Assembly (NCBI GenBank): GCA_049512315.1
Contig: JBEKXF010000003.1
Location: 1-64,000 of the forward strand
Direction: 5' to 3'
DNA from: Candidatus Aminicenantales bacterium
Lineage (GTDB): Bacteria > Acidobacteriota > Aminicenantia > Aminicenantales > Saccharicenantaceae
DNA: 64,000 nucleotides
The translations under genes were made by a program, and so were the position numbers. Of the stretch, positions 1-64,000 are shown one piece after another. Numbering within the stretch: the stretch's first letter is position 1; each line of letters begins with the position of its first letter. The notes beneath the pieces were generated by a model. The model searched no databases and was not told the origin of the DNA. It saw only the letters and a list, made by a program, of their open reading frames with translations.

Positions 1-25
1 TCAACGTGATCAGTTCCTCTCGCAC
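1..25 (-). CDS. N-terminus (MREELITL...) of a probable transposase, partial
   Basis: GTG start at 25 about 10 nt after AGGAGGAGG. The 8 visible residues resemble the 'ITL/MS' N-termini of ISNCY/IS1202-type transposases. Too short to be certain. Confidence 0.5.
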
Positions 26-121
26 GGGGCCGGCCCTCCTCCTGTCCGGAGGAGTACCTTAGCCCAAAAAAGCGGAAATATTCACGTTGCCCAAAGCGGA
101 AATTATCACGTTGCCGCAACA
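1..121 (-). mobile_element. Left end of an insertion sequence (ISNCY/IS1202-like), truncated by the window edge
   Basis: The minus strand begins TGT at 121 (TGTTGCGGCAAC...). Two near-identical 23-bp subterminal direct repeats lie at 69-91 and 93-115 (AAAGCGGAAAtat/ttaTCACGTTGCC). They are followed by an AGGAGGAGG RBS and an ORF running off the window. Confidence 0.65.
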
Positions 122-225
122 TTGACCGTGAAGATGCCGACTCTTGGCCGGGAGGGTCGAGAAAAGACCTTTTTCGAGGTCATGCCCAGCGGGAATTCGC
201 CATTCGGACCTGGGGCGAATCGAAC

Positions 226-1557
226 TCAGGAGGCCGTTTTTTGGGGGATTTCGAGGCGCTGGCCCTCCCGCCGGTCGGCCCGCTTCAGCAACATGGCGAA
301 AACGAGCCCGATGACGCCCAGACTGGCGAACATGACCTGGCTCGCGACGTAGTTGCCAGTCTTGTCGCGCAGGAGGCCGTTGAGGAGCGGGAAAAGGCCC
401 AGCCCGATGTTCTGGATGGCGGTCATCAGCCCGAAGGCCGTCCCCACCCGCTCGGACCGGACGATGAGCGGCACCGACGGCCACATGGCGGCCGGAACGA
501 GGACGAAGGCGAACCCGAGGAGGATCATCGGGTAGACCGGGTAGATCATGGTCAGGCCCATGGCCAGGTGGCAGGGGATCATGAGGAGCGAGCCGGCGAT
601 CATGAAGGTCGCCCTCTTCCCCACCCGGTCCACGAGCCGCCCGGCGAACGGCGCCAGGATCATGGAGGCGAAGATGATGATGCTTGTGATGCCGCCGGCC
701 GTGCTGAAGATATGGAGGAAGTTGTTGAAGACCTGGGCCAGGAAGCTCCCGCTCGCCGTCGCGGTCAGGGCGATCCCCCACTTGGTGGCAAAGAAGTCCG
801 TCGCGAGGCTCTGGAAGGGGAAAATGGCCGCATAAAAAGTGAAGCAGAGAGCCGTCACGTACCAGAACGTGGGCTTGAACTCTTTGATGTCCTTGAAGAC
901 GATCTTGTCGCCGGTGCTCTCGTCGCGGAGGTTGAGGACTTTCTCGCCCCGCTTGTCCATGACGATGTAGCAGAGATTCCCGATGAGGGAGACGACGCAG
1001 GCGCCGACCGCGGCCAGCAGGGCGTTCCGGAAACTCCCAAAATATTTCGTGATGAGCTCGCCATTGTTGAAGGCGAAGAGCGAGCCGAGCCGGCTCATGG
1101 TCAGGGCCACTCCGAAGGAGAACGCCAACTCTTTTTTCTTGAACCAACGGGCCAGCATGGCGCTCTGGGCGACAACGAGGGGCTCGGCGCCGGCCCCGAA
1201 GATGAACCTCCCCAGGAACATCAAAGGAATGGTCCGGGCCTGCCAGACGATGGTGGCGCCGACGAAGACGAGGACGGAGAAGATGATCCCCGCCTTTCTC
1301 GTCCCAAGCCGGTCGATCAGCATCCCGGCAAAAAGCAGGACCAGGATGGCCGCGATGCTGTACATCGTATTGAAAGCGCCCACGGTCTTTCGCCCCGCAT
1401 GGAGCCCTTCAATCAAGGACGGCGCGATGGCACCGATAATGTCGTAGGCAAAGTAGCTTCCGAAAGTTAGAGAGGAGATGAATAAAAGGTTCGTGAACCG
1501 GAAGATCGGCTTGGAGGGATGGAAGAAGCCTACCGCCGGAGCGGTTTCGTTGGTCAT
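226..1557 (-). CDS. MFS transporter, MFSD1-like
   Basis: 443 aa, about 12 hydrophobic segments, MFS motif A (GMLIDRLGTRK; GRLVDRVGKR), plus FGSYFAYD and WFKKKELAFSFG segments. Confidence 0.85.
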   Translation of the reverse strand: MTNETAPAVGFFHPSKPIFRFTNLLFISSLTFGSYFAYDIIGAIAPSLIEGLHAGRKTVGAFNTMYSIAAILVLLFAGMLIDRLGTRKAGIIFSVLVFVGATIVWQARTIPLMFLGRFIFGAGAEPLVVAQSAMLARWFKKKELAFSFGVALTMSRLGSLFAFNNGELITKYFGSFRNALLAAVGACVVSLIGNLCYIVMDKRGEKVLNLRDESTGDKIVFKDIKEFKPTFWYVTALCFTFYAAIFPFQSLATDFFATKWGIALTATASGSFLAQVFNNFLHIFSTAGGITSIIIFASMILAPFAGRLVDRVGKRATFMIAGSLLMIPCHLAMGLTMIYPVYPMILLGFAFVLVPAAMWPSVPLIVRSERVGTAFGLMTAIQNIGLGLFPLLNGLLRDKTGNYVASQVMFASLGVIGLVFAMLLKRADRREGQRLEIPQKTAS

Positions 1558-1603
1558 GGTCGACTATCTTTTTCGGAGGCTGAGGGACGCGGGACGGGCG
1601 CGG

Positions 1604-2026
1604 TTACTTGCTCACCCGCTTCCCGGTGACCGTCGCCGTCATCCCGAGGTCGGCGTTGGCGATGGCGCCTTCGGCCGTATCGGCCCCGATCTTCAGCTGA
1701 GTTTTCCAGACCTTGACGACGCCGTCGGGAGGGCTGGGAACGTTGATTTCGTAGGCCAGGTTTTCGCCGTCGAATTCGATATTGCTGAGGGGCGAGTCCG
1801 TGAACATCCCGTTCGCCTCGCTGATCTTGCCGGCGAGCTTGCCCTCGGCCTCTTGCAGGACGAGGGTCAGGGTGATCGTCGTCTCGCCCGCGTCGATATC
1901 GAGGGTCCAGGTCCCCAGGACTTTAGCCCTGTCGGGCTTGGGGGCGGGGGTTTGCCGGGACAGAGCCAGGCCGAAACCGGCCAGCACGGCCAGCGCCAGG
2001 CCCAAGGTCACGATCGTTCTCTTCAT
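1604..2026 (-). CDS. Exported hypothetical protein
   Basis: ATG at 2026 after AGGAGG; signal peptide MKRTIVTLGLALAVLAGFGLA; beta-rich body with GTWTL. Confidence 0.75.
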   Translation of the reverse strand: MKRTIVTLGLALAVLAGFGLALSRQTPAPKPDRAKVLGTWTLDIDAGETTITLTLVLQEAEGKLAGKISEANGMFTDSPLSNIEFDGENLAYEINVPSPPDGVVKVWKTQLKIGADTAEGAIANADLGMTATVTGKRVSK

Positions 2027-2136
2027 GGTCACCTCCTCTCGGGCAATGTCATCGGTCCTACCCGGAAAAGAACTTATCTTGCGCCGCCCGCCGGAGATTT
2101 TCAAGGGATATTTTTCCCCGGGTGCTTCCCCGGGTC

Positions 2137-2173
2137 AAAAAAAAGGGGACGTTCCCTTCGTGGGACCGCCCCC
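2137..2173 (-). terminator. Rho-independent terminator
   Basis: Minus strand GGGGCGGTCCC-loop-GGGAACGTCCCC followed by a T8 tract, just downstream of the stop at 2193. Confidence 0.75.
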
Positions 2174-2192
2174 TCATTCTCTCTGGCAAAAA

Positions 2193-2930
2193 TCAGAACA
2201 GGCCGGCGAACTGGACGTCGGCGTGGAAGAGCTCTTTGGTCCGGGGCCGGACCTTCTTGTCCACGCTGTCCTTGATATTCAGGTAGAACCAGAACTTGTC
2301 GAAAAGCCTCAACTTTTTCAGGTAGTACCTGGAGAACTCGGAGAACTTGTCGGCGATGATCTTGCCGGCTTCCTTGCCCTTGTCGTCGGTCAGGACGATG
2401 TAGGTGACCGGAGTCTCCGCCCCGCCCTCTTTCACGGTCGCTTCCTGGAGCTTTCCGAAGACCTTGCCCTTGCCCTTGTTCTCCCATTCCTCGGGCTTGT
2501 TGACGCCGGTAATGGTCAGGACGGGGTAAAGCTCCCTGGCTTTGACGTCAAGGAAATCGCCCACGGCCAGGTCCTGGGTCCGGGTAAAGGCGTTCGTGTA
2601 GGCGCCCGAAGCGCCCTTCACGTCCACCGTGTCGGCCCGGAAGATCGAGGGCTTGTCGAGAAGGAGTTCGCCCTTGACCCGGATGTCCTTACCGACCAGG
2701 GTGGCTGCGTCAAAGCCCTGGAGGACGATGTCGAAACCCTGGGCCGTGGGGAGATAGAGATATTTCCCGAGGGCCGTCTTGACCGTGCCTTCGAACTCGT
2801 TGGACGGCTTTTGCGGCCGGGGGGCAGCCGGCGATTCCGCCGCTTTTTTCTGGCAGGCCGGCGTCCCGACGAGGACGAAAAGCAGGCCCAGGCCTAAAAG
2901 AAGAATCCCGGTTTTTTTCACGGAAGTCAT
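2193..2930 (-). CDS. Hypothetical lipoprotein
   Basis: ATG at 2930 after GGAGG; hydrophobic signal ending in a lipobox-like TPAC; GC3-rich codons. The longer ORF-track start overlaps the next gene and is rejected. Confidence 0.75.
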   Translation of the reverse strand: MTSVKKTGILLLGLGLLFVLVGTPACQKKAAESPAAPRPQKPSNEFEGTVKTALGKYLYLPTAQGFDIVLQGFDAATLVGKDIRVKGELLLDKPSIFRADTVDVKGASGAYTNAFTRTQDLAVGDFLDVKARELYPVLTITGVNKPEEWENKGKGKVFGKLQEATVKEGGAETPVTYIVLTDDKGKEAGKIIADKFSEFSRYYLKKLRLFDKFWFYLNIKDSVDKKVRPRTKELFHADVQFAGLF

Positions 2931-3151
2931 GACTCTTACCTCCATCCTTTCATCGATCGTCCGTTCCCTCAAGCAGGACAAACAGCTCTCTGGACGGCGG
3001 GAAGTGGCCTTCCCGGCAAGGACCATTTTATACCACTCCGCATCCGAAAAGTAAAGAGGAAAAAAACGCCCTTCCGGCATCGAATCAAGGTCGCGGACTC
3101 GGAGGGAGTCCGCTGATTTACTAAGAAACGATTCGAAAGAGCTTAATCGCT

Positions 3152-5437
3152 TTAGCCCTTCCTTCTGACGCTGCCGGAGTGGCCGGAGGAGGAGCGGGAA
3201 GAGGACGACGACGACCGGGAGGACGAGGACCGGCTCGATCTCGAAGAGGAAGGGGCGCTGTAGGACCGGCCCGAGGAACCGCCGGAGCGGGACGGGGAAG
3301 AATAAGAATAAGAGCTTCGCGACCGGGAAGGCGCCGAATAGGAGCTCCGGGATTGGGAGGGCGCGGAATAGCGCGGTGCGCTCGATCTCGAAGAGGAGGA
3401 AGTATTCGGGCGAGAATAAGAATAAGAACGAGGGTTGGAATAAGAGGGCGAACTCGACCGGGAGTAGGAATAAGAGCGCGAGTTGGAGGAGGAGGGAGAG
3501 CTTGGGCGGGAGTAGGAATAGGTGCGCGGGTTGTACCTCGGCGTGGACTGGGAAACCGTCGAACGGCCCGAAGACCCCGCCGACGGCCACGAGCCCCGGG
3601 AGCTGTTCTGGCTCAGCCGGGACGGGAAGGTCCGGGCCGAGAGCGCGGAGTCAGACCTGAGCGCCCTCGCGGACGATGATGAACGGGGGCTCCAGGAGGA
3701 TGCCGTCTCACGCGAGCTCGAGGGATAGTGTTTGACGGGTTCGCTCGATTGCGTCCTGGCCCCGGAAGATGATCCTTCCGTCTTCTGGCGCTGGACTCCC
3801 CTCGAGGATCCCTGTCCGGCGGCAGCGCCGGATGTATCACTCCGGGACGGGTAAACCCTGGACGAAGAATCGCCGGCTGAGGAGCCGGCGGACCGCGGCG
3901 ACCTCGAAATCCCCCCCGACCTGTCTTGAGAAGAGGACGGTTGCCGGGAAGAAACCGCGGACCTATCCCGGGAATAAACGCGGATGCCGCTTTCGGCGGG
4001 CGCGGCCCCGGCCGCCGCCGACCGCCCGGACAATGAACGGCCGGACACGGCTCCCCGTCTCTCGACGGAGGACGAAGCGCCGGCCCCTCTGTCCGAGGCA
4101 TTCGAGCGGCCGTATCTCAGCTGCGAAGAAGAGAGGGAGCTCCCGGGAGCGTAATTTTTTGCCTCGCCGCGGATGCCGGGCCGCCCGGAAAAGATCCGCT
4201 GGGCCTCAGGAGACTGGAGACTCGAGCGGCCGATCCCCGGCCGGAAGTTGGGCTGCTCGGCCCGGAGCGCAACTCTGTCGATGCGGTTGAGCTCTCCGCC
4301 CCTCAGAACGTGCCGGCCGAGGTCGCGCGACTGGAGCTGGTCCCGGTGAATGACGCTCATGGCCCGGTTGTTGCCGGGAAAATAATGGTCGCGGTAGCGA
4401 TCGTAATAGGCGTTATTGAAGATGACCCCGGGCCGGTTGTACCAGCTGAGCGGGCACCAGCCGATGTAATCGTTGTCCCACCACCAGTTGACCCAGGCGG
4501 GGCCCCAGTGATTCTGGGGGATCCAGTACCAGCCGAGGCCGAACCGCCATTGCCACCGGCCGTAATGATAGACCGACCAGCCCCAGGGTTCGGACGAAAT
4601 CCAGTTCCAGCCGATGTCCTGGTACCAGGACCAGCGGCCGTTCATATAAGGCCGCCAGTCGTCGTCGACGCCGTAGGGGGACCAGACGTTGCCGTAGGGC
4701 TCCTCGTAGGTCCAGCGGCCGTTCTGATCGAGCTCCTCTTCGTAGTCGCCGAGCTCGGAGGGCAGGTTCCGGGTAGTGCTCCGGCGGGCGAAGAGGGTGT
4801 CCCGGGATTCGTTCCACTGGTCGAATCCGTCGGACCGGGAAGAGTAATTGCCGGGGTCGCCGACGAGGCGGCCGTCCGAAGCGACGAGCGACTCCCTGCT
4901 ATGAACGACGACGGATCCTTCCTCTCCGGCGGCCTCGAGGCTGCCTTCGAGGACGATGATCTCGGTCTGCTTGTTGGCGCTCACGTTGAACCTGTAGAGG
5001 CCTTCCTCCAGGATGTACGTGGACGCGTCGGGGGTATGGACCTCGATCGCCTTGTCGCCGGCGAGCGCGCTGACCCGGAGGTAGGCGCTCCCTTCGAGGA
5101 CATGGACCGTGATCCGGTCATCCCCCTCGGCGGGCAGGAGGGCGAATTCCACCCTGGTGTTGTCGTCCAGCCGTAGGTAATTCCGGCGGCCGAAATGGAC
5201 TTCGGCCTGGCCAACCCCGGTCCCGAGCTTGTCTCCCCGGACCAGGGCCAGGTTCACCTCCGCCTTCTCCGTCCCGAGGTCAGAGGTCCTCTGGACGAAA
5301 ACGTCCCCGCTGACGTAGGTGAGGCGGGCGAAGCTCGGGGCATAATAGCCCTCCGACGGCGTGTCCGACTGGGCGCTCAGGCCGAGCGGAATGGAAACGA
5401 GGAAAGCGACCGCTAGAAGCAATGCTTTCTTCATCAT
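3152..5437 (-). CDS. Exported FecR-domain / DUF6600-type protein with a long Ser/Arg-rich tail
   Basis: Signal peptide; FecR-like N-domain (ARLTYVSGDV...GDKLGTG..AEVHFG); Trp-rich domain (WRPYMNGRWSW, PWGWSVYHYGRW, WGPAWVNW); low-complexity C-terminus; AAGGAG RBS. Confidence 0.8.
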   Translation of the reverse strand: MMKKALLLAVAFLVSIPLGLSAQSDTPSEGYYAPSFARLTYVSGDVFVQRTSDLGTEKAEVNLALVRGDKLGTGVGQAEVHFGRRNYLRLDDNTRVEFALLPAEGDDRITVHVLEGSAYLRVSALAGDKAIEVHTPDASTYILEEGLYRFNVSANKQTEIIVLEGSLEAAGEEGSVVVHSRESLVASDGRLVGDPGNYSSRSDGFDQWNESRDTLFARRSTTRNLPSELGDYEEELDQNGRWTYEEPYGNVWSPYGVDDDWRPYMNGRWSWYQDIGWNWISSEPWGWSVYHYGRWQWRFGLGWYWIPQNHWGPAWVNWWWDNDYIGWCPLSWYNRPGVIFNNAYYDRYRDHYFPGNNRAMSVIHRDQLQSRDLGRHVLRGGELNRIDRVALRAEQPNFRPGIGRSSLQSPEAQRIFSGRPGIRGEAKNYAPGSSLSSSQLRYGRSNASDRGAGASSSVERRGAVSGRSLSGRSAAAGAAPAESGIRVYSRDRSAVSSRQPSSSQDRSGGISRSPRSAGSSAGDSSSRVYPSRSDTSGAAAGQGSSRGVQRQKTEGSSSGARTQSSEPVKHYPSSSRETASSWSPRSSSSARALRSDSALSARTFPSRLSQNSSRGSWPSAGSSGRSTVSQSTPRYNPRTYSYSRPSSPSSSNSRSYSYSRSSSPSYSNPRSYSYSRPNTSSSSRSSAPRYSAPSQSRSSYSAPSRSRSSYSYSSPSRSGGSSGRSYSAPSSSRSSRSSSSRSSSSSSRSSSGHSGSVRRKG
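3290..3530 (-). repeat. Imperfect intragenic tandem repeats encoding RSYSYS/SRxSS/YSAPS units
   Basis: GAATAAGA/GAATAGG units recur on the + strand; the protein reads PRTYSYSRPSSPSSSNSRSYSYSRSSSPSYSNPRSYSYSRP. Confidence 0.7.
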
Positions 5438-5465
5438 CTTCTTTCTCCTTCCACGGACGTTTCAC

Positions 5466-5481
5466 TGCAACTAACGTGCCA
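5466..5481 (-). promoter_or_regulatory. Sigma54 (-24/-12) promoter
   Basis: Minus strand TGGCACGTTAGTTGCA is an exact match to TGGCACG-N4-TTGCW, about 29 nt upstream of the 5437 start. Confidence 0.85.
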
Positions 5482-5588
5482 TCCGTCACTCCCCTGGGAA
5501 GAAGGCGCTCCCGTCCCATAAAAAGGACAGTTCCAGGGGAGGGATGTCACTTTCCGGGGTTAAAATGGGGCCATAGAAGGCGGGCCAT

Positions 5589-5635
5589 AAAAGAATGGAG
5601 TCACTCCCCTTCCGAGGGGACTGACCCCATTCTTT
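5589..5635 (-). terminator. Long hairpin, terminator and/or REP-like palindrome
   Basis: 21-bp arms (5590-5610 / 5615-5635, 2 mismatches), 4-nt loop, T-tract on the minus strand, downstream of the stop at 5652. Confidence 0.7.
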
Positions 5636-5651
5636 CCTGTTCCGTCCTGAT

Positions 5652-6269
5652 TTACAGCTGCCGCCAGAAGAACGTCCGGTGCCAGAACCGGCCCGGCCGG
5701 CCCATCCGCCAGCCCCAGGCGCGCCGGGCGCCCATTCCCATGCCTCTCGGGCCCATGAACCTGCCCAGCCAAGGTCCGGCGAAGCCGTGACCGACCCCGC
5801 CCCCAAAACCCGGCCGACCGGCGAAAGCCCCGCGGTATTTCTTCATCTTTGCAAGCTGCTCGGGAGTGAAGATCTTCTCCCATTCGCCGAGGGTCCGGAC
5901 GGCCGTCTTTTGCCGGTCTGCCCGGAGCTTTGACATGCCGTCGATCAGGCCGTCGATCTTGGCCGCGTTGGCCTTGGAGTCCTTCATCAGGTCCCGCATC
6001 TCTCCCCGCATCTTGACCATCTGGTCCCTGAAGGCCTTGAGGTCCTTCATCCGCGCGTCCCTGAGCTCTTGGATCTGCTTCTCCTGTTCCGGGGTGATGT
6101 TGAAGAGGTCCTTGGCCATCTCCCTCAGGCGGGGCCTTTCCTGCGCCTGGGGTTTGTCCTGGGCCGCCTGCTGGCCGGAAGCTGCCGGAGACCACAGCGC
6201 CGCGACCAGGCAGGCCGCCGCAATGGCCGTGACGAGTCGCTTGTTTCCGGTTGTCTTCATCGTCGTCAT
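5652..6269 (-). CDS. Spy/CpxP-family periplasmic protein
   Basis: Signal peptide; LTxxQ-like motifs (NITPEQ, IFTPEQ); Met/Arg-rich helices; Gly/Arg-rich tail. Confidence 0.8.
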   Translation of the reverse strand: MTTMKTTGNKRLVTAIAAACLVAALWSPAASGQQAAQDKPQAQERPRLREMAKDLFNITPEQEKQIQELRDARMKDLKAFRDQMVKMRGEMRDLMKDSKANAAKIDGLIDGMSKLRADRQKTAVRTLGEWEKIFTPEQLAKMKKYRGAFAGRPGFGGGVGHGFAGPWLGRFMGPRGMGMGARRAWGWRMGRPGRFWHRTFFWRQL

Positions 6270-6333
6270 CCTTTCTTCATAACATAGACAATCGCCGGGC
6301 GGAAACCTTTGCGACGGGCCACCCCGGACTCTC

Positions 6334-7317
6334 CTAGTCTTCCCGGCGATGGCGCAGCCGGTCGAGCGTCACGGCCACGACGATGATGACCCCGATGATG
6401 ATCTCCTGGATGTAGTTCGGCCAGCCCATCATCGTGCAGCCGTTCCGGAGGAAGGCCATGATCAGGACGCCGATCATCGTTCCGAGGATGCTCCCCTCGC
6501 CGCCGCTCAGGCTGCCGCCGCCGATGACCACGGCCGCGATGATGTCGAGCTCGAGGCCCACGGCGACGGTGGGGTCGCCGACCGTGAGCCGGGAGAATTC
6601 CATGACCCCGCTCAGCCCGCAGAACAGGCCGGCGATCGCATAAATGAGGATCTTGGCCCGATTGGTCCGGATCCCGCATAGCCGGGCCGTCGACTCGTTC
6701 GAGCCGATGGCGAAGACGTGCCGGCCGAAGACCGTGTACCGGAGGACGACCGCCATGACGACAGCGAAGAGGATGACGATCCAGACGCCGGGCGCCATCA
6801 GGAGCCAGGACGGGCGGGGGCTCTTGGCCATCAGCTCGTTAACCCAAGTCATGGGCGCGTCGATTTTCTGGTTGCCGGCGATCCACTTGGCCATCCCCCG
6901 GGCGATGCCCATCGTGCCCAGGGTGACGATGAAGGGGACGAGGCGCAGGCGCGTGATCAGGGTCCCATTGAAGAGGCCGACGAGGCCGCCGGTGAGGACG
7001 CCCAGGACGAGGCCCGCGAGCGGCGGCGCCCCGGCGTTGATGGCGTAGGCCGCGATGACGCTCGAAAGGGCGATATTCGAGCCGGCCGAGAGGTCGATCC
7101 CGCCGCTGATGATGATCAGGGTCATGCCCAGCGCGCCCAGGGCCACGATGACGGACTGGGTGGCGACGCTCTTGAAATTCCCGATCCTCAGGAACCGGTC
7201 CCGGACCTCGGGCATCAGGGCGAAGATGGCGATGACCAAGATGAGCCCGATGAACGGGCCGAGGACGTTGAGGGCCTTCTGGAGGTTTCCTTTGTGTTGT
7301 CCGCTCATCCCGGCCAT
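6334..7317 (-). CDS. Sugar ABC transporter permease (RbsC-like)
   Basis: GGIDLS, PFIVTLG, GRHVFAIGSNESTARLCGI and ELDIIAAVVIGG motifs. Confidence 0.9.
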   Translation of the reverse strand: MAGMSGQHKGNLQKALNVLGPFIGLILVIAIFALMPEVRDRFLRIGNFKSVATQSVIVALGALGMTLIIISGGIDLSAGSNIALSSVIAAYAINAGAPPLAGLVLGVLTGGLVGLFNGTLITRLRLVPFIVTLGTMGIARGMAKWIAGNQKIDAPMTWVNELMAKSPRPSWLLMAPGVWIVILFAVVMAVVLRYTVFGRHVFAIGSNESTARLCGIRTNRAKILIYAIAGLFCGLSGVMEFSRLTVGDPTVAVGLELDIIAAVVIGGGSLSGGEGSILGTMIGVLIMAFLRNGCTMMGWPNYIQEIIIGVIIVVAVTLDRLRHRRED

Positions 7318-7333
7318 CCTTTGCTTGGTATTT

Positions 7334-8848
7334 TCATCCGCGAGGGGCCCGGCCCACGGTGGTCGCGGCCATCAGGCTTTGGGCATCCCACCGGGACGCG
7401 TCCCGGACGTCCACTAGGCCGCCCCGGTGGAAGACGGCGATCCGGTCGCACACGCCGAGGAGCTCGGGCAGGTAGGAGCTGACGAACAGGACGGCCTGGC
7501 CCTCCCGGGCGAGCTCGCCGATCCATTCGTAGATCTGGGCCTTGCTGACGACGTCGATGCCCCGGGTCGGCTCGTCGAGGAGGAGGACCTTGGCCCGTTG
7601 GTGAAGGAGCCGGGCCAGGGCGACTTTCTGCTGGTTCCCCCCGGACAGGCCGAGGACCCTCTGGGCCGGGCTCCGGGCCTTGATCTTCAGCCGGGCGATC
7701 CAGTCCCCCGCGGCCTGCTGCTGCCGCGCGACGCGGAGCAGGCCGAGGCGGAGGTAGGGCGAAAAATCGCTCAGGGTGACGTTGTCGGCGAGGGAGAGGG
7801 CCAGGGCCAGCCCCTCGCCCTGCCGGTCCTCGCTCAGGAGGCCGAAGCCCTGGCCGATCCGGACCCAGGGAGATCCCTTCGCGGTCTCGATCCCGGAGAC
7901 GACGAGGCAACCGCTTTCCATGGCGTCGAGGCCGAACATCGTCCTGAGCATCTCGGTCCGGCCCGAGCCGATGAGTCCGGCGACGCCCAGGATCTCGCCT
8001 TTCGCCAGGGCCAGGCTGACCGGTGAGGCCATCCTCGTCCCCTTCATATCCTTCAGGGCCACGGCGACGTCCCCTTTCTCGTGGGGGACGCGGGGGAACA
8101 TCTCGGTGAACTTCTGGCCGACCATAAGCTGGATGATCTCCTCGAGGCTCGTCCCTTTTATCATCCCCGAGCCGGCGTCCCGGCCGTCCCGGAGCACGGT
8201 GAACGAGTCCGCCACCTTCTGGACCTCTTCCAGGAAATGGCTGATGTAGATGACGCTGACGTCCTGGGTCTTGAGCCGGCGGATGATCTCGAAGAGCCGG
8301 AGGCTGTCCTCCTGGGACAGGGAGCTCGTGGGCTCGTCCATGACCAGGATCCGGGACTTGTTCAGGAGGGTCCGGGCGATCTCCACGACCTGCTTGGCCC
8401 CCACGCTCAGCTTCCTGACCTGGACGTCGGGGGAGATCTCGGGATGGTGGACGAATTCCAGGGCCTCCCGGACGCGGGCTTTCATGGCCCGGCGGTCGAG
8501 CCAGCCCAGGGAATGCACCTCCCGGCCGAGCATGATGTTCTCTTCGACGGTCAGGTGAGGGGCCAGGTTGAGCTCCTGGTAGATCATCGAGATCCCGCTC
8601 CGGAGCCCGTCCAGGGGGCCGGCCGGGGCGTAGGGCCGGTCCTCGATGAACATTCGGCCCGCGTCGGGCGCCACGGCGCCGCTCAGGATCTTCATCATGG
8701 TGCTCTTCCCGGCGCCGTTTTCGCCGAGCAGGGCGTGGACCTCCCCCCGTCTCAGCTCGAAGGTCACGTCGTCCAGGGCCCTCGTCGCGCCGTAGGTCTT
8801 GCCGACCCCGGCCATGCGGAGGACGGGTGGCGGGCTGGGGTTAGGCAT
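7334..8848 (-). CDS. Sugar ABC transporter ATP-binding protein (RbsA-like, two ABC domains)
   Basis: GENGAGKST, MDEPT, LSGGNQQK, DEPTRGID. Confidence 0.92.
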   Translation of the reverse strand: MPNPSPPPVLRMAGVGKTYGATRALDDVTFELRRGEVHALLGENGAGKSTMMKILSGAVAPDAGRMFIEDRPYAPAGPLDGLRSGISMIYQELNLAPHLTVEENIMLGREVHSLGWLDRRAMKARVREALEFVHHPEISPDVQVRKLSVGAKQVVEIARTLLNKSRILVMDEPTSSLSQEDSLRLFEIIRRLKTQDVSVIYISHFLEEVQKVADSFTVLRDGRDAGSGMIKGTSLEEIIQLMVGQKFTEMFPRVPHEKGDVAVALKDMKGTRMASPVSLALAKGEILGVAGLIGSGRTEMLRTMFGLDAMESGCLVVSGIETAKGSPWVRIGQGFGLLSEDRQGEGLALALSLADNVTLSDFSPYLRLGLLRVARQQQAAGDWIARLKIKARSPAQRVLGLSGGNQQKVALARLLHQRAKVLLLDEPTRGIDVVSKAQIYEWIGELAREGQAVLFVSSYLPELLGVCDRIAVFHRGGLVDVRDASRWDAQSLMAATTVGRAPRG

Positions 8849-9852
8849 TATCGATCGAGGTACTTGGCGAGGTCGGGCTGGAGGAGCGCTTTGGTCTCCG
8901 GGTCGTCCATGTTCTCCGGCGTCACCATGATGACCCCGGTGTCGATGACTTTGGCGACGCTCTCGCCGCGGAGATGGGCGACCATGGTCTTGACGCCGAG
9001 ATAGCCCATCTTCATCGGGTTCTGAAGGACGAGGCCGAGGATGTGGCCGTCCCGGAGCCCCTGGACGAGCTTGGGGGAGCTGTCGAAGCCGACGAACTTC
9101 ACCTTCCCCGCGAGTCCGGACTCCTGGAGGGCCCGTAGGACACCGAAGGTGCTCGACTCGTTGGGGGCGAAGATGCCTTCGACGTCCGGGAAGCGGCTGA
9201 TCAGGTTCTCCGCCAGCTGGTAGGCGGTCTCGGTCGTGGCCCCGGCGTACTGGTCCTGGACGAGGAGCTCGAGGCCGGGGAATTCTTTTTTCGCCGTATC
9301 CAGGAAACCCGCCTCCCTCTGCGAGGTGCTGGCCGATCCCTCCTGGTAGCGGATGAGAAAGATCCTGCTTTTGCCGTTCATCAGCGTGCCGAGCCGCCGG
9401 GCGCCGAGGACCCCGCCCTGGTAGTTGTCGGTGGCGACGTAGCTGATGTAATCGCTGCCCTGGAGGCCGGAGTCGATGACGACGACCGGGATCTTCTCCC
9501 GGGCCGCGTCCTTGACGGGACGCATGAGGGCCCGGTCATCGAGCGGGGCGAGGACGATCCCGTCCACTCCCCGGCTGATGAAATCCTCGACCACGGTGAT
9601 CTGCTGGGCCCGGTCATCTTCCTTCTGGGGGCCCTTCCAGATCACTTCGACGTTGAGCTCGCGGGCCGCCTGGACGGCCCCGGCGTGGATGCTCTTCCAG
9701 AATTCGTGGGTCGTCCCTTTCGGGATGACCGCGATTTGGTATCTCCTGTTCGCCTTGGCGGACGGAGCCTCGGAGGCCTTTTTGCCGCAGGCCGGAAGGA
9801 GGAGGGCCAGGCACAGGCCGGCGCCGAGAAACCGGAGGGCGTGCGCTTTCAT
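8848..9852 (-). CDS. Sugar ABC transporter substrate-binding lipoprotein (RbsB-like fold)
   Basis: Lipobox LPAC; IAVIPK..FW, VVVIDS, ATDN, VGFD and QNP motifs. Start chosen at ATG 9852. Confidence 0.9.
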   Translation of the reverse strand: MKAHALRFLGAGLCLALLLPACGKKASEAPSAKANRRYQIAVIPKGTTHEFWKSIHAGAVQAARELNVEVIWKGPQKEDDRAQQITVVEDFISRGVDGIVLAPLDDRALMRPVKDAAREKIPVVVIDSGLQGSDYISYVATDNYQGGVLGARRLGTLMNGKSRIFLIRYQEGSASTSQREAGFLDTAKKEFPGLELLVQDQYAGATTETAYQLAENLISRFPDVEGIFAPNESSTFGVLRALQESGLAGKVKFVGFDSSPKLVQGLRDGHILGLVLQNPMKMGYLGVKTMVAHLRGESVAKVIDTGVIMVTPENMDDPETKALLQPDLAKYLDR

Positions 9853-9858
9853 GGCCAA

Positions 9859-9887
9859 AGTATACTCACAAGGCACGGACCCGTCAA
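9859..9887 (-). promoter_or_regulatory. Sigma70-type promoter, probably giving a leaderless mRNA
   Basis: TTGACG-17-TATACT, then 6 nt, then ATG (9852); no SD. Confidence 0.7.
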
Positions 9888-9960
9888 AGGCCGAAATAGG
9901 CCAGAACGAAAAAGCGGGAAGGAGGGTTCTTCCCGACCGTCGGCCCGCCTCCGGGACGGG

Positions 9961-9997
9961 AAAAAATAAAGGGGAACCACCTCAGGGATTTCCCTTT
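9961..9997 (-). terminator. Rho-independent terminator
   Basis: Minus strand AAAGGGAAATCC...GGTTCCCCTTT followed by ATTTTTT, downstream of the gene ending at 10061. Confidence 0.65.
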
Positions 9998-10060
9998 AGG
10001 CGGCTCCCCCTGCGTGACGGGGACCGGAGTCCCCGCTGACGGTCCGGAACGAAAAGGCGC

Positions 10061-10258
10061 TTACTTCTTCTTCAGGATGGGCATCCCGGTCTTGGTCGTC
10101 TCCTGGACCATGTAAGCGGCGGGAACCGCATCCAGAGCGCCGGGCCGGACGTCGCGGGCAAAGTAATAGATCGTCTGCTTCCGTCCGCCCTTGAGGTTGA
10201 CGTCTTTGGAGTGGAGATAGTAGGTGACGCCCCTGGAGTTCTTGAATTGAAAAGCCAT
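10061..10258 (-). CDS. Small basic hypothetical protein (65 aa)
   Basis: AGGAGG RBS; host-like codon usage; NSRGVTYYLH...TIYYFA...TGMPILKK pattern. Confidence 0.8.
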   Translation of the reverse strand: MAFQFKNSRGVTYYLHSKDVNLKGGRKQTIYYFARDVRPGALDAVPAAYMVQETTKTGMPILKKK

Positions 10259-10283
10259 GAGAAATACCTCCTAGATTTATGGT

Positions 10284-11594
10284 CTAAAATTTGTATCCCA
10301 GGTTGATGCCGAGCAGAAGGGCCTCTGTCTTGTAGGTGCCGGCGGCCGGGTTGGGATCGTACGGCCCGAAAATGTAACCGTGCTGGCTCGTCCTCGCCAG
10401 GAAGTGCTCGGAATGGAGGCCGACATCGAGCGTGAGCTTGCCGAACCTGTAGCTGACCCCGCCCGTGATGGCCCACCGGTCGCTGTCCGGCAGGTTCGGG
10501 TCCATGGTCTCGACCGGCTGGGGCGCCTCGTCGAAGAAGCCGCCCAGGCGAAGCGTCAGCTTGTCGGTCGCCAGGTATTGGAAGCCCATCCGCACGCAAT
10601 GGGAATTCTTCCAGAGCTGGGGCGCTGTCAGGGTTTGGGTACCGAAGGGATCCGGGAAGGTGATGTTGGCCGTGTAGGAATCGAAGCGCTTCCAATAATA
10701 GGTGTGGAGGTCGAAGGACCAGAGGAGCTTGGGCGTGATGTCGATGGCCAGGCCAAAGGTCAGGATGGCCGGGAACTTGAAGGTCGTCGTCACGTCCCCG
10801 GAGGTCGGGACGTAGGGTTGAAGGGGCGCCGGGACGAACTGGTTGTCCAAAGTCACTGTCCCCGAGTACTTGATGTCGAATTGGCTCCGGTAGCTCGCAC
10901 CGAGCGAAAACCCCTTGCCCTTGTACAGGACGCCGGCGTTGAAGTTGAAGGAGTTGCCCGTTCCCTTCATCGCCGTGGGGACGTCATACGCCGACCCTTC
11001 ATCCGGCGGGAGGACGACGTTCTGATAGAGGTCCAGGGTGAGCTTGGAGAAGATGTAGGAGCAGCCGACAGCCAGCGAGAGATTGTCCAGGACCTTCACG
11101 GCGATGGTGGGGTTGATGAAGAATGTTTCCATGTCGTTGTTGTAGCCGAGGTAGGCCAGGGGAAAGGACGGCGGGGAGTCGTTCGTTTTCTGCCACTTCG
11201 TCCCCAGGCCGAAGGGAGCCATGAAGCCGATGCCCGCCGTCACTCGGTCCGAGAACTTGTGGGTGATGTAGACGTTCGGCGGGGTGAAGATCTGCTGGAC
11301 CTGATCGAACTTCTGGCCTAGATCGGGCCTGACCAGGCCGATATTGGGCATATTCACCGAGCCCGTCGGAAAGATGAGCGTGCCGCCCAGCAGGACTTGC
11401 GTGCCTTCCACCCAGGACAGGCCCGCGGGGTTGTGCCAGATGGCCGAGGGATTGTTGGCCACGGCCGTAAAGGCCCCGCCCATGGCCATGGCCGCCGCGC
11501 CGTGCTCGTAGATGAGGAATCCCGCGCCGCGCGCCGCCGGCGTGAAGGCCAGGAGCGCCGCCGCCGCTAGGACGATCATCCATCTTTTCGTCAT
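10284..11594 (-). CDS. OmpP1/FadL-family outer-membrane transporter
   Basis: Signal peptide followed by AGF..E; AMGGA; NPAG; C-terminal YKF beta-barrel signature. Confidence 0.9.
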   Translation of the reverse strand: MTKRWMIVLAAAALLAFTPAARGAGFLIYEHGAAAMAMGGAFTAVANNPSAIWHNPAGLSWVEGTQVLLGGTLIFPTGSVNMPNIGLVRPDLGQKFDQVQQIFTPPNVYITHKFSDRVTAGIGFMAPFGLGTKWQKTNDSPPSFPLAYLGYNNDMETFFINPTIAVKVLDNLSLAVGCSYIFSKLTLDLYQNVVLPPDEGSAYDVPTAMKGTGNSFNFNAGVLYKGKGFSLGASYRSQFDIKYSGTVTLDNQFVPAPLQPYVPTSGDVTTTFKFPAILTFGLAIDITPKLLWSFDLHTYYWKRFDSYTANITFPDPFGTQTLTAPQLWKNSHCVRMGFQYLATDKLTLRLGGFFDEAPQPVETMDPNLPDSDRWAITGGVSYRFGKLTLDVGLHSEHFLARTSQHGYIFGPYDPNPAAGTYKTEALLLGINLGYKF

Positions 11595-11743
11595 GCAATC
11601 CTCCTCATTCGGTCCTGTCCTGGAAATGGGCTGAACGGTTCAAATGAAAACGCTCAGTCTTTTCTCCTTTCGCCCTGGTTCAACTATTATAAGAAAAACG
11701 GGCCATTGTCAAGGCCGGACGTCGGGGCGGCCGGCGGCCCGGC

Positions 11744-12025
11744 TCACTGGATGAAATCGACCGAGGGCGGAATGTCGGCCGGAATGATGGTCCCGAAGTT
11801 GTCTTCGTAGCGCTTGATGTTCGCCTGGAGGGCTTCCAGGAACCGCTTGGCGTGGGCGGGGCTGAGGATGACCCGGGACACGAGCTTCCCGAACGGGCCG
11901 TCGGGGAACAGGAAGGCGAAGTCGAAGATGAACTCCTCCCGCGAATGCCGGATCGCGGCGAGGTTGGAATATTGCCCGAGGGCAACGGGTTCGTCGACCT
12001 TGATCTCCATCTTTTTCTCGTCCAT
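11744..12025 (-). CDS. DUF3467-family protein
   Basis: GQYSN..IRHS.EEFIFDF...SRVILSPAHAKRF..AL..NI..YE..FG.I pattern; AAGGAGG RBS. Confidence 0.85.
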   Translation of the reverse strand: MDEKKMEIKVDEPVALGQYSNLAAIRHSREEFIFDFAFLFPDGPFGKLVSRVILSPAHAKRFLEALQANIKRYEDNFGTIIPADIPPSVDFIQ

Positions 12026-12125
12026 GGTCCCTCCTTGGAGTGGGGCTTCCCATATTGTGAACGAAGACGGGCCGGAAATGCAAATCCGTGGCGGGAAAAT
12101 TTTTTCTGAATTCTGATGATTTCGC

Positions 12126-12153
12126 TTTACTTTTGTTTTTCGAGGGCTATAAT
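12126..12153 (+). promoter_or_regulatory. Sigma70-type promoter with no clear downstream protein gene
   Basis: TTTACT-16-TATAAT in an AT-rich gap. Confidence 0.5.
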
Positions 12154-12159
12154 GATATT

Positions 12160-12443
12160 GGCTTTCTTGAGCGGGCTGGAGAAAGCCCCCACCTTTTTGG
12201 TTCCCATCATCAACCCCCCTTTTGCTGACACAGCCCGCACCTCCTCTCCGATATCTAAAATATCAATGAGTCCGTCGCTGCGTTGCTTCTCCTTTGCATC
12301 ATTGTTGTCGGTGGCTCTAAACAGCCGCAGCAATCATTCGAGGTTTCAGCCTTCTTGAATCGTCGTTAATGGATAGGCGGAGGCTCGCGGCATGCCCCAG
12401 TCAATAATACTGAAGGGACGGGTGGCACGGTGCCAGTCCCCCC
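12160..12443 (+). ncRNA. Candidate small RNA (unclassified)
   Basis: Starts 7 nt after TATAAT with a perfect 8-bp stem (GGCTTTCT/AGAAAGCC); C/U-rich segments; further stems; closes with a GGGAC...GTCCC hairpin. Confidence 0.35.
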
Positions 12444-12482
12444 GAGTCCGGAACTTCAAGAAGAGGCGGAGAGGGAACGGCT

Positions 12483-13328
12483 TTAGGGACGGACAATCCG
12501 GCCGGCGACCTCCTTGATGATCTTGAAGGCGGCCGCGGCCGTGATCCCGGAGGCGTCGCGCGGGGCGTTGAGCTCGACGATGTCCAGGCCCACGATCCTG
12601 CCCTTCATCGCCTGGATGACCTGCAGGGCCTGCCTCGTCGTCAGGCCGCCCGGCTCGTGATGGGAGACGCCGGGGGCGAATGCCGGGTCCAGCGCGTCCA
12701 TGTCGAACGAGACGTAGACGGGGTTCGAGAACTTGAGGTAGAGGGGGCCGCCGATCTCCTTCATCTCGATCATCCGGACGCTGTGCTGGAGGGCCTTCGA
12801 GCGATGGAAGGCGGTGATGGCCCGGACCCCGACCTGGACGATGTTCGCGGCCAGGCCGTCCTCGAGGACCCGGGCCATGGGACAAGCATGCGACAGCCGG
12901 TCGCCGTAAAGGTCGTCATAAAGGTCCGGGTGGGCGTCGAAATGGAGAACGTCCAGGGGCTTGTATGTCCGGGCGAACGCCTTGAGGATGGGATAAGTGA
13001 TGGAATGGTCTCCGCCGAGGATGATGGGGACGGCGCCCTTTTGAAGGATTTTCGCCACGGCCTTCTCGGTCAGGGCGAACGTCTTGTCCGGGTCCCCGCA
13101 CGTGTCCACGTCGCCGAGGTCGACCATGACCGTGTCCTCTTCCAGGTTGACCCCGAGCTCCGTGTCGCCGCAGTAGCACTTGCCGGTGGAGACGGCCCGG
13201 ATGGCGGCCGGGCCGGCCGCGGCGCCTCTCAGATAACTGGACTTCTCGTCGAAGGGGACGCCAAGGATGGCCATCTTGTAATCGGGATGCTCCGCCAGCG
13301 GCTTGACGGCTCCGCCGAAATCCGACAT
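12483..13328 (-). CDS. speB: Agmatinase (ureohydrolase family)
   Basis: GVPFD, GP.AIR, GGDHS, DAHPD, SFDMDALDP and PGG motifs; ATG 13328 after GAGGAGG; extended -10 TGTGTATAAT at 13386-13395. Confidence 0.88.
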   Translation of the reverse strand: MSDFGGAVKPLAEHPDYKMAILGVPFDEKSSYLRGAAAGPAAIRAVSTGKCYCGDTELGVNLEEDTVMVDLGDVDTCGDPDKTFALTEKAVAKILQKGAVPIILGGDHSITYPILKAFARTYKPLDVLHFDAHPDLYDDLYGDRLSHACPMARVLEDGLAANIVQVGVRAITAFHRSKALQHSVRMIEMKEIGGPLYLKFSNPVYVSFDMDALDPAFAPGVSHHEPGGLTTRQALQVIQAMKGRIVGLDIVELNAPRDASGITAAAAFKIIKEVAGRIVRP

Positions 13329-13424
13329 CGCGAACCTCCTCGAAGACAGCGCCGACCCCGTGAGGGCGGCCCCGTCGCCGCCCCGATTATACACAATCCG
13401 GGGCCGCGAGGGAAAAAGCGGGGT

Positions 13425-13462
13425 AAAAAAATGGGAGAGAGGTCCTCCGCCCTCTCCCTTTT
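13425..13462. terminator. Terminator-like hairpin (possibly bidirectional) in a divergent intergenic region
   Basis: GGGAGAG/CTCTCCC stem flanked by A7 on the left and T4 on the right. Confidence 0.6.
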
Positions 13463-13687
13463 CCGAACCTTGGCGCCGCCTCTTTCGAGGCAATCGCTTG
13501 AGCCACGTGGCTCCGAACACGGCCAGAATCCCATGGGGTCGCCGGGCGGTCAATCACCCCCAGCGATGATTTCCGGAGTGAGAACGGGCCGTTTTTCTCA
13601 CCCCCAAAGGCTACCCCCCCCGCACCTTCCCTTCCGAAATGAAGGACGCTATAATGAGCCTTCAGCTCCGGACTTCCAGGAGGACGC

Positions 13688-16141
13688 ATGGAAAAGATCC
13701 GATCCGCCAAAATCCGTCTCGCATCTGTTTTTATCATCATCGGCATCGGCCTCGCCGCCCTGTCGGGCGCGGCCTGGCCGCAGGCCCAAAACAAGCCCGC
13801 CCTGAAGCCCGCGCCGCCGGCCCCTCCAGCCGAGGCGTCGAAGGCTCCCATCGCGAACCTCTCCATCGACCTCATCATGAAGGGCGAGGAATTCGTCGGC
13901 ACGGCGCCCTCGGACCCCGTCTGGGCGGTCGACGGAAAAACCCTTTATTTCCGCTGGAAAAAGCCGGGCGACAAAAGAGCCGAGCCGTACGCCGTGACCG
14001 CGGCCAATCCCGTCCCGCGGCCAGTGAAATCCGAGGAGATGATCAAGCTGCCTCCGCTCCGGTCCTCGATGGGCGGCGGGATGTATCGGATGGACGGCGG
14101 CTTCGGAGGCTTCGGCGGGATGGACGGCGGGATGCAGTTCGACAAGGCCAAGAAGCGGGCCGCGTTCACCCAGAACGGGGATATCTTCCTCCTCGATCTC
14201 GTCACTGGAAAGACCCGGCAGCTCACGGCCACGGACGAACGCAAGATGGGCGCCCGGTTCACGTCCGACCAGAAAAAGATCTCCTTCATGATGGCCGACA
14301 ACCTCTTCATCCTCTCCCTCGAGGACGGCGTCGTCCGTCAGCTGACCGGCTTCACCAAGAAAGTTCCGCCGGCCGATAAAAAGCCCGACGAGATCGAGAA
14401 GTGGTACGCCGACGAGCAGGAAGACCTCATCAAGGAGCTGCAGGAGGGATTTCCGTTCAGGGGAGTTATGCGGGGCGGGATGAGGGAAGGCCAGGTGAGC
14501 CAGCTTCCCCGGCCCAAGCCGGTCGTCATCAAGGAATCCCAGAACGTGGGGAGCATCGATCTCTCGCCCGACGAGAAATTCGTCACGTTCACGGTCTATG
14601 ATCGGTCCGAAGACGGGAAGGGCACGATCGTCCCGAATTACGTCACGCGCTCCGGCTACACCGAGACGATCGAGTCCCACGCCAAGGCCGCCTATACCGG
14701 ATATGATTCTTCGGCAGGCGCCATGCCGCTCGAGAACGGCGAGGTCAAGTGGATCGACTGCGGCCAGGGGGAGCGGAAGGTCTATCCCGGCGGGCCCATC
14801 TGGTCCCCCGACGGCAAGCAGTGCATCCTGACCGCCCAGGCCGAGGACCGGAAGGACCACTGGCTTTTCAAGCTGGACCCGGCCACGGGCAAAACGTCCG
14901 TCATTTTCCAGGTCCATGATGACGCCTGGGTCGGCCCGCTCGGACTGACCAACGTCTTCTGGTGGCCGGACAGCCTGCACCTCTCCTTCATTTCCGAGAA
15001 GGACGGATATGCCCACCTCTACAAAACGACGCTCGACGGAAAGGATATTCAGCAACTGACTAAGGGAGCATTCGAAGTCCAAGAGGCGTTTCTGTCCCGG
15101 GACGGCAGGCGAATCTACCTGGCAACCAATGAGGAGCACCCGGGAGAAACCCATTTCTACTCGATGCCGGCGGCCGGAGGCGAAAGAACGAAGATGACTT
15201 CGCTCATCGGGCAGAACGACGTCACTCTCTCCCCCGACGAAATGACCCTGGCCATCATCCATTCCTATTCCAACAAGCCGCCCGAGCTCTACCTGCAGGC
15301 CAACGCCCCCAAGGCGGCGGCCAAACAGATCACCGTCTCGACGACGGAGGAGTTCCGCTCCTATCCCTGGTATGATCCGGAGGTCATCCCGATCAGGGCC
15401 CGGGACGGGGTCACGATCTACGCCCGGCTGTTCACCCCCGTCAAGCAGCACCCGTCCCGGCCCGCTGTTATCTTCATCCATGGCGCCGGCTATCTCCAGG
15501 ACGCCCACCGGGGCTGGAGCACCTACTTCCGCGAGTACATGTTCCACGGTTTCCTGATGGAGCAAGGTTATTTTGTGCTGGACGTCGACTATCGGGGAAG
15601 CTCCGGCTACGGCCGCGATTTCCGGACGGGAATCTATCGCCACATGGGCGGCAAGGACCTCGACGACATCGTGGACGCGGCGAAGTACCTGGTGGAGAAA
15701 TTCCCCGTGGACCCGGCCCGCATCGGCTGTTACGGCGGGAGCTACGGTGGCTTTCTGACCCTCATGGCCCTTTTCAAAGCGGGCGACGTGATCAAGGCCG
15801 GGGCGGCGCTCAGGCCCGTGACGGACTGGGCCCATTATCACGCGGCTTACACGGTCGATATTCTGAACCTGCCGCAGAAAGACACAGAGGCCTACAAGCA
15901 GAGCTCGCCGATCTATTTTGCCGAGGGCTTCAAAGGCGCCCTCCTCATCTGCCATGGGATGGTCGACACGAATGTCCACTTCCAGGACACGGTCCGGCTC
16001 GCCCAGCGGCTCATCGAGCTCGGCAAGGAGAATTGGGACGTGGCCTTCTATCCGGTCGAGGACCATTCGTTCCGGACGGCCTCGGCCTGGACCGACGAGT
16101 ACAAGCGCATCTTCAAACTCTTCGAGCGCAACCTCAAGTAA
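13688..16141 (+). CDS. S9-family (DPP IV-like) prolyl oligopeptidase, exported
   Basis: Signal peptide, beta-propeller repeats, GGSYGG nucleophile, D (VDTNV) and H (EDHSF). Confidence 0.92.
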   Translation: MEKIRSAKIRLASVFIIIGIGLAALSGAAWPQAQNKPALKPAPPAPPAEASKAPIANLSIDLIMKGEEFVGTAPSDPVWAVDGKTLYFRWKKPGDKRAEPYAVTAANPVPRPVKSEEMIKLPPLRSSMGGGMYRMDGGFGGFGGMDGGMQFDKAKKRAAFTQNGDIFLLDLVTGKTRQLTATDERKMGARFTSDQKKISFMMADNLFILSLEDGVVRQLTGFTKKVPPADKKPDEIEKWYADEQEDLIKELQEGFPFRGVMRGGMREGQVSQLPRPKPVVIKESQNVGSIDLSPDEKFVTFTVYDRSEDGKGTIVPNYVTRSGYTETIESHAKAAYTGYDSSAGAMPLENGEVKWIDCGQGERKVYPGGPIWSPDGKQCILTAQAEDRKDHWLFKLDPATGKTSVIFQVHDDAWVGPLGLTNVFWWPDSLHLSFISEKDGYAHLYKTTLDGKDIQQLTKGAFEVQEAFLSRDGRRIYLATNEEHPGETHFYSMPAAGGERTKMTSLIGQNDVTLSPDEMTLAIIHSYSNKPPELYLQANAPKAAAKQITVSTTEEFRSYPWYDPEVIPIRARDGVTIYARLFTPVKQHPSRPAVIFIHGAGYLQDAHRGWSTYFREYMFHGFLMEQGYFVLDVDYRGSSGYGRDFRTGIYRHMGGKDLDDIVDAAKYLVEKFPVDPARIGCYGGSYGGFLTLMALFKAGDVIKAGAALRPVTDWAHYHAAYTVDILNLPQKDTEAYKQSSPIYFAEGFKGALLICHGMVDTNVHFQDTVRLAQRLIELGKENWDVAFYPVEDHSFRTASAWTDEYKRIFKLFERNLK

Positions 16142-16339
16142 GATCGTCCCGGGAGGCGGAGCGCTATCAAAGAAAAATGCGATGGGGCTGTTCCCGGAGC
16201 TGTCCAGAAGAAAGGTCCGAAACTCGATTCGGATATTTCCCAAAAGTGCGGCTCCGAGGCCGCTCCGCCGCACTTCTGTTGGTCGCTCCTCAGAATCCGC
16301 TCCCTGCCGGAGGGCCGAGCGGGCCCGGCCCGGGCCCGG

Positions 16340-16367
16340 TTGACTTTGGCCGGGCTTTCGCTAGAAT
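16340..16367 (+). promoter_or_regulatory. Sigma70-type promoter of the ABC/pilD operon
   Basis: TTGACT-16-TAGAAT. Confidence 0.55.
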
Positions 16368-16382
16368 GATTTGAGACAGCCC

Positions 16383-17300
16383 ATGACGGACGCGATCCGG
16401 ATCGAGAACCTCAAGAAATCCTTCCGGCTCGGCTTCATCCCCAAGACGAAAGAGATCCTCAAGGGCATCTCCCTGTCGGTCAAGGAGGGCGAGATCTTCG
16501 GCTACCTGGGCCCGAACGGCGCGGGCAAGACGACGACGATCAAGTGCCTCCTGGGCCTGATCCATCCCGACGCCGGGACGATCGAGATCTTCGGGCAGCC
16601 CCATAACTCCGCCCGGGCCCGGCAGGCCCTGGGCTTCCTGCCCGAGAACCCTTATTTCTACGATTATCTCACAGCCCGCGAGTTCCTCACCTTCTACGGC
16701 GACCTCTTCGGCCTCGGCCGGAAGGAGACGGGCGAGCGGACCGGGCGGCTCCTCAAGCTCGTCGGTCTCGAGCGGGCGGCCGGGCTCCAGCTCCGGAAGT
16801 TCTCCCGGGGCATGCTCCAGCGGATCGGCCTGGCCCAGGCCCTCATCAACGACCCGAAGCTCGTCATCCTGGACGAGCCGCTCGGCGGCCTGGACCCCCT
16901 GGGCCGCAAGGAGATCCGGGACATCATCGTCCGCTTCAAGCAGGAGGGAAAGACCGTCTTCTTCACCTCCCACATCCTCCAGGATATCGAGATGATCTGC
17001 GACCACGTGGCCATCATCATCGGCGGCCGCGTCGTGAAACAGGGCGCCCTCCAAGACCTCGTCTCCGAGAAGGTCCTCTTCACCGAGATGACGGTTTCGG
17101 GCCTCCCCCCGGAGGCGTTCCGCGGCCTGGGCGAGAGCGTTTCGTCCCAGGGCGGCAGGGTCCTCCTCAAGATCCTCGAGGAGAACCGGGTGGACGACAT
17201 CCTGGCCCTCGTCCGGGAGAGGAAGGGCAAGGTCATCTCCCTCAGCCCCAGGACCGAGACCCTGGAGGACATCTTCGTCGAAACGGTGACCGGGACATGA
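16383..17300 (+). CDS. ABC transporter ATP-binding protein (PilH-like, pilus-associated)
   Basis: GPNGAGKTT, FSRGMLQR, ILDEP, TSH; operon with pilD. Confidence 0.88.
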   Translation: MTDAIRIENLKKSFRLGFIPKTKEILKGISLSVKEGEIFGYLGPNGAGKTTTIKCLLGLIHPDAGTIEIFGQPHNSARARQALGFLPENPYFYDYLTAREFLTFYGDLFGLGRKETGERTGRLLKLVGLERAAGLQLRKFSRGMLQRIGLAQALINDPKLVILDEPLGGLDPLGRKEIRDIIVRFKQEGKTVFFTSHILQDIEMICDHVAIIIGGRVVKQGALQDLVSEKVLFTEMTVSGLPPEAFRGLGESVSSQGGRVLLKILEENRVDDILALVRERKGKVISLSPRTETLEDIFVETVTGT

Positions 17301-18061
17301 AGATCACAGCCATCGCCGGGATCACCTTCAAGGAGGCCAAGAGGGACCGCATCCTCTATCTTCTTTTCTTCTTCGCTGCGGTCGCCATCATCACCTCCCG
17401 GGTCCTGGCCATTCTGACCGTCGGCGACCGGGTCAAGATCATCAAGGACGTGGGTTTGTCCTCAATCTCGATCTTCGGCGTCCTCATGGCCGTCCTGATC
17501 GGGACGAGCCTCGTCTACAAGGAGATCGACAAGAAGACGATTTTCACCCTCCTCTCCAAGCCACTCCACCGGGCCCAGTTCATCCTCGGGAAGTTCCTGG
17601 GTCTGGTCCTGACGCTGTTCGTCATGACCGTTCTCATGAGCCTCATCTTCCTCGTCCTGCTCTATTTCCACACTTTCAAGGTCGAATGGACGATGCTCGT
17701 CGCCATCGCCTACATCTTCCTCGAACTCGTCCTCATCACCGCGGTCGCCATCTTCTTCTCCTCGTTCTCGACGCCCATCCTGAGCTCGATCTTCTCCCTG
17801 GCCTTCTATCTCATCGGCCATCTCTCCTGGGGCCTCGAGCTGCTCATCAAGAAGATGAGAGCGGGCGCCGGGCGGACGGCGGCCCAGTTCTTCTACCTGT
17901 TCCTCCCCGACCTGGAGAACTTCAACTTCAAGACGGAGGTCGTCCACGGCCTGCCCATCCCGGCCGGCATCTATCTTTATTCTTTCCTCTACGGCATCTT
18001 CTACACGGCGTTCATCCTGGGCCTTACGGTCCTCGTGTTCAGGCGGCGGGACTTCATCTGA
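17297..18061 (+). CDS. ABC-2 type permease (PilI-like)
   Basis: About 6 TM segments, KEIDKKTIFTLLSKP, C-terminal FRRRDF; ATGA overlap with the ATPase gene. Confidence 0.85.
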   Translation: MKITAIAGITFKEAKRDRILYLLFFFAAVAIITSRVLAILTVGDRVKIIKDVGLSSISIFGVLMAVLIGTSLVYKEIDKKTIFTLLSKPLHRAQFILGKFLGLVLTLFVMTVLMSLIFLVLLYFHTFKVEWTMLVAIAYIFLELVLITAVAIFFSSFSTPILSSIFSLAFYLIGHLSWGLELLIKKMRAGAGRTAAQFFYLFLPDLENFNFKTEVVHGLPIPAGIYLYSFLYGIFYTAFILGLTVLVFRRRDFI

Positions 18062-18088
18062 GCGGGCGCGGACGCCCGAGGGGCGGAC

Positions 18089-18955
18089 ATGACCAGGAAA
18101 ACTTCACCGGCCAAGGGTTCGGCGGCCTTCCTCCTCGTCATCTTCCTCCTGGCGACGTGCGCCTCGTTCATGGCCCTCAAGGTCAAGACCGACACGATCG
18201 TCCGGAAAAGGGTACCGGGCTCGTCGATCATCTATCTTCCCTCGGGCAAGTTCCTCCGCTACGCCACGTTCGGCTATTCGGCCCTGGCCGCCGACGCCAT
18301 CTACCTCTGGGCGATCCAGTATTACAGTACGCCGACGATCGACGACCGCTTCAACTATCTGGACCATATCTTCGCCATCATCAGCGATCTCGACCCGACC
18401 TACACGGACCCCTACGAGACCGGGGCCCTGATCGCCTCGGCCGAGGCCGGGGACACGGGCCTGGCCTTCAAGATCCTGGATAACGGCGCTGCCAAGAACC
18501 CCGGCCAGTGGCTCTTCCCCTTCGAGGCGGGACACATCGCCATGATGAACCTCAAGAACTACGACCTGGCGATGCAGTATTTCAAGAAATGCATGGACCT
18601 GCCGGGGTCCCCGGATTTCACGAAGAGGCTCTACGCCAACGCCCTCTATAAGAAGGGGGACAACGAGACGTCCTGGCAGACCTGGCTCGAGATCTATAAC
18701 ACGGCGCCGGACGAGCGGACGAAAAAGATCGCCTCGAACCACCTTTACCAAGTGAAGAGCGCAATGGACACGGGCCGGCTCAAGGTGGCCGTGGGGAAAT
18801 TCCGGGAGCGCTACGGCCGGTTCCCTGCTGAACTCGAGGACCTCGTCCGGAGCCGACTGCTTGAGAAGCTCCCCAAGGACCTGGACGGGCAGGACTATGT
18901 TTATGACCCGAAATCCGGCGACGTGAAAGCGGCCACCATCCCATGGAAGCGCTGA
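18089..18955 (+). CDS. Membrane-anchored TPR-like pilus-associated protein (PilG/XapA-like)
   Basis: N-terminal TM; AD.IYLWAIQY..LDP; helical repeats; located between the ABC genes and pilD. Confidence 0.65.
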   Translation: MTRKTSPAKGSAAFLLVIFLLATCASFMALKVKTDTIVRKRVPGSSIIYLPSGKFLRYATFGYSALAADAIYLWAIQYYSTPTIDDRFNYLDHIFAIISDLDPTYTDPYETGALIASAEAGDTGLAFKILDNGAAKNPGQWLFPFEAGHIAMMNLKNYDLAMQYFKKCMDLPGSPDFTKRLYANALYKKGDNETSWQTWLEIYNTAPDERTKKIASNHLYQVKSAMDTGRLKVAVGKFRERYGRFPAELEDLVRSRLLEKLPKDLDGQDYVYDPKSGDVKAATIPWKR

Positions 18956-19722
18956 TCTTCATCTTCGTCGCCATCGCCGGGCTCGTCTGGGGGAGCTTCC
19001 TCAACGTCGTCATCTATCGCCTCCCGCGGGAGATGAGCCTCGTCCGGCCTCCCTCCACCTGTCCCGGCTGCGGGGTGAGGATCAAGCCCTACGACAACGT
19101 CCCCGTTCTTTCCTTCCTTTGGCTCGGCGGGAAGTGCCGGAGCTGCGGCCGCGCGATCTCACCCGTCTACCCCCTGGTCGAGGCGCTCACGGCCTTGGGA
19201 TTCCTCCTTGTCTTCGGCCAGTCGGGCCGGGTCCTGGGCCTGGAGTTTTTCGCCGGCTGCCTGTTCACAAGCGCTCTCATCGCCCTCGGCTTCATCGATT
19301 ATTTCCACCAGGTCCTGCCGGACGCGATCACGCTCCCCGGCCTCGTCCTCGCTCTCGTCTACTCGTTTTTTCGAAACGACCTGACGTTCCGCGGCGCCCT
19401 CGTCGGCGCCGTGTCCGGTGCGGGCTTCCTGCTCCTCGTCTACGGCGTCTACCGCCTCATCCGGAAAAAGGAGGGGCTGGGGATGGGGGACGTAACCATG
19501 CTGCTGATGATCGGAGCCTACCTGGGGCTGCCGCGAACGCTCCTGACCCTGATCCTCGGCTCGTTCGTCGGCGCGCTCGTCGGGGTCTTCTTTATCGTCC
19601 GCCGGAAAAAGGACCTCCAGTTCGCCCTGCCCTTCGGGACGTTCCTGGCCCCGGCGGCCTTCATTTCGGCGCTCTGGGGCGAGAGGATCGTCAGTGCTTA
19701 CCTTCGCCTCTACCCCCGCTGA
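18943..19722 (+). CDS. pilD: Prepilin peptidase / N-methyltransferase
   Basis: GSFLNVVIYRLP, CPGC...NVPVLS...GKCRSC, GMGD, PFG.FL. Confidence 0.95.
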   Translation: MEALIFIFVAIAGLVWGSFLNVVIYRLPREMSLVRPPSTCPGCGVRIKPYDNVPVLSFLWLGGKCRSCGRAISPVYPLVEALTALGFLLVFGQSGRVLGLEFFAGCLFTSALIALGFIDYFHQVLPDAITLPGLVLALVYSFFRNDLTFRGALVGAVSGAGFLLLVYGVYRLIRKKEGLGMGDVTMLLMIGAYLGLPRTLLTLILGSFVGALVGVFFIVRRKKDLQFALPFGTFLAPAAFISALWGERIVSAYLRLYPR

Positions 19723-21128
19723 GCCCGGCGGCCGGCTCCCGTCCTTTCGATCGAAAAAACGCGTCTGGTCCCGGCCCTCACCTTGAATCCCTCGGCAACC
19801 GGGAGCCCGGGGACCCAGACGATCTCGCCTCGGGACAGGAAAACGGGGAGCCGGTCCCGGTCATCGCGGGCGACACCTTTGGCCCTCAGGATCTCCTTGA
19901 GTTTTTTCCGGCCGGGCGCGCCGAGCGGCCGATAGAGATCGCCCGGCCGTCGATTACGGACGACGAGCGGGAAGCGAAGCTTGGCCAGGTCGACGACGAC
20001 CCGACGGTGATCGTCCGCCTTGAGGGAAGGGATCTCCCCTTTCTCCATCCTGCGCCCGCGGAACGTCGCCCCCGCAGCCTTGATCTTCTGCCGGCCGTCC
20101 CAGCGCGTCTCGAAGCCCCGGGCGGCGGCTCTCCGGAGGAGCCGGAAGAGCCGGCCTTTTTCACGTCGGAGGACGAGGCCTTTCTTGACTGTCTTCTCCT
20201 TCCCGTCGCGGAGGCTGAGGACGGATTCGATATCCTCGAAGGAGACGGCCCGCAGGTCTCCCTTGAGCTCGCGGATGAACTCCCTGAGGATCCGCCGGGC
20301 CAGGGCCGGCGGCAGGAGCGAGAGCGTCCGGACATCGAGCGCGGCCTCCCCCCCGCTCCGGGAGATGAACTCTTCGGCCAGGGCGCGGACGAACCCCGCG
20401 AGGAGCGCGTCCTCTTCCCGGACGAGGGAAGAGAGCGACGCCAGGTGTTCGACGATCCGGGGCCCGTAGTCCCTCTCGAGCTCCGGGAGGAGCCCGAGGC
20501 GGATGCGGTTCCGGAGGAACCTCCGGTCGAGGTTGGAATCGTCGGTCCTGAAGCCCAGCCCCTCGTCGCGGAGATAGGCTTCGAGCTCCTCTCGCCGGAT
20601 CCCGAGGAGCGGCCGGATGACCGGACAGGCGGCGGGGCCGGAGACGGGCTCGATGCCGGCCAGGCCCGTCAGGCCCGTCCCCCGGAAAAGCCGTATGAGG
20701 AACGTCTCGGCCTGGTCGCTCATGGTGTGACCCGTGGCGATCTTGGTCGCGCCCGTCTTCCTGGCGGCCCGGCGCAGGAATTCGTAGCGCAGGAGGCGGG
20801 CCGCTTCCTCGAGGTTGATCTTCCTTCGCCGCGCTTCACCCCGGACGTCCTTCGAACCGGCGATGAGGGGGAGGACCCAGCGCCTCGTCAATTCCCGGAC
20901 GAACGCTTCGTCGTCCTTGGCTTCGGGGCGGATCCGGTGGTTGAAATGGGCGACGAAAACCTCGAGCGGCATCTCTTCGCGGAGCTTGAGCAGGAGGCTC
21001 GTCAGGGCCACGGAGTCGGGCCCGCCGGAGCAGGCGGCCAGGACCCGGTCGCCCGGGGCGATCATTCCGTGCCTGAGGACGGCGGCCTTGAAGGCCTGGA
21101 AAATGCGGCCCCTTCTCGTCTTGGACAT
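19710..21128 (-). CDS. tilS: tRNA(Ile)-lysidine synthetase
   Basis: SGGPDS PP-loop, HFNH, EEAAR..RY, ATGH..DQAET, RPLL, D.SN, RNRIR, TilS C-terminal domain. Confidence 0.95.
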   Translation of the reverse strand: MSKTRRGRIFQAFKAAVLRHGMIAPGDRVLAACSGGPDSVALTSLLLKLREEMPLEVFVAHFNHRIRPEAKDDEAFVRELTRRWVLPLIAGSKDVRGEARRRKINLEEAARLLRYEFLRRAARKTGATKIATGHTMSDQAETFLIRLFRGTGLTGLAGIEPVSGPAACPVIRPLLGIRREELEAYLRDEGLGFRTDDSNLDRRFLRNRIRLGLLPELERDYGPRIVEHLASLSSLVREEDALLAGFVRALAEEFISRSGGEAALDVRTLSLLPPALARRILREFIRELKGDLRAVSFEDIESVLSLRDGKEKTVKKGLVLRREKGRLFRLLRRAAARGFETRWDGRQKIKAAGATFRGRRMEKGEIPSLKADDHRRVVVDLAKLRFPLVVRNRRPGDLYRPLGAPGRKKLKEILRAKGVARDDRDRLPVFLSRGEIVWVPGLPVAEGFKVRAGTRRVFSIERTGAGRRAQRG

Positions 21129-21142
21129 GAGCTCATGAAAAA

Positions 21143-21216
21143 TGCCGGCGGAGGGATTTGAACCCCCGACACTGCGGATATGAGCCGCATGCTCTGACCA
21201 ACTGAGCTACGCCGGC
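21143..21216 (-). tRNA. tRNA with CAT anticodon, most likely elongator tRNA-Met; CCA not encoded
   Basis: GCCGGCG acceptor stem, TAGCTCAGTTGGTCAGAGC D-arm, TGCGG-CTCATAT-CCGCA anticodon arm, GGGGG-TTCAAAT-CCCTC T-arm, discriminator A. Confidence 0.93.
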
Positions 21217-21228
21217 AGGGTGAAGGAG

Positions 21229-21257
21229 ATTTTAGCGGAATCACCCGGTCAAGTCAA
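21229..21257 (-). promoter_or_regulatory. Sigma70-type promoter for tRNA-tilS
   Basis: TTGACT-17-TAAAAT, 12 nt upstream of the tRNA 5' end. Confidence 0.75.
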
Positions 21258-21279
21258 CGAACCGGGAGGGCGGGCGGCC

Positions 21280-22908
21280 TCACTGAAAGATGGCCTCGGT
21301 GTTTTCCTTCTTGAAGCTGTAGCGGCGGTCCCGGAAGAGCTTCATGCAGGCATCGACGACCCGCATGTCGTAGCGGATCCCGCGGCCCCGGCGGATCTCT
21401 TCCAGGGCTTTTTCGATGCCGAGGGCGGGGCGGTAGGGACGGTGGGAGGACAGGGCCTCGACGACGTCGGCCACGGCCAGGATCCTCGCCTCGAGGAGGA
21501 TGGCGTCCCCGAGCAGCCCGTCGGGGTAGCCGGTGCCGTCCATCCGCTCGTGGTGCTGGAGGATGATGTGGGCCACGGGCCAGGGGAACTGGATGTTCTT
21601 CAGGATGTCGTAGCCGATCCTCGGGTGGTCCTTGATCAGCTGGAACTCGGTCTTGGTCAGTCGCGTCGGCTTGGCCAGGATCTCGGCGGGCATGGCGATC
21701 TTGCCGATGTCGTGGATGATCCCGGCCAGCCGGAGCCCCTCAATCTTCTCCGAGGGAAGGTGGAGCTCTTCGGCGATGGCGACGGCCAGGCTGGACACGC
21801 GGCGCTGGTGGCCGGCCGTGTAGAGGTCCCGCATCTCGATGGTCAGGGACATGGCCCGGACGGTGCCCTCCAGGGCTTTCTCCAGCCGCTCGAGGGTGCT
21901 CTGGAGCTGGTCTTCCGCCCGGCGCGTCTCGATGACCCGCCCGCTGAGCTCCTCGTTGACCTTGTACAGTTCCTCGGTCCGCTTTTCGACCCGGTGCTCC
22001 AGCTCGTCCTTGGCCAGCCGGAGCTCCTTTTCCACGCGGCGGCGCTCGGCGATCTCCTTTTCGATGTCCAGGGACTTGGCGCGCATCATGTCCTCGAGCG
22101 ACTTGTTGATCCCTTCCATTTCCCGGAGGGCCTTTTCCAGTCCGTCAACCATGGTGTTGAAAGTCCGGGCCAGGACTCCCATCTCGTCTCGGGAATAGAC
22201 TTTGGCCCGCTGCTTGAGGTCGCCCTTCGCGATCTTCTCGGCCGTCCGCGTCACCAGGACCACGGGACGCGTGATCAGGCCGCTGAAAAGGAAGACGAGG
22301 AGCCCGCCGATGAAGAGGATGGCCAGGCAGACGAGCGTGATGGCACCCTTTTCCCTCGTCGTTTCCGCGATGAGGCCCTTGAAGGCGAACCCGAGGAAGA
22401 GATTTCCCAGGACCCGGTCGTCGGCCATGACGGGGGTCTTCGTCCTGTAGACGGTCCGCCGGCCGGGAGGTGGCTGGATGGGGTCGATTTCGCGATACAT
22501 ATCCCGTTCCGCGACGTCCCGGTTGGAGGACGCCAGGACCATTCCGGAGTCGTCTTCGAGGACGGCATACTCGATCCCGCCGGTGCGCTCGCAGCTCGCC
22601 TTGAGGACTCTCTCCATGGCGGCCTTGTCTCCCGCCTGGCGCTCCGTGGAAAGTCCCAACGAGGCGACCGAAGTGGTGTTGCTGATGATGTCCACGATAT
22701 CACGGGAGAGATGATGCTCCAGGCGGGCGGGAAAATAGAGGAGACAGAAGGCCGAAAGGCCCAATGTCAGGGAGGTTGCCAAGAGGAAGATCTTCGTCCG
22801 GAGCTTTCTCGGCCCGAGCCTGGCGGTCAGGCCCGGAGGTGGACCCGGATAATTGTTCGCGCTGAGCTCCGTCGGGGGACCCGAGCTTTCCAGGATATTA
22901 CGGTTCAT
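21280..22908 (-). CDS. Membrane HAMP + coiled-coil + HD-GYP cyclic-di-GMP phosphodiesterase
   Basis: Two TM segments around a periplasmic domain, HAMP (ITRPV..DEMGVLARTFN), HDIGK, HHERMDGTGYP, ARILAVAD, RPYR. Start codon uncertain. Confidence 0.88.
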   Translation of the reverse strand: MNRNILESSGPPTELSANNYPGPPPGLTARLGPRKLRTKIFLLATSLTLGLSAFCLLYFPARLEHHLSRDIVDIISNTTSVASLGLSTERQAGDKAAMERVLKASCERTGGIEYAVLEDDSGMVLASSNRDVAERDMYREIDPIQPPPGRRTVYRTKTPVMADDRVLGNLFLGFAFKGLIAETTREKGAITLVCLAILFIGGLLVFLFSGLITRPVVLVTRTAEKIAKGDLKQRAKVYSRDEMGVLARTFNTMVDGLEKALREMEGINKSLEDMMRAKSLDIEKEIAERRRVEKELRLAKDELEHRVEKRTEELYKVNEELSGRVIETRRAEDQLQSTLERLEKALEGTVRAMSLTIEMRDLYTAGHQRRVSSLAVAIAEELHLPSEKIEGLRLAGIIHDIGKIAMPAEILAKPTRLTKTEFQLIKDHPRIGYDILKNIQFPWPVAHIILQHHERMDGTGYPDGLLGDAILLEARILAVADVVEALSSHRPYRPALGIEKALEEIRRGRGIRYDMRVVDACMKLFRDRRYSFKKENTEAIFQ

Positions 22909-23056
22909 CGGATTATCAAGTGTCCACCGGATTCTCCACCAGATTACAGGAGCCACGGGACCGGACAATGCCCTTTGGGGGTGATTTCACGGGGTGAGAA
23001 TTCACCCCGAAAGGGGGGGCGGTTTCGATCCGGCCGTCGGCGCCCGGCGCGCTTCC

Positions 23057-25201
23057 CTAGTCGTTCTCGAGGGCGGCGGCAAGAACTTCGGCCGTATGCC
23101 TGACCTCCACGGCCCGGCCGCTCCGGGCGCAGCCGCCGCGGATCTGGAGGAGGCAGCCGGGGCAGTCCAGGGCGACGAGGGCGGCGCCCGAGGCCGTCAG
23201 GGCGGCCAGCTTGTCCGCGAGGAGCGCCTCGGCGACTTCGGGGTGGTCAACGGAGTAGGCCCCGGCGAAACCGCAGCAGGCCGCGGGGCCGGCCATCTCC
23301 ACGAGCTCGGTCCCCAGGGCCATCCGGACCAGGGTCCGGGAATCCTCTGATGCCTTAAGGACGTGCTTGTGGTGGCAGGAATCGTGGTAGGTCGCCCGCT
23401 TTCCGGTGCGGCCCTCGGGAAAGAGCCGCCGGAGGGCTTCTTTTTCACGACGGGCCAGGAACTGACTGAACGTCATGACCCGGCCGGCCAATTCCCTGAT
23501 ATCTTGAAAATCGTCCCCGTCGCCGTCCGCCGGGCGGCGCGACTTCGTTCCCCGATGTCTCAGGATGAGGTCGGGTCCGGCCTGGGCCAGCATGGTCGTG
23601 CAGGTCGGACAAAGAGTGATCACAGGCCCCTCGCCCTTGAGCCTCTTCAGGACGCTGCGGAAAGCCCTCCGGGCCGAAGCGGTGTGGCCGGAGTTCCAGG
23701 GCGGGAACCCGCAGCAGGTCGTGGGCCCGAGGACGACGTCGTAGCCGAGCCGGGCGAGGACGCGGGCCGCCGCCAGCCCGACTTCCGGGTAGACGTGCTG
23801 GACGAGGCATCCCGGAAAAAGCGTCACCCGCCCCTTCGGAGCCGGCATCTTCTTCCGCAGGACCCTCTTCTCTTTCCTGAAAAGGGCCGAGAGGGGCCGT
23901 GGGGCCGGCGCCGGGAGAGCCCGGAACCGGTCGTAGCGGGCCAGCCGCGACGGCAGGGCGCGGGCATATCCTTTCCTTTGGATGATCGGCCGGACCGCCC
24001 GCGCCGCGAGGAACGCTCCCCGGTTGAGGGTGGGATGCCCCATGACCCCGTCCAGCGCGATCTTCTTCCAGAATTTCCTTCCGGTCTCCCGGGCCAACCG
24101 TTCTTTCAGGGCCACGACCAGGTCGGCGATGGGGATCTTGGTCGAACAGACCGTGTCGCATCGGTGACATTCCATGCACAGCTCCGCCAGGTCCTTGGAT
24201 TTTTCGAGGCCGTGGATCCAGGCCGTGAGAAGGCTCCCGATACCGCCCATATAGACGTGCGAGAATTCTTCGCCGCCGATGACCTGATAGACCGGGCAGA
24301 CGTTGAGACAGGCCGAGCACTTGATGCACCGGAGGACGTCCCGGAACTTGGGGTCGGCCCGCAGCTCGCTCCGGTGATTGTCGAGAAGGATGATGTCTTG
24401 CTCCGACCGGTGCGGCCCGGCGATGAAGGAGACATAACTCGAGATGGGCTGGCCCGTGGCGCTTTTCGTCAGGATCTTGAGCAGGAGCAAGGCGTCGGCC
24501 GTGGCGGCCACGACTTTTTCCGTGCTTGCGAGGACGATGTGGACGGGCGGGGCCGTCGCGACCAGCCGCCCGTTGCCCTCGTTGGTGACGACCATAATCG
24601 AGCCGTTCTCGGCGACGAGGGCGTTGGCGCCCGTCAGCCCGACCGGAGATCCGAGGATCTCCCGCCTCAGCTCTTCCCGGGCCACCCGGACCAGGGCCGG
24701 GATGTCCCCCGGAACCTCGCGGCCCATGTGTTCCGAAAAGATCCGGGCGACGCCCTGGCGCGTCAGATGGATGGCCGGCATGACCATGTGGGTCGGCGCC
24801 TCCCCGGCGAGCTGGATGATCCACTCGCCGAGGTCGGTCTCCCGCGGTTCGACGCCGTGGCGGCTGAGATAGTCGTTGAGGCGGATCTCCTCGCTGACCA
24901 TGGACTTGGACTTGACGATCTTTTTCGCGCCGTGCCGCTCCAGGATCTCGAGGATAAGGCGGTTGGCCTCGTCTCCGTCCTTGGCCCGAAGGACGCGGCT
25001 GCCGTGCCGGACGGCCTGCTCCTCGAACCGGGCGAGCAAGCTGTCCTGGTTGGCGATGGCCTCGTCCTTGATCTCCGCCAGCGTTTCGCGGAGAGCTTCG
25101 AAATCCAGGCCCTGGAACGAACTTTCGCGCTTGGCGGACCAGCTCTCGTAGAAGGCCTGGAGCGTCGCCTTGAGACGGGGGTCGAGGGTTTTCATCTTCA
25201 T
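23057..25201 (-). CDS. lutB: LutB-LutA fusion (LUD + 2x[4Fe-4S] + two CCG domains), lactate dehydrogenase large-subunit type
   Basis: KSKSM.SEEI, ETDLGEWI.QL, H...PAIH, NEGN, CIKCSACLNVCP, CMECHRCDTVC, and two CCG domains (TCCG..CPTC; YHDSCH..CCGFAG..CPGC). Confidence 0.88.
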   Translation of the reverse strand: MKMKTLDPRLKATLQAFYESWSAKRESSFQGLDFEALRETLAEIKDEAIANQDSLLARFEEQAVRHGSRVLRAKDGDEANRLILEILERHGAKKIVKSKSMVSEEIRLNDYLSRHGVEPRETDLGEWIIQLAGEAPTHMVMPAIHLTRQGVARIFSEHMGREVPGDIPALVRVAREELRREILGSPVGLTGANALVAENGSIMVVTNEGNGRLVATAPPVHIVLASTEKVVAATADALLLLKILTKSATGQPISSYVSFIAGPHRSEQDIILLDNHRSELRADPKFRDVLRCIKCSACLNVCPVYQVIGGEEFSHVYMGGIGSLLTAWIHGLEKSKDLAELCMECHRCDTVCSTKIPIADLVVALKERLARETGRKFWKKIALDGVMGHPTLNRGAFLAARAVRPIIQRKGYARALPSRLARYDRFRALPAPAPRPLSALFRKEKRVLRKKMPAPKGRVTLFPGCLVQHVYPEVGLAAARVLARLGYDVVLGPTTCCGFPPWNSGHTASARRAFRSVLKRLKGEGPVITLCPTCTTMLAQAGPDLILRHRGTKSRRPADGDGDDFQDIRELAGRVMTFSQFLARREKEALRRLFPEGRTGKRATYHDSCHHKHVLKASEDSRTLVRMALGTELVEMAGPAACCGFAGAYSVDHPEVAEALLADKLAALTASGAALVALDCPGCLLQIRGGCARSGRAVEVRHTAEVLAAALEND

Positions 25202-25205
25202 GGGC

Positions 25206-25751
25206 TCAGCCGCAGCCTCCCTCGATCAGGCCGATAACGAGCCGGGCCGGTCCCTGGACGCCGATCGCGAGCTCGCATTCGATGTCGGCCGTCCGGCTCG
25301 GACCCGTGATGAAAGAGACCTGGGGGCCGGGCCGGCCCGGCCGGCCGAGGTGGTCCGAGATGACGCCGGCCAGGGACAGGAGGTCGGGGACGATCGCGCG
25401 GCGCTCGAGGAGGCAGACGCAGAGGGGCGGCAGCGTCCAAAGGAGCTTTTCCTCGTCCTCGGAATCGAGCCGGACGAGGGTTCCCGTTTCGGCCGCGCCG
25501 AAATCCGCGCGGACGACCCCGGCCTGGGCCGCGGCGATGCCGGCCGTCCCTCCGGGAATCCCGACGCGGAGGCCGGCGTCTTCCGCAGCTTTCCGGAGCG
25601 ATGGGCAGGTCAGGACCGTCCGGACCTTCTCCCGCTCGAAAAGACGGGCAGCGACGGCCAGGGCCTCGCCGACGTCGCGCGCCAGGAAGATCTCGGCTCC
25701 GGCGGCCTCGGCCCCGGCGACGAACCTGGCGGCGAGGTCCGGAGTCACCAT
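25206..25751 (-). CDS. lutC: LutC/YkgG LUD-domain protein
   Basis: AETGTL and FITGPSRTADIE..L.IGV.GP motifs. Confidence 0.88.
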   Translation of the reverse strand: MVTPDLAARFVAGAEAAGAEIFLARDVGEALAVAARLFEREKVRTVLTCPSLRKAAEDAGLRVGIPGGTAGIAAAQAGVVRADFGAAETGTLVRLDSEDEEKLLWTLPPLCVCLLERRAIVPDLLSLAGVISDHLGRPGRPGPQVSFITGPSRTADIECELAIGVQGPARLVIGLIEGGCG

Positions 25752-27067
25752 CGGCCGGCCTTTTTGGGTTCCATCTTGCGCAGGTCCAGGCCCCGCTCGT
25801 AGGCGCCGATCCGGTAGAGGCAGATCTCACGGAGCGAGGAGGGGTGGTGGAGGACCTCGGAGAGGGACTGACCGCCCGCAGCCCAGACTCCTCCGCCCCG
25901 GACGACGACCATCTTGTAATCATGAAGCAGGCGGATGAGCTCGGTCGCCGGAATGTCCGGCGGCGCGACGGGAATGACGAGGTAGAGGAACGAGCCTTCC
26001 GCGTCGACCGGGATGATCCGGTCCGAGGGCCCGGTCCCCCCGGGAGAGACGAAATGGGCCGAGGCCTCGGCCTCCGGGACGTAGCAGTGCATGACGGTCT
26101 GGAAATCGCTGGCTGCGTAGATCTCCTTGTGGAGCCTGACCTCCCGATGGTCCGCGGGGTCGATCTTCAGGGGGACACTGAGCAGGGGCCCGCCGATGTC
26201 ACGGGGCATGGACGCCTTGGGCGCGTAGAGCATCGCGTCCACGCCACGGACCGACATCGAGCCCGTGTGGAAGGGCGAGAGTCGGGATTCGAAGATCCTG
26301 TTCCCGGCTTTCCGGAACTCCGCGAGGATCTCCTCTTCGTCGGGAAAATCCAGGCGAGCGTCCTCGCCGTCTTCGAAGGCCGGCGGGGAGTAGGCGAACG
26401 CGCCGACCGGGTTAGCCCGGATCCGGCCCCTCAGCGCCTCGACATCGACGCCGAGCCGCCACAGGAGCCGGACGACGGCCCCGGCTTCGTTGGCGACGCA
26501 GAGCCTGAAGAAGGCCTCCTTGAGGGTCCTCCCCTTGGCCATCGCTCCGTGGCCGAAAATGATGGTCAGCGGATGCCCGGCCAGGCGCTCCGGAATGGTC
26601 TTCGTCATCTCCGGCGAGCCGCTGGGCACGGCGAACCAATCCACGGGGATGGCCGGGCCGAGAGAGTTATAGGCCAGGGGGTCCACGGGCTCGAAATCCG
26701 GCGGACGGGCGGGCTTGGGGGCGTCGACGAGCGTGGCTATGATCAGCTCCTTGACGTGGGCGTGCATCGAGGCCCGGACGCCGGGCAGGGCCAGGATCCG
26801 GGCGTGGATATCCGTTTCCGACGAGGCCTTGTAATAGCCGAAATCGGTTTCCGTCGGCGAGAGGAAGCAGATCTGGCTTGGCTCGAGGTCGCCCTTTTGG
26901 GACCCTGTGGCCGTAATGACGATTTGCTCTTCGCCCCTCTCGTCGGTCCAGCGGACGGCCATGTTCCCGCTGTGGCTGTCCTGAATGTCGTAGAGGAGGG
27001 ACGCCCTTCCCACGCCCTGGAACAAGCGCAGGAGCTCCTCGCTCGCCTTCCATTTTGGGGCGCTCAT
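25745..27067 (-). CDS. Tandem class II aldolase/adducin-domain protein
   Basis: Domain 1 has SGNM.VR, ITATG, ASSE..IH, HAH and GHG. Domain 2 repeats the fold with HCY and RGGG. Confidence 0.8.
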   Translation of the reverse strand: MSAPKWKASEELLRLFQGVGRASLLYDIQDSHSGNMAVRWTDERGEEQIVITATGSQKGDLEPSQICFLSPTETDFGYYKASSETDIHARILALPGVRASMHAHVKELIIATLVDAPKPARPPDFEPVDPLAYNSLGPAIPVDWFAVPSGSPEMTKTIPERLAGHPLTIIFGHGAMAKGRTLKEAFFRLCVANEAGAVVRLLWRLGVDVEALRGRIRANPVGAFAYSPPAFEDGEDARLDFPDEEEILAEFRKAGNRIFESRLSPFHTGSMSVRGVDAMLYAPKASMPRDIGGPLLSVPLKIDPADHREVRLHKEIYAASDFQTVMHCYVPEAEASAHFVSPGGTGPSDRIIPVDAEGSFLYLVIPVAPPDIPATELIRLLHDYKMVVVRGGGVWAAGGQSLSEVLHHPSSLREICLYRIGAYERGLDLRKMEPKKAGRW

Positions 27068-28920
27068 TTTTTCCTCGCTTCGATGCGGAGGGCCCGGAGG
27101 GACTCGGCCGTCGGCTTTCCCCCGCCGTCCCAGCCCCGGACCCGGTAATAGTCCTGCTTCATCCGGTCCTGGTCCTCTCGCGACACTCGCCGCTCCCTCC
27201 CCTCGGCGATGACCGGCAGGTCGGCGAAGCGCGGCGGGAGGGAGTCGTCGCCGGCCGTGGCGCCGGCTTCAATGTTAAAGAGCCGCTCGAGCGTCGCAAC
27301 CCGGTTGCCGATCTCTTCCAGCTTCGCCACCGAGAAATCGCGCCCGGTGACGCCGCTGACCATCCGGGCCCACGGGTCCGAAGAGAAGGCGTAACCGGTG
27401 AAGCGGCAGACGCCCAGGCAGTCCTGGAGGATGCCGGTGTTCTGCATGTTGCGGATGGCGATCGGCGACTGGAGGAGGCTGAACCGAGGGATCTCTTTCG
27501 TCCCGCCGAAAAACGCCAGCGAGACCGCGTATCCTCCGCGGAGGTGGCAGGCGCCGGTCGGCGAAGTCATGTAGCCGAGGGCCTGGGTGAAGGAAGCGCG
27601 CGGGTCGTACCCCGGGATCTCGAGTTTTTTCACGGTCATGGACAGACCCGGCCGACCGACCGAGGCCGCCAGGCGGTAGGAACCCTCCGCCAGCCTGTCC
27701 CCGATCCCTCGCCGGAAGGCCATGAGCGGGACGAGCGCCTCCAGGGCCGCGCCGTTCCCGAAGGAGAGGTCGAGCCCTCCCGTGTCCTCCTTCGTGAGGA
27801 GGCCGAGCTCGAAGAGCTCCATGGCGCAGGCGACCGTGCCGCCGTAGCTGATGGTGTCGATGCCGAGCTCATTGCAGCGGTAGTTGGCGCGGGTGACGGC
27901 GGCCATGTCGTAGATGTCGCAGACCGGACCCATGAGGACCATGGTTTCGTATTCGGGACCTTCTCCGGTCTGCTCGCCGCCGTCCCGGCCGGCGACCTTC
28001 GTATGGCGCTGACAGCCGATCGGGCAGAGGAAGCACGAGCCGGCCTTTTCCAGAAGCGTTTTGGTCAAGGTCTCGCCGGAGATCCGCTCGACGTCCTCAT
28101 CGCGATGGAGGCAGTCCCGGAAGTTCCTGTGGGGAAGCATGCTGATGAGGTTGATGAGCTCGACGAGGCCCGCGGTGCCGAGCTCGCGGAGGAGGCGCTT
28201 GGTGGCTGGCACCTGGCGCATCAGGTACAGGGCCTGATCGAGGCCCGCCTGGTATTTCTCCTTGTCTGCGACGGCGATCTTTTCCTTGCCGCGGACGCGG
28301 ACGGCCTTGAGCTTTTTGCTGCCCCAGACGGCGCCGGGGCCGCAGCGGCCGTAAACGCGGTTTCGGTCGTTGGCGACGGCGGCCAGCCGGACGAGGTTCT
28401 CGCCCGCCGGACCGATACAAAGGACACGGACGGGGCTCCCCGGTTCCGAAGCCGCGGCCAGGACGTCGTTCGTCTCGTGGGTCGACATTCCCCAGACGTG
28501 GCCTGCGGGAAGGATCTCAACCCGGCCCGGGGCGATGTCGACCATGACGGGTTCCGACGCCGCGCCCTTGACGACGAGGACGTCAAACCCCGTGGCCTTG
28601 AAGGCGGCGCCCCACGTGCCGCCGGAATTCGATGTTCCGATGACGCCGGTGAGCGGGGACTTGAAGACCATGTGGCCGCGCCCGGCCGTCGGGGCGTTGG
28701 TCCCGATCAGGGGTGATGCGGCGATGACGAAGGCATTCTCGGGACCGAGAGGATCGCACGCCGGGTCGATGGTATCGTAGAGGATCCGGGCCCCCAGGCC
28801 GCGGCCCCCCAGATAGTCAAGGGCGAGCTGAGGATCCAGCGGTTTCCGCAGAATGGTCCCCGTGGTCAGGTCGATTTCGAGGACCCGGCCGTGGAATCCG
28901 GGGATCGGGAAGCCGGACAT
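27064..28920 (-). CDS. aor: Aldehyde:ferredoxin oxidoreductase family protein (W/Mo-pterin)
   Basis: YLGGRGLG, KSPLTG, IGPAGEN, GR.G.GAV.GSK.LKA, CFLCPIGC, GPEYET, G.DTIS, YDPR, GACH, YY..RGW. Confidence 0.93.
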   Translation of the reverse strand: MSGFPIPGFHGRVLEIDLTTGTILRKPLDPQLALDYLGGRGLGARILYDTIDPACDPLGPENAFVIAASPLIGTNAPTAGRGHMVFKSPLTGVIGTSNSGGTWGAAFKATGFDVLVVKGAASEPVMVDIAPGRVEILPAGHVWGMSTHETNDVLAAASEPGSPVRVLCIGPAGENLVRLAAVANDRNRVYGRCGPGAVWGSKKLKAVRVRGKEKIAVADKEKYQAGLDQALYLMRQVPATKRLLRELGTAGLVELINLISMLPHRNFRDCLHRDEDVERISGETLTKTLLEKAGSCFLCPIGCQRHTKVAGRDGGEQTGEGPEYETMVLMGPVCDIYDMAAVTRANYRCNELGIDTISYGGTVACAMELFELGLLTKEDTGGLDLSFGNGAALEALVPLMAFRRGIGDRLAEGSYRLAASVGRPGLSMTVKKLEIPGYDPRASFTQALGYMTSPTGACHLRGGYAVSLAFFGGTKEIPRFSLLQSPIAIRNMQNTGILQDCLGVCRFTGYAFSSDPWARMVSGVTGRDFSVAKLEEIGNRVATLERLFNIEAGATAGDDSLPPRFADLPVIAEGRERRVSREDQDRMKQDYYRVRGWDGGGKPTAESLRALRIEARKK

Positions 28921-28926
28921 GCGCCT

Positions 28927-28955
28927 AAGATAACAGAAGCCCTACGAGGAGGCAA
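28927..28955 (-). promoter_or_regulatory. Sigma70-type promoter of aor, probably leaderless
   Basis: TTGCCT-17-TATCTT with an extended TG, then 6 nt, then ATG (28920); no SD. Confidence 0.6.
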
Positions 28956-28996
28956 GAAACCACTCGATAAGGTTAAGGTCGACTCCCGAGGCCGCC

Positions 28997-29272
28997 TTAT
29001 CCGCCGCCGAGGAAGGGGAAGACGGTCAGAGTGTCGCCGGCCTTGAGCTCGGTCTCGAGTCCGTGCAGGGATTGGATATGAATGCCGTTGACCATGATGA
29101 CGAGGTGGGGCTTGAGATCGGTCCCGGCGAAGATCTCCGCGCGGCGACCAGGCGAGTCGCAGAGGACGTCGAGGGCGTCACGGACGGTCCGGCCGTCGCC
29201 GATGTCCACGTCCCTCTCCCGGCCGTCGAAAACGTCCCGGAAATAGGCGAAGAACTTAGTTTTGATGATCAT
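28997..29272 (-). CDS. MoaD/ThiS-family ubiquitin-like sulfur carrier
   Basis: FFA.FR, VNG, L..GD...FP..GG C-terminus; 91 aa. Confidence 0.9.
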   Translation of the reverse strand: MIIKTKFFAYFRDVFDGRERDVDIGDGRTVRDALDVLCDSPGRRAEIFAGTDLKPHLVIMVNGIHIQSLHGLETELKAGDTLTVFPFLGGG

Positions 29273-29795
29273 GGGCTTTGGCCAGCCCGAGCAGGCTCTG
29301 GTCGAGAAGGCGCTGGGCGTTGGGGTCGCAGACGTCGATGATCAGGGGCATCGGGGCCCCGAGGAGCCTCGAGAGGTCTTCCAGGATCTCCTCCCTGGCC
29401 ACGAGCAGCGTTCTCATCCCGGGCTTGAAGACAACATCACGGAGGGCCGGCCAGAAGCCGCCCCCGGCGAGCTCCAAAGGCCCGACCTCGTCCACGATGA
29501 GGACTTCGGTGGGCTCGGCCGTCCGAATGAGCGAGCGGGCGACGTCCAAGGTCCGGGGCACGAAAAAGAAGGGTCCGATCCGCTCCCATTCGGGCTCCCC
29601 GGCCCGGCGGAGGAGAGGAAGACGGCGGCCGTCCTTGAGGTCCAGGAGATCGTACTCGACGGCCCCGGAACCGTCCCGGACGGCGATGCTCAGGAAGCCC
29701 CCGAACCCGAGCCCCTGCGAGGCCCACCAGGAGAGGGACTTCTGGATGAGCGTCGTCTTCCCGCCGCGCACGGGCCCGGAGAGGATGATGATCAT
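29256..29795 (-). CDS. THEP1/DUF2478-like P-loop NTPase
   Basis: SGPVRGGKTT Walker A, GGFLS, LIVDEVGPLEL.G.G. Confidence 0.8.
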   Translation of the reverse strand: MIIILSGPVRGGKTTLIQKSLSWWASQGLGFGGFLSIAVRDGSGAVEYDLLDLKDGRRLPLLRRAGEPEWERIGPFFFVPRTLDVARSLIRTAEPTEVLIVDEVGPLELAGGGFWPALRDVVFKPGMRTLLVAREEILEDLSRLLGAPMPLIIDVCDPNAQRLLDQSLLGLAKAHDHQN

Positions 29796-29827
29796 ATGGG
29801 CCGACGATCCTTTTTCCGCACGGTCCC

Positions 29828-31966
29828 CTACCGAATGAGAATCCGCGAATCGCCGGTCCCCAGGACGACCGTCTGACCGTTGACGCCGACGGCCGAATAG
29901 CTGGCGATGGAGACCGCCGTCTCACCCGGGTTCACGGACGTGAAGACCAGGACCGCCAGGATGCCCTGGCCCTTGAAGCCGTGGCCCAGATTCGGGCCGG
30001 AAAAGCCGAGAGTGCATCCGGAGGAGTTCTTGATGTTCAGGAACTGGGCCTTCTCTCCCATCTGCTTGGCGATCCCGCCTTCGATGACGTCCTTGAGCTT
30101 GAGGGCCTGGGGATTGAAGCCGATGTTGAGGGACATGTTGCCGAGCTCCTTTTCGGTTGAGAGCTCGACGTTGACCCGGAATTCCCTGTCCTTGGGGACC
30201 TCGAAGCTGGCCGGCGAGAGATAGATGGCGTTGGCGCCCGCGTCCTCGCCGGGTTCGGGAGGCTGGTTCTCGGCGACGCCGGCCGGATTCGACATCTCCT
30301 CTTCCCCCGCCCTCTGGCCGGCCGCTGATACGTCGGAGATGCTGTTGGGGTCCACCCAGAACGGCCGGGCATCCGCCTCCGTAAGCGGCAGGGTCCGGAT
30401 GATGTGGGGCGTGATGGTCAGGATGACGTCGGTCTGATCGATCACCGTCTCCGTGCTCGAGAACAGGTTGCCCAGGATCGGGATGTTCTTCAGGAAGGTG
30501 ATCCCGGAGATGGATTTCCGCTCCTCGTCCCGGAGGAGGCCGGCGAGGAGGTTGGTCTCGCCGTCCTTGAGGCGGATCGTGTTCTTGATCTCGCGAGTGT
30601 TGATGATCGGGATGTTCGCGACGGTACTCGCTCCGGCGAGGGAGGAGACCTTGATCTCGACGTCGAGGGTCACTTCCCTTTCCAGGTGGATCCGGGGTTT
30701 CATCTTGAGGTCGATCCCGACATCCTGCTGGGTGTAGCTGACGATTGGCTGGGTGTTGGTCCCGCCGGCCACGATCGGCGTGAATGACCCCTGAGGGATG
30801 GGGACCTTTTGCCCGACCAGGTATTTCATGTCCTCGCCGCTCAGGCCGCGGATCCGGGGCTGGGCGATGATCTTCGTGTTGGCGTCCCCTTCGAGGAATT
30901 GGACGACCGCCTGGGGGGTCGCGAGCTCGTAACTGGCCAGGCTCTTGAGGCTGAGGGCGTTCAGCCGGAGCCAGCCCGTCGCGCTTCCCTGCCCGCCTAC
31001 CGGGTTGAGCTGGACGGACAGGGTTGTGTTGCTGAAGTCGATCCCGAGCTTCCGGAGCATGCTCCGGTCGACTTCCATGATCTCGACGTCCACGATGACC
31101 TCCCCCTGGGGCTTGTCCCACGCACGGAGGAGCCTCTCGGCCAGGGCCACGACCTGGGGCGTATCACGGATCGTGATCGAGTTCAGGTTCTTGTCCACCC
31201 CGAGAGTCGGGATCTTGTACTGCGACTTGACCATCTGGACGAGCGGGGCCTGGACGTCCTGGGCGTTGATATTGGACAGGTAAAAGGTCCTGATGACGAG
31301 GAGCTCGTATTTCTGCCTCATCTGGATGTTGTCCGGGGCGATGATGACCGTCTTCTCGTCCACGATCCTGGAGAAGTTCTTGCTGGCGATGCAGAGATAA
31401 TTGATGGCCTGTTCGATATCCTTGCCCGTCAGGTCGACGGCCAGGCTCATGTCGCGGAACGTCTCGTCGTAGATGAACGTCACGCCGGCGATCCGCGCCA
31501 GGGTCTCGAAGATCGACCTCAGGGAGACCGGGGTCCGGAAGCTGATGCTCAGCTTTTCGACGGTGGGCTTGAGCTTGACCGGGGCCTCGGCGACCTCCGG
31601 GGAGGGCTTTTCCGGCTTTGAGGGAGGGGCCTCCAAGGCCTTCATCTCTTCGGCGATCGACCGGTTGAAAGGGTCGTAGAAAAGGGCGATGCCGTATTCC
31701 GTTTTGGCGTCCTTTTTCTTCCCACCGGCCGCGAGCGTCCGGGCGTTCTCGAGATGAACTAAACTGGCGGCGGCTTTCGCCCGGAACAAGGCGAGCCGGT
31801 AAACCGATTCCTTCGGGTTTTCGGCGGCGGCCTGCTCATAGTATTTGATGGCCATGTCATACTGCTTATTCAGCTCGGCGGATACGCCCAACCGATAGCT
31901 GTGGGTAAGAGTCGCACATCCCCCGAGCGTCACCACCAGGGCCAGCATAAGGGCGATTTTTTTCAT
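29828..31966 (-). CDS. Secretin (GspD/PilQ family) lipoprotein with N-terminal TPR and C-terminal cohesin-like domain
   Basis: Lipobox LGGC, TPR helices, N-domain, secretin core (DVGI, LKDGET..AGL, IPILGNLF, ITPHII), terminal beta-sandwich (FNPQAL..G.G.LA.L.F). Confidence 0.88.
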   Translation of the reverse strand: MKKIALMLALVVTLGGCATLTHSYRLGVSAELNKQYDMAIKYYEQAAAENPKESVYRLALFRAKAAASLVHLENARTLAAGGKKKDAKTEYGIALFYDPFNRSIAEEMKALEAPPSKPEKPSPEVAEAPVKLKPTVEKLSISFRTPVSLRSIFETLARIAGVTFIYDETFRDMSLAVDLTGKDIEQAINYLCIASKNFSRIVDEKTVIIAPDNIQMRQKYELLVIRTFYLSNINAQDVQAPLVQMVKSQYKIPTLGVDKNLNSITIRDTPQVVALAERLLRAWDKPQGEVIVDVEIMEVDRSMLRKLGIDFSNTTLSVQLNPVGGQGSATGWLRLNALSLKSLASYELATPQAVVQFLEGDANTKIIAQPRIRGLSGEDMKYLVGQKVPIPQGSFTPIVAGGTNTQPIVSYTQQDVGIDLKMKPRIHLEREVTLDVEIKVSSLAGASTVANIPIINTREIKNTIRLKDGETNLLAGLLRDEERKSISGITFLKNIPILGNLFSSTETVIDQTDVILTITPHIIRTLPLTEADARPFWVDPNSISDVSAAGQRAGEEEMSNPAGVAENQPPEPGEDAGANAIYLSPASFEVPKDREFRVNVELSTEKELGNMSLNIGFNPQALKLKDVIEGGIAKQMGEKAQFLNIKNSSGCTLGFSGPNLGHGFKGQGILAVLVFTSVNPGETAVSIASYSAVGVNGQTVVLGTGDSRILIR

Positions 31967-32457
31967 GGCCGGTCTCCTTGTCGGGCAAACGTCTTCCGTT
32001 CCGAGCTCGGTCCCCCGACCTCGATCTCGTCGGGAGTGACGCGAAGGACCTTGTATCCGGGAATGATCTCGTCGCCCTCGGCAACGGAGATCGTCTGGCC
32101 GTCTTTCAGGACCAGGGCCACGATCTTTCCGGCGGCCCGGACCGAGCCGACATAGACGAGGTTCAGGGCGAAAGCGGGCGGCTCATCGGCCGGGGCCCGC
32201 CCTTTCCGGGGCGGGGCCTTGACCGACGGGCCTTGAGGCGAAGCCGGCTGGGCGTAAGCCAGGGGGCGGAAAATGTCGCGGCGCGGGGGGACGATCTCTC
32301 CCTGGCCGAAGGTCAGAAGGTCCTTGCGGATGAGGGGCCTGCTTTCCTTGACTGAGGGGGTCCGGGCCTTGTCCTTTTGGGCGGCGGGAAGGGCGGAAGC
32401 CAGGCAGAAGGCCACAAGGACGAGGAGGAGCCGCCGGAGCGGGCTGTCAGATCTCAT
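31963..32457 (-). CDS. Pilus/T2SS accessory protein (PilP/GspC-like)
   Basis: Signal or anchor, RDIFRP, L.YVG...VAEGD.I..Y.V.RV; located between pilO and the secretin. Confidence 0.6.
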   Translation of the reverse strand: MRSDSPLRRLLLVLVAFCLASALPAAQKDKARTPSVKESRPLIRKDLLTFGQGEIVPPRRDIFRPLAYAQPASPQGPSVKAPPRKGRAPADEPPAFALNLVYVGSVRAAGKIVALVLKDGQTISVAEGDEIIPGYKVLRVTPDEIEVGGPSSERKTFARQGDRP

Positions 32458-33007
32458 AATACCCCGCCAGTGTCATCTTGAGACTCAGGAGGCCGCTTTC
32501 GGCGTTCGCTTTCTCAAAGTCGATCTTCTCGACGGCCAGGAATTTTTTGAACTTCTCCACGATGCCTAGGAACCTCTTGAGGTCGCCGTAGGTTCCAGAG
32601 TAACTGAACGTGACGGCGATTTTCTTGATCGGAACCTTTTCCAGGTCGGAATAGTGGTAGCTGATGAGGGGGACGTTCATTCCCGCCTGGCTGAAGATCT
32701 GCTGGAGGTCCATCCGGAGCGTCCGGAAGACGGTTTTTTCGTCGTAAAAAAACGTGCCTTTGAAGGAATCCATGTCCCGGATGGCCTCCTGCCAGCGAGC
32801 CCACTCGGCTTTCGCATCCGTCCGGGCTATTTGGACCTTCCGGTAACTGTTATGGAGCGCGGCCAGCGAGTCGCGGGCCTCGAAATAACTCGACCTTTGC
32901 CGCATGGTCAGGACGAGTCCCAGGGCCAGGGCGAAGAGGACCGCCGCGGTTAGACGCATGAGCGTCCTCTTTTCCTTGTCGTGGAGCCGGCTAAATATCG
33001 CGCTCAT
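32447..33007 (-). CDS. pilO: PilO/GspM-like protein
   Basis: Single TM, coiled coil, G.Y.DL.RFL..VE motif. Confidence 0.75.
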   Translation of the reverse strand: MSAIFSRLHDKEKRTLMRLTAAVLFALALGLVLTMRQRSSYFEARDSLAALHNSYRKVQIARTDAKAEWARWQEAIRDMDSFKGTFFYDEKTVFRTLRMDLQQIFSQAGMNVPLISYHYSDLEKVPIKKIAVTFSYSGTYGDLKRFLGIVEKFKKFLAVEKIDFEKANAESGLLSLKMTLAGYYEI

Positions 33008-33554
33008 AGGTCAGGGAGATCTCCGAGACAAGCTGGTCCTCGTCCTCCCGGGATTCATTCTCGAACCGGTACTTGAATTTCCGGGCGTTGAGGTTGTTGA
33101 GGAACGTCAGGAGGTCGTCCAGGCCGCGGGACACGACCTTGATCCTGAGAATGATCGTCCGGTCGCCCGAAAAATTCGGGACGAGCGACGTGATGTAGAG
33201 GGAATCCGGGAGCGCGGCTTCGAGCTGCGAAAGGAAGCCGGTCCAGGAAAAGCTCTTCTGGAGGATGATGGCGTTGATGAGGTTGGCCTTGTCCCCGCCC
33301 GCCAGCTTCTCCTTGTCGGCATCGGCAGACAGGCGTCTCTCCTCCTGGCCGGCCGCGTCCACGAGCCTGGCCGTCTCGGCCAGCGAGGCCTTGAGCCGGA
33401 CTGTCTGGAGGCCGTACTTGACGGCCGCGAACGCCGAAAGGCCGAGCAAGACGACAAGGGCCGCGGTCAGGACGTTCCGCGACAGGAGATAGAAGCTCCG
33501 GTTCCTCGCCGGCCGGCTGGCCAGGTTCAAATAGAGCGACCGGTTCCCGCTCAT
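32991..33554 (-). CDS. pilN: PilN-like protein
   Basis: LNLASRP, single TM, coiled coil, SW..FL..LE..LP..L.ITSL.P; ATGA overlap with the upstream gene. Confidence 0.75.
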   Translation of the reverse strand: MSGNRSLYLNLASRPARNRSFYLLSRNVLTAALVVLLGLSAFAAVKYGLQTVRLKASLAETARLVDAAGQEERRLSADADKEKLAGGDKANLINAIILQKSFSWTGFLSQLEAALPDSLYITSLVPNFSGDRTIILRIKVVSRGLDDLLTFLNNLNARKFKYRFENESREDEDQLVSEISLTYERDI

Positions 33555-34480
33555 GAGATCTGCCCCACGAGCGGCGCCAGGATCGCTTTTTCCCGGGGAT
33601 CCCAGTCCTCGGGCGCCGCGTACTCGATCATCTCCGCCGGCAGGGTCAGGGATTCGCCCAGCCGGGCAACGACCAGGGGCCCCTCTTCCCACGATTCCGA
33701 GCGGACCCAGACCTTTTCCACCTTCATCCTCTCCTTGTCCTCGAGGAAGTGGACCGTGTTCTCGATTTCCTTGACGACCAAGGCGGCTTTTTCGTCAGCC
33801 AGGAGGTCCGTTCCGACTCCTTTCTGGCGGTACAGAGTCCACCCGGAGTCCATGACCGCGAGGAAGCTCAAGTTATCCGTCTCGATATTCAAAAGGATGG
33901 CGTTTGCGTCCGGCCCGCCGTCGAGGAGATTGACCAGGCTCAGGGACGGGATGGTCACCGTCCCCACCTTCATCCCCGCGGACTGGAAAAGGTCTTCGTA
34001 CTCCCCGATAATGGCCTCGCGGGCCGCGGCCACAATGATCTTCCTCGGTCCGGGACCGACGGAGAAATCGTGGTCTAGGCGGAGGTCCTCGGGCAGAAGA
34101 GGCATCTGTTTTCCGACCCGCCAGCGGACGAAGGCGTCCCTCTCGCCCGGCGCAGAGGGGACGGAATCCGCGGTCAGGATGAAGATCCGGACGCAAGGCT
34201 CTGGGATGATGAGGGAGATTGTCCCTCCTCCGAGCCCGAGGACCTTCTTCCCCTCCTCGATCCCGTGCTTGACGGACGCCGCGCCGATGACGTTGGGGCG
34301 GTCGAAGGACGGGCCGATGGCACCCAATTCGAGGGGGAGGATGAAGCGTTTTCGGGCAGGCCGTCCCCTCGCGGAGACCCGGATTCCGCAGAGCCGGCCG
34401 GGGGTGAGCTCGAAAACCGCGTCCGGCAGGGGGCGGTCGACGAACCGGGCCCGGAGCTTCTTCAAGAGCGGCACGGTCAT
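33551..34480 (-). CDS. pilM: PilM-like cytoplasmic protein
   Basis: Actin-like fold cues (SLIIPE..VR, VRWR....P, EYE.LF..AG...G); position between the ATPase and pilN. Confidence 0.65.
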   Translation of the reverse strand: MTVPLLKKLRARFVDRPLPDAVFELTPGRLCGIRVSARGRPARKRFILPLELGAIGPSFDRPNVIGAASVKHGIEEGKKVLGLGGGTISLIIPEPCVRIFILTADSVPSAPGERDAFVRWRVGKQMPLLPEDLRLDHDFSVGPGPRKIIVAAAREAIIGEYEDLFQSAGMKVGTVTIPSLSLVNLLDGGPDANAILLNIETDNLSFLAVMDSGWTLYRQKGVGTDLLADEKAALVVKEIENTVHFLEDKERMKVEKVWVRSESWEEGPLVVARLGESLTLPAEMIEYAAPEDWDPREKAILAPLVGQIS

Positions 34481-36087
34481 CACTCCACGAACGTCACTTT
34501 GTTCAGGTCCCTGAGGCTGGTGATCCCTTCTAAGACCTTCCCCAGGCCAATCTCCCTAAGAAAAACCATTCCCTCCGCCTTGGCCCTTTTCTTGACCTCC
34601 GAAAGCGGCCTCTTCTCCAGGATCAGCTCCCGGATCGGGTCGGAGAGCTCTAGGATCTCGGCGATGGCCGTGCGACCCTTATAACCGGTCTGGTGGCAGT
34701 CCGGGCAGCCGTTCGGCTCGTAGAACGTCCGGCCCAAGTTCACGGCCGGATCCAGACCGGACTCCAGGAGCTGATCGGCCGTGTAGGTCACGGGGACCTT
34801 GCAGCGCGGGCAGAGGACCCGGACCAACCGCTGGGCCAGGATGCAGTTGAGGGCCGAAATAAAGCTGTACGGGTCGACCTGCATGTGCAGGAAGCGCCCG
34901 ATGACGTCGAAGACGTTGTTGGCGTGGACGGTCGTGAAGACGAGGTGGCCCGTCAGGGCCGATTGGATGGCGATCTGGGCCGTTTCCGGGTCCCGGATCT
35001 CGCCGACCATGATCTTGTCCGGGTCGTGCCGCAGGATGGAGCGGAGGCCGCGGGCGAAGGTCAGACCCTTTTTCTCGTTGACCGGGATCTGGGTGATGCC
35101 CTCGATCTGGTACTCGACGGGGTCCTCGATGGTGACGATCTTGTCCTCGGGCGACTTGATCTCGGTCAGGGCGGCGTAGAGGGTCGTCGTCTTGCCGCTT
35201 CCGGTCGGTCCCGTGACCAGGACCATGCCGTAAGGCTGGGCGATGTACTTCCGGAATTTCTTCTCGATCAAACCGGAGAAGCCAAGAAGGTCCAGCCGGA
35301 GCTCCGAGACGGCCTCCGTGATCATCTCCTTGTCCAGGATGCGGATGACCGCGTCCTCGCCGTAGATACAGGGCATGATGGAGACCCGGAAGTCGATGGT
35401 CTTGTCCTTGATCTTGAGCCGGAAGCGGCCGTCCTGGGGAACGCGGCGCTCGGCGATGTCGAGGTCCGACATGACCTTGATCCGAGAGATGATGGCCGAC
35501 TGGAATTTCTTGTCGATGGCCTCCATCGCCTCGCCCAGGACGCCGTCGATCCGGTACTTGACCTTGACGTCGTCGTCCTTGGATTCGATGTGGACGTCGC
35601 TCGCCCGCTTCTGGACGGCGGTGAAAATGATCGTGTGGACGAGCTTGATGATGGAGCCGTCCTGGTCGGCCAGCTTCTCGATGGAGATGACGTCCTCCTC
35701 CTCGCCGCTCTCCTTCTCCACGACCTGGGTGATGAAGCCCTCCGTGGCGTCCTTGAGGACCTGCATCGCCGTCTCGCTCTTCCTCAGGGCCTCGAGGATC
35801 GCCCGTTTCGAGGCCGCATAGACCTGGACCTTTTTCCCGAGGAAGGACTCGATGGCGTCGATCGAGGCGATGTCGGAGGGGTCGGCCACGGCGATCTTCA
35901 TGACGTCGCCCGCATCCTCGAGGGGGATGAAGTTCAGGCGGTGGAGGAATTCGACCGGGATGCTCTGGACGAGGTCCCTGTGGAGGGGGCTTTCTTCGAG
36001 GTCGATGTAAGGGACGTGGTAGCGCTCTGCCAGCTTCCTCGTCGCCTTCTCCTCGTCCCGGAGATGGGCCAGGCTTTCCTTATTCAT
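34480..36087 (-). CDS. GspE/PilB extension ATPase
   Basis: ASDVHIE, RIDG, PQDG, GPTGSGKTT, TIEDPVEY, LRHDPD..MVGEIRD, TGHLV, CPRC...CPDC..GYKGR. Confidence 0.95.
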   Translation of the reverse strand: MNKESLAHLRDEEKATRKLAERYHVPYIDLEESPLHRDLVQSIPVEFLHRLNFIPLEDAGDVMKIAVADPSDIASIDAIESFLGKKVQVYAASKRAILEALRKSETAMQVLKDATEGFITQVVEKESGEEEDVISIEKLADQDGSIIKLVHTIIFTAVQKRASDVHIESKDDDVKVKYRIDGVLGEAMEAIDKKFQSAIISRIKVMSDLDIAERRVPQDGRFRLKIKDKTIDFRVSIMPCIYGEDAVIRILDKEMITEAVSELRLDLLGFSGLIEKKFRKYIAQPYGMVLVTGPTGSGKTTTLYAALTEIKSPEDKIVTIEDPVEYQIEGITQIPVNEKKGLTFARGLRSILRHDPDKIMVGEIRDPETAQIAIQSALTGHLVFTTVHANNVFDVIGRFLHMQVDPYSFISALNCILAQRLVRVLCPRCKVPVTYTADQLLESGLDPAVNLGRTFYEPNGCPDCHQTGYKGRTAIAEILELSDPIRELILEKRPLSEVKKRAKAEGMVFLREIGLGKVLEGITSLRDLNKVTFVE

Positions 36088-36108
36088 GCCGCTTCACCCG
36101 CGGGCCTT

Positions 36109-37317
36109 TCATCGCGTGATCCTGATCACGTTGAAGATGGGCAAGTAGATGGCGAGGAGCATCCCCGCGACCACGAGCCCCATGAAGATGATCACGATCG
36201 GTTCGATCAGAGATACCAACGTATCAATTTTAACACGAATCCGGTCGTCGTAAAAGTCGGCCACGTCACTGAGCATGCCCTGGAGGTTGGCCGAGGTCTC
36301 GCCGATCCGGATCATGTCCAGGGCCAGGGGGGGGAGCGCCCCGGACTTGGCCAGCGATTCCGACAGGCCTTCGCCATTCTTGATGGAATCGGGGACACCC
36401 CCCATTGCCCGCGAGAGATGGGCGTTGGGGACCGACTGGATGGCGATGCCGATCGATTGAAGGAGGGAGATGCCCGCCTCGAGGAGGAGCCCCAGGGTCC
36501 GGCTGAAAATGGCGATGCTCGATTCGAGCCAGATCGTCTTGCCGTAGGGCACCCGGAGCTTCAGCCTGTCCAGGCGCAGCCGGAAATCCGACTTTCGTCT
36601 CTGGCTCCAAATAAGAACGGCAGCCGCGGCGAGGACGGCCGGGACGACATACCAGTGGGCGTTCACGGCCATGGAAATGGACATGATGATGCGCGTGATC
36701 CCCGGGAGCTGGGCCTGGAAATCCTGATAAAAGCTCGAGAAGCGGGGCAGGATGAAGTTGACCAGGACGCCGAAGAGAATGAAGCCGAAAATGATGAGGA
36801 GCGTCGGATAGGCCAGGGCGGACCGGATGCGGGACCGCGTCTGGGAGATGACCTTGGCATACTGGACGTAGCGGGTGATGGCCCCGGCCAAATTTCCGCT
36901 CCTCTCCCCGGCCATCAGGCTCGCCGTATAGACCGTCCCGAAATATTTTTCATACGGGAGGAACGCCTCCGAAAGGGCCCTGCCCAGCTTGACGTCGTTG
37001 ACGACCTTCGTCAGAAGCTCCTTCAGGTAGACGTTCTTGAGCCGGCCGGATATCACTTCCAGGCTTCGGAGGATCGGATAGCCGGACTTGATCAGGGCCA
37101 CCAGCTCCTGATTGAAAAGGATGAAGTCCTTTTCCTTGATCTTCCGGCCGAAACGGAGGCCCTGGGACCGGAAAGCCTTCCAGTCACGCCGGACGGAGAG
37201 GACGAGGCAACCGTCCGCCTGGAGGGATCTCCGGCATTCCTCCGCCGAAGAGGCCAGGAGGTCCCGGTTGACGATCCTTCCATCCTCGCCGGCGACCCGG
37301 CACGAGAAATTCGGCAT
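36109..37317 (-). CDS. GspF/PilC platform protein
   Basis: AGERSGNL, SALAYP, IGETSANL, IEP, YLPIF; start at ATG 37317. Confidence 0.93.
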   Translation of the reverse strand: MPNFSCRVAGEDGRIVNRDLLASSAEECRRSLQADGCLVLSVRRDWKAFRSQGLRFGRKIKEKDFILFNQELVALIKSGYPILRSLEVISGRLKNVYLKELLTKVVNDVKLGRALSEAFLPYEKYFGTVYTASLMAGERSGNLAGAITRYVQYAKVISQTRSRIRSALAYPTLLIIFGFILFGVLVNFILPRFSSFYQDFQAQLPGITRIIMSISMAVNAHWYVVPAVLAAAAVLIWSQRRKSDFRLRLDRLKLRVPYGKTIWLESSIAIFSRTLGLLLEAGISLLQSIGIAIQSVPNAHLSRAMGGVPDSIKNGEGLSESLAKSGALPPLALDMIRIGETSANLQGMLSDVADFYDDRIRVKIDTLVSLIEPIVIIFMGLVVAGMLLAIYLPIFNVIRITR

Positions 37318-37352
37318 CTTGGGAAACGCCCCTGATAACAAATTTTGTCTTT

Positions 37353-37427
37353 AATCTATTCCAGCCCATATGATTTTGTCAATCGGGGGTCCTCCTGATT
37401 GACAAAGGGGAAAGAAAGATCTATTTT
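37353..37427. promoter_or_regulatory. Back-to-back divergent sigma70 promoters with palindromic -35 elements
   Basis: Minus: TTGACA(37382-37377)-18-TAGATT. Plus: TTGACA(37399-37404)-17-TATTTT. Perfect 10-bp inverted repeat TTTGTCAATC/GATTGACAAA. Confidence 0.7.
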
Positions 37428-37434
37428 TTATAAG

Positions 37435-37656
37435 GTGAAAAAAGCTGTTGCTCTCCTCCTTGGCATTCTCACCCTGGCCACCTTCCAGGCTGCTCCTCAG
37501 GAAGTCCAGAAGCCCAAGTACGATTATATGAGCACGTTCCTCTCGAGGAGTACCCAGCCGCTGGGGCTGAAAGAGGACCCGACCATCAAGAAGCTCCTCG
37601 GCCAGGGGGCCGTCAAATGGGCCATCAGGGCCGGCTCCCGGCACCTCTTGGATTAG
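37435..37656 (+). CDS. Small secreted protein (73 aa precursor)
   Basis: GTG start; Sec signal MKKAVALLLGILTLATFQA; GC3-rich codons in the mature part; directly behind a promoter. Confidence 0.65.
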   Translation: MKKAVALLLGILTLATFQAAPQEVQKPKYDYMSTFLSRSTQPLGLKEDPTIKKLLGQGAVKWAIRAGSRHLLD

Positions 37657-37726
37657 GATATTTTTTTTATGAAGTGGATTCAATTTTTTGGATTGACGAT
37701 GGTGCGGGTCCCTCGGAGTTGAACCC

Positions 37727-40570
37727 ATGAAAAAACAGGCCGTCCTGGTCTTCGCCGTCGTTCTCGCGGTTTTCGTCCTGGGCGGGCTCAATGTCTACCG
37801 GAAGGCCACCTGGAAAGAGGTGACCGACGGCGTCGTCTGGAAACAAACCCGAAACGGCCTGACCGCCGTCAGGGTGGACCCCACGAGCGACGCCTCCCTC
37901 CGGGCGGGCATCCGGGAAGGGGACATCCTGTCCGCGATCAATAAGATCCCGATCCGGACAAAGATCGACCTCTTCAAGAACCTCTATATCGCCTCCACGT
38001 CCGATCAGGAAGTCCGGTACGAGATCAACCGCGCCGGCCAGCAGATCTACCCGCATTTCTACCCTCAGAAGAAGGGCCCGGATCTCATCTATTTCTACCT
38101 CGTTCTGGTCGGGATGACGACCCTGGTGATCAGTCTTGTCATCTTCATCAATTCGAAGATGCAGTTGACCCTGCCTTATATCTTCTTCTATCTCCTGGCC
38201 CTGTCGTTTGCGGCTTTCAACATCTTTTCGCCGACGGGGGAGTTGGACACTCTCGACCTCGTTTTCTACGGAATCGACAAGGTCGCCTTCCTGGCGTTCC
38301 CACCGCTCCTCCTCCATTTCTTCATGATCTTTCCCCTCAGGAAGAGATTCCTCAAGGACAAGACCGTCACCCTCTCCCTCATCTATTCGCCGGCCGCCAT
38401 CCTCCTTCTGGCCCGCGTCCGGCTCCACGTCCCCCTGCCAAAGGCCTGGAACGAGGTCGCGGCCCTGAAGCTCCAGGATGGTCTCGAGCGCCTGGAGCTC
38501 GTCCAGCTGGCCCTTTTCGCGCTCATCACCCTGGGGATCCTGGCCCACAGCACCTTCCGGGCACCGAGCATCCTCGTTAAGAAACAACTCCGGCTCATCG
38601 TTTACGGCCTGGCCTTCGGGATCCTGCCCTCGATGGCTTTTTATGTCATCCCCTTCATCATCGGCCGGGTCCCGTCCACGGGCGCAGAGCTCACGATCCT
38701 CCTCCAGGCGCTCGTCCCCCTGACCTTCACCTACTCCATCTCTCGCTACAAGCTCGTCGACATCGAGGTCATCCTCAAGAAGGCGGCGACCCTGATCTTT
38801 TCTTTCTTCGTCATCGCTTTTCTCTATTTCATCATCATCTCCCAGACGACGCTCATCTCGGAGAACCGCCTCAAGATCGCGGTCATGGTGGTCATCGCCA
38901 TCATCCTCGGGGCCACGCTCTTCACCCCCCTCAAGAAGCTCTTTCAGACCCTCCTCGACCGGGCCATTTATCGGAAGAGCTACGAGTACCGGAAAACGCT
39001 GATGTTCATCAGTCGGGAGCTCAGCCGGGAGCGGAACGTCCAGAAACTCGCCCAGTCGCTCCTCGAGGCGATCGCCAACGCCCTGTCCCTGAAGACTGTC
39101 GCGCTGCTTCTGGCCGATGAGAACGACCGGGCGTCCTTCGAGGTCCTGAGCTCACGGGGCTTGGAGTCCCCGCTTCCGGTCCGGATCGCCTTCGACGAGC
39201 CGATGCTTGCCCAGATGACGGGCAGGGACCATCTCTCCTCTTTCTCGCCGAGGGGTTCGAGCGCCCTCCAGGCGTCGCTGGACAGATTCGCCCGCCTGGG
39301 ATTTTTCCATTTCCTCCCCCTCAAGGTCGAGTCCAAGATCATCGGCTGCCTCATCATGGGGAAAAAGGCGGACGGCTCGTTCCTCACGAGCGAGGATTGG
39401 GAGCTGATGACGACCATCTCAGGGTCGGCGGCCCTGGCCCTCGAGAACGCCGACCTTTACAGCCGGGAGAGCGTCCGGGCCATGGAGATGCAGCGTCTCA
39501 AGGACTACAGCGAGAACATCATCGAAAGCCTGACCGTGGGGGTCGCCGTCATCGACCAGGGAGGGCTTATCATCGGCTGGAACCGAGTCCTGGAGGACCA
39601 GATCGGATTGCGGAAAGAGGCGGCCCTCCGGAAAGGCCTCGAGGAGGTCCTAGGCCCCCAAACGTACTCGGCCCTCTTCCCACAGGAAACCCAGCAGGAC
39701 TTCCGGCTCCTGAGCGAGATCACCCTCGAGATCCCCGGCGGGGGCAAGAAGATCTTCGACATCGCCAGGACTCCGCTCCTCGACAACGCCCTCCAGCCTT
39801 ACGGGACCATCATTGTCTTCGAGGACATCACGGAAAAGATCAGCCTCCAGCAGCGACTCATGACCTCGGAGAAGCTCGCTTCGATCGGCCTCCTCTCGGC
39901 CGGCGTCGCCCATGAGATCAACACCCCCCTCACCGGCATCTCGAGCTACATCCAGATGCTGCAGAAGAAGCTGACCGACACGCACTACGCCCAGCTCCTG
40001 GAAAAGGTCGAGGCCCAGACCGACCGGGTCGCCCGGATCATCAAGAACCTTTTGGCTTTCGCCCGGAACCCCTCGGACACGTCCTTCCACCGGGTCAACA
40101 TCAAGGAGAGCCTCGAGGAGATCCTGTCCCTCATCGACTACAAGCTCAAGAACATGAACATCCTCCTCGAGCTCGAGCTCAATCCGATCCCCCCCATCCA
40201 GGCCCAGGGCGAACGTTTGCAGCAGGTCTTCATCAACATCATCATCAACGCCCTCGACGCCATGCCCCAGGGCGGGACGCTCGGCATCCGGCTGACAGGA
40301 GCCGGCGACCAGGCGGTCGTCCGGATCTCGGACACCGGGACGGGGATCAAGCCCGAGCACCTGGCCCATATCTTCGACCCCTTCTTCACGACCAAGGGGA
40401 TCGGCAAGGGGACGGGCCTGGGGCTCTCGATCAGCTACGCCATCGTCAAGGAGCACGAAGGCCACATCGAGGTTGAGAGCGAGGTCGGGAAGGGCTCCGT
40501 CTTCATCATCACCCTCCCCGCGGGGGCGAACGCCCGGCAAAAACAGGAAACTCTTCCATTCAGGACATGA
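37727..40570 (+). CDS. Sensor histidine kinase: TM-PDZ-multiTM-GAF-PAS-HisKA-HATPase
   Basis: PDZ-like RAGIREGDILSAIN, about 8 further TMs, GAF (FLPLK..IIG.L..G.K), PAS, H-box GVAHEINTPL, N/G1/F/G2 boxes (DTGTGI, FDPFFTTK, GTGLGL). Confidence 0.92.
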   Translation: MKKQAVLVFAVVLAVFVLGGLNVYRKATWKEVTDGVVWKQTRNGLTAVRVDPTSDASLRAGIREGDILSAINKIPIRTKIDLFKNLYIASTSDQEVRYEINRAGQQIYPHFYPQKKGPDLIYFYLVLVGMTTLVISLVIFINSKMQLTLPYIFFYLLALSFAAFNIFSPTGELDTLDLVFYGIDKVAFLAFPPLLLHFFMIFPLRKRFLKDKTVTLSLIYSPAAILLLARVRLHVPLPKAWNEVAALKLQDGLERLELVQLALFALITLGILAHSTFRAPSILVKKQLRLIVYGLAFGILPSMAFYVIPFIIGRVPSTGAELTILLQALVPLTFTYSISRYKLVDIEVILKKAATLIFSFFVIAFLYFIIISQTTLISENRLKIAVMVVIAIILGATLFTPLKKLFQTLLDRAIYRKSYEYRKTLMFISRELSRERNVQKLAQSLLEAIANALSLKTVALLLADENDRASFEVLSSRGLESPLPVRIAFDEPMLAQMTGRDHLSSFSPRGSSALQASLDRFARLGFFHFLPLKVESKIIGCLIMGKKADGSFLTSEDWELMTTISGSAALALENADLYSRESVRAMEMQRLKDYSENIIESLTVGVAVIDQGGLIIGWNRVLEDQIGLRKEAALRKGLEEVLGPQTYSALFPQETQQDFRLLSEITLEIPGGGKKIFDIARTPLLDNALQPYGTIIVFEDITEKISLQQRLMTSEKLASIGLLSAGVAHEINTPLTGISSYIQMLQKKLTDTHYAQLLEKVEAQTDRVARIIKNLLAFARNPSDTSFHRVNIKESLEEILSLIDYKLKNMNILLELELNPIPPIQAQGERLQQVFINIIINALDAMPQGGTLGIRLTGAGDQAVVRISDTGTGIKPEHLAHIFDPFFTTKGIGKGTGLGLSISYAIVKEHEGHIEVESEVGKGSVFIITLPAGANARQKQETLPFRT

Positions 40571-40573
40571 CCC

Positions 40574-41965
40574 ATGAGCAGCAAAGGCATCATCCACGTC
40601 ATCGACGACGAGCCCGTCATTCATGACGTCCTCGGCCAACTCCTGACCTCCGAAGGCTACGAGGTCGAGATCTCCTCCTCAGGGGAGGAGGGCCTGGGAA
40701 AATACGCCCCCCAATCCTGTGACGTCGTCCTCCTGGACCTCCTCATGCCGGGGATGGACGGGATCGAGGTCCTCAAGAGGATCAAGAAGATCGACCCCGC
40801 GGCCGCCGTCATCATCCTCACCGCCTATGGGTCCGTGGAGTCCGCCATCTCGGCCATGAAGATCGGCGCCCTGGACTACGTCCAGAAACCGTTCAAGCAT
40901 GACGAGCTGCTGATGACGATCGAAAGGGCCGTGGAGCGCAGGCGGCTCCAGGAGGAGAACGTCCGGCTCAAAGATGAGCTCCGCCAGAAGTTCAGCTTCA
41001 CGAACATCATCGGCAAGGGCCCCGCCATGCAGGCCGTCTTCGACCTCGTCAAGGCGGCCGCGCCGACCCGGAGCACCATCCTCCTCCAGGGAGAAAGCGG
41101 CACGGGAAAAGAGCTCGTCGCCCGGGCCATCCACCTGAACTCCAACCGCGAGGGCGAGCCGTTCGTCATCGTCAACAGCGGCTCCCTCCCCTCCGACCTC
41201 CTCGAAAGCCACCTGTTCGGCCACGTCAAAGGGGCCTTCACGGGGGCGGTGGCCCTCAAGAAGGGGCTCTTCGAGGCGGCCGACAGGGGGACGATCTTCT
41301 TCGACGAGATTTCGTCCATTAACCTCGAGACCCAGGCCAAGCTCCTGCGGGTCATGCAGGAGCGGGAGTTCATGAGGCTCGGCGGGACCGAGACGATCAA
41401 GGTCGACGTCAGGATCATCGCCGCGACGAACACGGACATCGAGGAGATGATCGCCCAGAAGACGTTCCGGAAGGACCTCTTCTACCGCCTGAATGTCATC
41501 AAGATCGAGCTGCCGCCGCTCCGGCGGCGGAAGGAGGACATCCCCCTCCTCGTCAGGCACTTCATCGAAATCTACGCCCGGGAGAACCGCAAGGAGGTCG
41601 AGGGCGTGAGCGAGGACGTCTTCGAAATCCTCGATGCCTACGACTGGCCCGGCAACGTCCGCGAGCTCGAGAACCTCATCGAGCGAGCCGTGGTTTTCTC
41701 TCGGTCCAAGATCATCACCCGGGAGTTACTCCCCCCCTTCCTCCTGACGAAAGAGGCCCTGCCCGAAGCCTGGCCGATCTCGCCCGAGGAGTCCCTGGAC
41801 CTCCGGGAAAGGACCCAGGGCTTCCAGAAGAAGGTCATCCTGACGGCCCTCAAAAAAACCAAGGGGGTCCAGAAACAGGCCGCGAAGCTGCTCGGGGTCA
41901 AGCCGACGACCCTGAACGAAATGATCAAGAGGCTCGAGATCGACACGGAGGACGACGCGGCCTAA
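40574..41965 (+). CDS. NtrC/PilR-family sigma54-dependent response regulator
   Basis: Receiver (IDDE, LLDL.MP, KP), GESGTGKE, GAFTGA, FFDEI, WPGNVREL, C-terminal HTH. Confidence 0.95.
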   Translation: MSSKGIIHVIDDEPVIHDVLGQLLTSEGYEVEISSSGEEGLGKYAPQSCDVVLLDLLMPGMDGIEVLKRIKKIDPAAAVIILTAYGSVESAISAMKIGALDYVQKPFKHDELLMTIERAVERRRLQEENVRLKDELRQKFSFTNIIGKGPAMQAVFDLVKAAAPTRSTILLQGESGTGKELVARAIHLNSNREGEPFVIVNSGSLPSDLLESHLFGHVKGAFTGAVALKKGLFEAADRGTIFFDEISSINLETQAKLLRVMQEREFMRLGGTETIKVDVRIIAATNTDIEEMIAQKTFRKDLFYRLNVIKIELPPLRRRKEDIPLLVRHFIEIYARENRKEVEGVSEDVFEILDAYDWPGNVRELENLIERAVVFSRSKIITRELLPPFLLTKEALPEAWPISPEESLDLRERTQGFQKKVILTALKKTKGVQKQAAKLLGVKPTTLNEMIKRLEIDTEDDAA

Positions 41966-42005
41966 GCGGAAGCCGGGGGGCGCGCCGCCCGGCGGAGAAC
42001 GGGCT

Positions 42006-44666
42006 CTAGGAGAATCTCCCAGGAACAGCCCGCCGGGGATTGATCCGGACCTTGTCGACTTTCCCCGGGACCGCCAGGACGATCTCCTGGCTGGGCTGGT
42101 CGATAACCGCCATTTCGGTGTGGATCTCGCCACCGGCCGTCCATTCGATCCAGAGAGGAAAGACGAAGCGGCCCTTGACCTGGTTCACCCGGATCTTCAG
42201 CCGGCTGCCTCCAGTGACCTTCTCCTCGGACCAGGACGTCTGGACGTTCGGCAGCTCGTAGGACCGAAACCAGCCCTCGAAGAAGTCCTTGAGGTCCCGG
42301 CCCGAAACACGCTCCATGGTCGCGATGAAATTCTCGGTGCTGGCCGCCTTGAACTTGAACTTCGCGTAGAACTCCTTCAGGCCGGCGAAAAAGGCGTCGC
42401 CGCCGAGAAGGTCCTGGAGCATGAACAGGACCAGGGCCGCCTTGTCATAGATGATGGCCTGGTAAGCGTCGAAATCGAAGAAGCTCAGTCGGGACCCGAG
42501 GGAGATGGGGCCCTTGGCAGACTTCTTTTCCGTCCATTGGGAGAACTTCTTGAGGATGGCGCCATAGGCCGTCTCCCCGTACTTCTCCCGGAGATAGGAG
42601 GCCGCCGCGAACTGGGCCAGGCCTTCGCTCAGCCACTGGTCCTTGTACGTGGCGAAGGAGACGCCTTGCCCCCACCACTGGTGGGCGATCTCGTGGGCCA
42701 GGAAATACTCGTCCCAGCCCGAGAGGTTGACCGCGTTGTTCGAAGTGACCGGGTAAGGATTGTCCCCGATCCAGGGGATCTGGTTCAGGACGACGAAAGA
42801 CGCGGGGCTGTGGCCGCCGGCCACGGGGAAGAGCCTCGTGACGATGCTCAGCTTCTCATAGGGGAAGGGGCCGAAGGACCGGATGTAGTAGTTCAGGATG
42901 TCCTTGGCGTGGTCGAAGAGGGCGGGGTCGCTATCCATGATCTCCGTGGAGACAAGGGTCTCGACCGGGACCGGGTCCGTCCCTTCCTTGCGCCGGTCGA
43001 ACTTCCCGACGATGAAGGACATATATCTGATGGGCGATCTCGTCTCGAACGCATATACGGAGCTTCCCGCCTTTTCGATCTCGACGACATCGCCCATCTC
43101 GTTCCAGGCGCCCCGCTCGACCATCTCACCGTTGGCCACACACTTGTACTCGGGCGGGATGACGAGCTTCAGCCGGGCCCGGAAATAAGTCTCCTCCGGA
43201 GGCGCGGGATACCAGAATCCCGCCTGGGAGAAGAGGAAGGTTTCGAAACGGGGCCGGAAGACCAGCTTGTCCCTGGAGACGGCCTGGAAGATGACGTCCG
43301 TCGCGGGCGCGGGCGGGATCATCCGCCCCCGGTAATAGACCTCGATCCAGGTCCCCTTCGCGATCGGCGGGGCGTCGATGAAATAAACATAAAGAAATTT
43401 CCTGAGTTTGTCCTGGGTGTAGAAGAGCTCACGTTTTTCCTGGTCACAGACCTTGAGGATTTCGAAGTCCGGGTTGAACCGGAATTTGAGGGAGTCCAGG
43501 TCATCGGTCCTGGGGACGATCGAGATCCGGGCCTTGGCCGACAGATAGGATCCGGAGGGCGAGTAGCTCAGGTCGAGCTTGTACTGGTCGATATCGTACT
43601 TTTCCACGAAGCTGACATAAAGCCGTTTGGCCTTCGGCTCATTGTCTTCGCCCGGGCTATAGAGGCTGATGATCCGTTCCTTGGAGCGATCGTACAGGTT
43701 CACCTCTTCTTCCGAAAACGGGTAATAGATGTAGCTCAGCTCGCCGGCCCGCCGTCCCCTGAAATCGAAAACGGCCTCTTCTCCCTGAGGCAGGAAGGAC
43801 AGGAGCTCCTTGCCGAGGGAACTCTCGATCGTGAAGGAACGGGGATAGTTCCGGGAAAAAAGGCCGGCGGCCCGGTCCTTCTCGACCTGGGATACGGCCG
43901 GCAGCCCCTCGGCCCGGACGATCCGGATGTTGGAGGAGGCGAACGCGTCGGCGCACCGGACGAAGACGTAATCGACGTCGTCCTCCAGGAACCGCTTCTT
44001 GTAGAGGAGTTCCAGCTGGTGCTGTTCGATCGCGTCGGACGGGGAGAAGCGGACAGTCCCTTTCCCCATGATCAGAAAGGCCGTTTCGAGGCCGGGGATG
44101 TTGTCGTAAAAAATCGCGGCGTCGGAGAAAGCCAGGCGGATGTCACGGTGGCTGATGTCGACCGAGCGGACGTGCTCGGCCCGGTCCGAGGGGATCCTGA
44201 TCTTGTACAGCGTGCTGATCGTCCCCAGGATGTCCTTGCCGACGACCGACCACCGCCCGTCCCGGTCGGCCACGGAGAGTTGCCAGGTTTCGATCATCAC
44301 GGAGGTGGCGTTCTGGAAGTAAGCCTGGCAGTAGAGGCGCGTCACGACATCGTCTCCCGTTTTCTTGCCGGCCATTTTCAGTCTGACGGACTCCATCTTG
44401 AGATCGCCGAAGATGATGTTCAGCCGCTCCTCCTCGCCGGCCCGCAGGTCCGGGGCGAAAACGGCGAGATAGGAAGGGAGATCTTTTTTTTGGAGGAGGC
44501 CCTGGATCTGGGAGAAGAAGGCTTCGGGCGTCTGGGGAGGGGGCGGGGCGGTCTGCCCGGCCCCGGAAAGGAGGGCCGGAAGCCACAGCCAGAAGAGGAG
44601 TCCTCGGACGACGGTTTTTCTCACGGCCATGACCATTATATCAAAGGGGAGGAATTTGTCCTGCAT
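42006..44666 (-). CDS. Exported M1-family (gluzincin) metallopeptidase
   Basis: HEIAH-X18-E, YDKA motif, signal-like N-terminus. Start may be 44666 or 44630. Confidence 0.85.
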   Translation of the reverse strand: MQDKFLPFDIMVMAVRKTVVRGLLFWLWLPALLSGAGQTAPPPPQTPEAFFSQIQGLLQKKDLPSYLAVFAPDLRAGEEERLNIIFGDLKMESVRLKMAGKKTGDDVVTRLYCQAYFQNATSVMIETWQLSVADRDGRWSVVGKDILGTISTLYKIRIPSDRAEHVRSVDISHRDIRLAFSDAAIFYDNIPGLETAFLIMGKGTVRFSPSDAIEQHQLELLYKKRFLEDDVDYVFVRCADAFASSNIRIVRAEGLPAVSQVEKDRAAGLFSRNYPRSFTIESSLGKELLSFLPQGEEAVFDFRGRRAGELSYIYYPFSEEEVNLYDRSKERIISLYSPGEDNEPKAKRLYVSFVEKYDIDQYKLDLSYSPSGSYLSAKARISIVPRTDDLDSLKFRFNPDFEILKVCDQEKRELFYTQDKLRKFLYVYFIDAPPIAKGTWIEVYYRGRMIPPAPATDVIFQAVSRDKLVFRPRFETFLFSQAGFWYPAPPEETYFRARLKLVIPPEYKCVANGEMVERGAWNEMGDVVEIEKAGSSVYAFETRSPIRYMSFIVGKFDRRKEGTDPVPVETLVSTEIMDSDPALFDHAKDILNYYIRSFGPFPYEKLSIVTRLFPVAGGHSPASFVVLNQIPWIGDNPYPVTSNNAVNLSGWDEYFLAHEIAHQWWGQGVSFATYKDQWLSEGLAQFAAASYLREKYGETAYGAILKKFSQWTEKKSAKGPISLGSRLSFFDFDAYQAIIYDKAALVLFMLQDLLGGDAFFAGLKEFYAKFKFKAASTENFIATMERVSGRDLKDFFEGWFRSYELPNVQTSWSEEKVTGGSRLKIRVNQVKGRFVFPLWIEWTAGGEIHTEMAVIDQPSQEIVLAVPGKVDKVRINPRRAVPGRFS

Positions 44667-44695
44667 CGTTCCCTGCTCCTGCCGACAACTTAAAA

Positions 44696-44712
44696 AGCAT
44701 ATTTTATGCCAA
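44696..44712 (-). promoter_or_regulatory. Sigma54 (-24/-12) promoter
   Basis: Minus strand TTGGCATAAAATATGCT = GG-N10-GC in a TGGCA..TGCT context, 30 nt upstream of ATG 44666. Confidence 0.7.
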
Positions 44713-44788
44713 GAAGCGGGCCGGTCCCCTCTTCTGAACCAAGAGGGGGGTAAGGGTCTACGGGAAAAAAGAACGCCCTTATTTTGAC

Positions 44789-44813
44789 CGGCTGTAAAGG
44801 AGCTTTACAGCCG
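44789..44813. promoter_or_regulatory. Perfect inverted repeat; candidate enhancer site or terminator hairpin
   Basis: CGGCTGTAAAG-gag-CTTTACAGCCG, 11-bp arms. Confidence 0.5.
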
Positions 44814-44815
44814 TG

Positions 44816-45121
44816 CTACGTCTTGAGCCGCCGACCCAGGGTCTTTTCGACGTCCTCGACCTTGCCCTGGATCCTGCCCCTGGCCCGATCCCGGTCGTCG
44901 ATCGTGATATGGGTGTAGACACGGCTCGCATCCTGCCTCATCTTCCGGTGGCATTCCTTGATGAGGCCGAAGACGTCGTCCCACTCCCCCTCGACGATGG
45001 TCCCCATGGACGTCAGCTGGTAGGGAAGCCCGCTGCGGTCGATAATGTCGATGACCTTGGCCACTAACCCCGCCAGCTCTTCACCCTCCCCGATGGGCAC
45101 GACGCTGAATTCGACGATCAT
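44816..45121 (-). CDS. MTH1187/YkoF-family thiamine-binding protein
   Basis: EFSVVPIG, SGL.Y.LTSMGTIVEGEWD, RV...I.ID.R. Confidence 0.9.
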   Translation of the reverse strand: MIVEFSVVPIGEGEELAGLVAKVIDIIDRSGLPYQLTSMGTIVEGEWDDVFGLIKECHRKMRQDASRVYTHITIDDRDRARGRIQGKVEDVEKTLGRRLKT

Positions 45122-45153
45122 TGCGGCCCGCCTTTCCGGTCCAAGTCTTTGTC

Positions 45154-45591
45154 CTAGCCCTTCGTCCCGCCCCCCCGCCTCAGATGTTCTTCCCAGGTGA
45201 TGAAGCTGTGATAGAAGATCTCGTCCCCTTCGTCGATCCCCCGGGTAATCTCCGTGATGTGGGACGTTTCCGCCTTGAAGGCCTCGACCGCGTAGACGAC
45301 GGCTTTGTCGGGTTTGACCTTGGCCCCGCACGTGTAGATGTCCAGGGCAGCGTAGCCCATTTCAGGCCAGGTGTGGGTCGAGATGTGTGACTCGGAGATG
45401 ACGACGACGCCGCTCACCCCGTGCGGCGGAAACTTGTTGAACGAGATCGACCAGACATGGGCCCCGGCGATCTCCGCGGCTTTCACCAGGATCTGCTGGA
45501 CCTTCTCGACACTCCCGATGATCTTCGGGTCGCAGCCGGACGCCTCCACGATGTAGTGGTGGCCGATCGGGAAATGGGTCGTTTTCGTCAT
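45154..45591 (-). CDS. speD: Pyruvoyl-dependent S-adenosylmethionine decarboxylase proenzyme (class 1b)
   Basis: G.H, F.P.GVSG, E|SH cleavage site (ISESHISTHTWPE), D.YTCG; AAGGAG RBS. Confidence 0.88.
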   Translation of the reverse strand: MTKTTHFPIGHHYIVEASGCDPKIIGSVEKVQQILVKAAEIAGAHVWSISFNKFPPHGVSGVVVISESHISTHTWPEMGYAALDIYTCGAKVKPDKAVVYAVEAFKAETSHITEITRGIDEGDEIFYHSFITWEEHLRRGGGTKG

Positions 45592-45725
45592 CGCCTGCTC
45601 CTTCGCGGTTCTTAAAATTTGATTATGGCACAACTGCGGATTCTGTCAAGAATCCATAGTCGGGCTCCGGAGGTGGCCTCAGCCTTCTCCGAAGCCCAAG
45701 TCCCTCGAAGGACGCTTCGGGAAGG

Positions 45726-46169
45726 CTAGACCGCGACGCGGCGCTCCTCTTTCACGACATTGAGGACGATGTGGGTCACGGTCCGGTCGACGAAGGGGAA
45801 GCCCAAGAGCTTCTTGATAAACCGGTTGAGGTCCTCCCGGTCCTTGAAATAGCCGATGATGAAGGAGTCCCACTCGCCGGTGACGTCATAAACGGCCGCC
45901 ACGCGCGGGTCCTGGGCGAATTTTTTCTGCGTCTCGAGGAGCTTGCCCTTCGAGATGCGGACGGCGATGATGGCGATCAGGTTGATCCCGAAGTACTCGG
46001 GGTTCACGACCGGGACGTAGCCCTTGATGGCCCCGGCCGCCTCCAGCTTTTTGACCGTGTTGATGACGGCCGTGGCCGAGGTCCCGACCTCCTTGGCCAC
46101 CTCCCGGAAGCTCTTCCGGGCGTTGGCGTTCAGGGCCCAAACGATTTTGCGGTCCAGTTCATCGATCAT
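45726..46169 (-). CDS. Lrp/AsnC-family regulator
   Basis: IDELDRKI..L..NAR.S.RE.A HTH; VYDVTGEWD; RT.T.IVL; GGAGG RBS. Confidence 0.92.
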   Translation of the reverse strand: MIDELDRKIVWALNANARKSFREVAKEVGTSATAVINTVKKLEAAGAIKGYVPVVNPEYFGINLIAIIAVRISKGKLLETQKKFAQDPRVAAVYDVTGEWDSFIIGYFKDREDLNRFIKKLLGFPFVDRTVTHIVLNVVKEERRVAV

Positions 46170-46204
46170 AGGCTTTCCTCCAATAATCATCATTATTCAC
46201 ACAT

Positions 46205-46280
46205 TTTAAATCAATTGTCAACTAATTATTATAATATCTTGACATTTGATACCTATTAATGTAAGTATCTTGACATACTA
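46205..46280. promoter_or_regulatory. AT-rich divergent lrp/glnA control region
   Basis: Very AT-rich; three TTGACA hexamers; direct repeat TATCTTGACAT at 46235 and 46266. Confidence 0.65.
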
Positions 46281-46304
46281 AATTAGCGAAAGAGAGGTCT
46301 GAAC

Positions 46305-47711
46305 ATGGCAATGCCAGCGACAAGCTCCCTCAAAGCGTTCGGCATGCGGGACGAGAAGGACGTCCTCGGCGCCGTCCTGGACCCCGGCCACGAGATCGAG
46401 TTCATCCGTATCGTCTTCCCCGATATCCTGGGCCGGCCCATGGACTTCGCGATCCCGGCGAGCGAGCTCGAAAAGGCGTTCTCGGAGGGCAAGGGCTTCG
46501 ACGGCTCCTCGGTCGCGGGGTTCGTCCGGATCGAGGAGAGCGACCTGGTCATCAAGCCTGACCCGAGGACCTTCCGGCTCCTCCCCTGGGTGTACAAGGG
46601 CTTCGAAGAAGGCGTCCGCTGGCGCGAGGCGGTCATTTTCGGGGACATCCTTACGCCCGAGGGGAAACCCTATGTCGGCGACAGCCGGGCCGTCCTCAAA
46701 GAGACCCTTGCGAAGGCCCGCAAGGGGATCGGGATCGAGGATTTCAAGTGCGGCCCGGAGCTCGAGTTCTTCATCTTCCCGTCGAGCGAGGAGCCGGTGC
46801 CGACGGACGTCGGGGGCTACTTTTTCAGCGGCCGCTACGGGGAGATCCGGAAGGAGATCCAGCTCCTCCTCCACAAGATGGGCATCGAGACCGAGTACGA
46901 CCATCACGAAGTCGCCCAAAGCCAGCACGAGATCGACCTCCGTTATCTCGACGCCCTGGAAATGGCCGACACGGGCATGATCTTCCGTTACATGGTGAAA
47001 AAAGTCTGCCGGATGCATGACCTCTACGCGACGTTCATGCCCAAGCCCATCAACGGCCAGAACGGGAGCGGGATGCACGTCCATCAATCCCTGTGGAAGG
47101 ACGGTCAGAACCTTTTCTTCGACAAAAAGGGTTCGTATTATCTCTCCGACCTAGCCCGCCATTATATCGCCGGGGTCATGGCCCATGCCCGGGAGATCTC
47201 GGCCGTCCTCAGCCAGTGGGTCAACTCCTACAAGCGGCTCATCGAAGGGTACGAGGCTCCGGTCTATATCGCCTGGGGCCAGAAAAACCGGTCCGCCTAC
47301 ATCCGTGTCCCCGAATACCAGCCGGGCAAGGAGCGGGCAACGCGGATCGAGCTCCGCGCGGCCGACCCGGCCTGCAACATCTACCTGACCTTCGCCGTCA
47401 TGCTGGCCGCGGGGCTCGACGGCATCCGGAAGAAGGAGAGCCTCGTCGACCCGGTCGAGGAGAACATCTACCACATGAGCGGGACGCGCCAGAAGAAATT
47501 CGAGATCCGGGTCCTGCCCAGGAACCTCGATGAGGCCGTCAGGCTCATGGAAAAAAGCGAGCTGGTCCGGGAAACCCTGGGAGACCACATCTTCCAGAAG
47601 CTCGTCGCCAACAAGAAGAAGGAAGTCGAGGAATACGGCAAGAACGTCTCCGGGGAGTTCGACAAGCAGGTCAGCGACTACGAGATCGAGCATTACCTTC
47701 CGTTCCTGTAA
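46305..47711 (+). CDS. glnA: Glutamine synthetase type I (GSI-alpha-like)
   Basis: FDGSS..GF..IEESD, GPELEFF, HHEVA..QHEI, TFMPKP..NGSGMHVHQSL, NSYKRL..GYEAP, NRS..IRVP, RIELR..DP. Confidence 0.9.
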   Translation: MAMPATSSLKAFGMRDEKDVLGAVLDPGHEIEFIRIVFPDILGRPMDFAIPASELEKAFSEGKGFDGSSVAGFVRIEESDLVIKPDPRTFRLLPWVYKGFEEGVRWREAVIFGDILTPEGKPYVGDSRAVLKETLAKARKGIGIEDFKCGPELEFFIFPSSEEPVPTDVGGYFFSGRYGEIRKEIQLLLHKMGIETEYDHHEVAQSQHEIDLRYLDALEMADTGMIFRYMVKKVCRMHDLYATFMPKPINGQNGSGMHVHQSLWKDGQNLFFDKKGSYYLSDLARHYIAGVMAHAREISAVLSQWVNSYKRLIEGYEAPVYIAWGQKNRSAYIRVPEYQPGKERATRIELRAADPACNIYLTFAVMLAAGLDGIRKKESLVDPVEENIYHMSGTRQKKFEIRVLPRNLDEAVRLMEKSELVRETLGDHIFQKLVANKKKEVEEYGKNVSGEFDKQVSDYEIEHYLPFL

Positions 47712-47837
47712 ATTAAGCTGGAGGGGAGGCCACCCCCTCGGCCCAAATCGAGGAGTGTTGCCCGCCCTATTCCTTCTCTATATAATTCCGCCATGCGGTC
47801 GCGACCGCTCATGATCGACGCCGAAAGGAGACCGCGC

Positions 47838-49589
47838 ATGAACCGAACTCCGAAAAAAGCCGCTCCTCCTGTCGTTCCAGCTCCGAAGTCGCGGGCATGG
47901 ATCCCGGCCATCCTCCTCATCGCCGCCGTCCTGGTCTCCGTCTCTTGCGGGCGGAAGGAGGCGGTCCGGCCGGCGGACCTGATCCTGATGAACGGCGCGG
48001 TCTACACGATGGACAAGGCCCAGCCCTGGGCCGAGGCCGTGGCCGTGACGGCGGACAAAATCGTCTACGCGGGCCCGGCCAGGGGCGCCGGCCGCTTCAA
48101 GGGCTCCGGGACGAAAACGATCGACCTCGGCGGCCGGATGGTGCTGCCCGGCTTTCAGGATTCCCACATTCACCTCATCGAGGGCGGAATCGAAACCAGC
48201 CAGTGCAACCTCGGCGGTCTCCAGACCAGGGAGGCCGTCTTTGCCGGGATTAAGGATTATGCGGCCAGCCGCCCCGATGAGAAATGGATCACCGGCGGCC
48301 GCTGGGAGCTGCCGGTCTTCCCCGCGGCCAACCCGACCAAGGAGGACCTGGACAAGCTCGTTCCCGACAGGCCGGCCTGCCTGAGCGCGGCCGACGGCCA
48401 TTCGGCCTGGGTCAATTCGAGGGCCCTGAAGATCGCGGGGATCACCAGGGATACGCCCGACCCCGCGGGCGGCCGGATCGAGCGCAACCCGAAAACCGGC
48501 GAGCCGACGGGGACCCTGCGGGAGAGCGCTGGGGGTCTCGTCGAGGAGCACATCCCGGAGCTCGGCGCCGACGCTTATATAAAAGGATTAAGGGCGGGGC
48601 TCGAGATGGCCCGCCGGTTCGGCATCACCTCGATCATCGAGGCCAACGCCGGCGAAAAGATCCTGGGCGCCTATTCCGCCCTCGATAAGTCCGGGGAATT
48701 GACCCTCCGGGTCCTGGCCTCGCTCCATGTCGACACAGACAAGGGGCCGTCGGAGGTCGACCGCCTGGTCAAGCTGCGGGAGACATATCGGGGTCCTCAT
48801 CTCAGGGCCACGACGGCCAAGATCTTCGCCGACGGAGTCATCGAGTCCCATACGGCCGCCCTCCTCGAGCCCTACCTTGGCCGGCCCGGAGACCGGGGGC
48901 TGCCGCTTCTCGAGCCGGGGGCGTTCGACCGTCTGGCCATCGCCCTTGACGCGGCGGGCTTCCAGATCCACGTCCACGCCATCGGCGACCGGGCCATCAG
49001 GATGACCCTCGACGCCATGGAAGCCGCAGGACGGGCCAACGGGTTGAGGGACCTCCGCCACCACATCTGTCACCTCGAGCTCATCGACCCGGCCGACATC
49101 CCTCGGTTCAAGGCCCTCGGCGTCGTCGCCAATTTCCAGGCCCTCTGGGCCTATGCGGACCCCTATATCACCCAACTCACGATCCCGATCCTCGGCCCCG
49201 GCCGCTCCCGCTGGCTCTACCCGATCGGAAGCGTCGTCAGGACGGGGGCCGTCATCGTCGGGGGAAGCGACTGGTCGGTCTCATCCGCCAATCCCCTCGA
49301 CGCGATCCAGGTGGCCGTGACGCGGCGCGACCCGGAAGGTCCCCCGGGGCCCGCCTGGATTCCCGAGGAGATCGTCGACCTGCCGACCATGCTCGCGGCC
49401 TACACGACGAACGGGGCCTACTTGAGCCACGAAGAGACCGCCCGGGGCTCCATCGCGCCGGGCCTGACCGCCGACCTCATCGTCCTTGACAGGAACCTTT
49501 TCAAGATCCCGGCGTCCGATATTCACAAGGCCAAGGTCCTGCTGACGCTCTTTGAAGGGAAGCCCGTCTTTCGCGCCCTCTCCTTCTGA
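47838..49589 (+). CDS. Amidohydrolase_3 (YtcJ-like) lipoprotein
   Basis: Lipobox SVSC; PGFQDSHIH, DGH..WVNS, K.FADG, HVHAIGD, GGSDW, ADLIVLD; AAAGGAG RBS. Confidence 0.9.
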   Translation: MNRTPKKAAPPVVPAPKSRAWIPAILLIAAVLVSVSCGRKEAVRPADLILMNGAVYTMDKAQPWAEAVAVTADKIVYAGPARGAGRFKGSGTKTIDLGGRMVLPGFQDSHIHLIEGGIETSQCNLGGLQTREAVFAGIKDYAASRPDEKWITGGRWELPVFPAANPTKEDLDKLVPDRPACLSAADGHSAWVNSRALKIAGITRDTPDPAGGRIERNPKTGEPTGTLRESAGGLVEEHIPELGADAYIKGLRAGLEMARRFGITSIIEANAGEKILGAYSALDKSGELTLRVLASLHVDTDKGPSEVDRLVKLRETYRGPHLRATTAKIFADGVIESHTAALLEPYLGRPGDRGLPLLEPGAFDRLAIALDAAGFQIHVHAIGDRAIRMTLDAMEAAGRANGLRDLRHHICHLELIDPADIPRFKALGVVANFQALWAYADPYITQLTIPILGPGRSRWLYPIGSVVRTGAVIVGGSDWSVSSANPLDAIQVAVTRRDPEGPPGPAWIPEEIVDLPTMLAAYTTNGAYLSHEETARGSIAPGLTADLIVLDRNLFKIPASDIHKAKVLLTLFEGKPVFRALSF

Positions 49590-49595
49590 GAAACG

Positions 49596-49676
49596 GGGGA
49601 CGGTCCTGTTTTCCCGTCTTCGTTCGAGCCGGAATTTCCCGCAGAGCTGGGAAAAAACAGGACCGTCCCCTTTTTT
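49596..49676 (+). repeat. Inverted repeat (17-bp perfect arms), REP-like or terminator
   Basis: GGGGACGGTCCTGTTTT (49596-49612) and AAAACAGGACCGTCCCC (49654-49670), followed by T6. Confidence 0.75.
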
Positions 49677-49752
49677 CTCTGCGGCGGCGGTTGACTCCGG
49701 GGCTCTCCGGGTTTATCTTATTAGAAGGATAGATGTATGAGGAGGGGGTAAG

Positions 49753-50055
49753 ATGTATGCACGGGTAACGATACTGGCCGCAAAGAAAGGGAAAGCGGAG
49801 GAGGCCGTCCGGATTTATAAAAACAGCGTCCTTCCCGCCGCCAAGACCCAGAAAGGATACCAGGGATCGTATGTCCTGGTGGACTGGAAGGGGGATAAGG
49901 GCGTTGTCGTGACATTCTGGGAGAGCGAAAAGGTCGCCACGGCCAACGAAGAGAACCGATATTACCAGGAGCAGCTCATCAAGTTCATGAACATCCTGGC
50001 GTCCCCGCCCATCCGCGAGGGCTACGACGTGGCCATCGAAGATCCCATCCGATAG
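49753..50055 (+). CDS. ABM-like dimeric alpha/beta-barrel protein
   Basis: MYARV.., VLP....KG..G, VTFWES; GAGGAGG RBS; upstream TTGACT-17-TATCTT. Confidence 0.8.
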   Translation: MYARVTILAAKKGKAEEAVRIYKNSVLPAAKTQKGYQGSYVLVDWKGDKGVVVTFWESEKVATANEENRYYQEQLIKFMNILASPPIREGYDVAIEDPIR

Positions 50056-50135
50056 AGGCCGAGTCCGCGTCTCCGGCCTTATTTACTGATTCCCTCCGGT
50101 ATGCTATAACATACATTCGGTTAAGCCGGATCCAT

Positions 50136-50780
50136 ATGGACATCGCATCGACAATCATCCAGATCTTCGTGGTCTTCTTCGCGATCACGATCCACGAGGC
50201 CGCCCACGGCTGGGCAGCCCAGAAAATGGGGGATCCGACCGCCTACGCCGCGGGCCGCGTGACGCTGAATCCGCTGGCCCACATCGACCTCATCGGGACC
50301 ATCATCCTTCCCCTCGTCCTCATCCTCGCCCACCAGCCGGCCTTCGGCTGGGCCAAGCCCGTCCCCGTCAACGCCTACAACCTGCGCCACCCTCGCCGGG
50401 ATTACCTGTGGGTTTCCTTCGCCGGGCCCATCGCGAACCTGGCGGCGGCGGCCGCCGCGCTCGTCCTTTTCCTCGCCTTGAAGACTCTCACCTCGAGGGT
50501 CCCGGGCACTTCGTTCCTCGCCAAACCCATCGGCGGACTGTTCCTGATCCTGATCTTCACCATCCTGATCAACATGTCCCTGGCGATCTTCAACCTCATC
50601 CCCGTGCCACCCCTCGATGGAAGCGGGATCCTCTCCGGCCTCCTCTCCGATTCAGCCGCCGCGAAATACGACCGCCTCCGCCCCTACGGCCTGATCGTCA
50701 TCATCATCCTCGTCTATACAAATGTCCTCACGTACATCTTCAGTCCCGTCCAGCGCCTGATCCAGTACCTGATCCGATAG
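50136..50780 (+). CDS. Site-2 protease (M50)
   Basis: HEAAH, GDPT, LNPL.H.D, FGWAKPVP, AGP..N, NLIPVPPLDG. Confidence 0.93.
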   Translation: MDIASTIIQIFVVFFAITIHEAAHGWAAQKMGDPTAYAAGRVTLNPLAHIDLIGTIILPLVLILAHQPAFGWAKPVPVNAYNLRHPRRDYLWVSFAGPIANLAAAAAALVLFLALKTLTSRVPGTSFLAKPIGGLFLILIFTILINMSLAIFNLIPVPPLDGSGILSGLLSDSAAAKYDRLRPYGLIVIIILVYTNVLTYIFSPVQRLIQYLIR

Positions 50781-50781
50781 C

Positions 50782-51582
50782 ATGCCCGAAAACGCCCCCG
50801 ACACCATCCCGATCGAAGACATCCCGGCCGGGCCCGTCTCCGTTGAGGCCCGGGACGGCTACCAAGTCCGGCTCGATATCTTCGAGGGTCCCCTCGACCT
50901 CCTCCTCTTCCTCATCCGGAAGAAAAAGATCGACATTCACGACATTCCCATCGCCGCGATCACCCGCGACTACCTCGACTACCTCAACGGAAAGGGCCAG
51001 ATCAACCTCGACCGGGAGGCCGAGTTCCTGTTCATCGCCGCCCTGCTCATCTACATCAAGTCCCAGATGCTCCTCCCCCGCGAGACCGACCTGGCCGAAC
51101 AGGAGGACCCACGGCAGCTCCTCGTCAACCGCCTCCTCGAATACCAGAAGATCAAGGCGGCCTGCTCCCTCCTCCGCGAAAGGGAGGAGGACCAGATCCT
51201 CCAGTGGAAGCGGACCTTCCTCCCGCCCTTGCCCGGCGAGAGCGAGCTCGATTTCGCGGAGGTCTCGCTCTTCGACCTAGCCGAGTCCTTCTTCCTCATG
51301 ATGAAGCGGAGGTCCGCGGAGGACACCCGCGTTATCCGGGGCCGGGACGTCTCCTACGAGGAGAAGATGAAGGAGCTCTTCGGCCTCCTCCGGGACGGGC
51401 AGGTCCTGGATTTCTTGGCCTATTTCGCGACCCAGGAATCTCTCGAAGAGGCCCTGGTCTCCTTTTTCTGCCTTCTCGAGCTCGTCAAATCCCGGCAGGC
51501 CGTCGCCGTCCAGGACGAGCTCTTCCAGACCATCCGGGTTTGGCTCTGCAAAGACGCGCGCAGGACGGGACATCATGAGTAG
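50782..51582 (+). CDS. scpA: Segregation and condensation protein A
   Basis: FEGPLDLLLFLI..IDI.DIPI, IKS.MLLP, EDPR..LV.RL.EY, F..LLEL. Confidence 0.95.
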   Translation: MPENAPDTIPIEDIPAGPVSVEARDGYQVRLDIFEGPLDLLLFLIRKKKIDIHDIPIAAITRDYLDYLNGKGQINLDREAEFLFIAALLIYIKSQMLLPRETDLAEQEDPRQLLVNRLLEYQKIKAACSLLREREEDQILQWKRTFLPPLPGESELDFAEVSLFDLAESFFLMMKRRSAEDTRVIRGRDVSYEEKMKELFGLLRDGQVLDFLAYFATQESLEEALVSFFCLLELVKSRQAVAVQDELFQTIRVWLCKDARRTGHHE

Positions 51583-52123
51583 CGATCTGAAGAACATCAT
51601 CGAAGCCCTGGTCTTCATTTCCCAGGAGCCGCTGACCCTCGTCCGGATCAAGGCCGTTCTCGAGGGCGCGCCCGACGAGGAGGTCCAGGCCGCCACGGAC
51701 GAGCTTCTCCAGGATTACGCCGCAGCCGGACGGGGGATCCAGGTCGTCCATACGGGCGGCGGCTATATCCTCTCGACCCGGCCGGAGCATGACCGCTGGG
51801 TCCGCAGGCTCCTCCAAATCGAGCGGAAGAACAAGCTCTCGTCGGCCGCGCTCGAAACGCTCTCCGGGATCGCCTACCATCAGCCCGTGACCCAGGCCGA
51901 GATCTCGGCGATCCGGGGCGTCGATTCGACCTACACCCTGAAGACGCTCCTCGAAAAAAAGCTCATCAAGATCATCGGCCGGAAAAAGGCCCCGGGGAAC
52001 CCGCTCGTCTACCGGACCTCGGAGCGCTTCCTCCAGTACTTCGGGCTCAACAGCCTCGACGAGCTACCCTCGGAGGAGGAGATCGGGAAGATCCTCCAGG
52101 AGGAGAAATCGTCCGAGGGATAG
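51575..52123 (+). CDS. scpB: Segregation and condensation protein B
   Basis: IEALVF...EPL, LS.AALETL..IAY.QPVT..EI..IRGV, PG.P..Y.T...FL..FGL.SL.ELP. Confidence 0.95.
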   Translation: MSSDLKNIIEALVFISQEPLTLVRIKAVLEGAPDEEVQAATDELLQDYAAAGRGIQVVHTGGGYILSTRPEHDRWVRRLLQIERKNKLSSAALETLSGIAYHQPVTQAEISAIRGVDSTYTLKTLLEKKLIKIIGRKKAPGNPLVYRTSERFLQYFGLNSLDELPSEEEIGKILQEEKSSEG

Positions 52124-52155
52124 CTCCTAAGTATCGATTCCGCCTATACTTAGAG

Positions 52156-52184
52156 TTGACAAAGGGGGGCGCCTCAGATAGGAT
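52156..52184 (+). promoter_or_regulatory. Sigma70-type promoter of the ispH-rpsA operon
   Basis: TTGACA-17-TAGGAT. Confidence 0.7.
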
Positions 52185-52211
52185 AGGTCATTCTTCTCGG
52201 ATCGTAGAAAC

Positions 52212-53069
52212 ATGGAAATCATCATAGCCGAAGAGAGCGGACTCTGCTACGGCGTCAAGCGGGCCCTGACCATGGCCCGGCGCACCCGCCGGGTCAAGTC
52301 CGGCAAGGTCGTGACCCTCGGGGACCTCATCCATAACCCCCGGGTCGTCGCCAACCTCGCGGCCGAGGGCATCGAGTCGGCGGAGGAGCCGGACGAGGTC
52401 CGGCAGGGCACCGTCATCATCCGGAGCCATGGGGTCTCGCCCGAGATCTACCGCCGCCTCCGGCGCCGGAAGATCGACGTCGTCGACGCCACCTGCCCTA
52501 TCGTTCGGAAGATTCAGCGGCTCGTCGAGGCCCTGGCCCGGAAGGGACGGGAGGTCGTCATCGTCGGCGACCGCAACCATCCGGAGACGCGCGGCCTCCT
52601 CGGCCACAGCCGCGGCAAGGGCGTCGTCGTCGAGGACGAGGCCCAGGCGCGCGCGCTCCCCTCCCGGAAGGCGCGGGCCGTCCTGGCCCAGTCGACGCAC
52701 GACCTCGGGTCCTTTCGGAGGGTCGCCGCCGCCCTGGTCGAAAAGACCCGGGAGCTCACCGTCTACAATACCATCTGCGATTCGACCCTGACCCGGCAGA
52801 GGTCGACGTCCGATCTGGCCGGCCGGGTCGACACGCTGTTCATCGTCGGCGGCCGGACGAGCTCCAACACGACCCGGCTCTACGAGATGTCCAAGCGCAT
52901 CCAGCCCCGGACCTTCTTCATCGAGAACGCCACGCAGATCACCCCGGCCATGCTCCGGGGCGCGAAGACGATTGGGATTTCCGGAGGGGCCTCGACCCCC
53001 CCCGAGGCGGTCCAAGAAGCCGTCGACGCCATCGAACGGAGCTTCCAACAGAATCCAGCGAGGGAGTAA
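52212..53069 (+). CDS. ispH: 4-hydroxy-3-methylbut-2-enyl diphosphate reductase
   Basis: G.C.GV.RA, IHN, SHG, DATCP.V, HPE, QST, NTIC, SSN, GASTP. Confidence 0.95.
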   Translation: MEIIIAEESGLCYGVKRALTMARRTRRVKSGKVVTLGDLIHNPRVVANLAAEGIESAEEPDEVRQGTVIIRSHGVSPEIYRRLRRRKIDVVDATCPIVRKIQRLVEALARKGREVVIVGDRNHPETRGLLGHSRGKGVVVEDEAQARALPSRKARAVLAQSTHDLGSFRRVAAALVEKTRELTVYNTICDSTLTRQRSTSDLAGRVDTLFIVGGRTSSNTTRLYEMSKRIQPRTFFIENATQITPAMLRGAKTIGISGGASTPPEAVQEAVDAIERSFQQNPARE

Positions 53070-53076
53070 ACGTGCC

Positions 53077-54831
53077 ATGACCGATCCAGCCAAACACCCG
53101 GACCGCGATGACAAGATGTCATCCGAAGACTACGAACACCTGCTCGACCGCTACCAGTTCAGCAACCAGGAAATCACCCTGGGGAAGATCATCAAGGGCC
53201 GGGTGATCAAGAAGACCGCCACCCATATTCTCGTCGACATCGGTTTCAAGACCGAGGGGGCCATCCCTCTCGAGGAATTCCAGGACCCCAAGGCCCTAGC
53301 CGAGCTCCGGCCCGGGAGCGAGATCGAGACCATGCTCGAGAGGACGGACGTCAAGGACGGCTACCTGGTCCTGTCCAAGAAGCTGGCGGACAGCGTCCGG
53401 GCCGTCGACCTCCTGGAAAAGGCCTACACGCACAACACCTGGGTCACCGGCACGATTGTGGACAAGACGCGCGGCGGCTTCAACGTCAACGTCGGCATCC
53501 TCGCCTTCCTCCCCGAGTCCCACCTGGACATCAAGCCCGTCAAGGACCCGTCGTCCCTGATCGGCCAGAGCCTCAAGTTCAAGGTCATGAAGTTCGACCG
53601 CAAGAGCGAGAACGCCGTCCTCTCCCGCAAGCTCCTCCTCCAGGACGAACGGGAAAAGAAGAAACGGCAGATCTTCGGCCACATCGCCAAAGGCCAGAAG
53701 ATCGCCGGGCGCATCCGGACGCTGACCAACTTCGGCGCCTTCGTCGATATCGGCGGCATTGAGGGCCTTCTCCACGTCTCGGACATGTCCTGGGGGAGGA
53801 TCAATCACCCGTCCGAGCTCCTGGCCGTCGGCCAGGAGGTCGAGGTCGTCGTCCTCGACTTCAACGAGAAAGACGAGAAGATCTCCCTCGGCCTCAAGCA
53901 GCTGACCCCCGATCCTTGGGCCAACATCGCCGAGAAATACAAGGCCGGCCAGAAGATCACGGGCAAGGTTTCGAGCCTGACGGACTTCGGCGCCTTCGTC
54001 GAGCTCGAAAAAGGCGTCGAGGGGCTCGTCCATATCTCCGACCTGACCTGGTCCCGGAAGCTCGTCCACCCCAAGAAGGTCCTGGCCCCCGGGCAGGAGG
54101 TCGTGGTCAGCATCCTCGAGGTCAATCCCACCACCAAGCGGATCTCCTTGGGCCTCAAGCAAGCCTCCCCCCACCCGCTCGAGATCTTCAAGCAGAAGCA
54201 CGGGATCGGGGCCCGGGTCAAAGGCCCCGTGACGAGCCTGACCGACTTCGGCGCCTTCGTCGAGGTCGAGAAGGGCATCGAGGGGCTCGTCCATATCTCC
54301 GACATCAGCTGGGAGAAGATCAAGCACCCGTCCGAGAAGCTCCAGGTGGGCCAGGAGGTGGAAACCCTCGTCCTCAACATCGACGTCGAACGCCAGAAGG
54401 TCTCGCTCGGGATCAAGCAGCTCGAAGGCGACATCTGGGAGGATTTCTTCAGCCGGCAGCAGGTCGGCGACATCATCAAGGTCAAGATCGTCCGGATCAC
54501 GGACTTCGGCGTCTTCGTCGAGATCGTCCCCGGGATCGATGGCGTCGTGTTCACCTCCGAGCTCGACGAGAAAAAGATCGAGAAGCCGTCCGACGGATTC
54601 GCGGCCGGCGAGGAGCGGAACGCCAAGATCATCCGGCTCAACCCCAAGGCCAAGAAAATCTCCCTGAGCTTCAAGCAGGCCCAGTTCGACATCCAGAAAC
54701 AGGAGTTCCAGAAGTACATGGACTCCCAGGACGACCGGATGACGCTGGGCGACATCATGAAGGATCAACTGAAGGATCTCAACGCTTTGAAACGAGGAAC
54801 CAAAAAGGAGGGCTCTCATGATAAAAGCTGA
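53077..54831 (+). CDS. rpsA: 30S ribosomal protein S1
   Basis: Six S1 repeats (FGAFV..G.EGL.H.SD.SW, ISLG.KQ); C-terminal TLGD. Confidence 0.95.
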   Translation: MTDPAKHPDRDDKMSSEDYEHLLDRYQFSNQEITLGKIIKGRVIKKTATHILVDIGFKTEGAIPLEEFQDPKALAELRPGSEIETMLERTDVKDGYLVLSKKLADSVRAVDLLEKAYTHNTWVTGTIVDKTRGGFNVNVGILAFLPESHLDIKPVKDPSSLIGQSLKFKVMKFDRKSENAVLSRKLLLQDEREKKKRQIFGHIAKGQKIAGRIRTLTNFGAFVDIGGIEGLLHVSDMSWGRINHPSELLAVGQEVEVVVLDFNEKDEKISLGLKQLTPDPWANIAEKYKAGQKITGKVSSLTDFGAFVELEKGVEGLVHISDLTWSRKLVHPKKVLAPGQEVVVSILEVNPTTKRISLGLKQASPHPLEIFKQKHGIGARVKGPVTSLTDFGAFVEVEKGIEGLVHISDISWEKIKHPSEKLQVGQEVETLVLNIDVERQKVSLGIKQLEGDIWEDFFSRQQVGDIIKVKIVRITDFGVFVEIVPGIDGVVFTSELDEKKIEKPSDGFAAGEERNAKIIRLNPKAKKISLSFKQAQFDIQKQEFQKYMDSQDDRMTLGDIMKDQLKDLNALKRGTKKEGSHDKS

Positions 54832-55093
54832 CCTGATCAACAAGATTTCCCAGGAGCTGAGCATCCCCAAGCAGGAGGCCGAGGAAGGCGTCAACCTCTT
54901 CTTCGAAACGATCCGCGAGGCCATCCTCAAGGGGGAGGAGATAGAGATCCGCGGCTTCGGGAGCTTCCGCTTCCGGAAGCGGACCTCCCGCTCCGGGCGC
55001 AACCCCCGGACGGGCGAGCCGGTCAAGGTCCCGCCGAAGAAGGTCCTCTACTTCAAGCCGAGCAAGCTCCTCAAGGAGATGATCAATAAATAA
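54818..55093 (+). CDS. ihfB: Integration host factor beta / HU-family protein
   Basis: M.KADLI, IEIRGFGSF, GRNPRTGE.V.VP, FKPSK.LK; follows rpsA. Confidence 0.85.
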   Translation: MIKADLINKISQELSIPKQEAEEGVNLFFETIREAILKGEEIEIRGFGSFRFRKRTSRSGRNPRTGEPVKVPPKKVLYFKPSKLLKEMINK

Positions 55094-55605
55094 TGCGCTA
55101 TCTCACCGCGCCCTGGCGGGCGGGCTACGTCCGGAAGGCCCTGAGCCTGAAGGCCTGCATCTTCTGTGAGGCCTTGAAGGCCGGCGACGACCGGGAGGCG
55201 ACCATCCTCTTCCGGGGCCGCCGCAACTTCATCATGCTCAACCGCTACCCCTATACGCCGGGCCACCTGATGATCGCCCCCTGCCGGCACCTGGCGGACT
55301 TCGAAAAAGCCCGGCCGGAGGAAAGCGCCGAGCTGGCCGACCTCCTCCAGGTTGCTCTCCGGGTTCTCGGCGCCTGCTACAAGCCCCACGGCTTCAACAT
55401 GGGAATGAACCTGGGGAGAAGCGCCGGCGCCGGGGTCGCCGGTCATTACCATGTCCACGTCATCCCCCGCTGGACCGGGGACTCGAACTTCATGCCCCTG
55501 GTCGGCGGGACCCGGGTCTTCATCGAAGACCTGGATACGACCTATGAACAGCTGCGTCCTCTTTTCGAGAAAGAGAGGGAGCGGAGAGAACGGGCGGGAC
55601 GGTGA
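55093..55605 (+). CDS. HIT-family hydrolase/phosphorylase
   Basis: APWR..Y, CIFC, N.YPY..GH, G.N.G.N.G..AGAG, HYHVHVIPRW.GD.NFM. Confidence 0.92.
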   Translation: MRYLTAPWRAGYVRKALSLKACIFCEALKAGDDREATILFRGRRNFIMLNRYPYTPGHLMIAPCRHLADFEKARPEESAELADLLQVALRVLGACYKPHGFNMGMNLGRSAGAGVAGHYHVHVIPRWTGDSNFMPLVGGTRVFIEDLDTTYEQLRPLFEKERERRERAGR

Positions 55606-55639
55606 ACGAGGCCGCCCGCGACCGATTTGAGGTGTACCT

Positions 55640-57568
55640 ATGCTGAAGACCATGAGAAAAAACGTGAAAGCGCTGAAGCCCATCCTCTGGATCATCGTCG
55701 CCACGTTCATCATTTCCATCTGGGCTATCTGGGGCGGCGCCGGCCGGCTCGGCGAGGCCAACCGGACCAACGCGCTGGCCACCGTGGGCAGGGAGCAAAT
55801 CTCCTCCGACGAGTATTACCAGAGCCTCCGGCAGCGCCTCGAGGCCATGAAGAAGCAGTACAGCGGGCTGAACCAGAACCTCATCCAACAGCTCAACATT
55901 CCCCAGCAGACCCTCGAGCAGCTCGTCCAGCAGCGGCTCCTCCTCCAGATCGCCCGGGACAAGGGACTCCGGGCCACGGACGAGGAGGTCCGGGCGAGGA
56001 TCATGTCCTACCCCGTTTTCCAGAGGGACGGGAAATTCGTCGGCTTCGCGGATTACAAGAGGGTCCTCGACTACAACCACATCCCTCTCAAGGAGTTCGA
56101 GGACAACCTGAATCAGGACGTCCTCGTCAACAAGGCCATCCGCTACCTCACGGCCGGGATCATCGTCACGGACGACGAGGCCTGGGAGAGCTACCGGAAG
56201 CAGAACGATTCGGCCAAGATCGAATACCTGGTCTCCGAGACCTCCGGGGTCGAAATGAAAGACAAGCCCTCCGAGGCGGCGATCCAGGCCCGGTTCGCCA
56301 AGAACCCCTCGGCCTACAGGGTCCCGGAAAAGCGGACCGCCGACTACGTCTTCGTGAAGACTGACGACGCCAAGAAGGACGTCAAGGTCGAAAGCTCCGA
56401 TATCGAGAAATACTACAAGGGCAACGTCAGCCAGTTCAGGGATCCGGAGAAGCTCCGGGTCAGCCGGATCTGGCTGCCCTACACGGCCAAGGACAAGGAG
56501 GCCATCCTGGCCCAGGCACGGGACGTCGTCAAGAAGGCCCAGGGGGGGTCGGATTTCGCCGAGCTGGCCAAGACCTACTCCAAGGACGACAAGGCCAAGG
56601 CCGGCGGCGACTGGGGCCTCGCGGACTGGCGGTCCTTGTCGGCCAAGGAGACCGAGGCCGCCGGGAAGCTCGACCAGGGCAAGATCTCGGATGTGGTCGA
56701 CGCCGACACCGGCGCGGCCATTCTCAAGGTGACCGAAAGGACGCCGGCCGTAACCAAGGCCCTGGCCGAGGTGAGCGCGACCATCAAGACCATCCTCGAG
56801 GACCAGAAGGCCCGGACCCTCGTCGCCGACAGGGTCCAGAGGATCGAGAAGCTGGCCCGGAAAGAGAAGAGCCTCGATCTGGCTGTCCAGAAGGAGGGCC
56901 GCAAGATCGCCTCGACGGGGGCCCTCAAGAAGGGCGACGCCCTCGGGGACTTCGATAGCGCTGGTGCCGTGAGCGAGGCTCTCTTTTCCCTCAAGGGCAA
57001 GGATATCTCGTCGCCGATCTACACCTACACCGGCGCGGGCCTGGCCCAGCTCCAGAAGGTCGAGGCCGAACGGCCGGCCAAGCTCGAGGAGGTCCGGGAC
57101 GAGGTCGAGAAGGACATCCTCGACGGCCTGAAAAAGGAAAAAGCCCTGGAAAAGCTCCGGGAGATCACGGTGAAGCTCAAGGACGACTGGAACGCCGAGG
57201 CCGGCAAGCTCAAACTCGAGTACAAGACCGTCGAGACCCACAAGCGCGAGCAGTACCTGAGCCTGGTCGGGGAAAATCCGGAGATCGACACCCTCGTCTT
57301 CACGCTCCCCCTGAAGAAGGTCAGCGATCCCGTCCCCGTCGAGAACGGCTACGCGATCTTCCGCGTTCTCGACAGGAAGGAGACGATCCGGGCCGATTTC
57401 GACAAGAACAAGGCCACGGAGCGCGAGACGCTCCTCGACCAGAAGAAGAACAAGTTCCTCCAGTCCTTTATGGCCCAGGCCCGGGAGGAGAAAAAGGTCC
57501 GGGTCAACTCCGACCTTTACCTCAAGATGACGAACGAGCTCCTGTCCAAGTACACGGGAGAGCAATAA
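55640..57568 (+). CDS. ppiD: PpiD/SurA-like membrane-anchored periplasmic chaperone
   Basis: ML..MR N-terminus with TM, SurA_N region, parvulin-like DFAELAK.YS.D..A.GGD.G. Confidence 0.82.
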   Translation: MLKTMRKNVKALKPILWIIVATFIISIWAIWGGAGRLGEANRTNALATVGREQISSDEYYQSLRQRLEAMKKQYSGLNQNLIQQLNIPQQTLEQLVQQRLLLQIARDKGLRATDEEVRARIMSYPVFQRDGKFVGFADYKRVLDYNHIPLKEFEDNLNQDVLVNKAIRYLTAGIIVTDDEAWESYRKQNDSAKIEYLVSETSGVEMKDKPSEAAIQARFAKNPSAYRVPEKRTADYVFVKTDDAKKDVKVESSDIEKYYKGNVSQFRDPEKLRVSRIWLPYTAKDKEAILAQARDVVKKAQGGSDFAELAKTYSKDDKAKAGGDWGLADWRSLSAKETEAAGKLDQGKISDVVDADTGAAILKVTERTPAVTKALAEVSATIKTILEDQKARTLVADRVQRIEKLARKEKSLDLAVQKEGRKIASTGALKKGDALGDFDSAGAVSEALFSLKGKDISSPIYTYTGAGLAQLQKVEAERPAKLEEVRDEVEKDILDGLKKEKALEKLREITVKLKDDWNAEAGKLKLEYKTVETHKREQYLSLVGENPEIDTLVFTLPLKKVSDPVPVENGYAIFRVLDRKETIRADFDKNKATERETLLDQKKNKFLQSFMAQAREEKKVRVNSDLYLKMTNELLSKYTGEQ

Positions 57569-57621
57569 GTCTCATCGCCTGCGTTTCAAATACGGCATTT
57601 CTTATTTGAAAGGAGAGCGAG

Positions 57622-59625
57622 ATGGAGACGTCCAAGACATCCCTCCCCCCTGAGGCCTACCAGGAGCTCCCTCCCGGCCAGGTCTACAAGCCCTTCGTGC
57701 CGGCCGACGCGGTCATCCCGGAAGTCACGCTCCGGTCCGTCCTCTGGGGCTTGTTCATGTCCCTGTTCTTCACCTTTTCGATCGCCTACCTAGGGCTCAA
57801 GGTGGGGACGGTCCCGGAAGCCGCCATCCCCGTGGCCATCCTGGCCGTCGGCATCGGCTATGTCTACAAGCGGAAGAGTACGATCCTCGAGAACGTCATC
57901 CTCCAGTCGATCGGCGCCGCCTCGGGGGCCCTGGTGGCGGGCGCCATCTTCACCATCCCGGCGCTCTACATCCTGGGGCTGCCCACGGACATCGTCAAGA
58001 TCTTCCTCTCGACGTTCCTCGGCGGCTGCCTGGGGATCCTCTTTCTGATCCCGCTCCGGCGCTACTTCTGCCAGGAGCAGCACGGCAAGCTCCCCTTCCC
58101 GGAGGCCACGGCCACGACCGAGATCCTGGTCTCCGGCGAATCCGGCGGAAAACAGGCCTGGGCCCTCATTCTGGGTGTCGGAATCAGCGGCGTTTATGAG
58201 TTCCTGGCCATCGGCGTCCGGGCCTGGGACGAGCTCATCAATTTCCGCTTCCTGTCTTTTATGGACAACCTGGCCGTCAAGACCAAGATGGTCCTCAAGC
58301 TCGACGCCCTCTCGGCCTTCCTCGGCCTCGGCTACGTCATCGGGCTGCGTTACAACGCGGTCATCGTGGCGGGGGGGCTCCTGTCGCACTTCGCCTTCAT
58401 CCCGGCCATCTGGTTCCTCGGCCAGCACCTCCCCGGGGCCCTGTACCCCGGCAAGATTCCCATCCCCGAGATGAGCGAGGTCCAGATCTTCAGCACCTAC
58501 GTCCGGAACATCGGTATCGGCGCGATCTTCATGGCCGGCGTCCTCGGCATCATCAAGTCCATGCCGGTCATGATCAAGTCGTTCTCCCTGGGCTTCCGCG
58601 AGATCTTCAAGGGGAAGAAGGCGGGGGCGGCGGCGGAGCTGAGGACGGACCGCGATCTCAAGATGAAGACGATCATCATGGGCCTCCTAGCCACGGCTGC
58701 CGGCCTCTTCCTCTATTTCCTCTGGATCTCGAACCTCAAGCTGGCCATCATCGGCGTCCTGATCTGCATCCTTCTCTCGTTCCTTTTCACGACGGTCGCC
58801 GCCTACGCCATCGCCATCGTCGGGACGAACCCGGTCTCGGGCATGACCCTGATCACGATCATCCTTTCGAGCGTCGTCCTCCTCGGGGCAGGCTTGTCGG
58901 GGGAACAGGGGATGGCCGTCGCCCTCCTCATCGGGGCCGTCGTCTGCACGGCCCTGTCGATCTCCGGGAGCTTCGTCACCGACCTCAAGATCGGCTACTG
59001 GCTCGGGGCGACGCCCCGCAACCAGGAGCGGTTCAAGTTTACGGGCGTCCTCATCTCGGCCCTGACCGTGGGCATCGCCATCTACATCCTGGACAAGGCC
59101 TTCTCGTTCCAGAGCGGGACCCTGGCGGCGCCCCAGGCCAACCTGATGGCGACCGTCATCAAATCGATGATGTCGCGCGAGCCCGTGACCTGGCTCCTCT
59201 ACGCAATCGGGGCCTCGGTCGCCCTCGTCGCGGAGCTGGCCAAGGTGCCGCCCCTGGCCTTCGCCCTGGGCATGTACCTGCCGCTGCCGCTGACGACCCC
59301 GCTTCTCGTCGGCGGCTTCATCTCTCACCTGGTGAAGAGCTCGACGAAGGACAAGGAGCTCGGCGAGCGGCGGAACAACCGCGGCACGCTCATCTCCTCC
59401 GGGTTCATCGCCGGAGGCGCCCTGATGGGCATCGTCCTGGCCGTCCTCAAGCTGACCAGGCTCGACCACTTCGTCAGCCTCGGGGTCCCGATGGTCCTCG
59501 AGAACGGGCGCTGGGTGGACGGCACGCCCGCGGCCTGGTTCACGGGATATGGCCAGATCATCAGCCTCGTCGCGTTCGTCCTGCTCTGCAGCTTCGTCTA
59601 TTGGGACGCGCGACGGACGAAATAA
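57622..59625 (+). CDS. OPT-family oligopeptide transporter
   Basis: PE.T.R, YLGLK.G, ENVI.Q, LPFPE, NPVSGM, DLKIG..LG.TP, APQA.LM, A.GMYLP. Confidence 0.93.
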   Translation: METSKTSLPPEAYQELPPGQVYKPFVPADAVIPEVTLRSVLWGLFMSLFFTFSIAYLGLKVGTVPEAAIPVAILAVGIGYVYKRKSTILENVILQSIGAASGALVAGAIFTIPALYILGLPTDIVKIFLSTFLGGCLGILFLIPLRRYFCQEQHGKLPFPEATATTEILVSGESGGKQAWALILGVGISGVYEFLAIGVRAWDELINFRFLSFMDNLAVKTKMVLKLDALSAFLGLGYVIGLRYNAVIVAGGLLSHFAFIPAIWFLGQHLPGALYPGKIPIPEMSEVQIFSTYVRNIGIGAIFMAGVLGIIKSMPVMIKSFSLGFREIFKGKKAGAAAELRTDRDLKMKTIIMGLLATAAGLFLYFLWISNLKLAIIGVLICILLSFLFTTVAAYAIAIVGTNPVSGMTLITIILSSVVLLGAGLSGEQGMAVALLIGAVVCTALSISGSFVTDLKIGYWLGATPRNQERFKFTGVLISALTVGIAIYILDKAFSFQSGTLAAPQANLMATVIKSMMSREPVTWLLYAIGASVALVAELAKVPPLAFALGMYLPLPLTTPLLVGGFISHLVKSSTKDKELGERRNNRGTLISSGFIAGGALMGIVLAVLKLTRLDHFVSLGVPMVLENGRWVDGTPAAWFTGYGQIISLVAFVLLCSFVYWDARRTK

Positions 59626-59644
59626 AAAGGAACGGAGGTCCATC

Positions 59645-60592
59645 ATGAAACCGAATAAACTTTACTCGGCCGCCGACCGGGCCATCAACCAGGCCCTGCG
59701 GCTCCGGCCCGGAGAGAAATTCCTCCTGGTCACGGACAAGCAGAAAATGGAGATCGCCGAGGCCCTCGCCTACTACGCCAAGCAGGCCGGGGCCGAGACG
59801 ACGACCTACCTCATGACCGAGACGCTGCGGCCCATCACCGGGCCGACACGGCAGTTCAAGGAGCTGATCCGCACCGCCTCGGTCACGGTCTACATGCTCG
59901 AGGGCCGGTTCGCCGAAAAGCCCTTCCGGGGCTTCATGGTCTCGGCGGGCGGCAAGTCCGGGCGGATTTGCATGATGCCCGGCCTGACCCGGGACATGAT
60001 GGAACGGCTCGTCAACATCGACTTCTCGGAGATGGACAAGTTCACCAAGAAAGTCATGCGGGCCATGAAGGACGCCGACGACGTCGTCGTCGAGAATCCG
60101 GCGGGCACGCACATCGAGTTCAGCGTCAAGGGCCGCGCCTGGGACAACGACAACGGCGACATCAGCAAGAAGCACATGCACGGGAACCTGCCGGCCGGCG
60201 AGTGCTACACGGCCCCCGTCGAGGAGACGTTCACCGGGAAGATCGTCATCAGCCTCATCGACGACAAGCTCGGCCACGGGGAGATGACGTTCAAGCACGG
60301 GAAGCTCGTGGACTTCAAAGGCAAGGGCATTGCCGAGGTCATCAAGACGGTCGGCTCGGACGAGACGGCCAGGATCATCGGCGAATTCGGGATCGGCACG
60401 AACAAGGGGGCCAAGATCTGCCCCAACATGCTCGAGGCCGAGAAGGCCTTCGGCACGGTCCACTTCGCGATCGGCGACTCCTACGGCATCGGCAAGAACA
60501 AGAGCAAGTACCACTTCGACGCCCTCGTCGATAAGGTGACGATCAAGGCGAAAGGCAAATACGTCGCGAAGAACGGAAAATTCCTCATTTGA
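59645..60592 (+). CDS. M29-like aminopeptidase (aminopeptidase T type)
   Basis: MPG, GNLPAGE.Y.AP, GEFGIGTN, E.EK..GTVHFA.G, H.D; GGAGG RBS. Confidence 0.85.
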   Translation: MKPNKLYSAADRAINQALRLRPGEKFLLVTDKQKMEIAEALAYYAKQAGAETTTYLMTETLRPITGPTRQFKELIRTASVTVYMLEGRFAEKPFRGFMVSAGGKSGRICMMPGLTRDMMERLVNIDFSEMDKFTKKVMRAMKDADDVVVENPAGTHIEFSVKGRAWDNDNGDISKKHMHGNLPAGECYTAPVEETFTGKIVISLIDDKLGHGEMTFKHGKLVDFKGKGIAEVIKTVGSDETARIIGEFGIGTNKGAKICPNMLEAEKAFGTVHFAIGDSYGIGKNKSKYHFDALVDKVTIKAKGKYVAKNGKFLI

Positions 60593-61767
60593 AATACGAC
60601 TTCGACAAGCTCGTTGACCGGAACGGAACGGAATCCTTGAAGTGGGTCTATCCCCGCAAGGTCCTCAAGGTCGAAGACGCGATCCCGATGTGGGTCGCGG
60701 ACATGGACTTCGAGGCGCCGCCGGCGGTCGTCGAGGCCATCCGCCGCCGGGCCGCCCACGGGATTTACGGCTATCCGCTCGTGCCCCCGTCCTTCTGGCA
60801 GGCCGCGATCGACTGGCTCAAGCGGCGGCAGGGCTGGGAAGTGGCGAAGTCGTGGATGGCCAAGACGCCGGGCATCGTCCCGGCCCTCAACTATTGCGTC
60901 CGTTCCTTCACCAAGCCGGGCGACCCCGTGATCATTCAGACACCCGTGTATTTTCCCTTCTATCACGCCGTTGAGAACAACGGGCGCCGCGTCGTGCGGA
61001 ACCCTCTGCGGTTCGACGGCCGACGATATACCATGGACCTCGACGACCTCGAGAGAAAGATCGACGCCCCCGGCCGGATGTTCATTCTCTGCAGCCCCCA
61101 CAATCCGGTCGGCCGCGTCTGGACGCGGGAGGAGCTCGAGGCCCTGGGCCGGATCGCCGTCGCCCGGGACCTTCTCGTCATCTCGGACGAGATCCATGCC
61201 GACCTCATCTATCGCGGCCACAGGCATCATGTCTTCGCCGCGCTTTCCTCTGACCTAGCGAACCGCACGATCACCTGTATCGCTCCGAGCAAGACCTTCA
61301 ACATCCCCGGCCTCTCGACGGCCGCCGTCGTCGCTTCCAACCCGACCCTGCTTAAAACCTTCGAAGACGAGGCGGAGCGGGCCGGGTTCGAGCTCGGCCA
61401 GGTCTTCGGGATCGTCGGCTTTGAGGCCGCCTACGCCCACGGGGAGGACTGGCTGGACGAGCTCCTGCCCTATCTCGAGGCGAACGTCGATCTCATGGAG
61501 AAATTCCTCGACGAGCGTGTCCCCGGCATCCGCCTCATCCGGCCGGAAGGGACGTATCTCGCTCTCCTCGACTGCCGGGGCCTCGGCCTCGAGCCCGCCG
61601 CGCTCAACGACTTTTTCCTGAAGAAAGCCCGCGTCTACTTCAGCGACGGGACGACCTTCGGCAAAGAACTTGAGGGCTTCGTCCGCATCAACTTCGGCTG
61701 CCCTCGGGCCCTGCTCCTCGAAGCTCTCGAGCGCATCGAGCAGGCCGTCAAAGACCTCGGTAAATAA
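60589..61767 (+). CDS. MalY/PatB-family PLP-dependent C-S lyase
   Basis: S.KW, PMWVADMDF, YGY, LCSPHNP.GRVW, SDEIH.D, APSKTFN, EGTYL, R.NFGC; TTG start overlapping the previous stop. Confidence 0.92.
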   Translation: MKYDFDKLVDRNGTESLKWVYPRKVLKVEDAIPMWVADMDFEAPPAVVEAIRRRAAHGIYGYPLVPPSFWQAAIDWLKRRQGWEVAKSWMAKTPGIVPALNYCVRSFTKPGDPVIIQTPVYFPFYHAVENNGRRVVRNPLRFDGRRYTMDLDDLERKIDAPGRMFILCSPHNPVGRVWTREELEALGRIAVARDLLVISDEIHADLIYRGHRHHVFAALSSDLANRTITCIAPSKTFNIPGLSTAAVVASNPTLLKTFEDEAERAGFELGQVFGIVGFEAAYAHGEDWLDELLPYLEANVDLMEKFLDERVPGIRLIRPEGTYLALLDCRGLGLEPAALNDFFLKKARVYFSDGTTFGKELEGFVRINFGCPRALLLEALERIEQAVKDLGK

Positions 61768-61788
61768 CCTTCCTTTAGGAGGTCTCCG

Positions 61789-61938
61789 ATGCGTCCCACA
61801 AAAATGACTGGGAACCTTATTCTCGGGATCGCCACGGCTTCATTCCTGGTCTCCTGCCAGAAATCAAAGCCCCCGGCTCCCACTCAAGCCGGCGCGCTTG
61901 CAAAACGTGCCTCGCCAGGTACAATGGGACTCTCGTGA
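61789..61938 (+). CDS. 49-aa lipoprotein-signal ORF (mini-lipoprotein or gene remnant)
   Basis: AGGAGG RBS; MRPTKMTGNLILGIATASFLVSC-QKSKPPAPTQ...; below the ORF-track cutoff. Confidence 0.45.
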   Translation: MRPTKMTGNLILGIATASFLVSCQKSKPPAPTQAGALAKRASPGTMGLS

Positions 61939-61950
61939 CGGAGCGCCGCG

Positions 61951-63303
61951 ATGGCCATTAAAGCGAAGCTGACGACGTTCGACACGACGATGATCGTCGT
62001 CAGCCTCATCATCGGCATCGGCATCTTCCGGACGCCGGCCATGGTCGCCACGGCCGCCCGCACCCCCGCCCTTTTCTATACCGCCTGGATTCTCGGCGGA
62101 CTCGCCGGCTTCCTCGGCGCTCTGACCTTCGCCGAGATCGGCGGCCGCTTCCCGAAGCCCGGCTCCTACTACAAAGTCGTCGCCGAGAGCTACAACTCGA
62201 TGGTCGCCTTCATGCTCAACTGGGCCAACGTCATCGTCCTCAACGGCGCCGGGGCCGCCGCGGTGGCCCTCATCGGGGCCGAATATCTGACCCCGATTGT
62301 CTTCCCGGGGACGACGCCCACCCGGCTCCAGGTCCAAGTCACCGCAGCCGTCCTCATGCTCATCCTCCTCACCATAAATTACCTCGGGATCAAGACGGGC
62401 GCTTGGGCCCAAAACGTCCTGAGCTTGCTCAAGATCGGGATGATCGCCGTCATCGTCGCGGGCGCGTTTGTTTCGACCAAGGCCCCCCTCACCGCTGGCT
62501 CGTTGCCCCCCGAGCGCTCCTGGTGGCTGGCCCTAGGCGCGGCCTTCATCTCGGTCTTCTACGCCTACGGCGGCTACCAGAACACCATCAACTTCGGGGC
62601 CGACGTCCAGAACGCCCGGCGCAATGTCCCGCGGGCCATCTTCTTCGGCATCCTCATCGTCCTCGCCTGCTATCTCGCCATCAACGTCGCCTATGTGAAG
62701 ACTCTCGGCATCCCGGGCGTCGCCTCCGCCAAGCTCGTCGCCGCGGAGACGGCCCGGGCCACCTTCGGTGGCGCCGGCTGGCTCGTCGTCTCACTGGCGA
62801 TCTTCCTCTCGGCCATGGGCTTCCTCAATGTCACCCTGATGCAGATCCCGCGGGCCTACTATGCCATGGCCGAGGATAAAACGCTCCCGGCAGCCTTCCA
62901 GAAGGTCAATCCAAAGACCCAGACCCAGGAATTCGGGCTGGCCTTCCTCGGCGGGCTGATCCTTCTTTCACTTTTCCTGCTCGGGACCTTCGAGAACATC
63001 ATCAATTACGTCATGTTCCTCGACACGATCACCGTGGCCCTTGTTGCCTCGACGATCTTCGTCCTGAGGCGGAAGGCGCGCCGGGCGGGCGAGGAGTACA
63101 CGGGCTACCGCGTCCCTCTTTATCCTATCGTCCCGATCGTCTTCATCGCCTTCCAGCTGACGGTGTCGGTGAACGTCCTCCTGAACAAGCCCCGGGAGGC
63201 CCTCTACAGCGCGCTCTTCTTCGCGGCCGGCTTCCCGGTCTTTCTCATCATGCGGCGGGTGAGCAGGAAGCGGCCGCAGTCTGAAGAGAAGATCCAAGAT
63301 TAG
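61951..63303 (+). CDS. APC-family amino acid permease
   Basis: IIGIGIF..P, W..GG, AE.G..FP..G..Y, YAYGG, N.PRA, Y.VP.YP. Confidence 0.92.
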   Translation: MAIKAKLTTFDTTMIVVSLIIGIGIFRTPAMVATAARTPALFYTAWILGGLAGFLGALTFAEIGGRFPKPGSYYKVVAESYNSMVAFMLNWANVIVLNGAGAAAVALIGAEYLTPIVFPGTTPTRLQVQVTAAVLMLILLTINYLGIKTGAWAQNVLSLLKIGMIAVIVAGAFVSTKAPLTAGSLPPERSWWLALGAAFISVFYAYGGYQNTINFGADVQNARRNVPRAIFFGILIVLACYLAINVAYVKTLGIPGVASAKLVAAETARATFGGAGWLVVSLAIFLSAMGFLNVTLMQIPRAYYAMAEDKTLPAAFQKVNPKTQTQEFGLAFLGGLILLSLFLLGTFENIINYVMFLDTITVALVASTIFVLRRKARRAGEEYTGYRVPLYPIVPIVFIAFQLTVSVNVLLNKPREALYSALFFAAGFPVFLIMRRVSRKRPQSEEKIQD

Positions 63304-63385
63304 CCCGCAAATTATTCTTATATTGTCGCTGCCAGCGGCCCCCTTCATTTGTCGGTTTTGGTAGAATAGAAGAAGGGAGGCATCC

Positions 63386-64000
63386 ATGAAAAACGCGAGA
63401 AAGATCCGGAGGGTTCTCAAGAGCCAGCCGACGCTCGAGGGGGCGGGCGTCCATCTCCACCGCGGCTTCGGCTTCCGCGAGGTACCGATGTTCGACCCCT
63501 TTCTCATGTTCGACGATTTCCGCCAGGACGACCCGGCGAAGTACCTGCCGGGATTCCCCTGGCACCCCCACCGCGGCATCGAGACGATCACCTATATGCT
63601 CCGCGGCACGGCCGAGCATGGCGACAGCATGGGCAACAAGGGTGTCATCGGCCCGGGCGACGTCCAGTGGATGACGGCCGGCAGCGGCATCATCCACCAG
63701 GAGATGCCCAAGGGTGGGAAGGACGGCCGCATGGGCGGCTTCCAGCTCTGGGCCAACCTGCCCGCCGCCCAGAAAATGATGGACCCCCACTACCGGGACG
63801 TGAAGCGGGCGGATATTCCCGAGGTCGTCCTCAAGAGCGGGGCCAAGGTCGGTGTCATCTGCGGCCGCGTCGAACGGACGATCGGCCCGGTCAGGGACAT
63901 CGTGACCGACCCCGAGTTTCTCGATGTCACGGTCCCTCCCGGCTCGGCGTTCAGCCATCCGACGACACCCGGCCATACCGTGATCGCCTACGTCATCGAC
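63386..64000 (+). CDS. Pirin-family protein, truncated by the window end
   Basis: GGAGG RBS; EGAGV..R, DPFL.FD, GFPWHPHRGIETITY, H.DS.GN, VQWMTAGSGIIHQEMP, QLW.NLP. Confidence 0.93.
   Translation, partial: MKNARKIRRVLKSQPTLEGAGVHLHRGFGFREVPMFDPFLMFDDFRQDDPAKYLPGFPWHPHRGIETITYMLRGTAEHGDSMGNKGVIGPGDVQWMTAGSGIIHQEMPKGGKDGRMGGFQLWANLPAAQKMMDPHYRDVKRADIPEVVLKSGAKVGVICGRVERTIGPVRDIVTDPEFLDVTVPPGSAFSHPTTPGHTVIAYVID

Follow-up and report, generated by a model that had tools for sequence, protein, structure and literature searches.

A conserved AOR–class II aldolase gene pair in Aminicenantes and a proposed ferredoxin-linked route for 6-deoxyhexoses

The genes for an AOR, a tungsten-type aldehyde:ferredoxin oxidoreductase, and a tandem class II aldolase-like protein form an ancient two-gene module, which is the conserved core of an operon in an Aminicenantes MAG, that of an uncultured peat bacterium. 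Gene order, gene overlaps, domain content, motif conservation, conservation of the pair, and its genomic company were all observed. The operon is rather likely to encode a ferredoxin-linked end-pathway for 6-deoxyhexoses, in which lactaldehyde from rhamnose or fucose would be converted to pyruvate without NAD in four steps.

Operon layout and putative cofactor genes

The window (the whole 64,000-nucleotide stretch of DNA that was analysed) contains six co-oriented minus-strand genes in its ORF list, in addition to speD:

29256..29795, minus strand: NTPase_1 (THEP1-like) gene (Pfam NTPase_1, 63.3 bits)
28997..29272, minus strand: MoaD/ThiS-like gene (Pfam ThiS/MoaD, 46.7 bits)
27064..28920, minus strand: AOR, 618 aa (Pfam AFOR_N, 237.8 bits, cut-off 29.8; AFOR_C, 394.9 bits, cut-off 27)
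25745..27067, minus strand: tandem class II aldolase-like protein, 440 aa (Pfam Aldolase_II, 101.1 bits, two stretches)
25206..25751, minus strand: LutC-like small LUD subunit, 181 aa (Pfam LUD, 81.6 bits)
23057..25201, minus strand: LutB–LutA fusion (LutB/A), 714 aa (LUD, 142.2 bits; Fer4_8, 51.2 bits; CCG, 97 bits, two stretches)
45154-45633: speD, same window

All six ORFs combine a GC3 of 0.84–0.87 with a GC2 of 0.38–0.54, as expected in DNA of 62%–67% GC, and they are therefore regarded as real genes. An ATGA overlap, read directly at the junction, joins the AOR stop to the aldolase start; LutC starts within the aldolase stop (ATGGTGA, an overlap of 7 nt, which shrinks to 4 nt with a GTG start); 4 nt separate the LutC stop from the LutB/A start, and 76 nt lie between the MoaD stop and the AOR start. 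These ORF positions and junction reads agree with an initial annotation of the DNA, which had described co-oriented aor, aldolase, lutC, and lutB/A genes with tight junctions, MoaD-like and NTPase genes upstream of aor, and speD inside the window. The operon is presumably co-transcribed. In the window's own lineage it has pilus genes on one side and an HD-GYP gene on the other, and no sugar genes around it.

The MoaD-like protein scores 65.4 bits against NCBIfam SAMP1 (cut-off 60) and 60 bits against moaD_arch (cut-off 49.5), and another AOR gene of the genome, on contig C8, likewise has a ThiS-like gene beside it. This small sulfur-carrier protein probably serves pterin cofactor supply for the AOR, presumably that of a tungsto-bispyranopterin, a role hinted at solely by the adjacency of its gene; a search for a Moco/Tuco riboswitch found none. 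The NTPase perhaps serves the same supply. In most Aminicenantes loci its gene is flanked by those for a secretin and MoaD, and only in Aminicenantes is it a syntenic upstream companion: among 25 sampled distant loci it was not found next to the AOR–aldolase pair, except for an opposite-strand tblastn match in L174.

The AOR–aldolase pair

Among related genomes, 64 genome_contigs loci offer 1900 nt or more of upstream sequence, and in all but one of them (63 of 64) a co-directional AOR gene immediately precedes the aldolase gene; the tblastn end-to-start offset is −1 in 27 of these 63. The AOR gene holds the same place in 46 of the 47 distant metagenome loci whose upstream flank is 2100 nt or longer, where aldolases are 25%–38% identical to that of the window and GC ranges from 31% to 71%. 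The neighbourhood check for AOR and Aldolase_II that had been suggested earlier thus finds near-obligate neighbours, even in very distant lineages; an aldolase without an AOR occurs in two loci (L063 and L114). Pairwise distances of the two proteins co-vary across 94 loci (r 0.88), a value reached by none of 999 permutations.

In its Pfam domain architecture the window protein belongs to the AOR family. Its best solved relatives are 9mqx (467.8 bits), 1aor (454.4), and 9g7j (452.2), and it scores 265 bits for FOR, 190 for WOR5, 169 for BamB, and 45 for GAPOR; by sequence, it is thus closest to AOR proper, within the canonical AOR clade, and not with FOR, WOR5, GAPOR, or BamB. It shares the same two Pfam domains with Pyrococcus furiosus AOR (1aor, 454 bits) and Aromatoleum AorB (8c0z, 378 bits). 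The Cys, Glu, and His positions of canonical AORs are retained: C290, C293, C297, C494, E312, and H448 (numbered as in the AOR of locus L111) are invariant in 38 paired AORs, that of the window included, and in P. furiosus AOR these positions are taken to hold the ligands of the [4Fe-4S] cluster and the active-site residues. Genes for AorA/AorC-type electron-transfer subunits are absent from the operon as judged by Pfam. Canonical AORs (1aor, AorB, and WOR1) are treated as broad-range aldehyde scavengers without a dedicated aldehyde-producing partner gene, whereas the window AOR is tied to one aldolase gene. The AOR is proposed to be a lactaldehyde oxidase, with its reaction direction and electron acceptors presumed. 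Eubacterium limosum WOR1 is described as oxidising in vitro a set of aldehydes that includes lactaldehyde (PMC11725836).

The best family match of the tandem protein is PRK08660 'aldolase' (124.8 bits, cut-off 203), and its best solved sequence relative has an E value of 1.5e-6. No FucA or RhaD equivalog model is listed for it at E ≤0.001; because no curated equivalog cut-off is reached, it is filed in the class II aldolase superfamily and not as FucA or RhaD. Three His metal ligands, the catalytic Glu, and the phosphate-site motifs (Gly-Asn, Thr-Gly, and Ser-Ser) are found in the N-domain only, where H32-S33-G34-N35, T52, G55, S82, E84, H88, H102, H104, H173, and G174 show full or at least 90% conservation across 51 sequences; H102, H104, H173, and E84 presumably correspond to H92, H94, H155, and E73 of FucA. 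Every one of the 51 aligned proteins has a degenerate C-domain in which no His ligand is conserved, the His places being H-C-Y and G-G-G in the window protein. The initial label of tandem class II aldolase therefore holds as regards the tandem Aldolase_II stretches, but the protein is divergent, has one degenerate half, and stays below the FucA/RhaD equivalog cut-offs. An AF2 model (pLDDT 92.6, pTM 0.93) predicts the FucA fold, with Thermus thermophilus FucA (2fk5) as the top Foldseek match (E 7e-12, TM to target 0.82–0.84); each match extends over only roughly half of the modelled chain (TM to query ≤0.39), and FucA and RhaD structures as well as the 5-deoxyribulose-1-phosphate aldolases 6btg and 6btd are among the matches. 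The protein is proposed to be a rhamnulose/fuculose-1-phosphate aldolase coupled to the AOR, cleavage of L-fuculose-1-phosphate or L-rhamnulose-1-phosphate being suggested by gene company and by the scarcity of RhaD-like genes in RhaA-bearing genomes.

Sugar genes and the Lut attachment

Gene company was surveyed in 25 of 80 metagenome loci, picked for long flanks and spread. Fucose or rhamnose genes stand beside the pair in 11 of the 25, and sugar-related neighbours are absent in 9. FucI is found in L148 (1104.8 bits, cut-off 775) and L137, with a FucI-like gene in L144; rhamnulokinase-like FGGY kinases occur in L144, L148, L162, L145, L138, L111, L167, and L137. L179 has a rhamnosidase and L165 a GH95 fucosidase. 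Single-domain PRK08660-type aldolases can occupy the slot after the AOR, as in L125 (204 bits, cut-off 203), beside RhaA and a rhamnosidase. L167 has a canonical FucA-like gene next to the pair, and hence the tandem protein is not necessarily the sole aldolase.

A survey of 101 genomes from the class to which the organism belongs found the tandem aldolase in 44 (best E ≤1e-30). RhaA occurs in 27 genomes, 26 of which also have the tandem aldolase, and relatives of the one RhaD-like protein of the organism's genome occur at ≥60% identity in just five, four of them RhaA-bearing; in 15 of the 44 genomes with the aldolase, both RhaA and a strong FucI-like match are missing. In the organism's family (41 genomes), the Aldolase_II set consists of an AraD-like protein and the tandem aldolase, with a RhaD-like protein in four. 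The check for a rhamnose isomerase and kinase found both RhaA and RhaB in the genome, elsewhere than in the operon, in a rhaB-rhaA-rhamnosidase cluster without an aldolase. Its only three Aldolase_II genes are AraD-like, RhaD-like (on contig C32; 152.1 bits, cut-off 170), and tandem, and one Fe-ADH and two Aldedh genes would in principle be able to handle lactaldehyde. These patterns support the view that the tandem aldolase may fill the RhaD gap of RhaA/RhaB-bearing genomes in the class, with the sugar link drawn from distant homologues and from co-occurrence in related genomes that are not independent samples.

LutB/A comprises LUD, 4Fe-4S dicluster, and two CCG domains, with its LutC-like partner gene immediately upstream. 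It scores 731.6 bits against NCBIfam NF045670 quin_L_LdhH (below the cut-off of 800; model positions 12-706 of 706) and 356.9 bits against TIGR00273 (LutB; below the cut-off of 444.8), and together with LutC, the only other LUD gene product of the genome, is proposed to form an LdhH/LldH-like L-lactate dehydrogenase, of which LutB/A would be the large subunit. Of 59 related loci, 21 have the LutC-like gene next to the aldolase and 18 have both Lut genes; where the LutC–LutB/A pair exists within the taxonomic order, it adjoins the aldolase (nine class genomes). The gene sequence aldolase, LutC, LdhH is repeated in L133, from an unrelated lineage of 39% GC, with an LdhH that to judge by its score is bona fide (949.6 bits, cut-off 800). 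The Lut genes are thus accessory in some lineages and lie outside the conserved core: of the AOR, aldolase, and Lut cluster initially put forward, the AOR–aldolase core is conserved, but Lut is present in only 18 of those 59 loci.

Proposed route, alternatives, and known systems

In the proposed pathway, all substrates of which are presumed, RhaA and RhaB would turn L-rhamnose, and possibly L-fucose, into a ketose-1-phosphate, which the tandem aldolase would cleave to DHAP and L-lactaldehyde. The AOR would then oxidise lactaldehyde to L-lactate with reduction of ferredoxin, and the LutC–LutB/A enzyme (LldGH/LdhH type) would oxidise lactate to pyruvate.

The initial annotation had offered a SAM by-product as an alternative substrate: as in a DHAP shunt, the aldolase would cleave methylthioribulose-1-phosphate or 5-deoxyribulose-1-phosphate (from MtnP and MtnA), and the AOR would oxidise methylthioacetaldehyde or acetaldehyde. 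DHAP-shunt aldolases (Ald2 and DrdA; 6btg and 6btd) likewise have a class II fold and split off DHAP together with a small aldehyde, Foldseek lists both of these structures as matches, and the N-domain has weak MtnB-family similarity (43.8 bits, cut-off 137). The genome encodes MtnP (283.7 bits, cut-off 274.85) and, in answer to an earlier question, MtnA (442.4 bits, cut-off 279); MtnB was not found among its three Aldolase_II genes, and speD lies in the window. Phyletic pattern nonetheless does not follow MtnA, which is above cut-off in 98 of the 101 class genomes as against 44 with the tandem aldolase, leaving at least 50 genomes with MtnA but without the aldolase. Neither mtnA, mtnK, or mtnP company nor any IF-2B or PNP_UDP_1 domain appears among 119 neighbour proteins in the 25 distant loci, or in Aminicenantes loci among the genes searched for, and acetate or methylthioacetate as product would leave the attached lactate dehydrogenase unexplained. 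This disfavoured substrate is considered very unlikely. Quite improbable, too, is cleavage of a pentulose-1-phosphate (D-ribulose-1-phosphate or L-xylulose-1-phosphate) to glycolaldehyde, with the AOR yielding glycolate for oxidation by the LUD/CCG enzyme. D-arabinose is likewise taken to glycolaldehyde by enzymes of the FucI/FucK/FucA type, and there are weak matches of LutB/A to GlcF (101.5 bits, cut-off 333) and of the N-domain to the haloarchaeal ribulose-1-phosphate aldolase family (30.3 bits, cut-off 300); LutB/A, however, is far nearer to LdhH and LutB than to GlcF, the distant neighbours are RhaA, rhamnosidase, GH95 fucosidase, and bona fide FucI, and aldolase and RhaA co-occur in the own class.

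Near-universal adjacency to the AOR whatever genes surround it, overlap of the two genes, the degenerate half in every aligned member, and the separate FucA-like gene of L167 would also suit a structural, maturation, or regulatory AOR partner, with the aldehyde coming from elsewhere; complex prediction for the L111 pair lends weak support. Such a role is nevertheless unlikely, since the metal, acid/base, and phosphate-site residues of the N-domain are all kept across 25%–89% identity, which argues against a mere scaffold with no need of them, single-domain aldolases replace the tandem protein after the AOR in L125, and other candidate aldolases are lacking in most relatives that carry RhaA.

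The 6-deoxyhexose route has the same proposed chemistry and aldolase fold as that of Escherichia coli, where FucA or RhaD, then AldA, then LldD convert ketose-1-phosphate to DHAP and L-lactaldehyde, lactate, and finally pyruvate. AldA is NAD-dependent and used aerobically, with lactaldehyde reduced to propanediol under anaerobic conditions; unlike FucA and RhaD, the window aldolase is a fused pseudo-dimer. Its Lut genes resemble LldGH/LdhH-type and LutABC systems in pairing a small LutC-like LUD protein with a LUD/4Fe-4S/2×CCG protein, but are attached to the aldolase–AOR pair and not to a lactate permease (that of the genome is on another contig) or por/pta/ack.

The initial annotation knew of no described operon with such a combination; a published NAD-dependent analogue does exist in RhaEW with lldEFG (PMC3870299). 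As that study describes it, RhaEW (Bacillus subtilis YuxG, Chloroflexus aurantiacus Caur_2283) occurs with lldD or lldEFG in some RhaR regulons. A class II-aldolase-like rhamnulose-1-phosphate aldolase is there, as here, joined tightly to an oxidiser of lactaldehyde to L-lactate, with LutABC-type lactate dehydrogenase genes added in some lineages to give pyruvate (PMC3870299). RhaEW is described as one protein chain with an NAD-dependent short-chain dehydrogenase as its second half, whereas here a separate tungsten-type, ferredoxin-linked AOR is encoded, and the window aldolase has one intact and one degenerate aldolase domain without adh_short; its likeness to RhaEW is functional only.

The earlier suggestion of a route from deoxyketose-1-phosphate through lactaldehyde and lactate to pyruvate gains support from near-obligate pairing, fucose/rhamnose loci, the RhaD gap, and aldolase–Lut adjacency, and on this comparative evidence it would describe the operon. 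The Lut add-on presumably converts to pyruvate lactate that would otherwise be excreted.

The operon and its two core proteins

The six co-oriented genes of the operon run on the minus strand from 29795 to 23057, and the coordinates and junctions proposed for them in the initial annotation were borne out by open reading frames and by direct reading of the DNA. Gene assignments come from Pfam and NCBIfam profile searches.

Genes of the operon, upstream to downstream, with profile scores in bits
29256-29795, minus strand: THEP1-like NTPase (NTPase_1 63.3 bits, Pfam)
28997-29272, minus strand: MoaD/ThiS-like protein (ThiS 46.7; SAMP1 65.4, cut-off 60)
27064-28920, minus strand: aldehyde:ferredoxin oxidoreductase, AOR (AFOR_N 237.8, AFOR_C 394.9)
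25745-27067, minus strand: 440-aa protein with two class II aldolase-like halves (Aldolase_II 101.1 bits, two stretches)
25206-25751, minus strand: LutC-like LUD protein (LUD 81.6)
23057-25201, minus strand: LutB-LutA fusion (LUD, 4Fe-4S dicluster, two CCG)

The AOR stop and the aldolase start share an ATGA, the aldolase stop overlaps the LutC start, and spacings of 4 nt and 76 nt separate LutC from LutB/A and MoaD from the AOR, respectively. GC content is 58%–67% across the window, and GC at third codon positions lies between 0.84 and 0.87 for all six genes. Between 22500 and 30500, one promoter-like site (shuffle mean 0.6) and eight terminator-like sites (4.6 in shuffles) occur, none placed at a gene boundary so as to define a transcript. 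No Moco/Tuco riboswitch was found with Rfam between 18000 and 36000 at E up to 0.1, the sole match being a tRNA at 21143-21216.

A pilus secretin cluster lies upstream of the operon, and an HD-GYP gene, a tRNA, and tilS lie downstream. The former (29828-37341) is a type IV pilus/type II secretion cluster comprising a TPR-bearing secretin, a T2SSM_b-like protein, a T2SSE ATPase, and a T2SSF platform protein; a prepilin peptidase (18943-19722) sits on the opposite side of the operon. This synteny—the AOR operon between pilus/secretion genes and the HD-GYP and tilS genes—is conserved in Aminicenantes. Two polyamine-synthesis genes of the window, encoding an agmatinase (12483-13553; 219.4 bits, cut-off 174.3) and a SAM decarboxylase (45154-45633; 136.8 bits, cut-off 75.65), are by position unrelated to the operon. 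A sugar ABC transporter (6334-9876) was rejected as evidence, having no specific equivalog (RhaS 89 bits against a cut-off of 342).

Compared with solved structures, the AOR scores 467.8 bits against 9mqx, 454.4 against 1aor, and 378 against Aromatoleum AorB (8c0z), and is more distant from FOR, WOR5, and BamB than from AOR proper, which the FucI-linked group's longer AORs (about 675 aa) likewise match best (312.7 bits). Four cysteine columns, one glutamate column, and one histidine column are invariant in an alignment of 38 aldolase-paired AORs; presumably they correspond to the residues that bind the cluster and make up the active site in the Pyrococcus furiosus enzyme.

The tandem aldolase falls below every curated cut-off (best PRK08660 'aldolase', 124.8 bits against 203), and its best solved sequence relative is aq_1979 (E 1.5e-6). 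In an AF2 model (pLDDT 92.6, pTM 0.93), both halves match FucA-type structures (2fk5: TM to target 0.82–0.84, TM to query at most 0.39), and no solved tandem form is among the structure matches listed. Residues H32-S33-G34-N35, T52, G55, S82, E84, H88, H102, H104, H173, and G174 of the N-domain, at least 90% kept in 51 sequences, presumably form the phosphate site, the catalytic Glu, and the three metal histidines by correspondence to Escherichia coli FucA. The C-domain lacks the histidine ligands in every one of these sequences and carries conserved motifs of its own (T268-G269-S270, S272, P288, H313, P353, D355, E357, G391, and G393). Many family members share a conserved C-terminal tail (window 25745-25790)—ending MEPxKAxRW in Aminicenantes, RGKxW in a 410-aa group, and FEPx in a 470-aa group—which could cover the active site or contact the AOR.

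Distribution of the AOR–aldolase pair

Homologues of the window genes were placed by tblastn in 78 genome_contigs loci. Among the 64 of these that extend at least 1900 nt upstream, 63 have a same-strand AOR gene ending no more than 700 nt before the aldolase. The exception is L063 (6917-8836), where class V aminotransferase and D-2-hydroxyacid dehydrogenase genes precede the tandem aldolase.

Aldolase relatives at 61%–88% identity belong to Aminicenantes MAGs, and protein atlas matches are confined to the aldolase's own Aminicenantes and Acidobacteriota clusters. An exhaustive search of representatives returned 350 relatives at E up to 0.001, including full-length tandem proteins at 26%–51% identity, and source names place some distant tandem proteins in Planctomycetota, Desulfobacterales, and divergent Aminicenantales. 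A metagenome scan queried with the distant tandem members alone gave 80 loci (GC 31%–71%) whose aldolases are 25%–38% identical to that of the window. Of these, 47 extend at least 2100 nt upstream, and in 46 of them an AOR immediately precedes the aldolase; the 33 shorter loci comprise 22 with an AOR piece cut by the contig edge and 11 whose upstream sequence is under 1300 nt. The one exception, L114 (6929-8167), places its tandem aldolase after heptose-type PfkB kinase, cytidylyltransferase, and heptosyltransferase genes. In a few loci, a single-domain aldolase (best family PRK08660) follows the AOR; that of L125 (5206-7600; 202 aa, 204 bits against a cut-off of 203) replaces the tandem protein and adjoins RhaA and alpha-L-rhamnosidase genes, which suggests that the tandem form arose from the single-domain PRK08660-type family.

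Pairwise distances among the AORs and among the aldolases co-vary (r 0.88 over 94 loci, reached by 0 of 999 permutations), as expected for co-inheritance as a unit; shared species history contributes to this figure, and interaction is not proven by it. No description of the pairing was found in the searched literature, one search phrase being blind to the spelling with a colon.

The Lut genes are less constant. Where at least 2800 nt of downstream sequence is available (59 loci), LutC and LutB/A directly follow the aldolase in 18 and LutC alone in three, while the aldolase runs straight into the HD-GYP gene in 17 and other genes follow in 21. The conserved unit is hence AOR plus aldolase, with Lut as an add-on, and the earlier expectation of a conserved cluster holds for the pair and fails for Lut as a constant member. 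Within the class Aminicenantia (101 genomes at least 80% complete), a LutC-like and LutB/A pair lies on the same contig and less than 10 kb from the aldolase in nine genomes (G000, G015, G055, G057, G081, G085, G097, G039, and G047), and LUD genes are patchily distributed, the eight sampled genomes of genus g2, all of them aldolase-bearing, having yielded none. In Saccharicenans-type relatives (G055, G081, and G085), LutC is followed by prismane/hybrid-cluster and methyltransferase genes and then by an enlarged LutB/A; in locus L067 (9543-16288), prismane/HCP and methyltransferase genes likewise separate LutC from an 837-aa LutB/A. The window's fusion aligns end to end with the LdhH model NF045670 (731.6 bits, cut-off 800), and in the metagenome locus L133 (39% GC), which repeats the order aldolase, LutC, LutB/A, the fusion exceeds that cut-off with 949.6 bits.

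Sugar genes and competing substrates

From the 80 metagenome loci, 25 were picked for long flanks and spread over aldolase clusters, and up to three genes per side were scanned (119 proteins, with selected ones run against NCBIfam). Deoxyhexose genes adjoin the AOR–aldolase pair in 11 of the 25, and a sugar-related neighbour is absent in nine. L148 carries a bona fide L-fucose isomerase (1104.8 bits, cut-off 775), L137 a FucI, and L144 a FucI-like gene, and FGGY kinases lie beside the pair in L144, L148, L162, L145, L138, L111, L167, and L137. Rhamnulokinase is the closest family for the five kinases tested, at 289–502 bits, all below the cut-off of 527.95. RhaA and rhamnosidase occur in L125, rhamnosidase in L179, and a GH95 fucosidase in L165, and L167 has a canonical FucA-like gene besides the pair.

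The window corresponds to contig C3 in an assembly of 3.55 Mb (96.6% complete); its DNA occurs in peat and sediment metagenomes, and no RNA dataset is listed as containing it. Aldolase_II and AOR-family genes number three each in this genome, whose single LUD pair is that of the operon. The isomerase and kinase that the initial annotation had suggested looking for are present on contig C2, where rhaB, rhaA (639.4 bits, cut-off 572), and an alpha-L-rhamnosidase gene lie together; neither an aldolase nor a lactaldehyde enzyme was found among them. Besides the tandem protein, there are an AraD (326.9 bits, cut-off 257) within a ribulokinase/AraD/isomerase cluster and, on C32, a RhaD-like protein (152.1 bits, cut-off 170) outside any sugar gene context; the latter, together with one Fe-ADH and two aldehyde dehydrogenases, could compete with the operon enzymes. 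A FucI-like gene on C42 was set aside as weak evidence for fucose use (102 bits against 775), as it adjoins a GMP synthase fragment and not sugar genes. The second AOR (612 aa; C8:67830-71522, L089:7830-11522) belongs to a distinct AOR module: after it come a ThiS-like gene and one of the aldehyde dehydrogenase family, and an amino-acid permease lies in the vicinity. The third (C30:61161-63128; L090:10161-12128, minus strand), whose neighbours encode an EPSP-synthase-fold protein, a Cys/Met PLP enzyme, and homoserine dehydrogenase, has one in-frame TGA within its AFOR_C match, which may encode selenocysteine, stem from a sequencing error, or mark a pseudogene.

Across the class sample, whose members are kin and not independent, the tandem aldolase occurs in 44 of 101 genomes (best E at most 1e-30). 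It is present in 26 of the 27 genomes with RhaA and in 20 of the 22 with a strong FucI-like match (at least 79 bits); RhaA or such a match occurs in three of the 57 genomes without it. Relatives of the C32 RhaD-like protein (at least 60% identity) are found in five genomes only, four of them among the 27 with RhaA, and within the family of this genome (41 genomes) the Aldolase_II set consists of an AraD-like protein and the tandem aldolase, a RhaD-like protein occurring in four. Because of its co-occurrence with RhaA and the rarity of RhaD-like proteins, the tandem protein is the sole visible superfamily candidate for rhamnulose-1-phosphate aldolase in most RhaA-bearing relatives.

Rhamnose and fucose as the source of substrate do not account for every observation: the Aminicenantes operon lies outside sugar genes, and RhaA and a strong FucI-like gene are both missing from a third of the aldolase-bearing genomes (15 of 44). 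The alternative raised at the outset, that the aldolase acts on SAM by-product sugars, is disfavoured. MtnA scores above cut-off in 98 of the 101 genomes and therefore does not track an aldolase present in 44, and no MtnA-type or PNP-type neighbour was found in the 25 distant loci. As for the fate of methylthioribulose-1-phosphate in a class with near-universal MtnA, MtnP is present in the window's own genome and an MtnB-type dehydratase was not found there.

Glycolaldehyde and glycolate as the intermediates are disfavoured by the likeness of the Lut protein to LdhH and by the rhamnose and fucose genes that accompany the pair; the LdhH score just below the family cut-off counts against assigning Lut as an L-lactate dehydrogenase. 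Conservation of the catalytic residue set in turn disfavours a non-catalytic role for the aldolase-like protein as an AOR accessory. Pairing, sugar company, and co-occurrence with RhaA thus support, at the level of comparative genomics, the originally proposed sequence from aldolase through lactaldehyde, AOR, and lactate to Lut and pyruvate.

A proposed ferredoxin-linked route for lactaldehyde

In the proposed route, RhaA and RhaB (or FucI and a kinase) would produce a deoxyketose-1-phosphate, which the tandem aldolase would split into DHAP and L-lactaldehyde. The AOR would then oxidise lactaldehyde to lactate with ferredoxin, and an LdhH-type Lut enzyme, where present, would convert lactate to pyruvate.

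The closest characterised system is RhaEW, in which, according to the available text, a class II-like aldolase is fused to an NAD-dependent lactaldehyde dehydrogenase (PMC3870299); here, by contrast, a separate AOR linked to ferredoxin and tungsten takes the place of the NAD-linked fusion partner. The same text describes a RhaEW regulon that includes lldD or lldEFG in some Actinomycetales and Rhodobacterales. As precedents for the AOR, the tungsten oxidoreductase WOR1 of E. limosum is described as oxidising lactaldehyde in vitro (PMC11725836), and a MAG study proposes, in the part available, that AORs detoxify rhamnose-derived lactaldehyde (PMC9324843). Judged from gene content, the best-supported reading is that the operon would be a ferredoxin- and tungsten-linked counterpart of the RhaEW pathway made of different parts; the AOR–aldolase module is thus a variant of a known pathway and not a new kind of system.

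A physical complex of the AOR with the tandem aldolase is possible, if rather doubtful; in it the metal-less C-domain would dock or gate, lactaldehyde, which is toxic, would pass directly to the tungsten site, and the oxidase would pull or gate aldol cleavage. This idea derives from the near-universal adjacency of the two genes, often with overlapping stop and start, from their co-varying divergence, and from a weak pass in complex prediction. The prediction used the homologous L111 proteins, next to whose genes a rhamnulokinase-like gene lies, in place of the window's proteins, with our own alignments, and gave a score of 0.47 (runs 0.50, 0.44, and 0.47) against 0.00 for the best of three controls, with at least 93% contact agreement between runs and partner pLDDT of at least 87. 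Of 157 solved complexes, 116 attain the mark, as do 2 of 215 mismatched pairs—approximate counts, since own alignments were used—and, among those reaching it, only 18 of the 157 solved complexes and both passing mismatches score 0.60 or less. The L111 prediction hence raises the odds of a complex slightly and does not establish one. RhaEW offers an analogue for oxidase-gated cleavage: in the in vitro assays described in the available text, no DHAP and no lactate could be found without NAD (PMC3870299). If real, such a pair would let the cell deal with lactaldehyde in the cytosol, linked to ferredoxin, instead of confining it to a microcompartment, and the complex would assign a physiological substrate to the whole AOR clade.

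AOR-family tungstoenzymes are widespread in anaerobes and are usually termed broad-range aldehyde scavengers; to our knowledge, a physiological substrate has been assigned for almost none of them. An AOR clade tied to one aldolase and recurring in fucose and rhamnose loci points to a concrete, testable substrate, L-lactaldehyde. The pairing would also fill a gap in models of anaerobes that catabolise deoxyhexoses to lactaldehyde without a lactaldehyde reductase, dehydrogenase, or microcompartment, as reported, in the part of the preprint available, for candidate 'Zymogenia' genomes (bioRxiv 10.1101/2021.03.22.436540). The proposed route would yield reduced ferredoxin of low potential, plus pyruvate where Lut is present, in place of the propanediol that the usual route excretes. 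Aminicenantes are abundant in peat and sediments, and their predicted fermentation balance and hydrogen yield would change accordingly.
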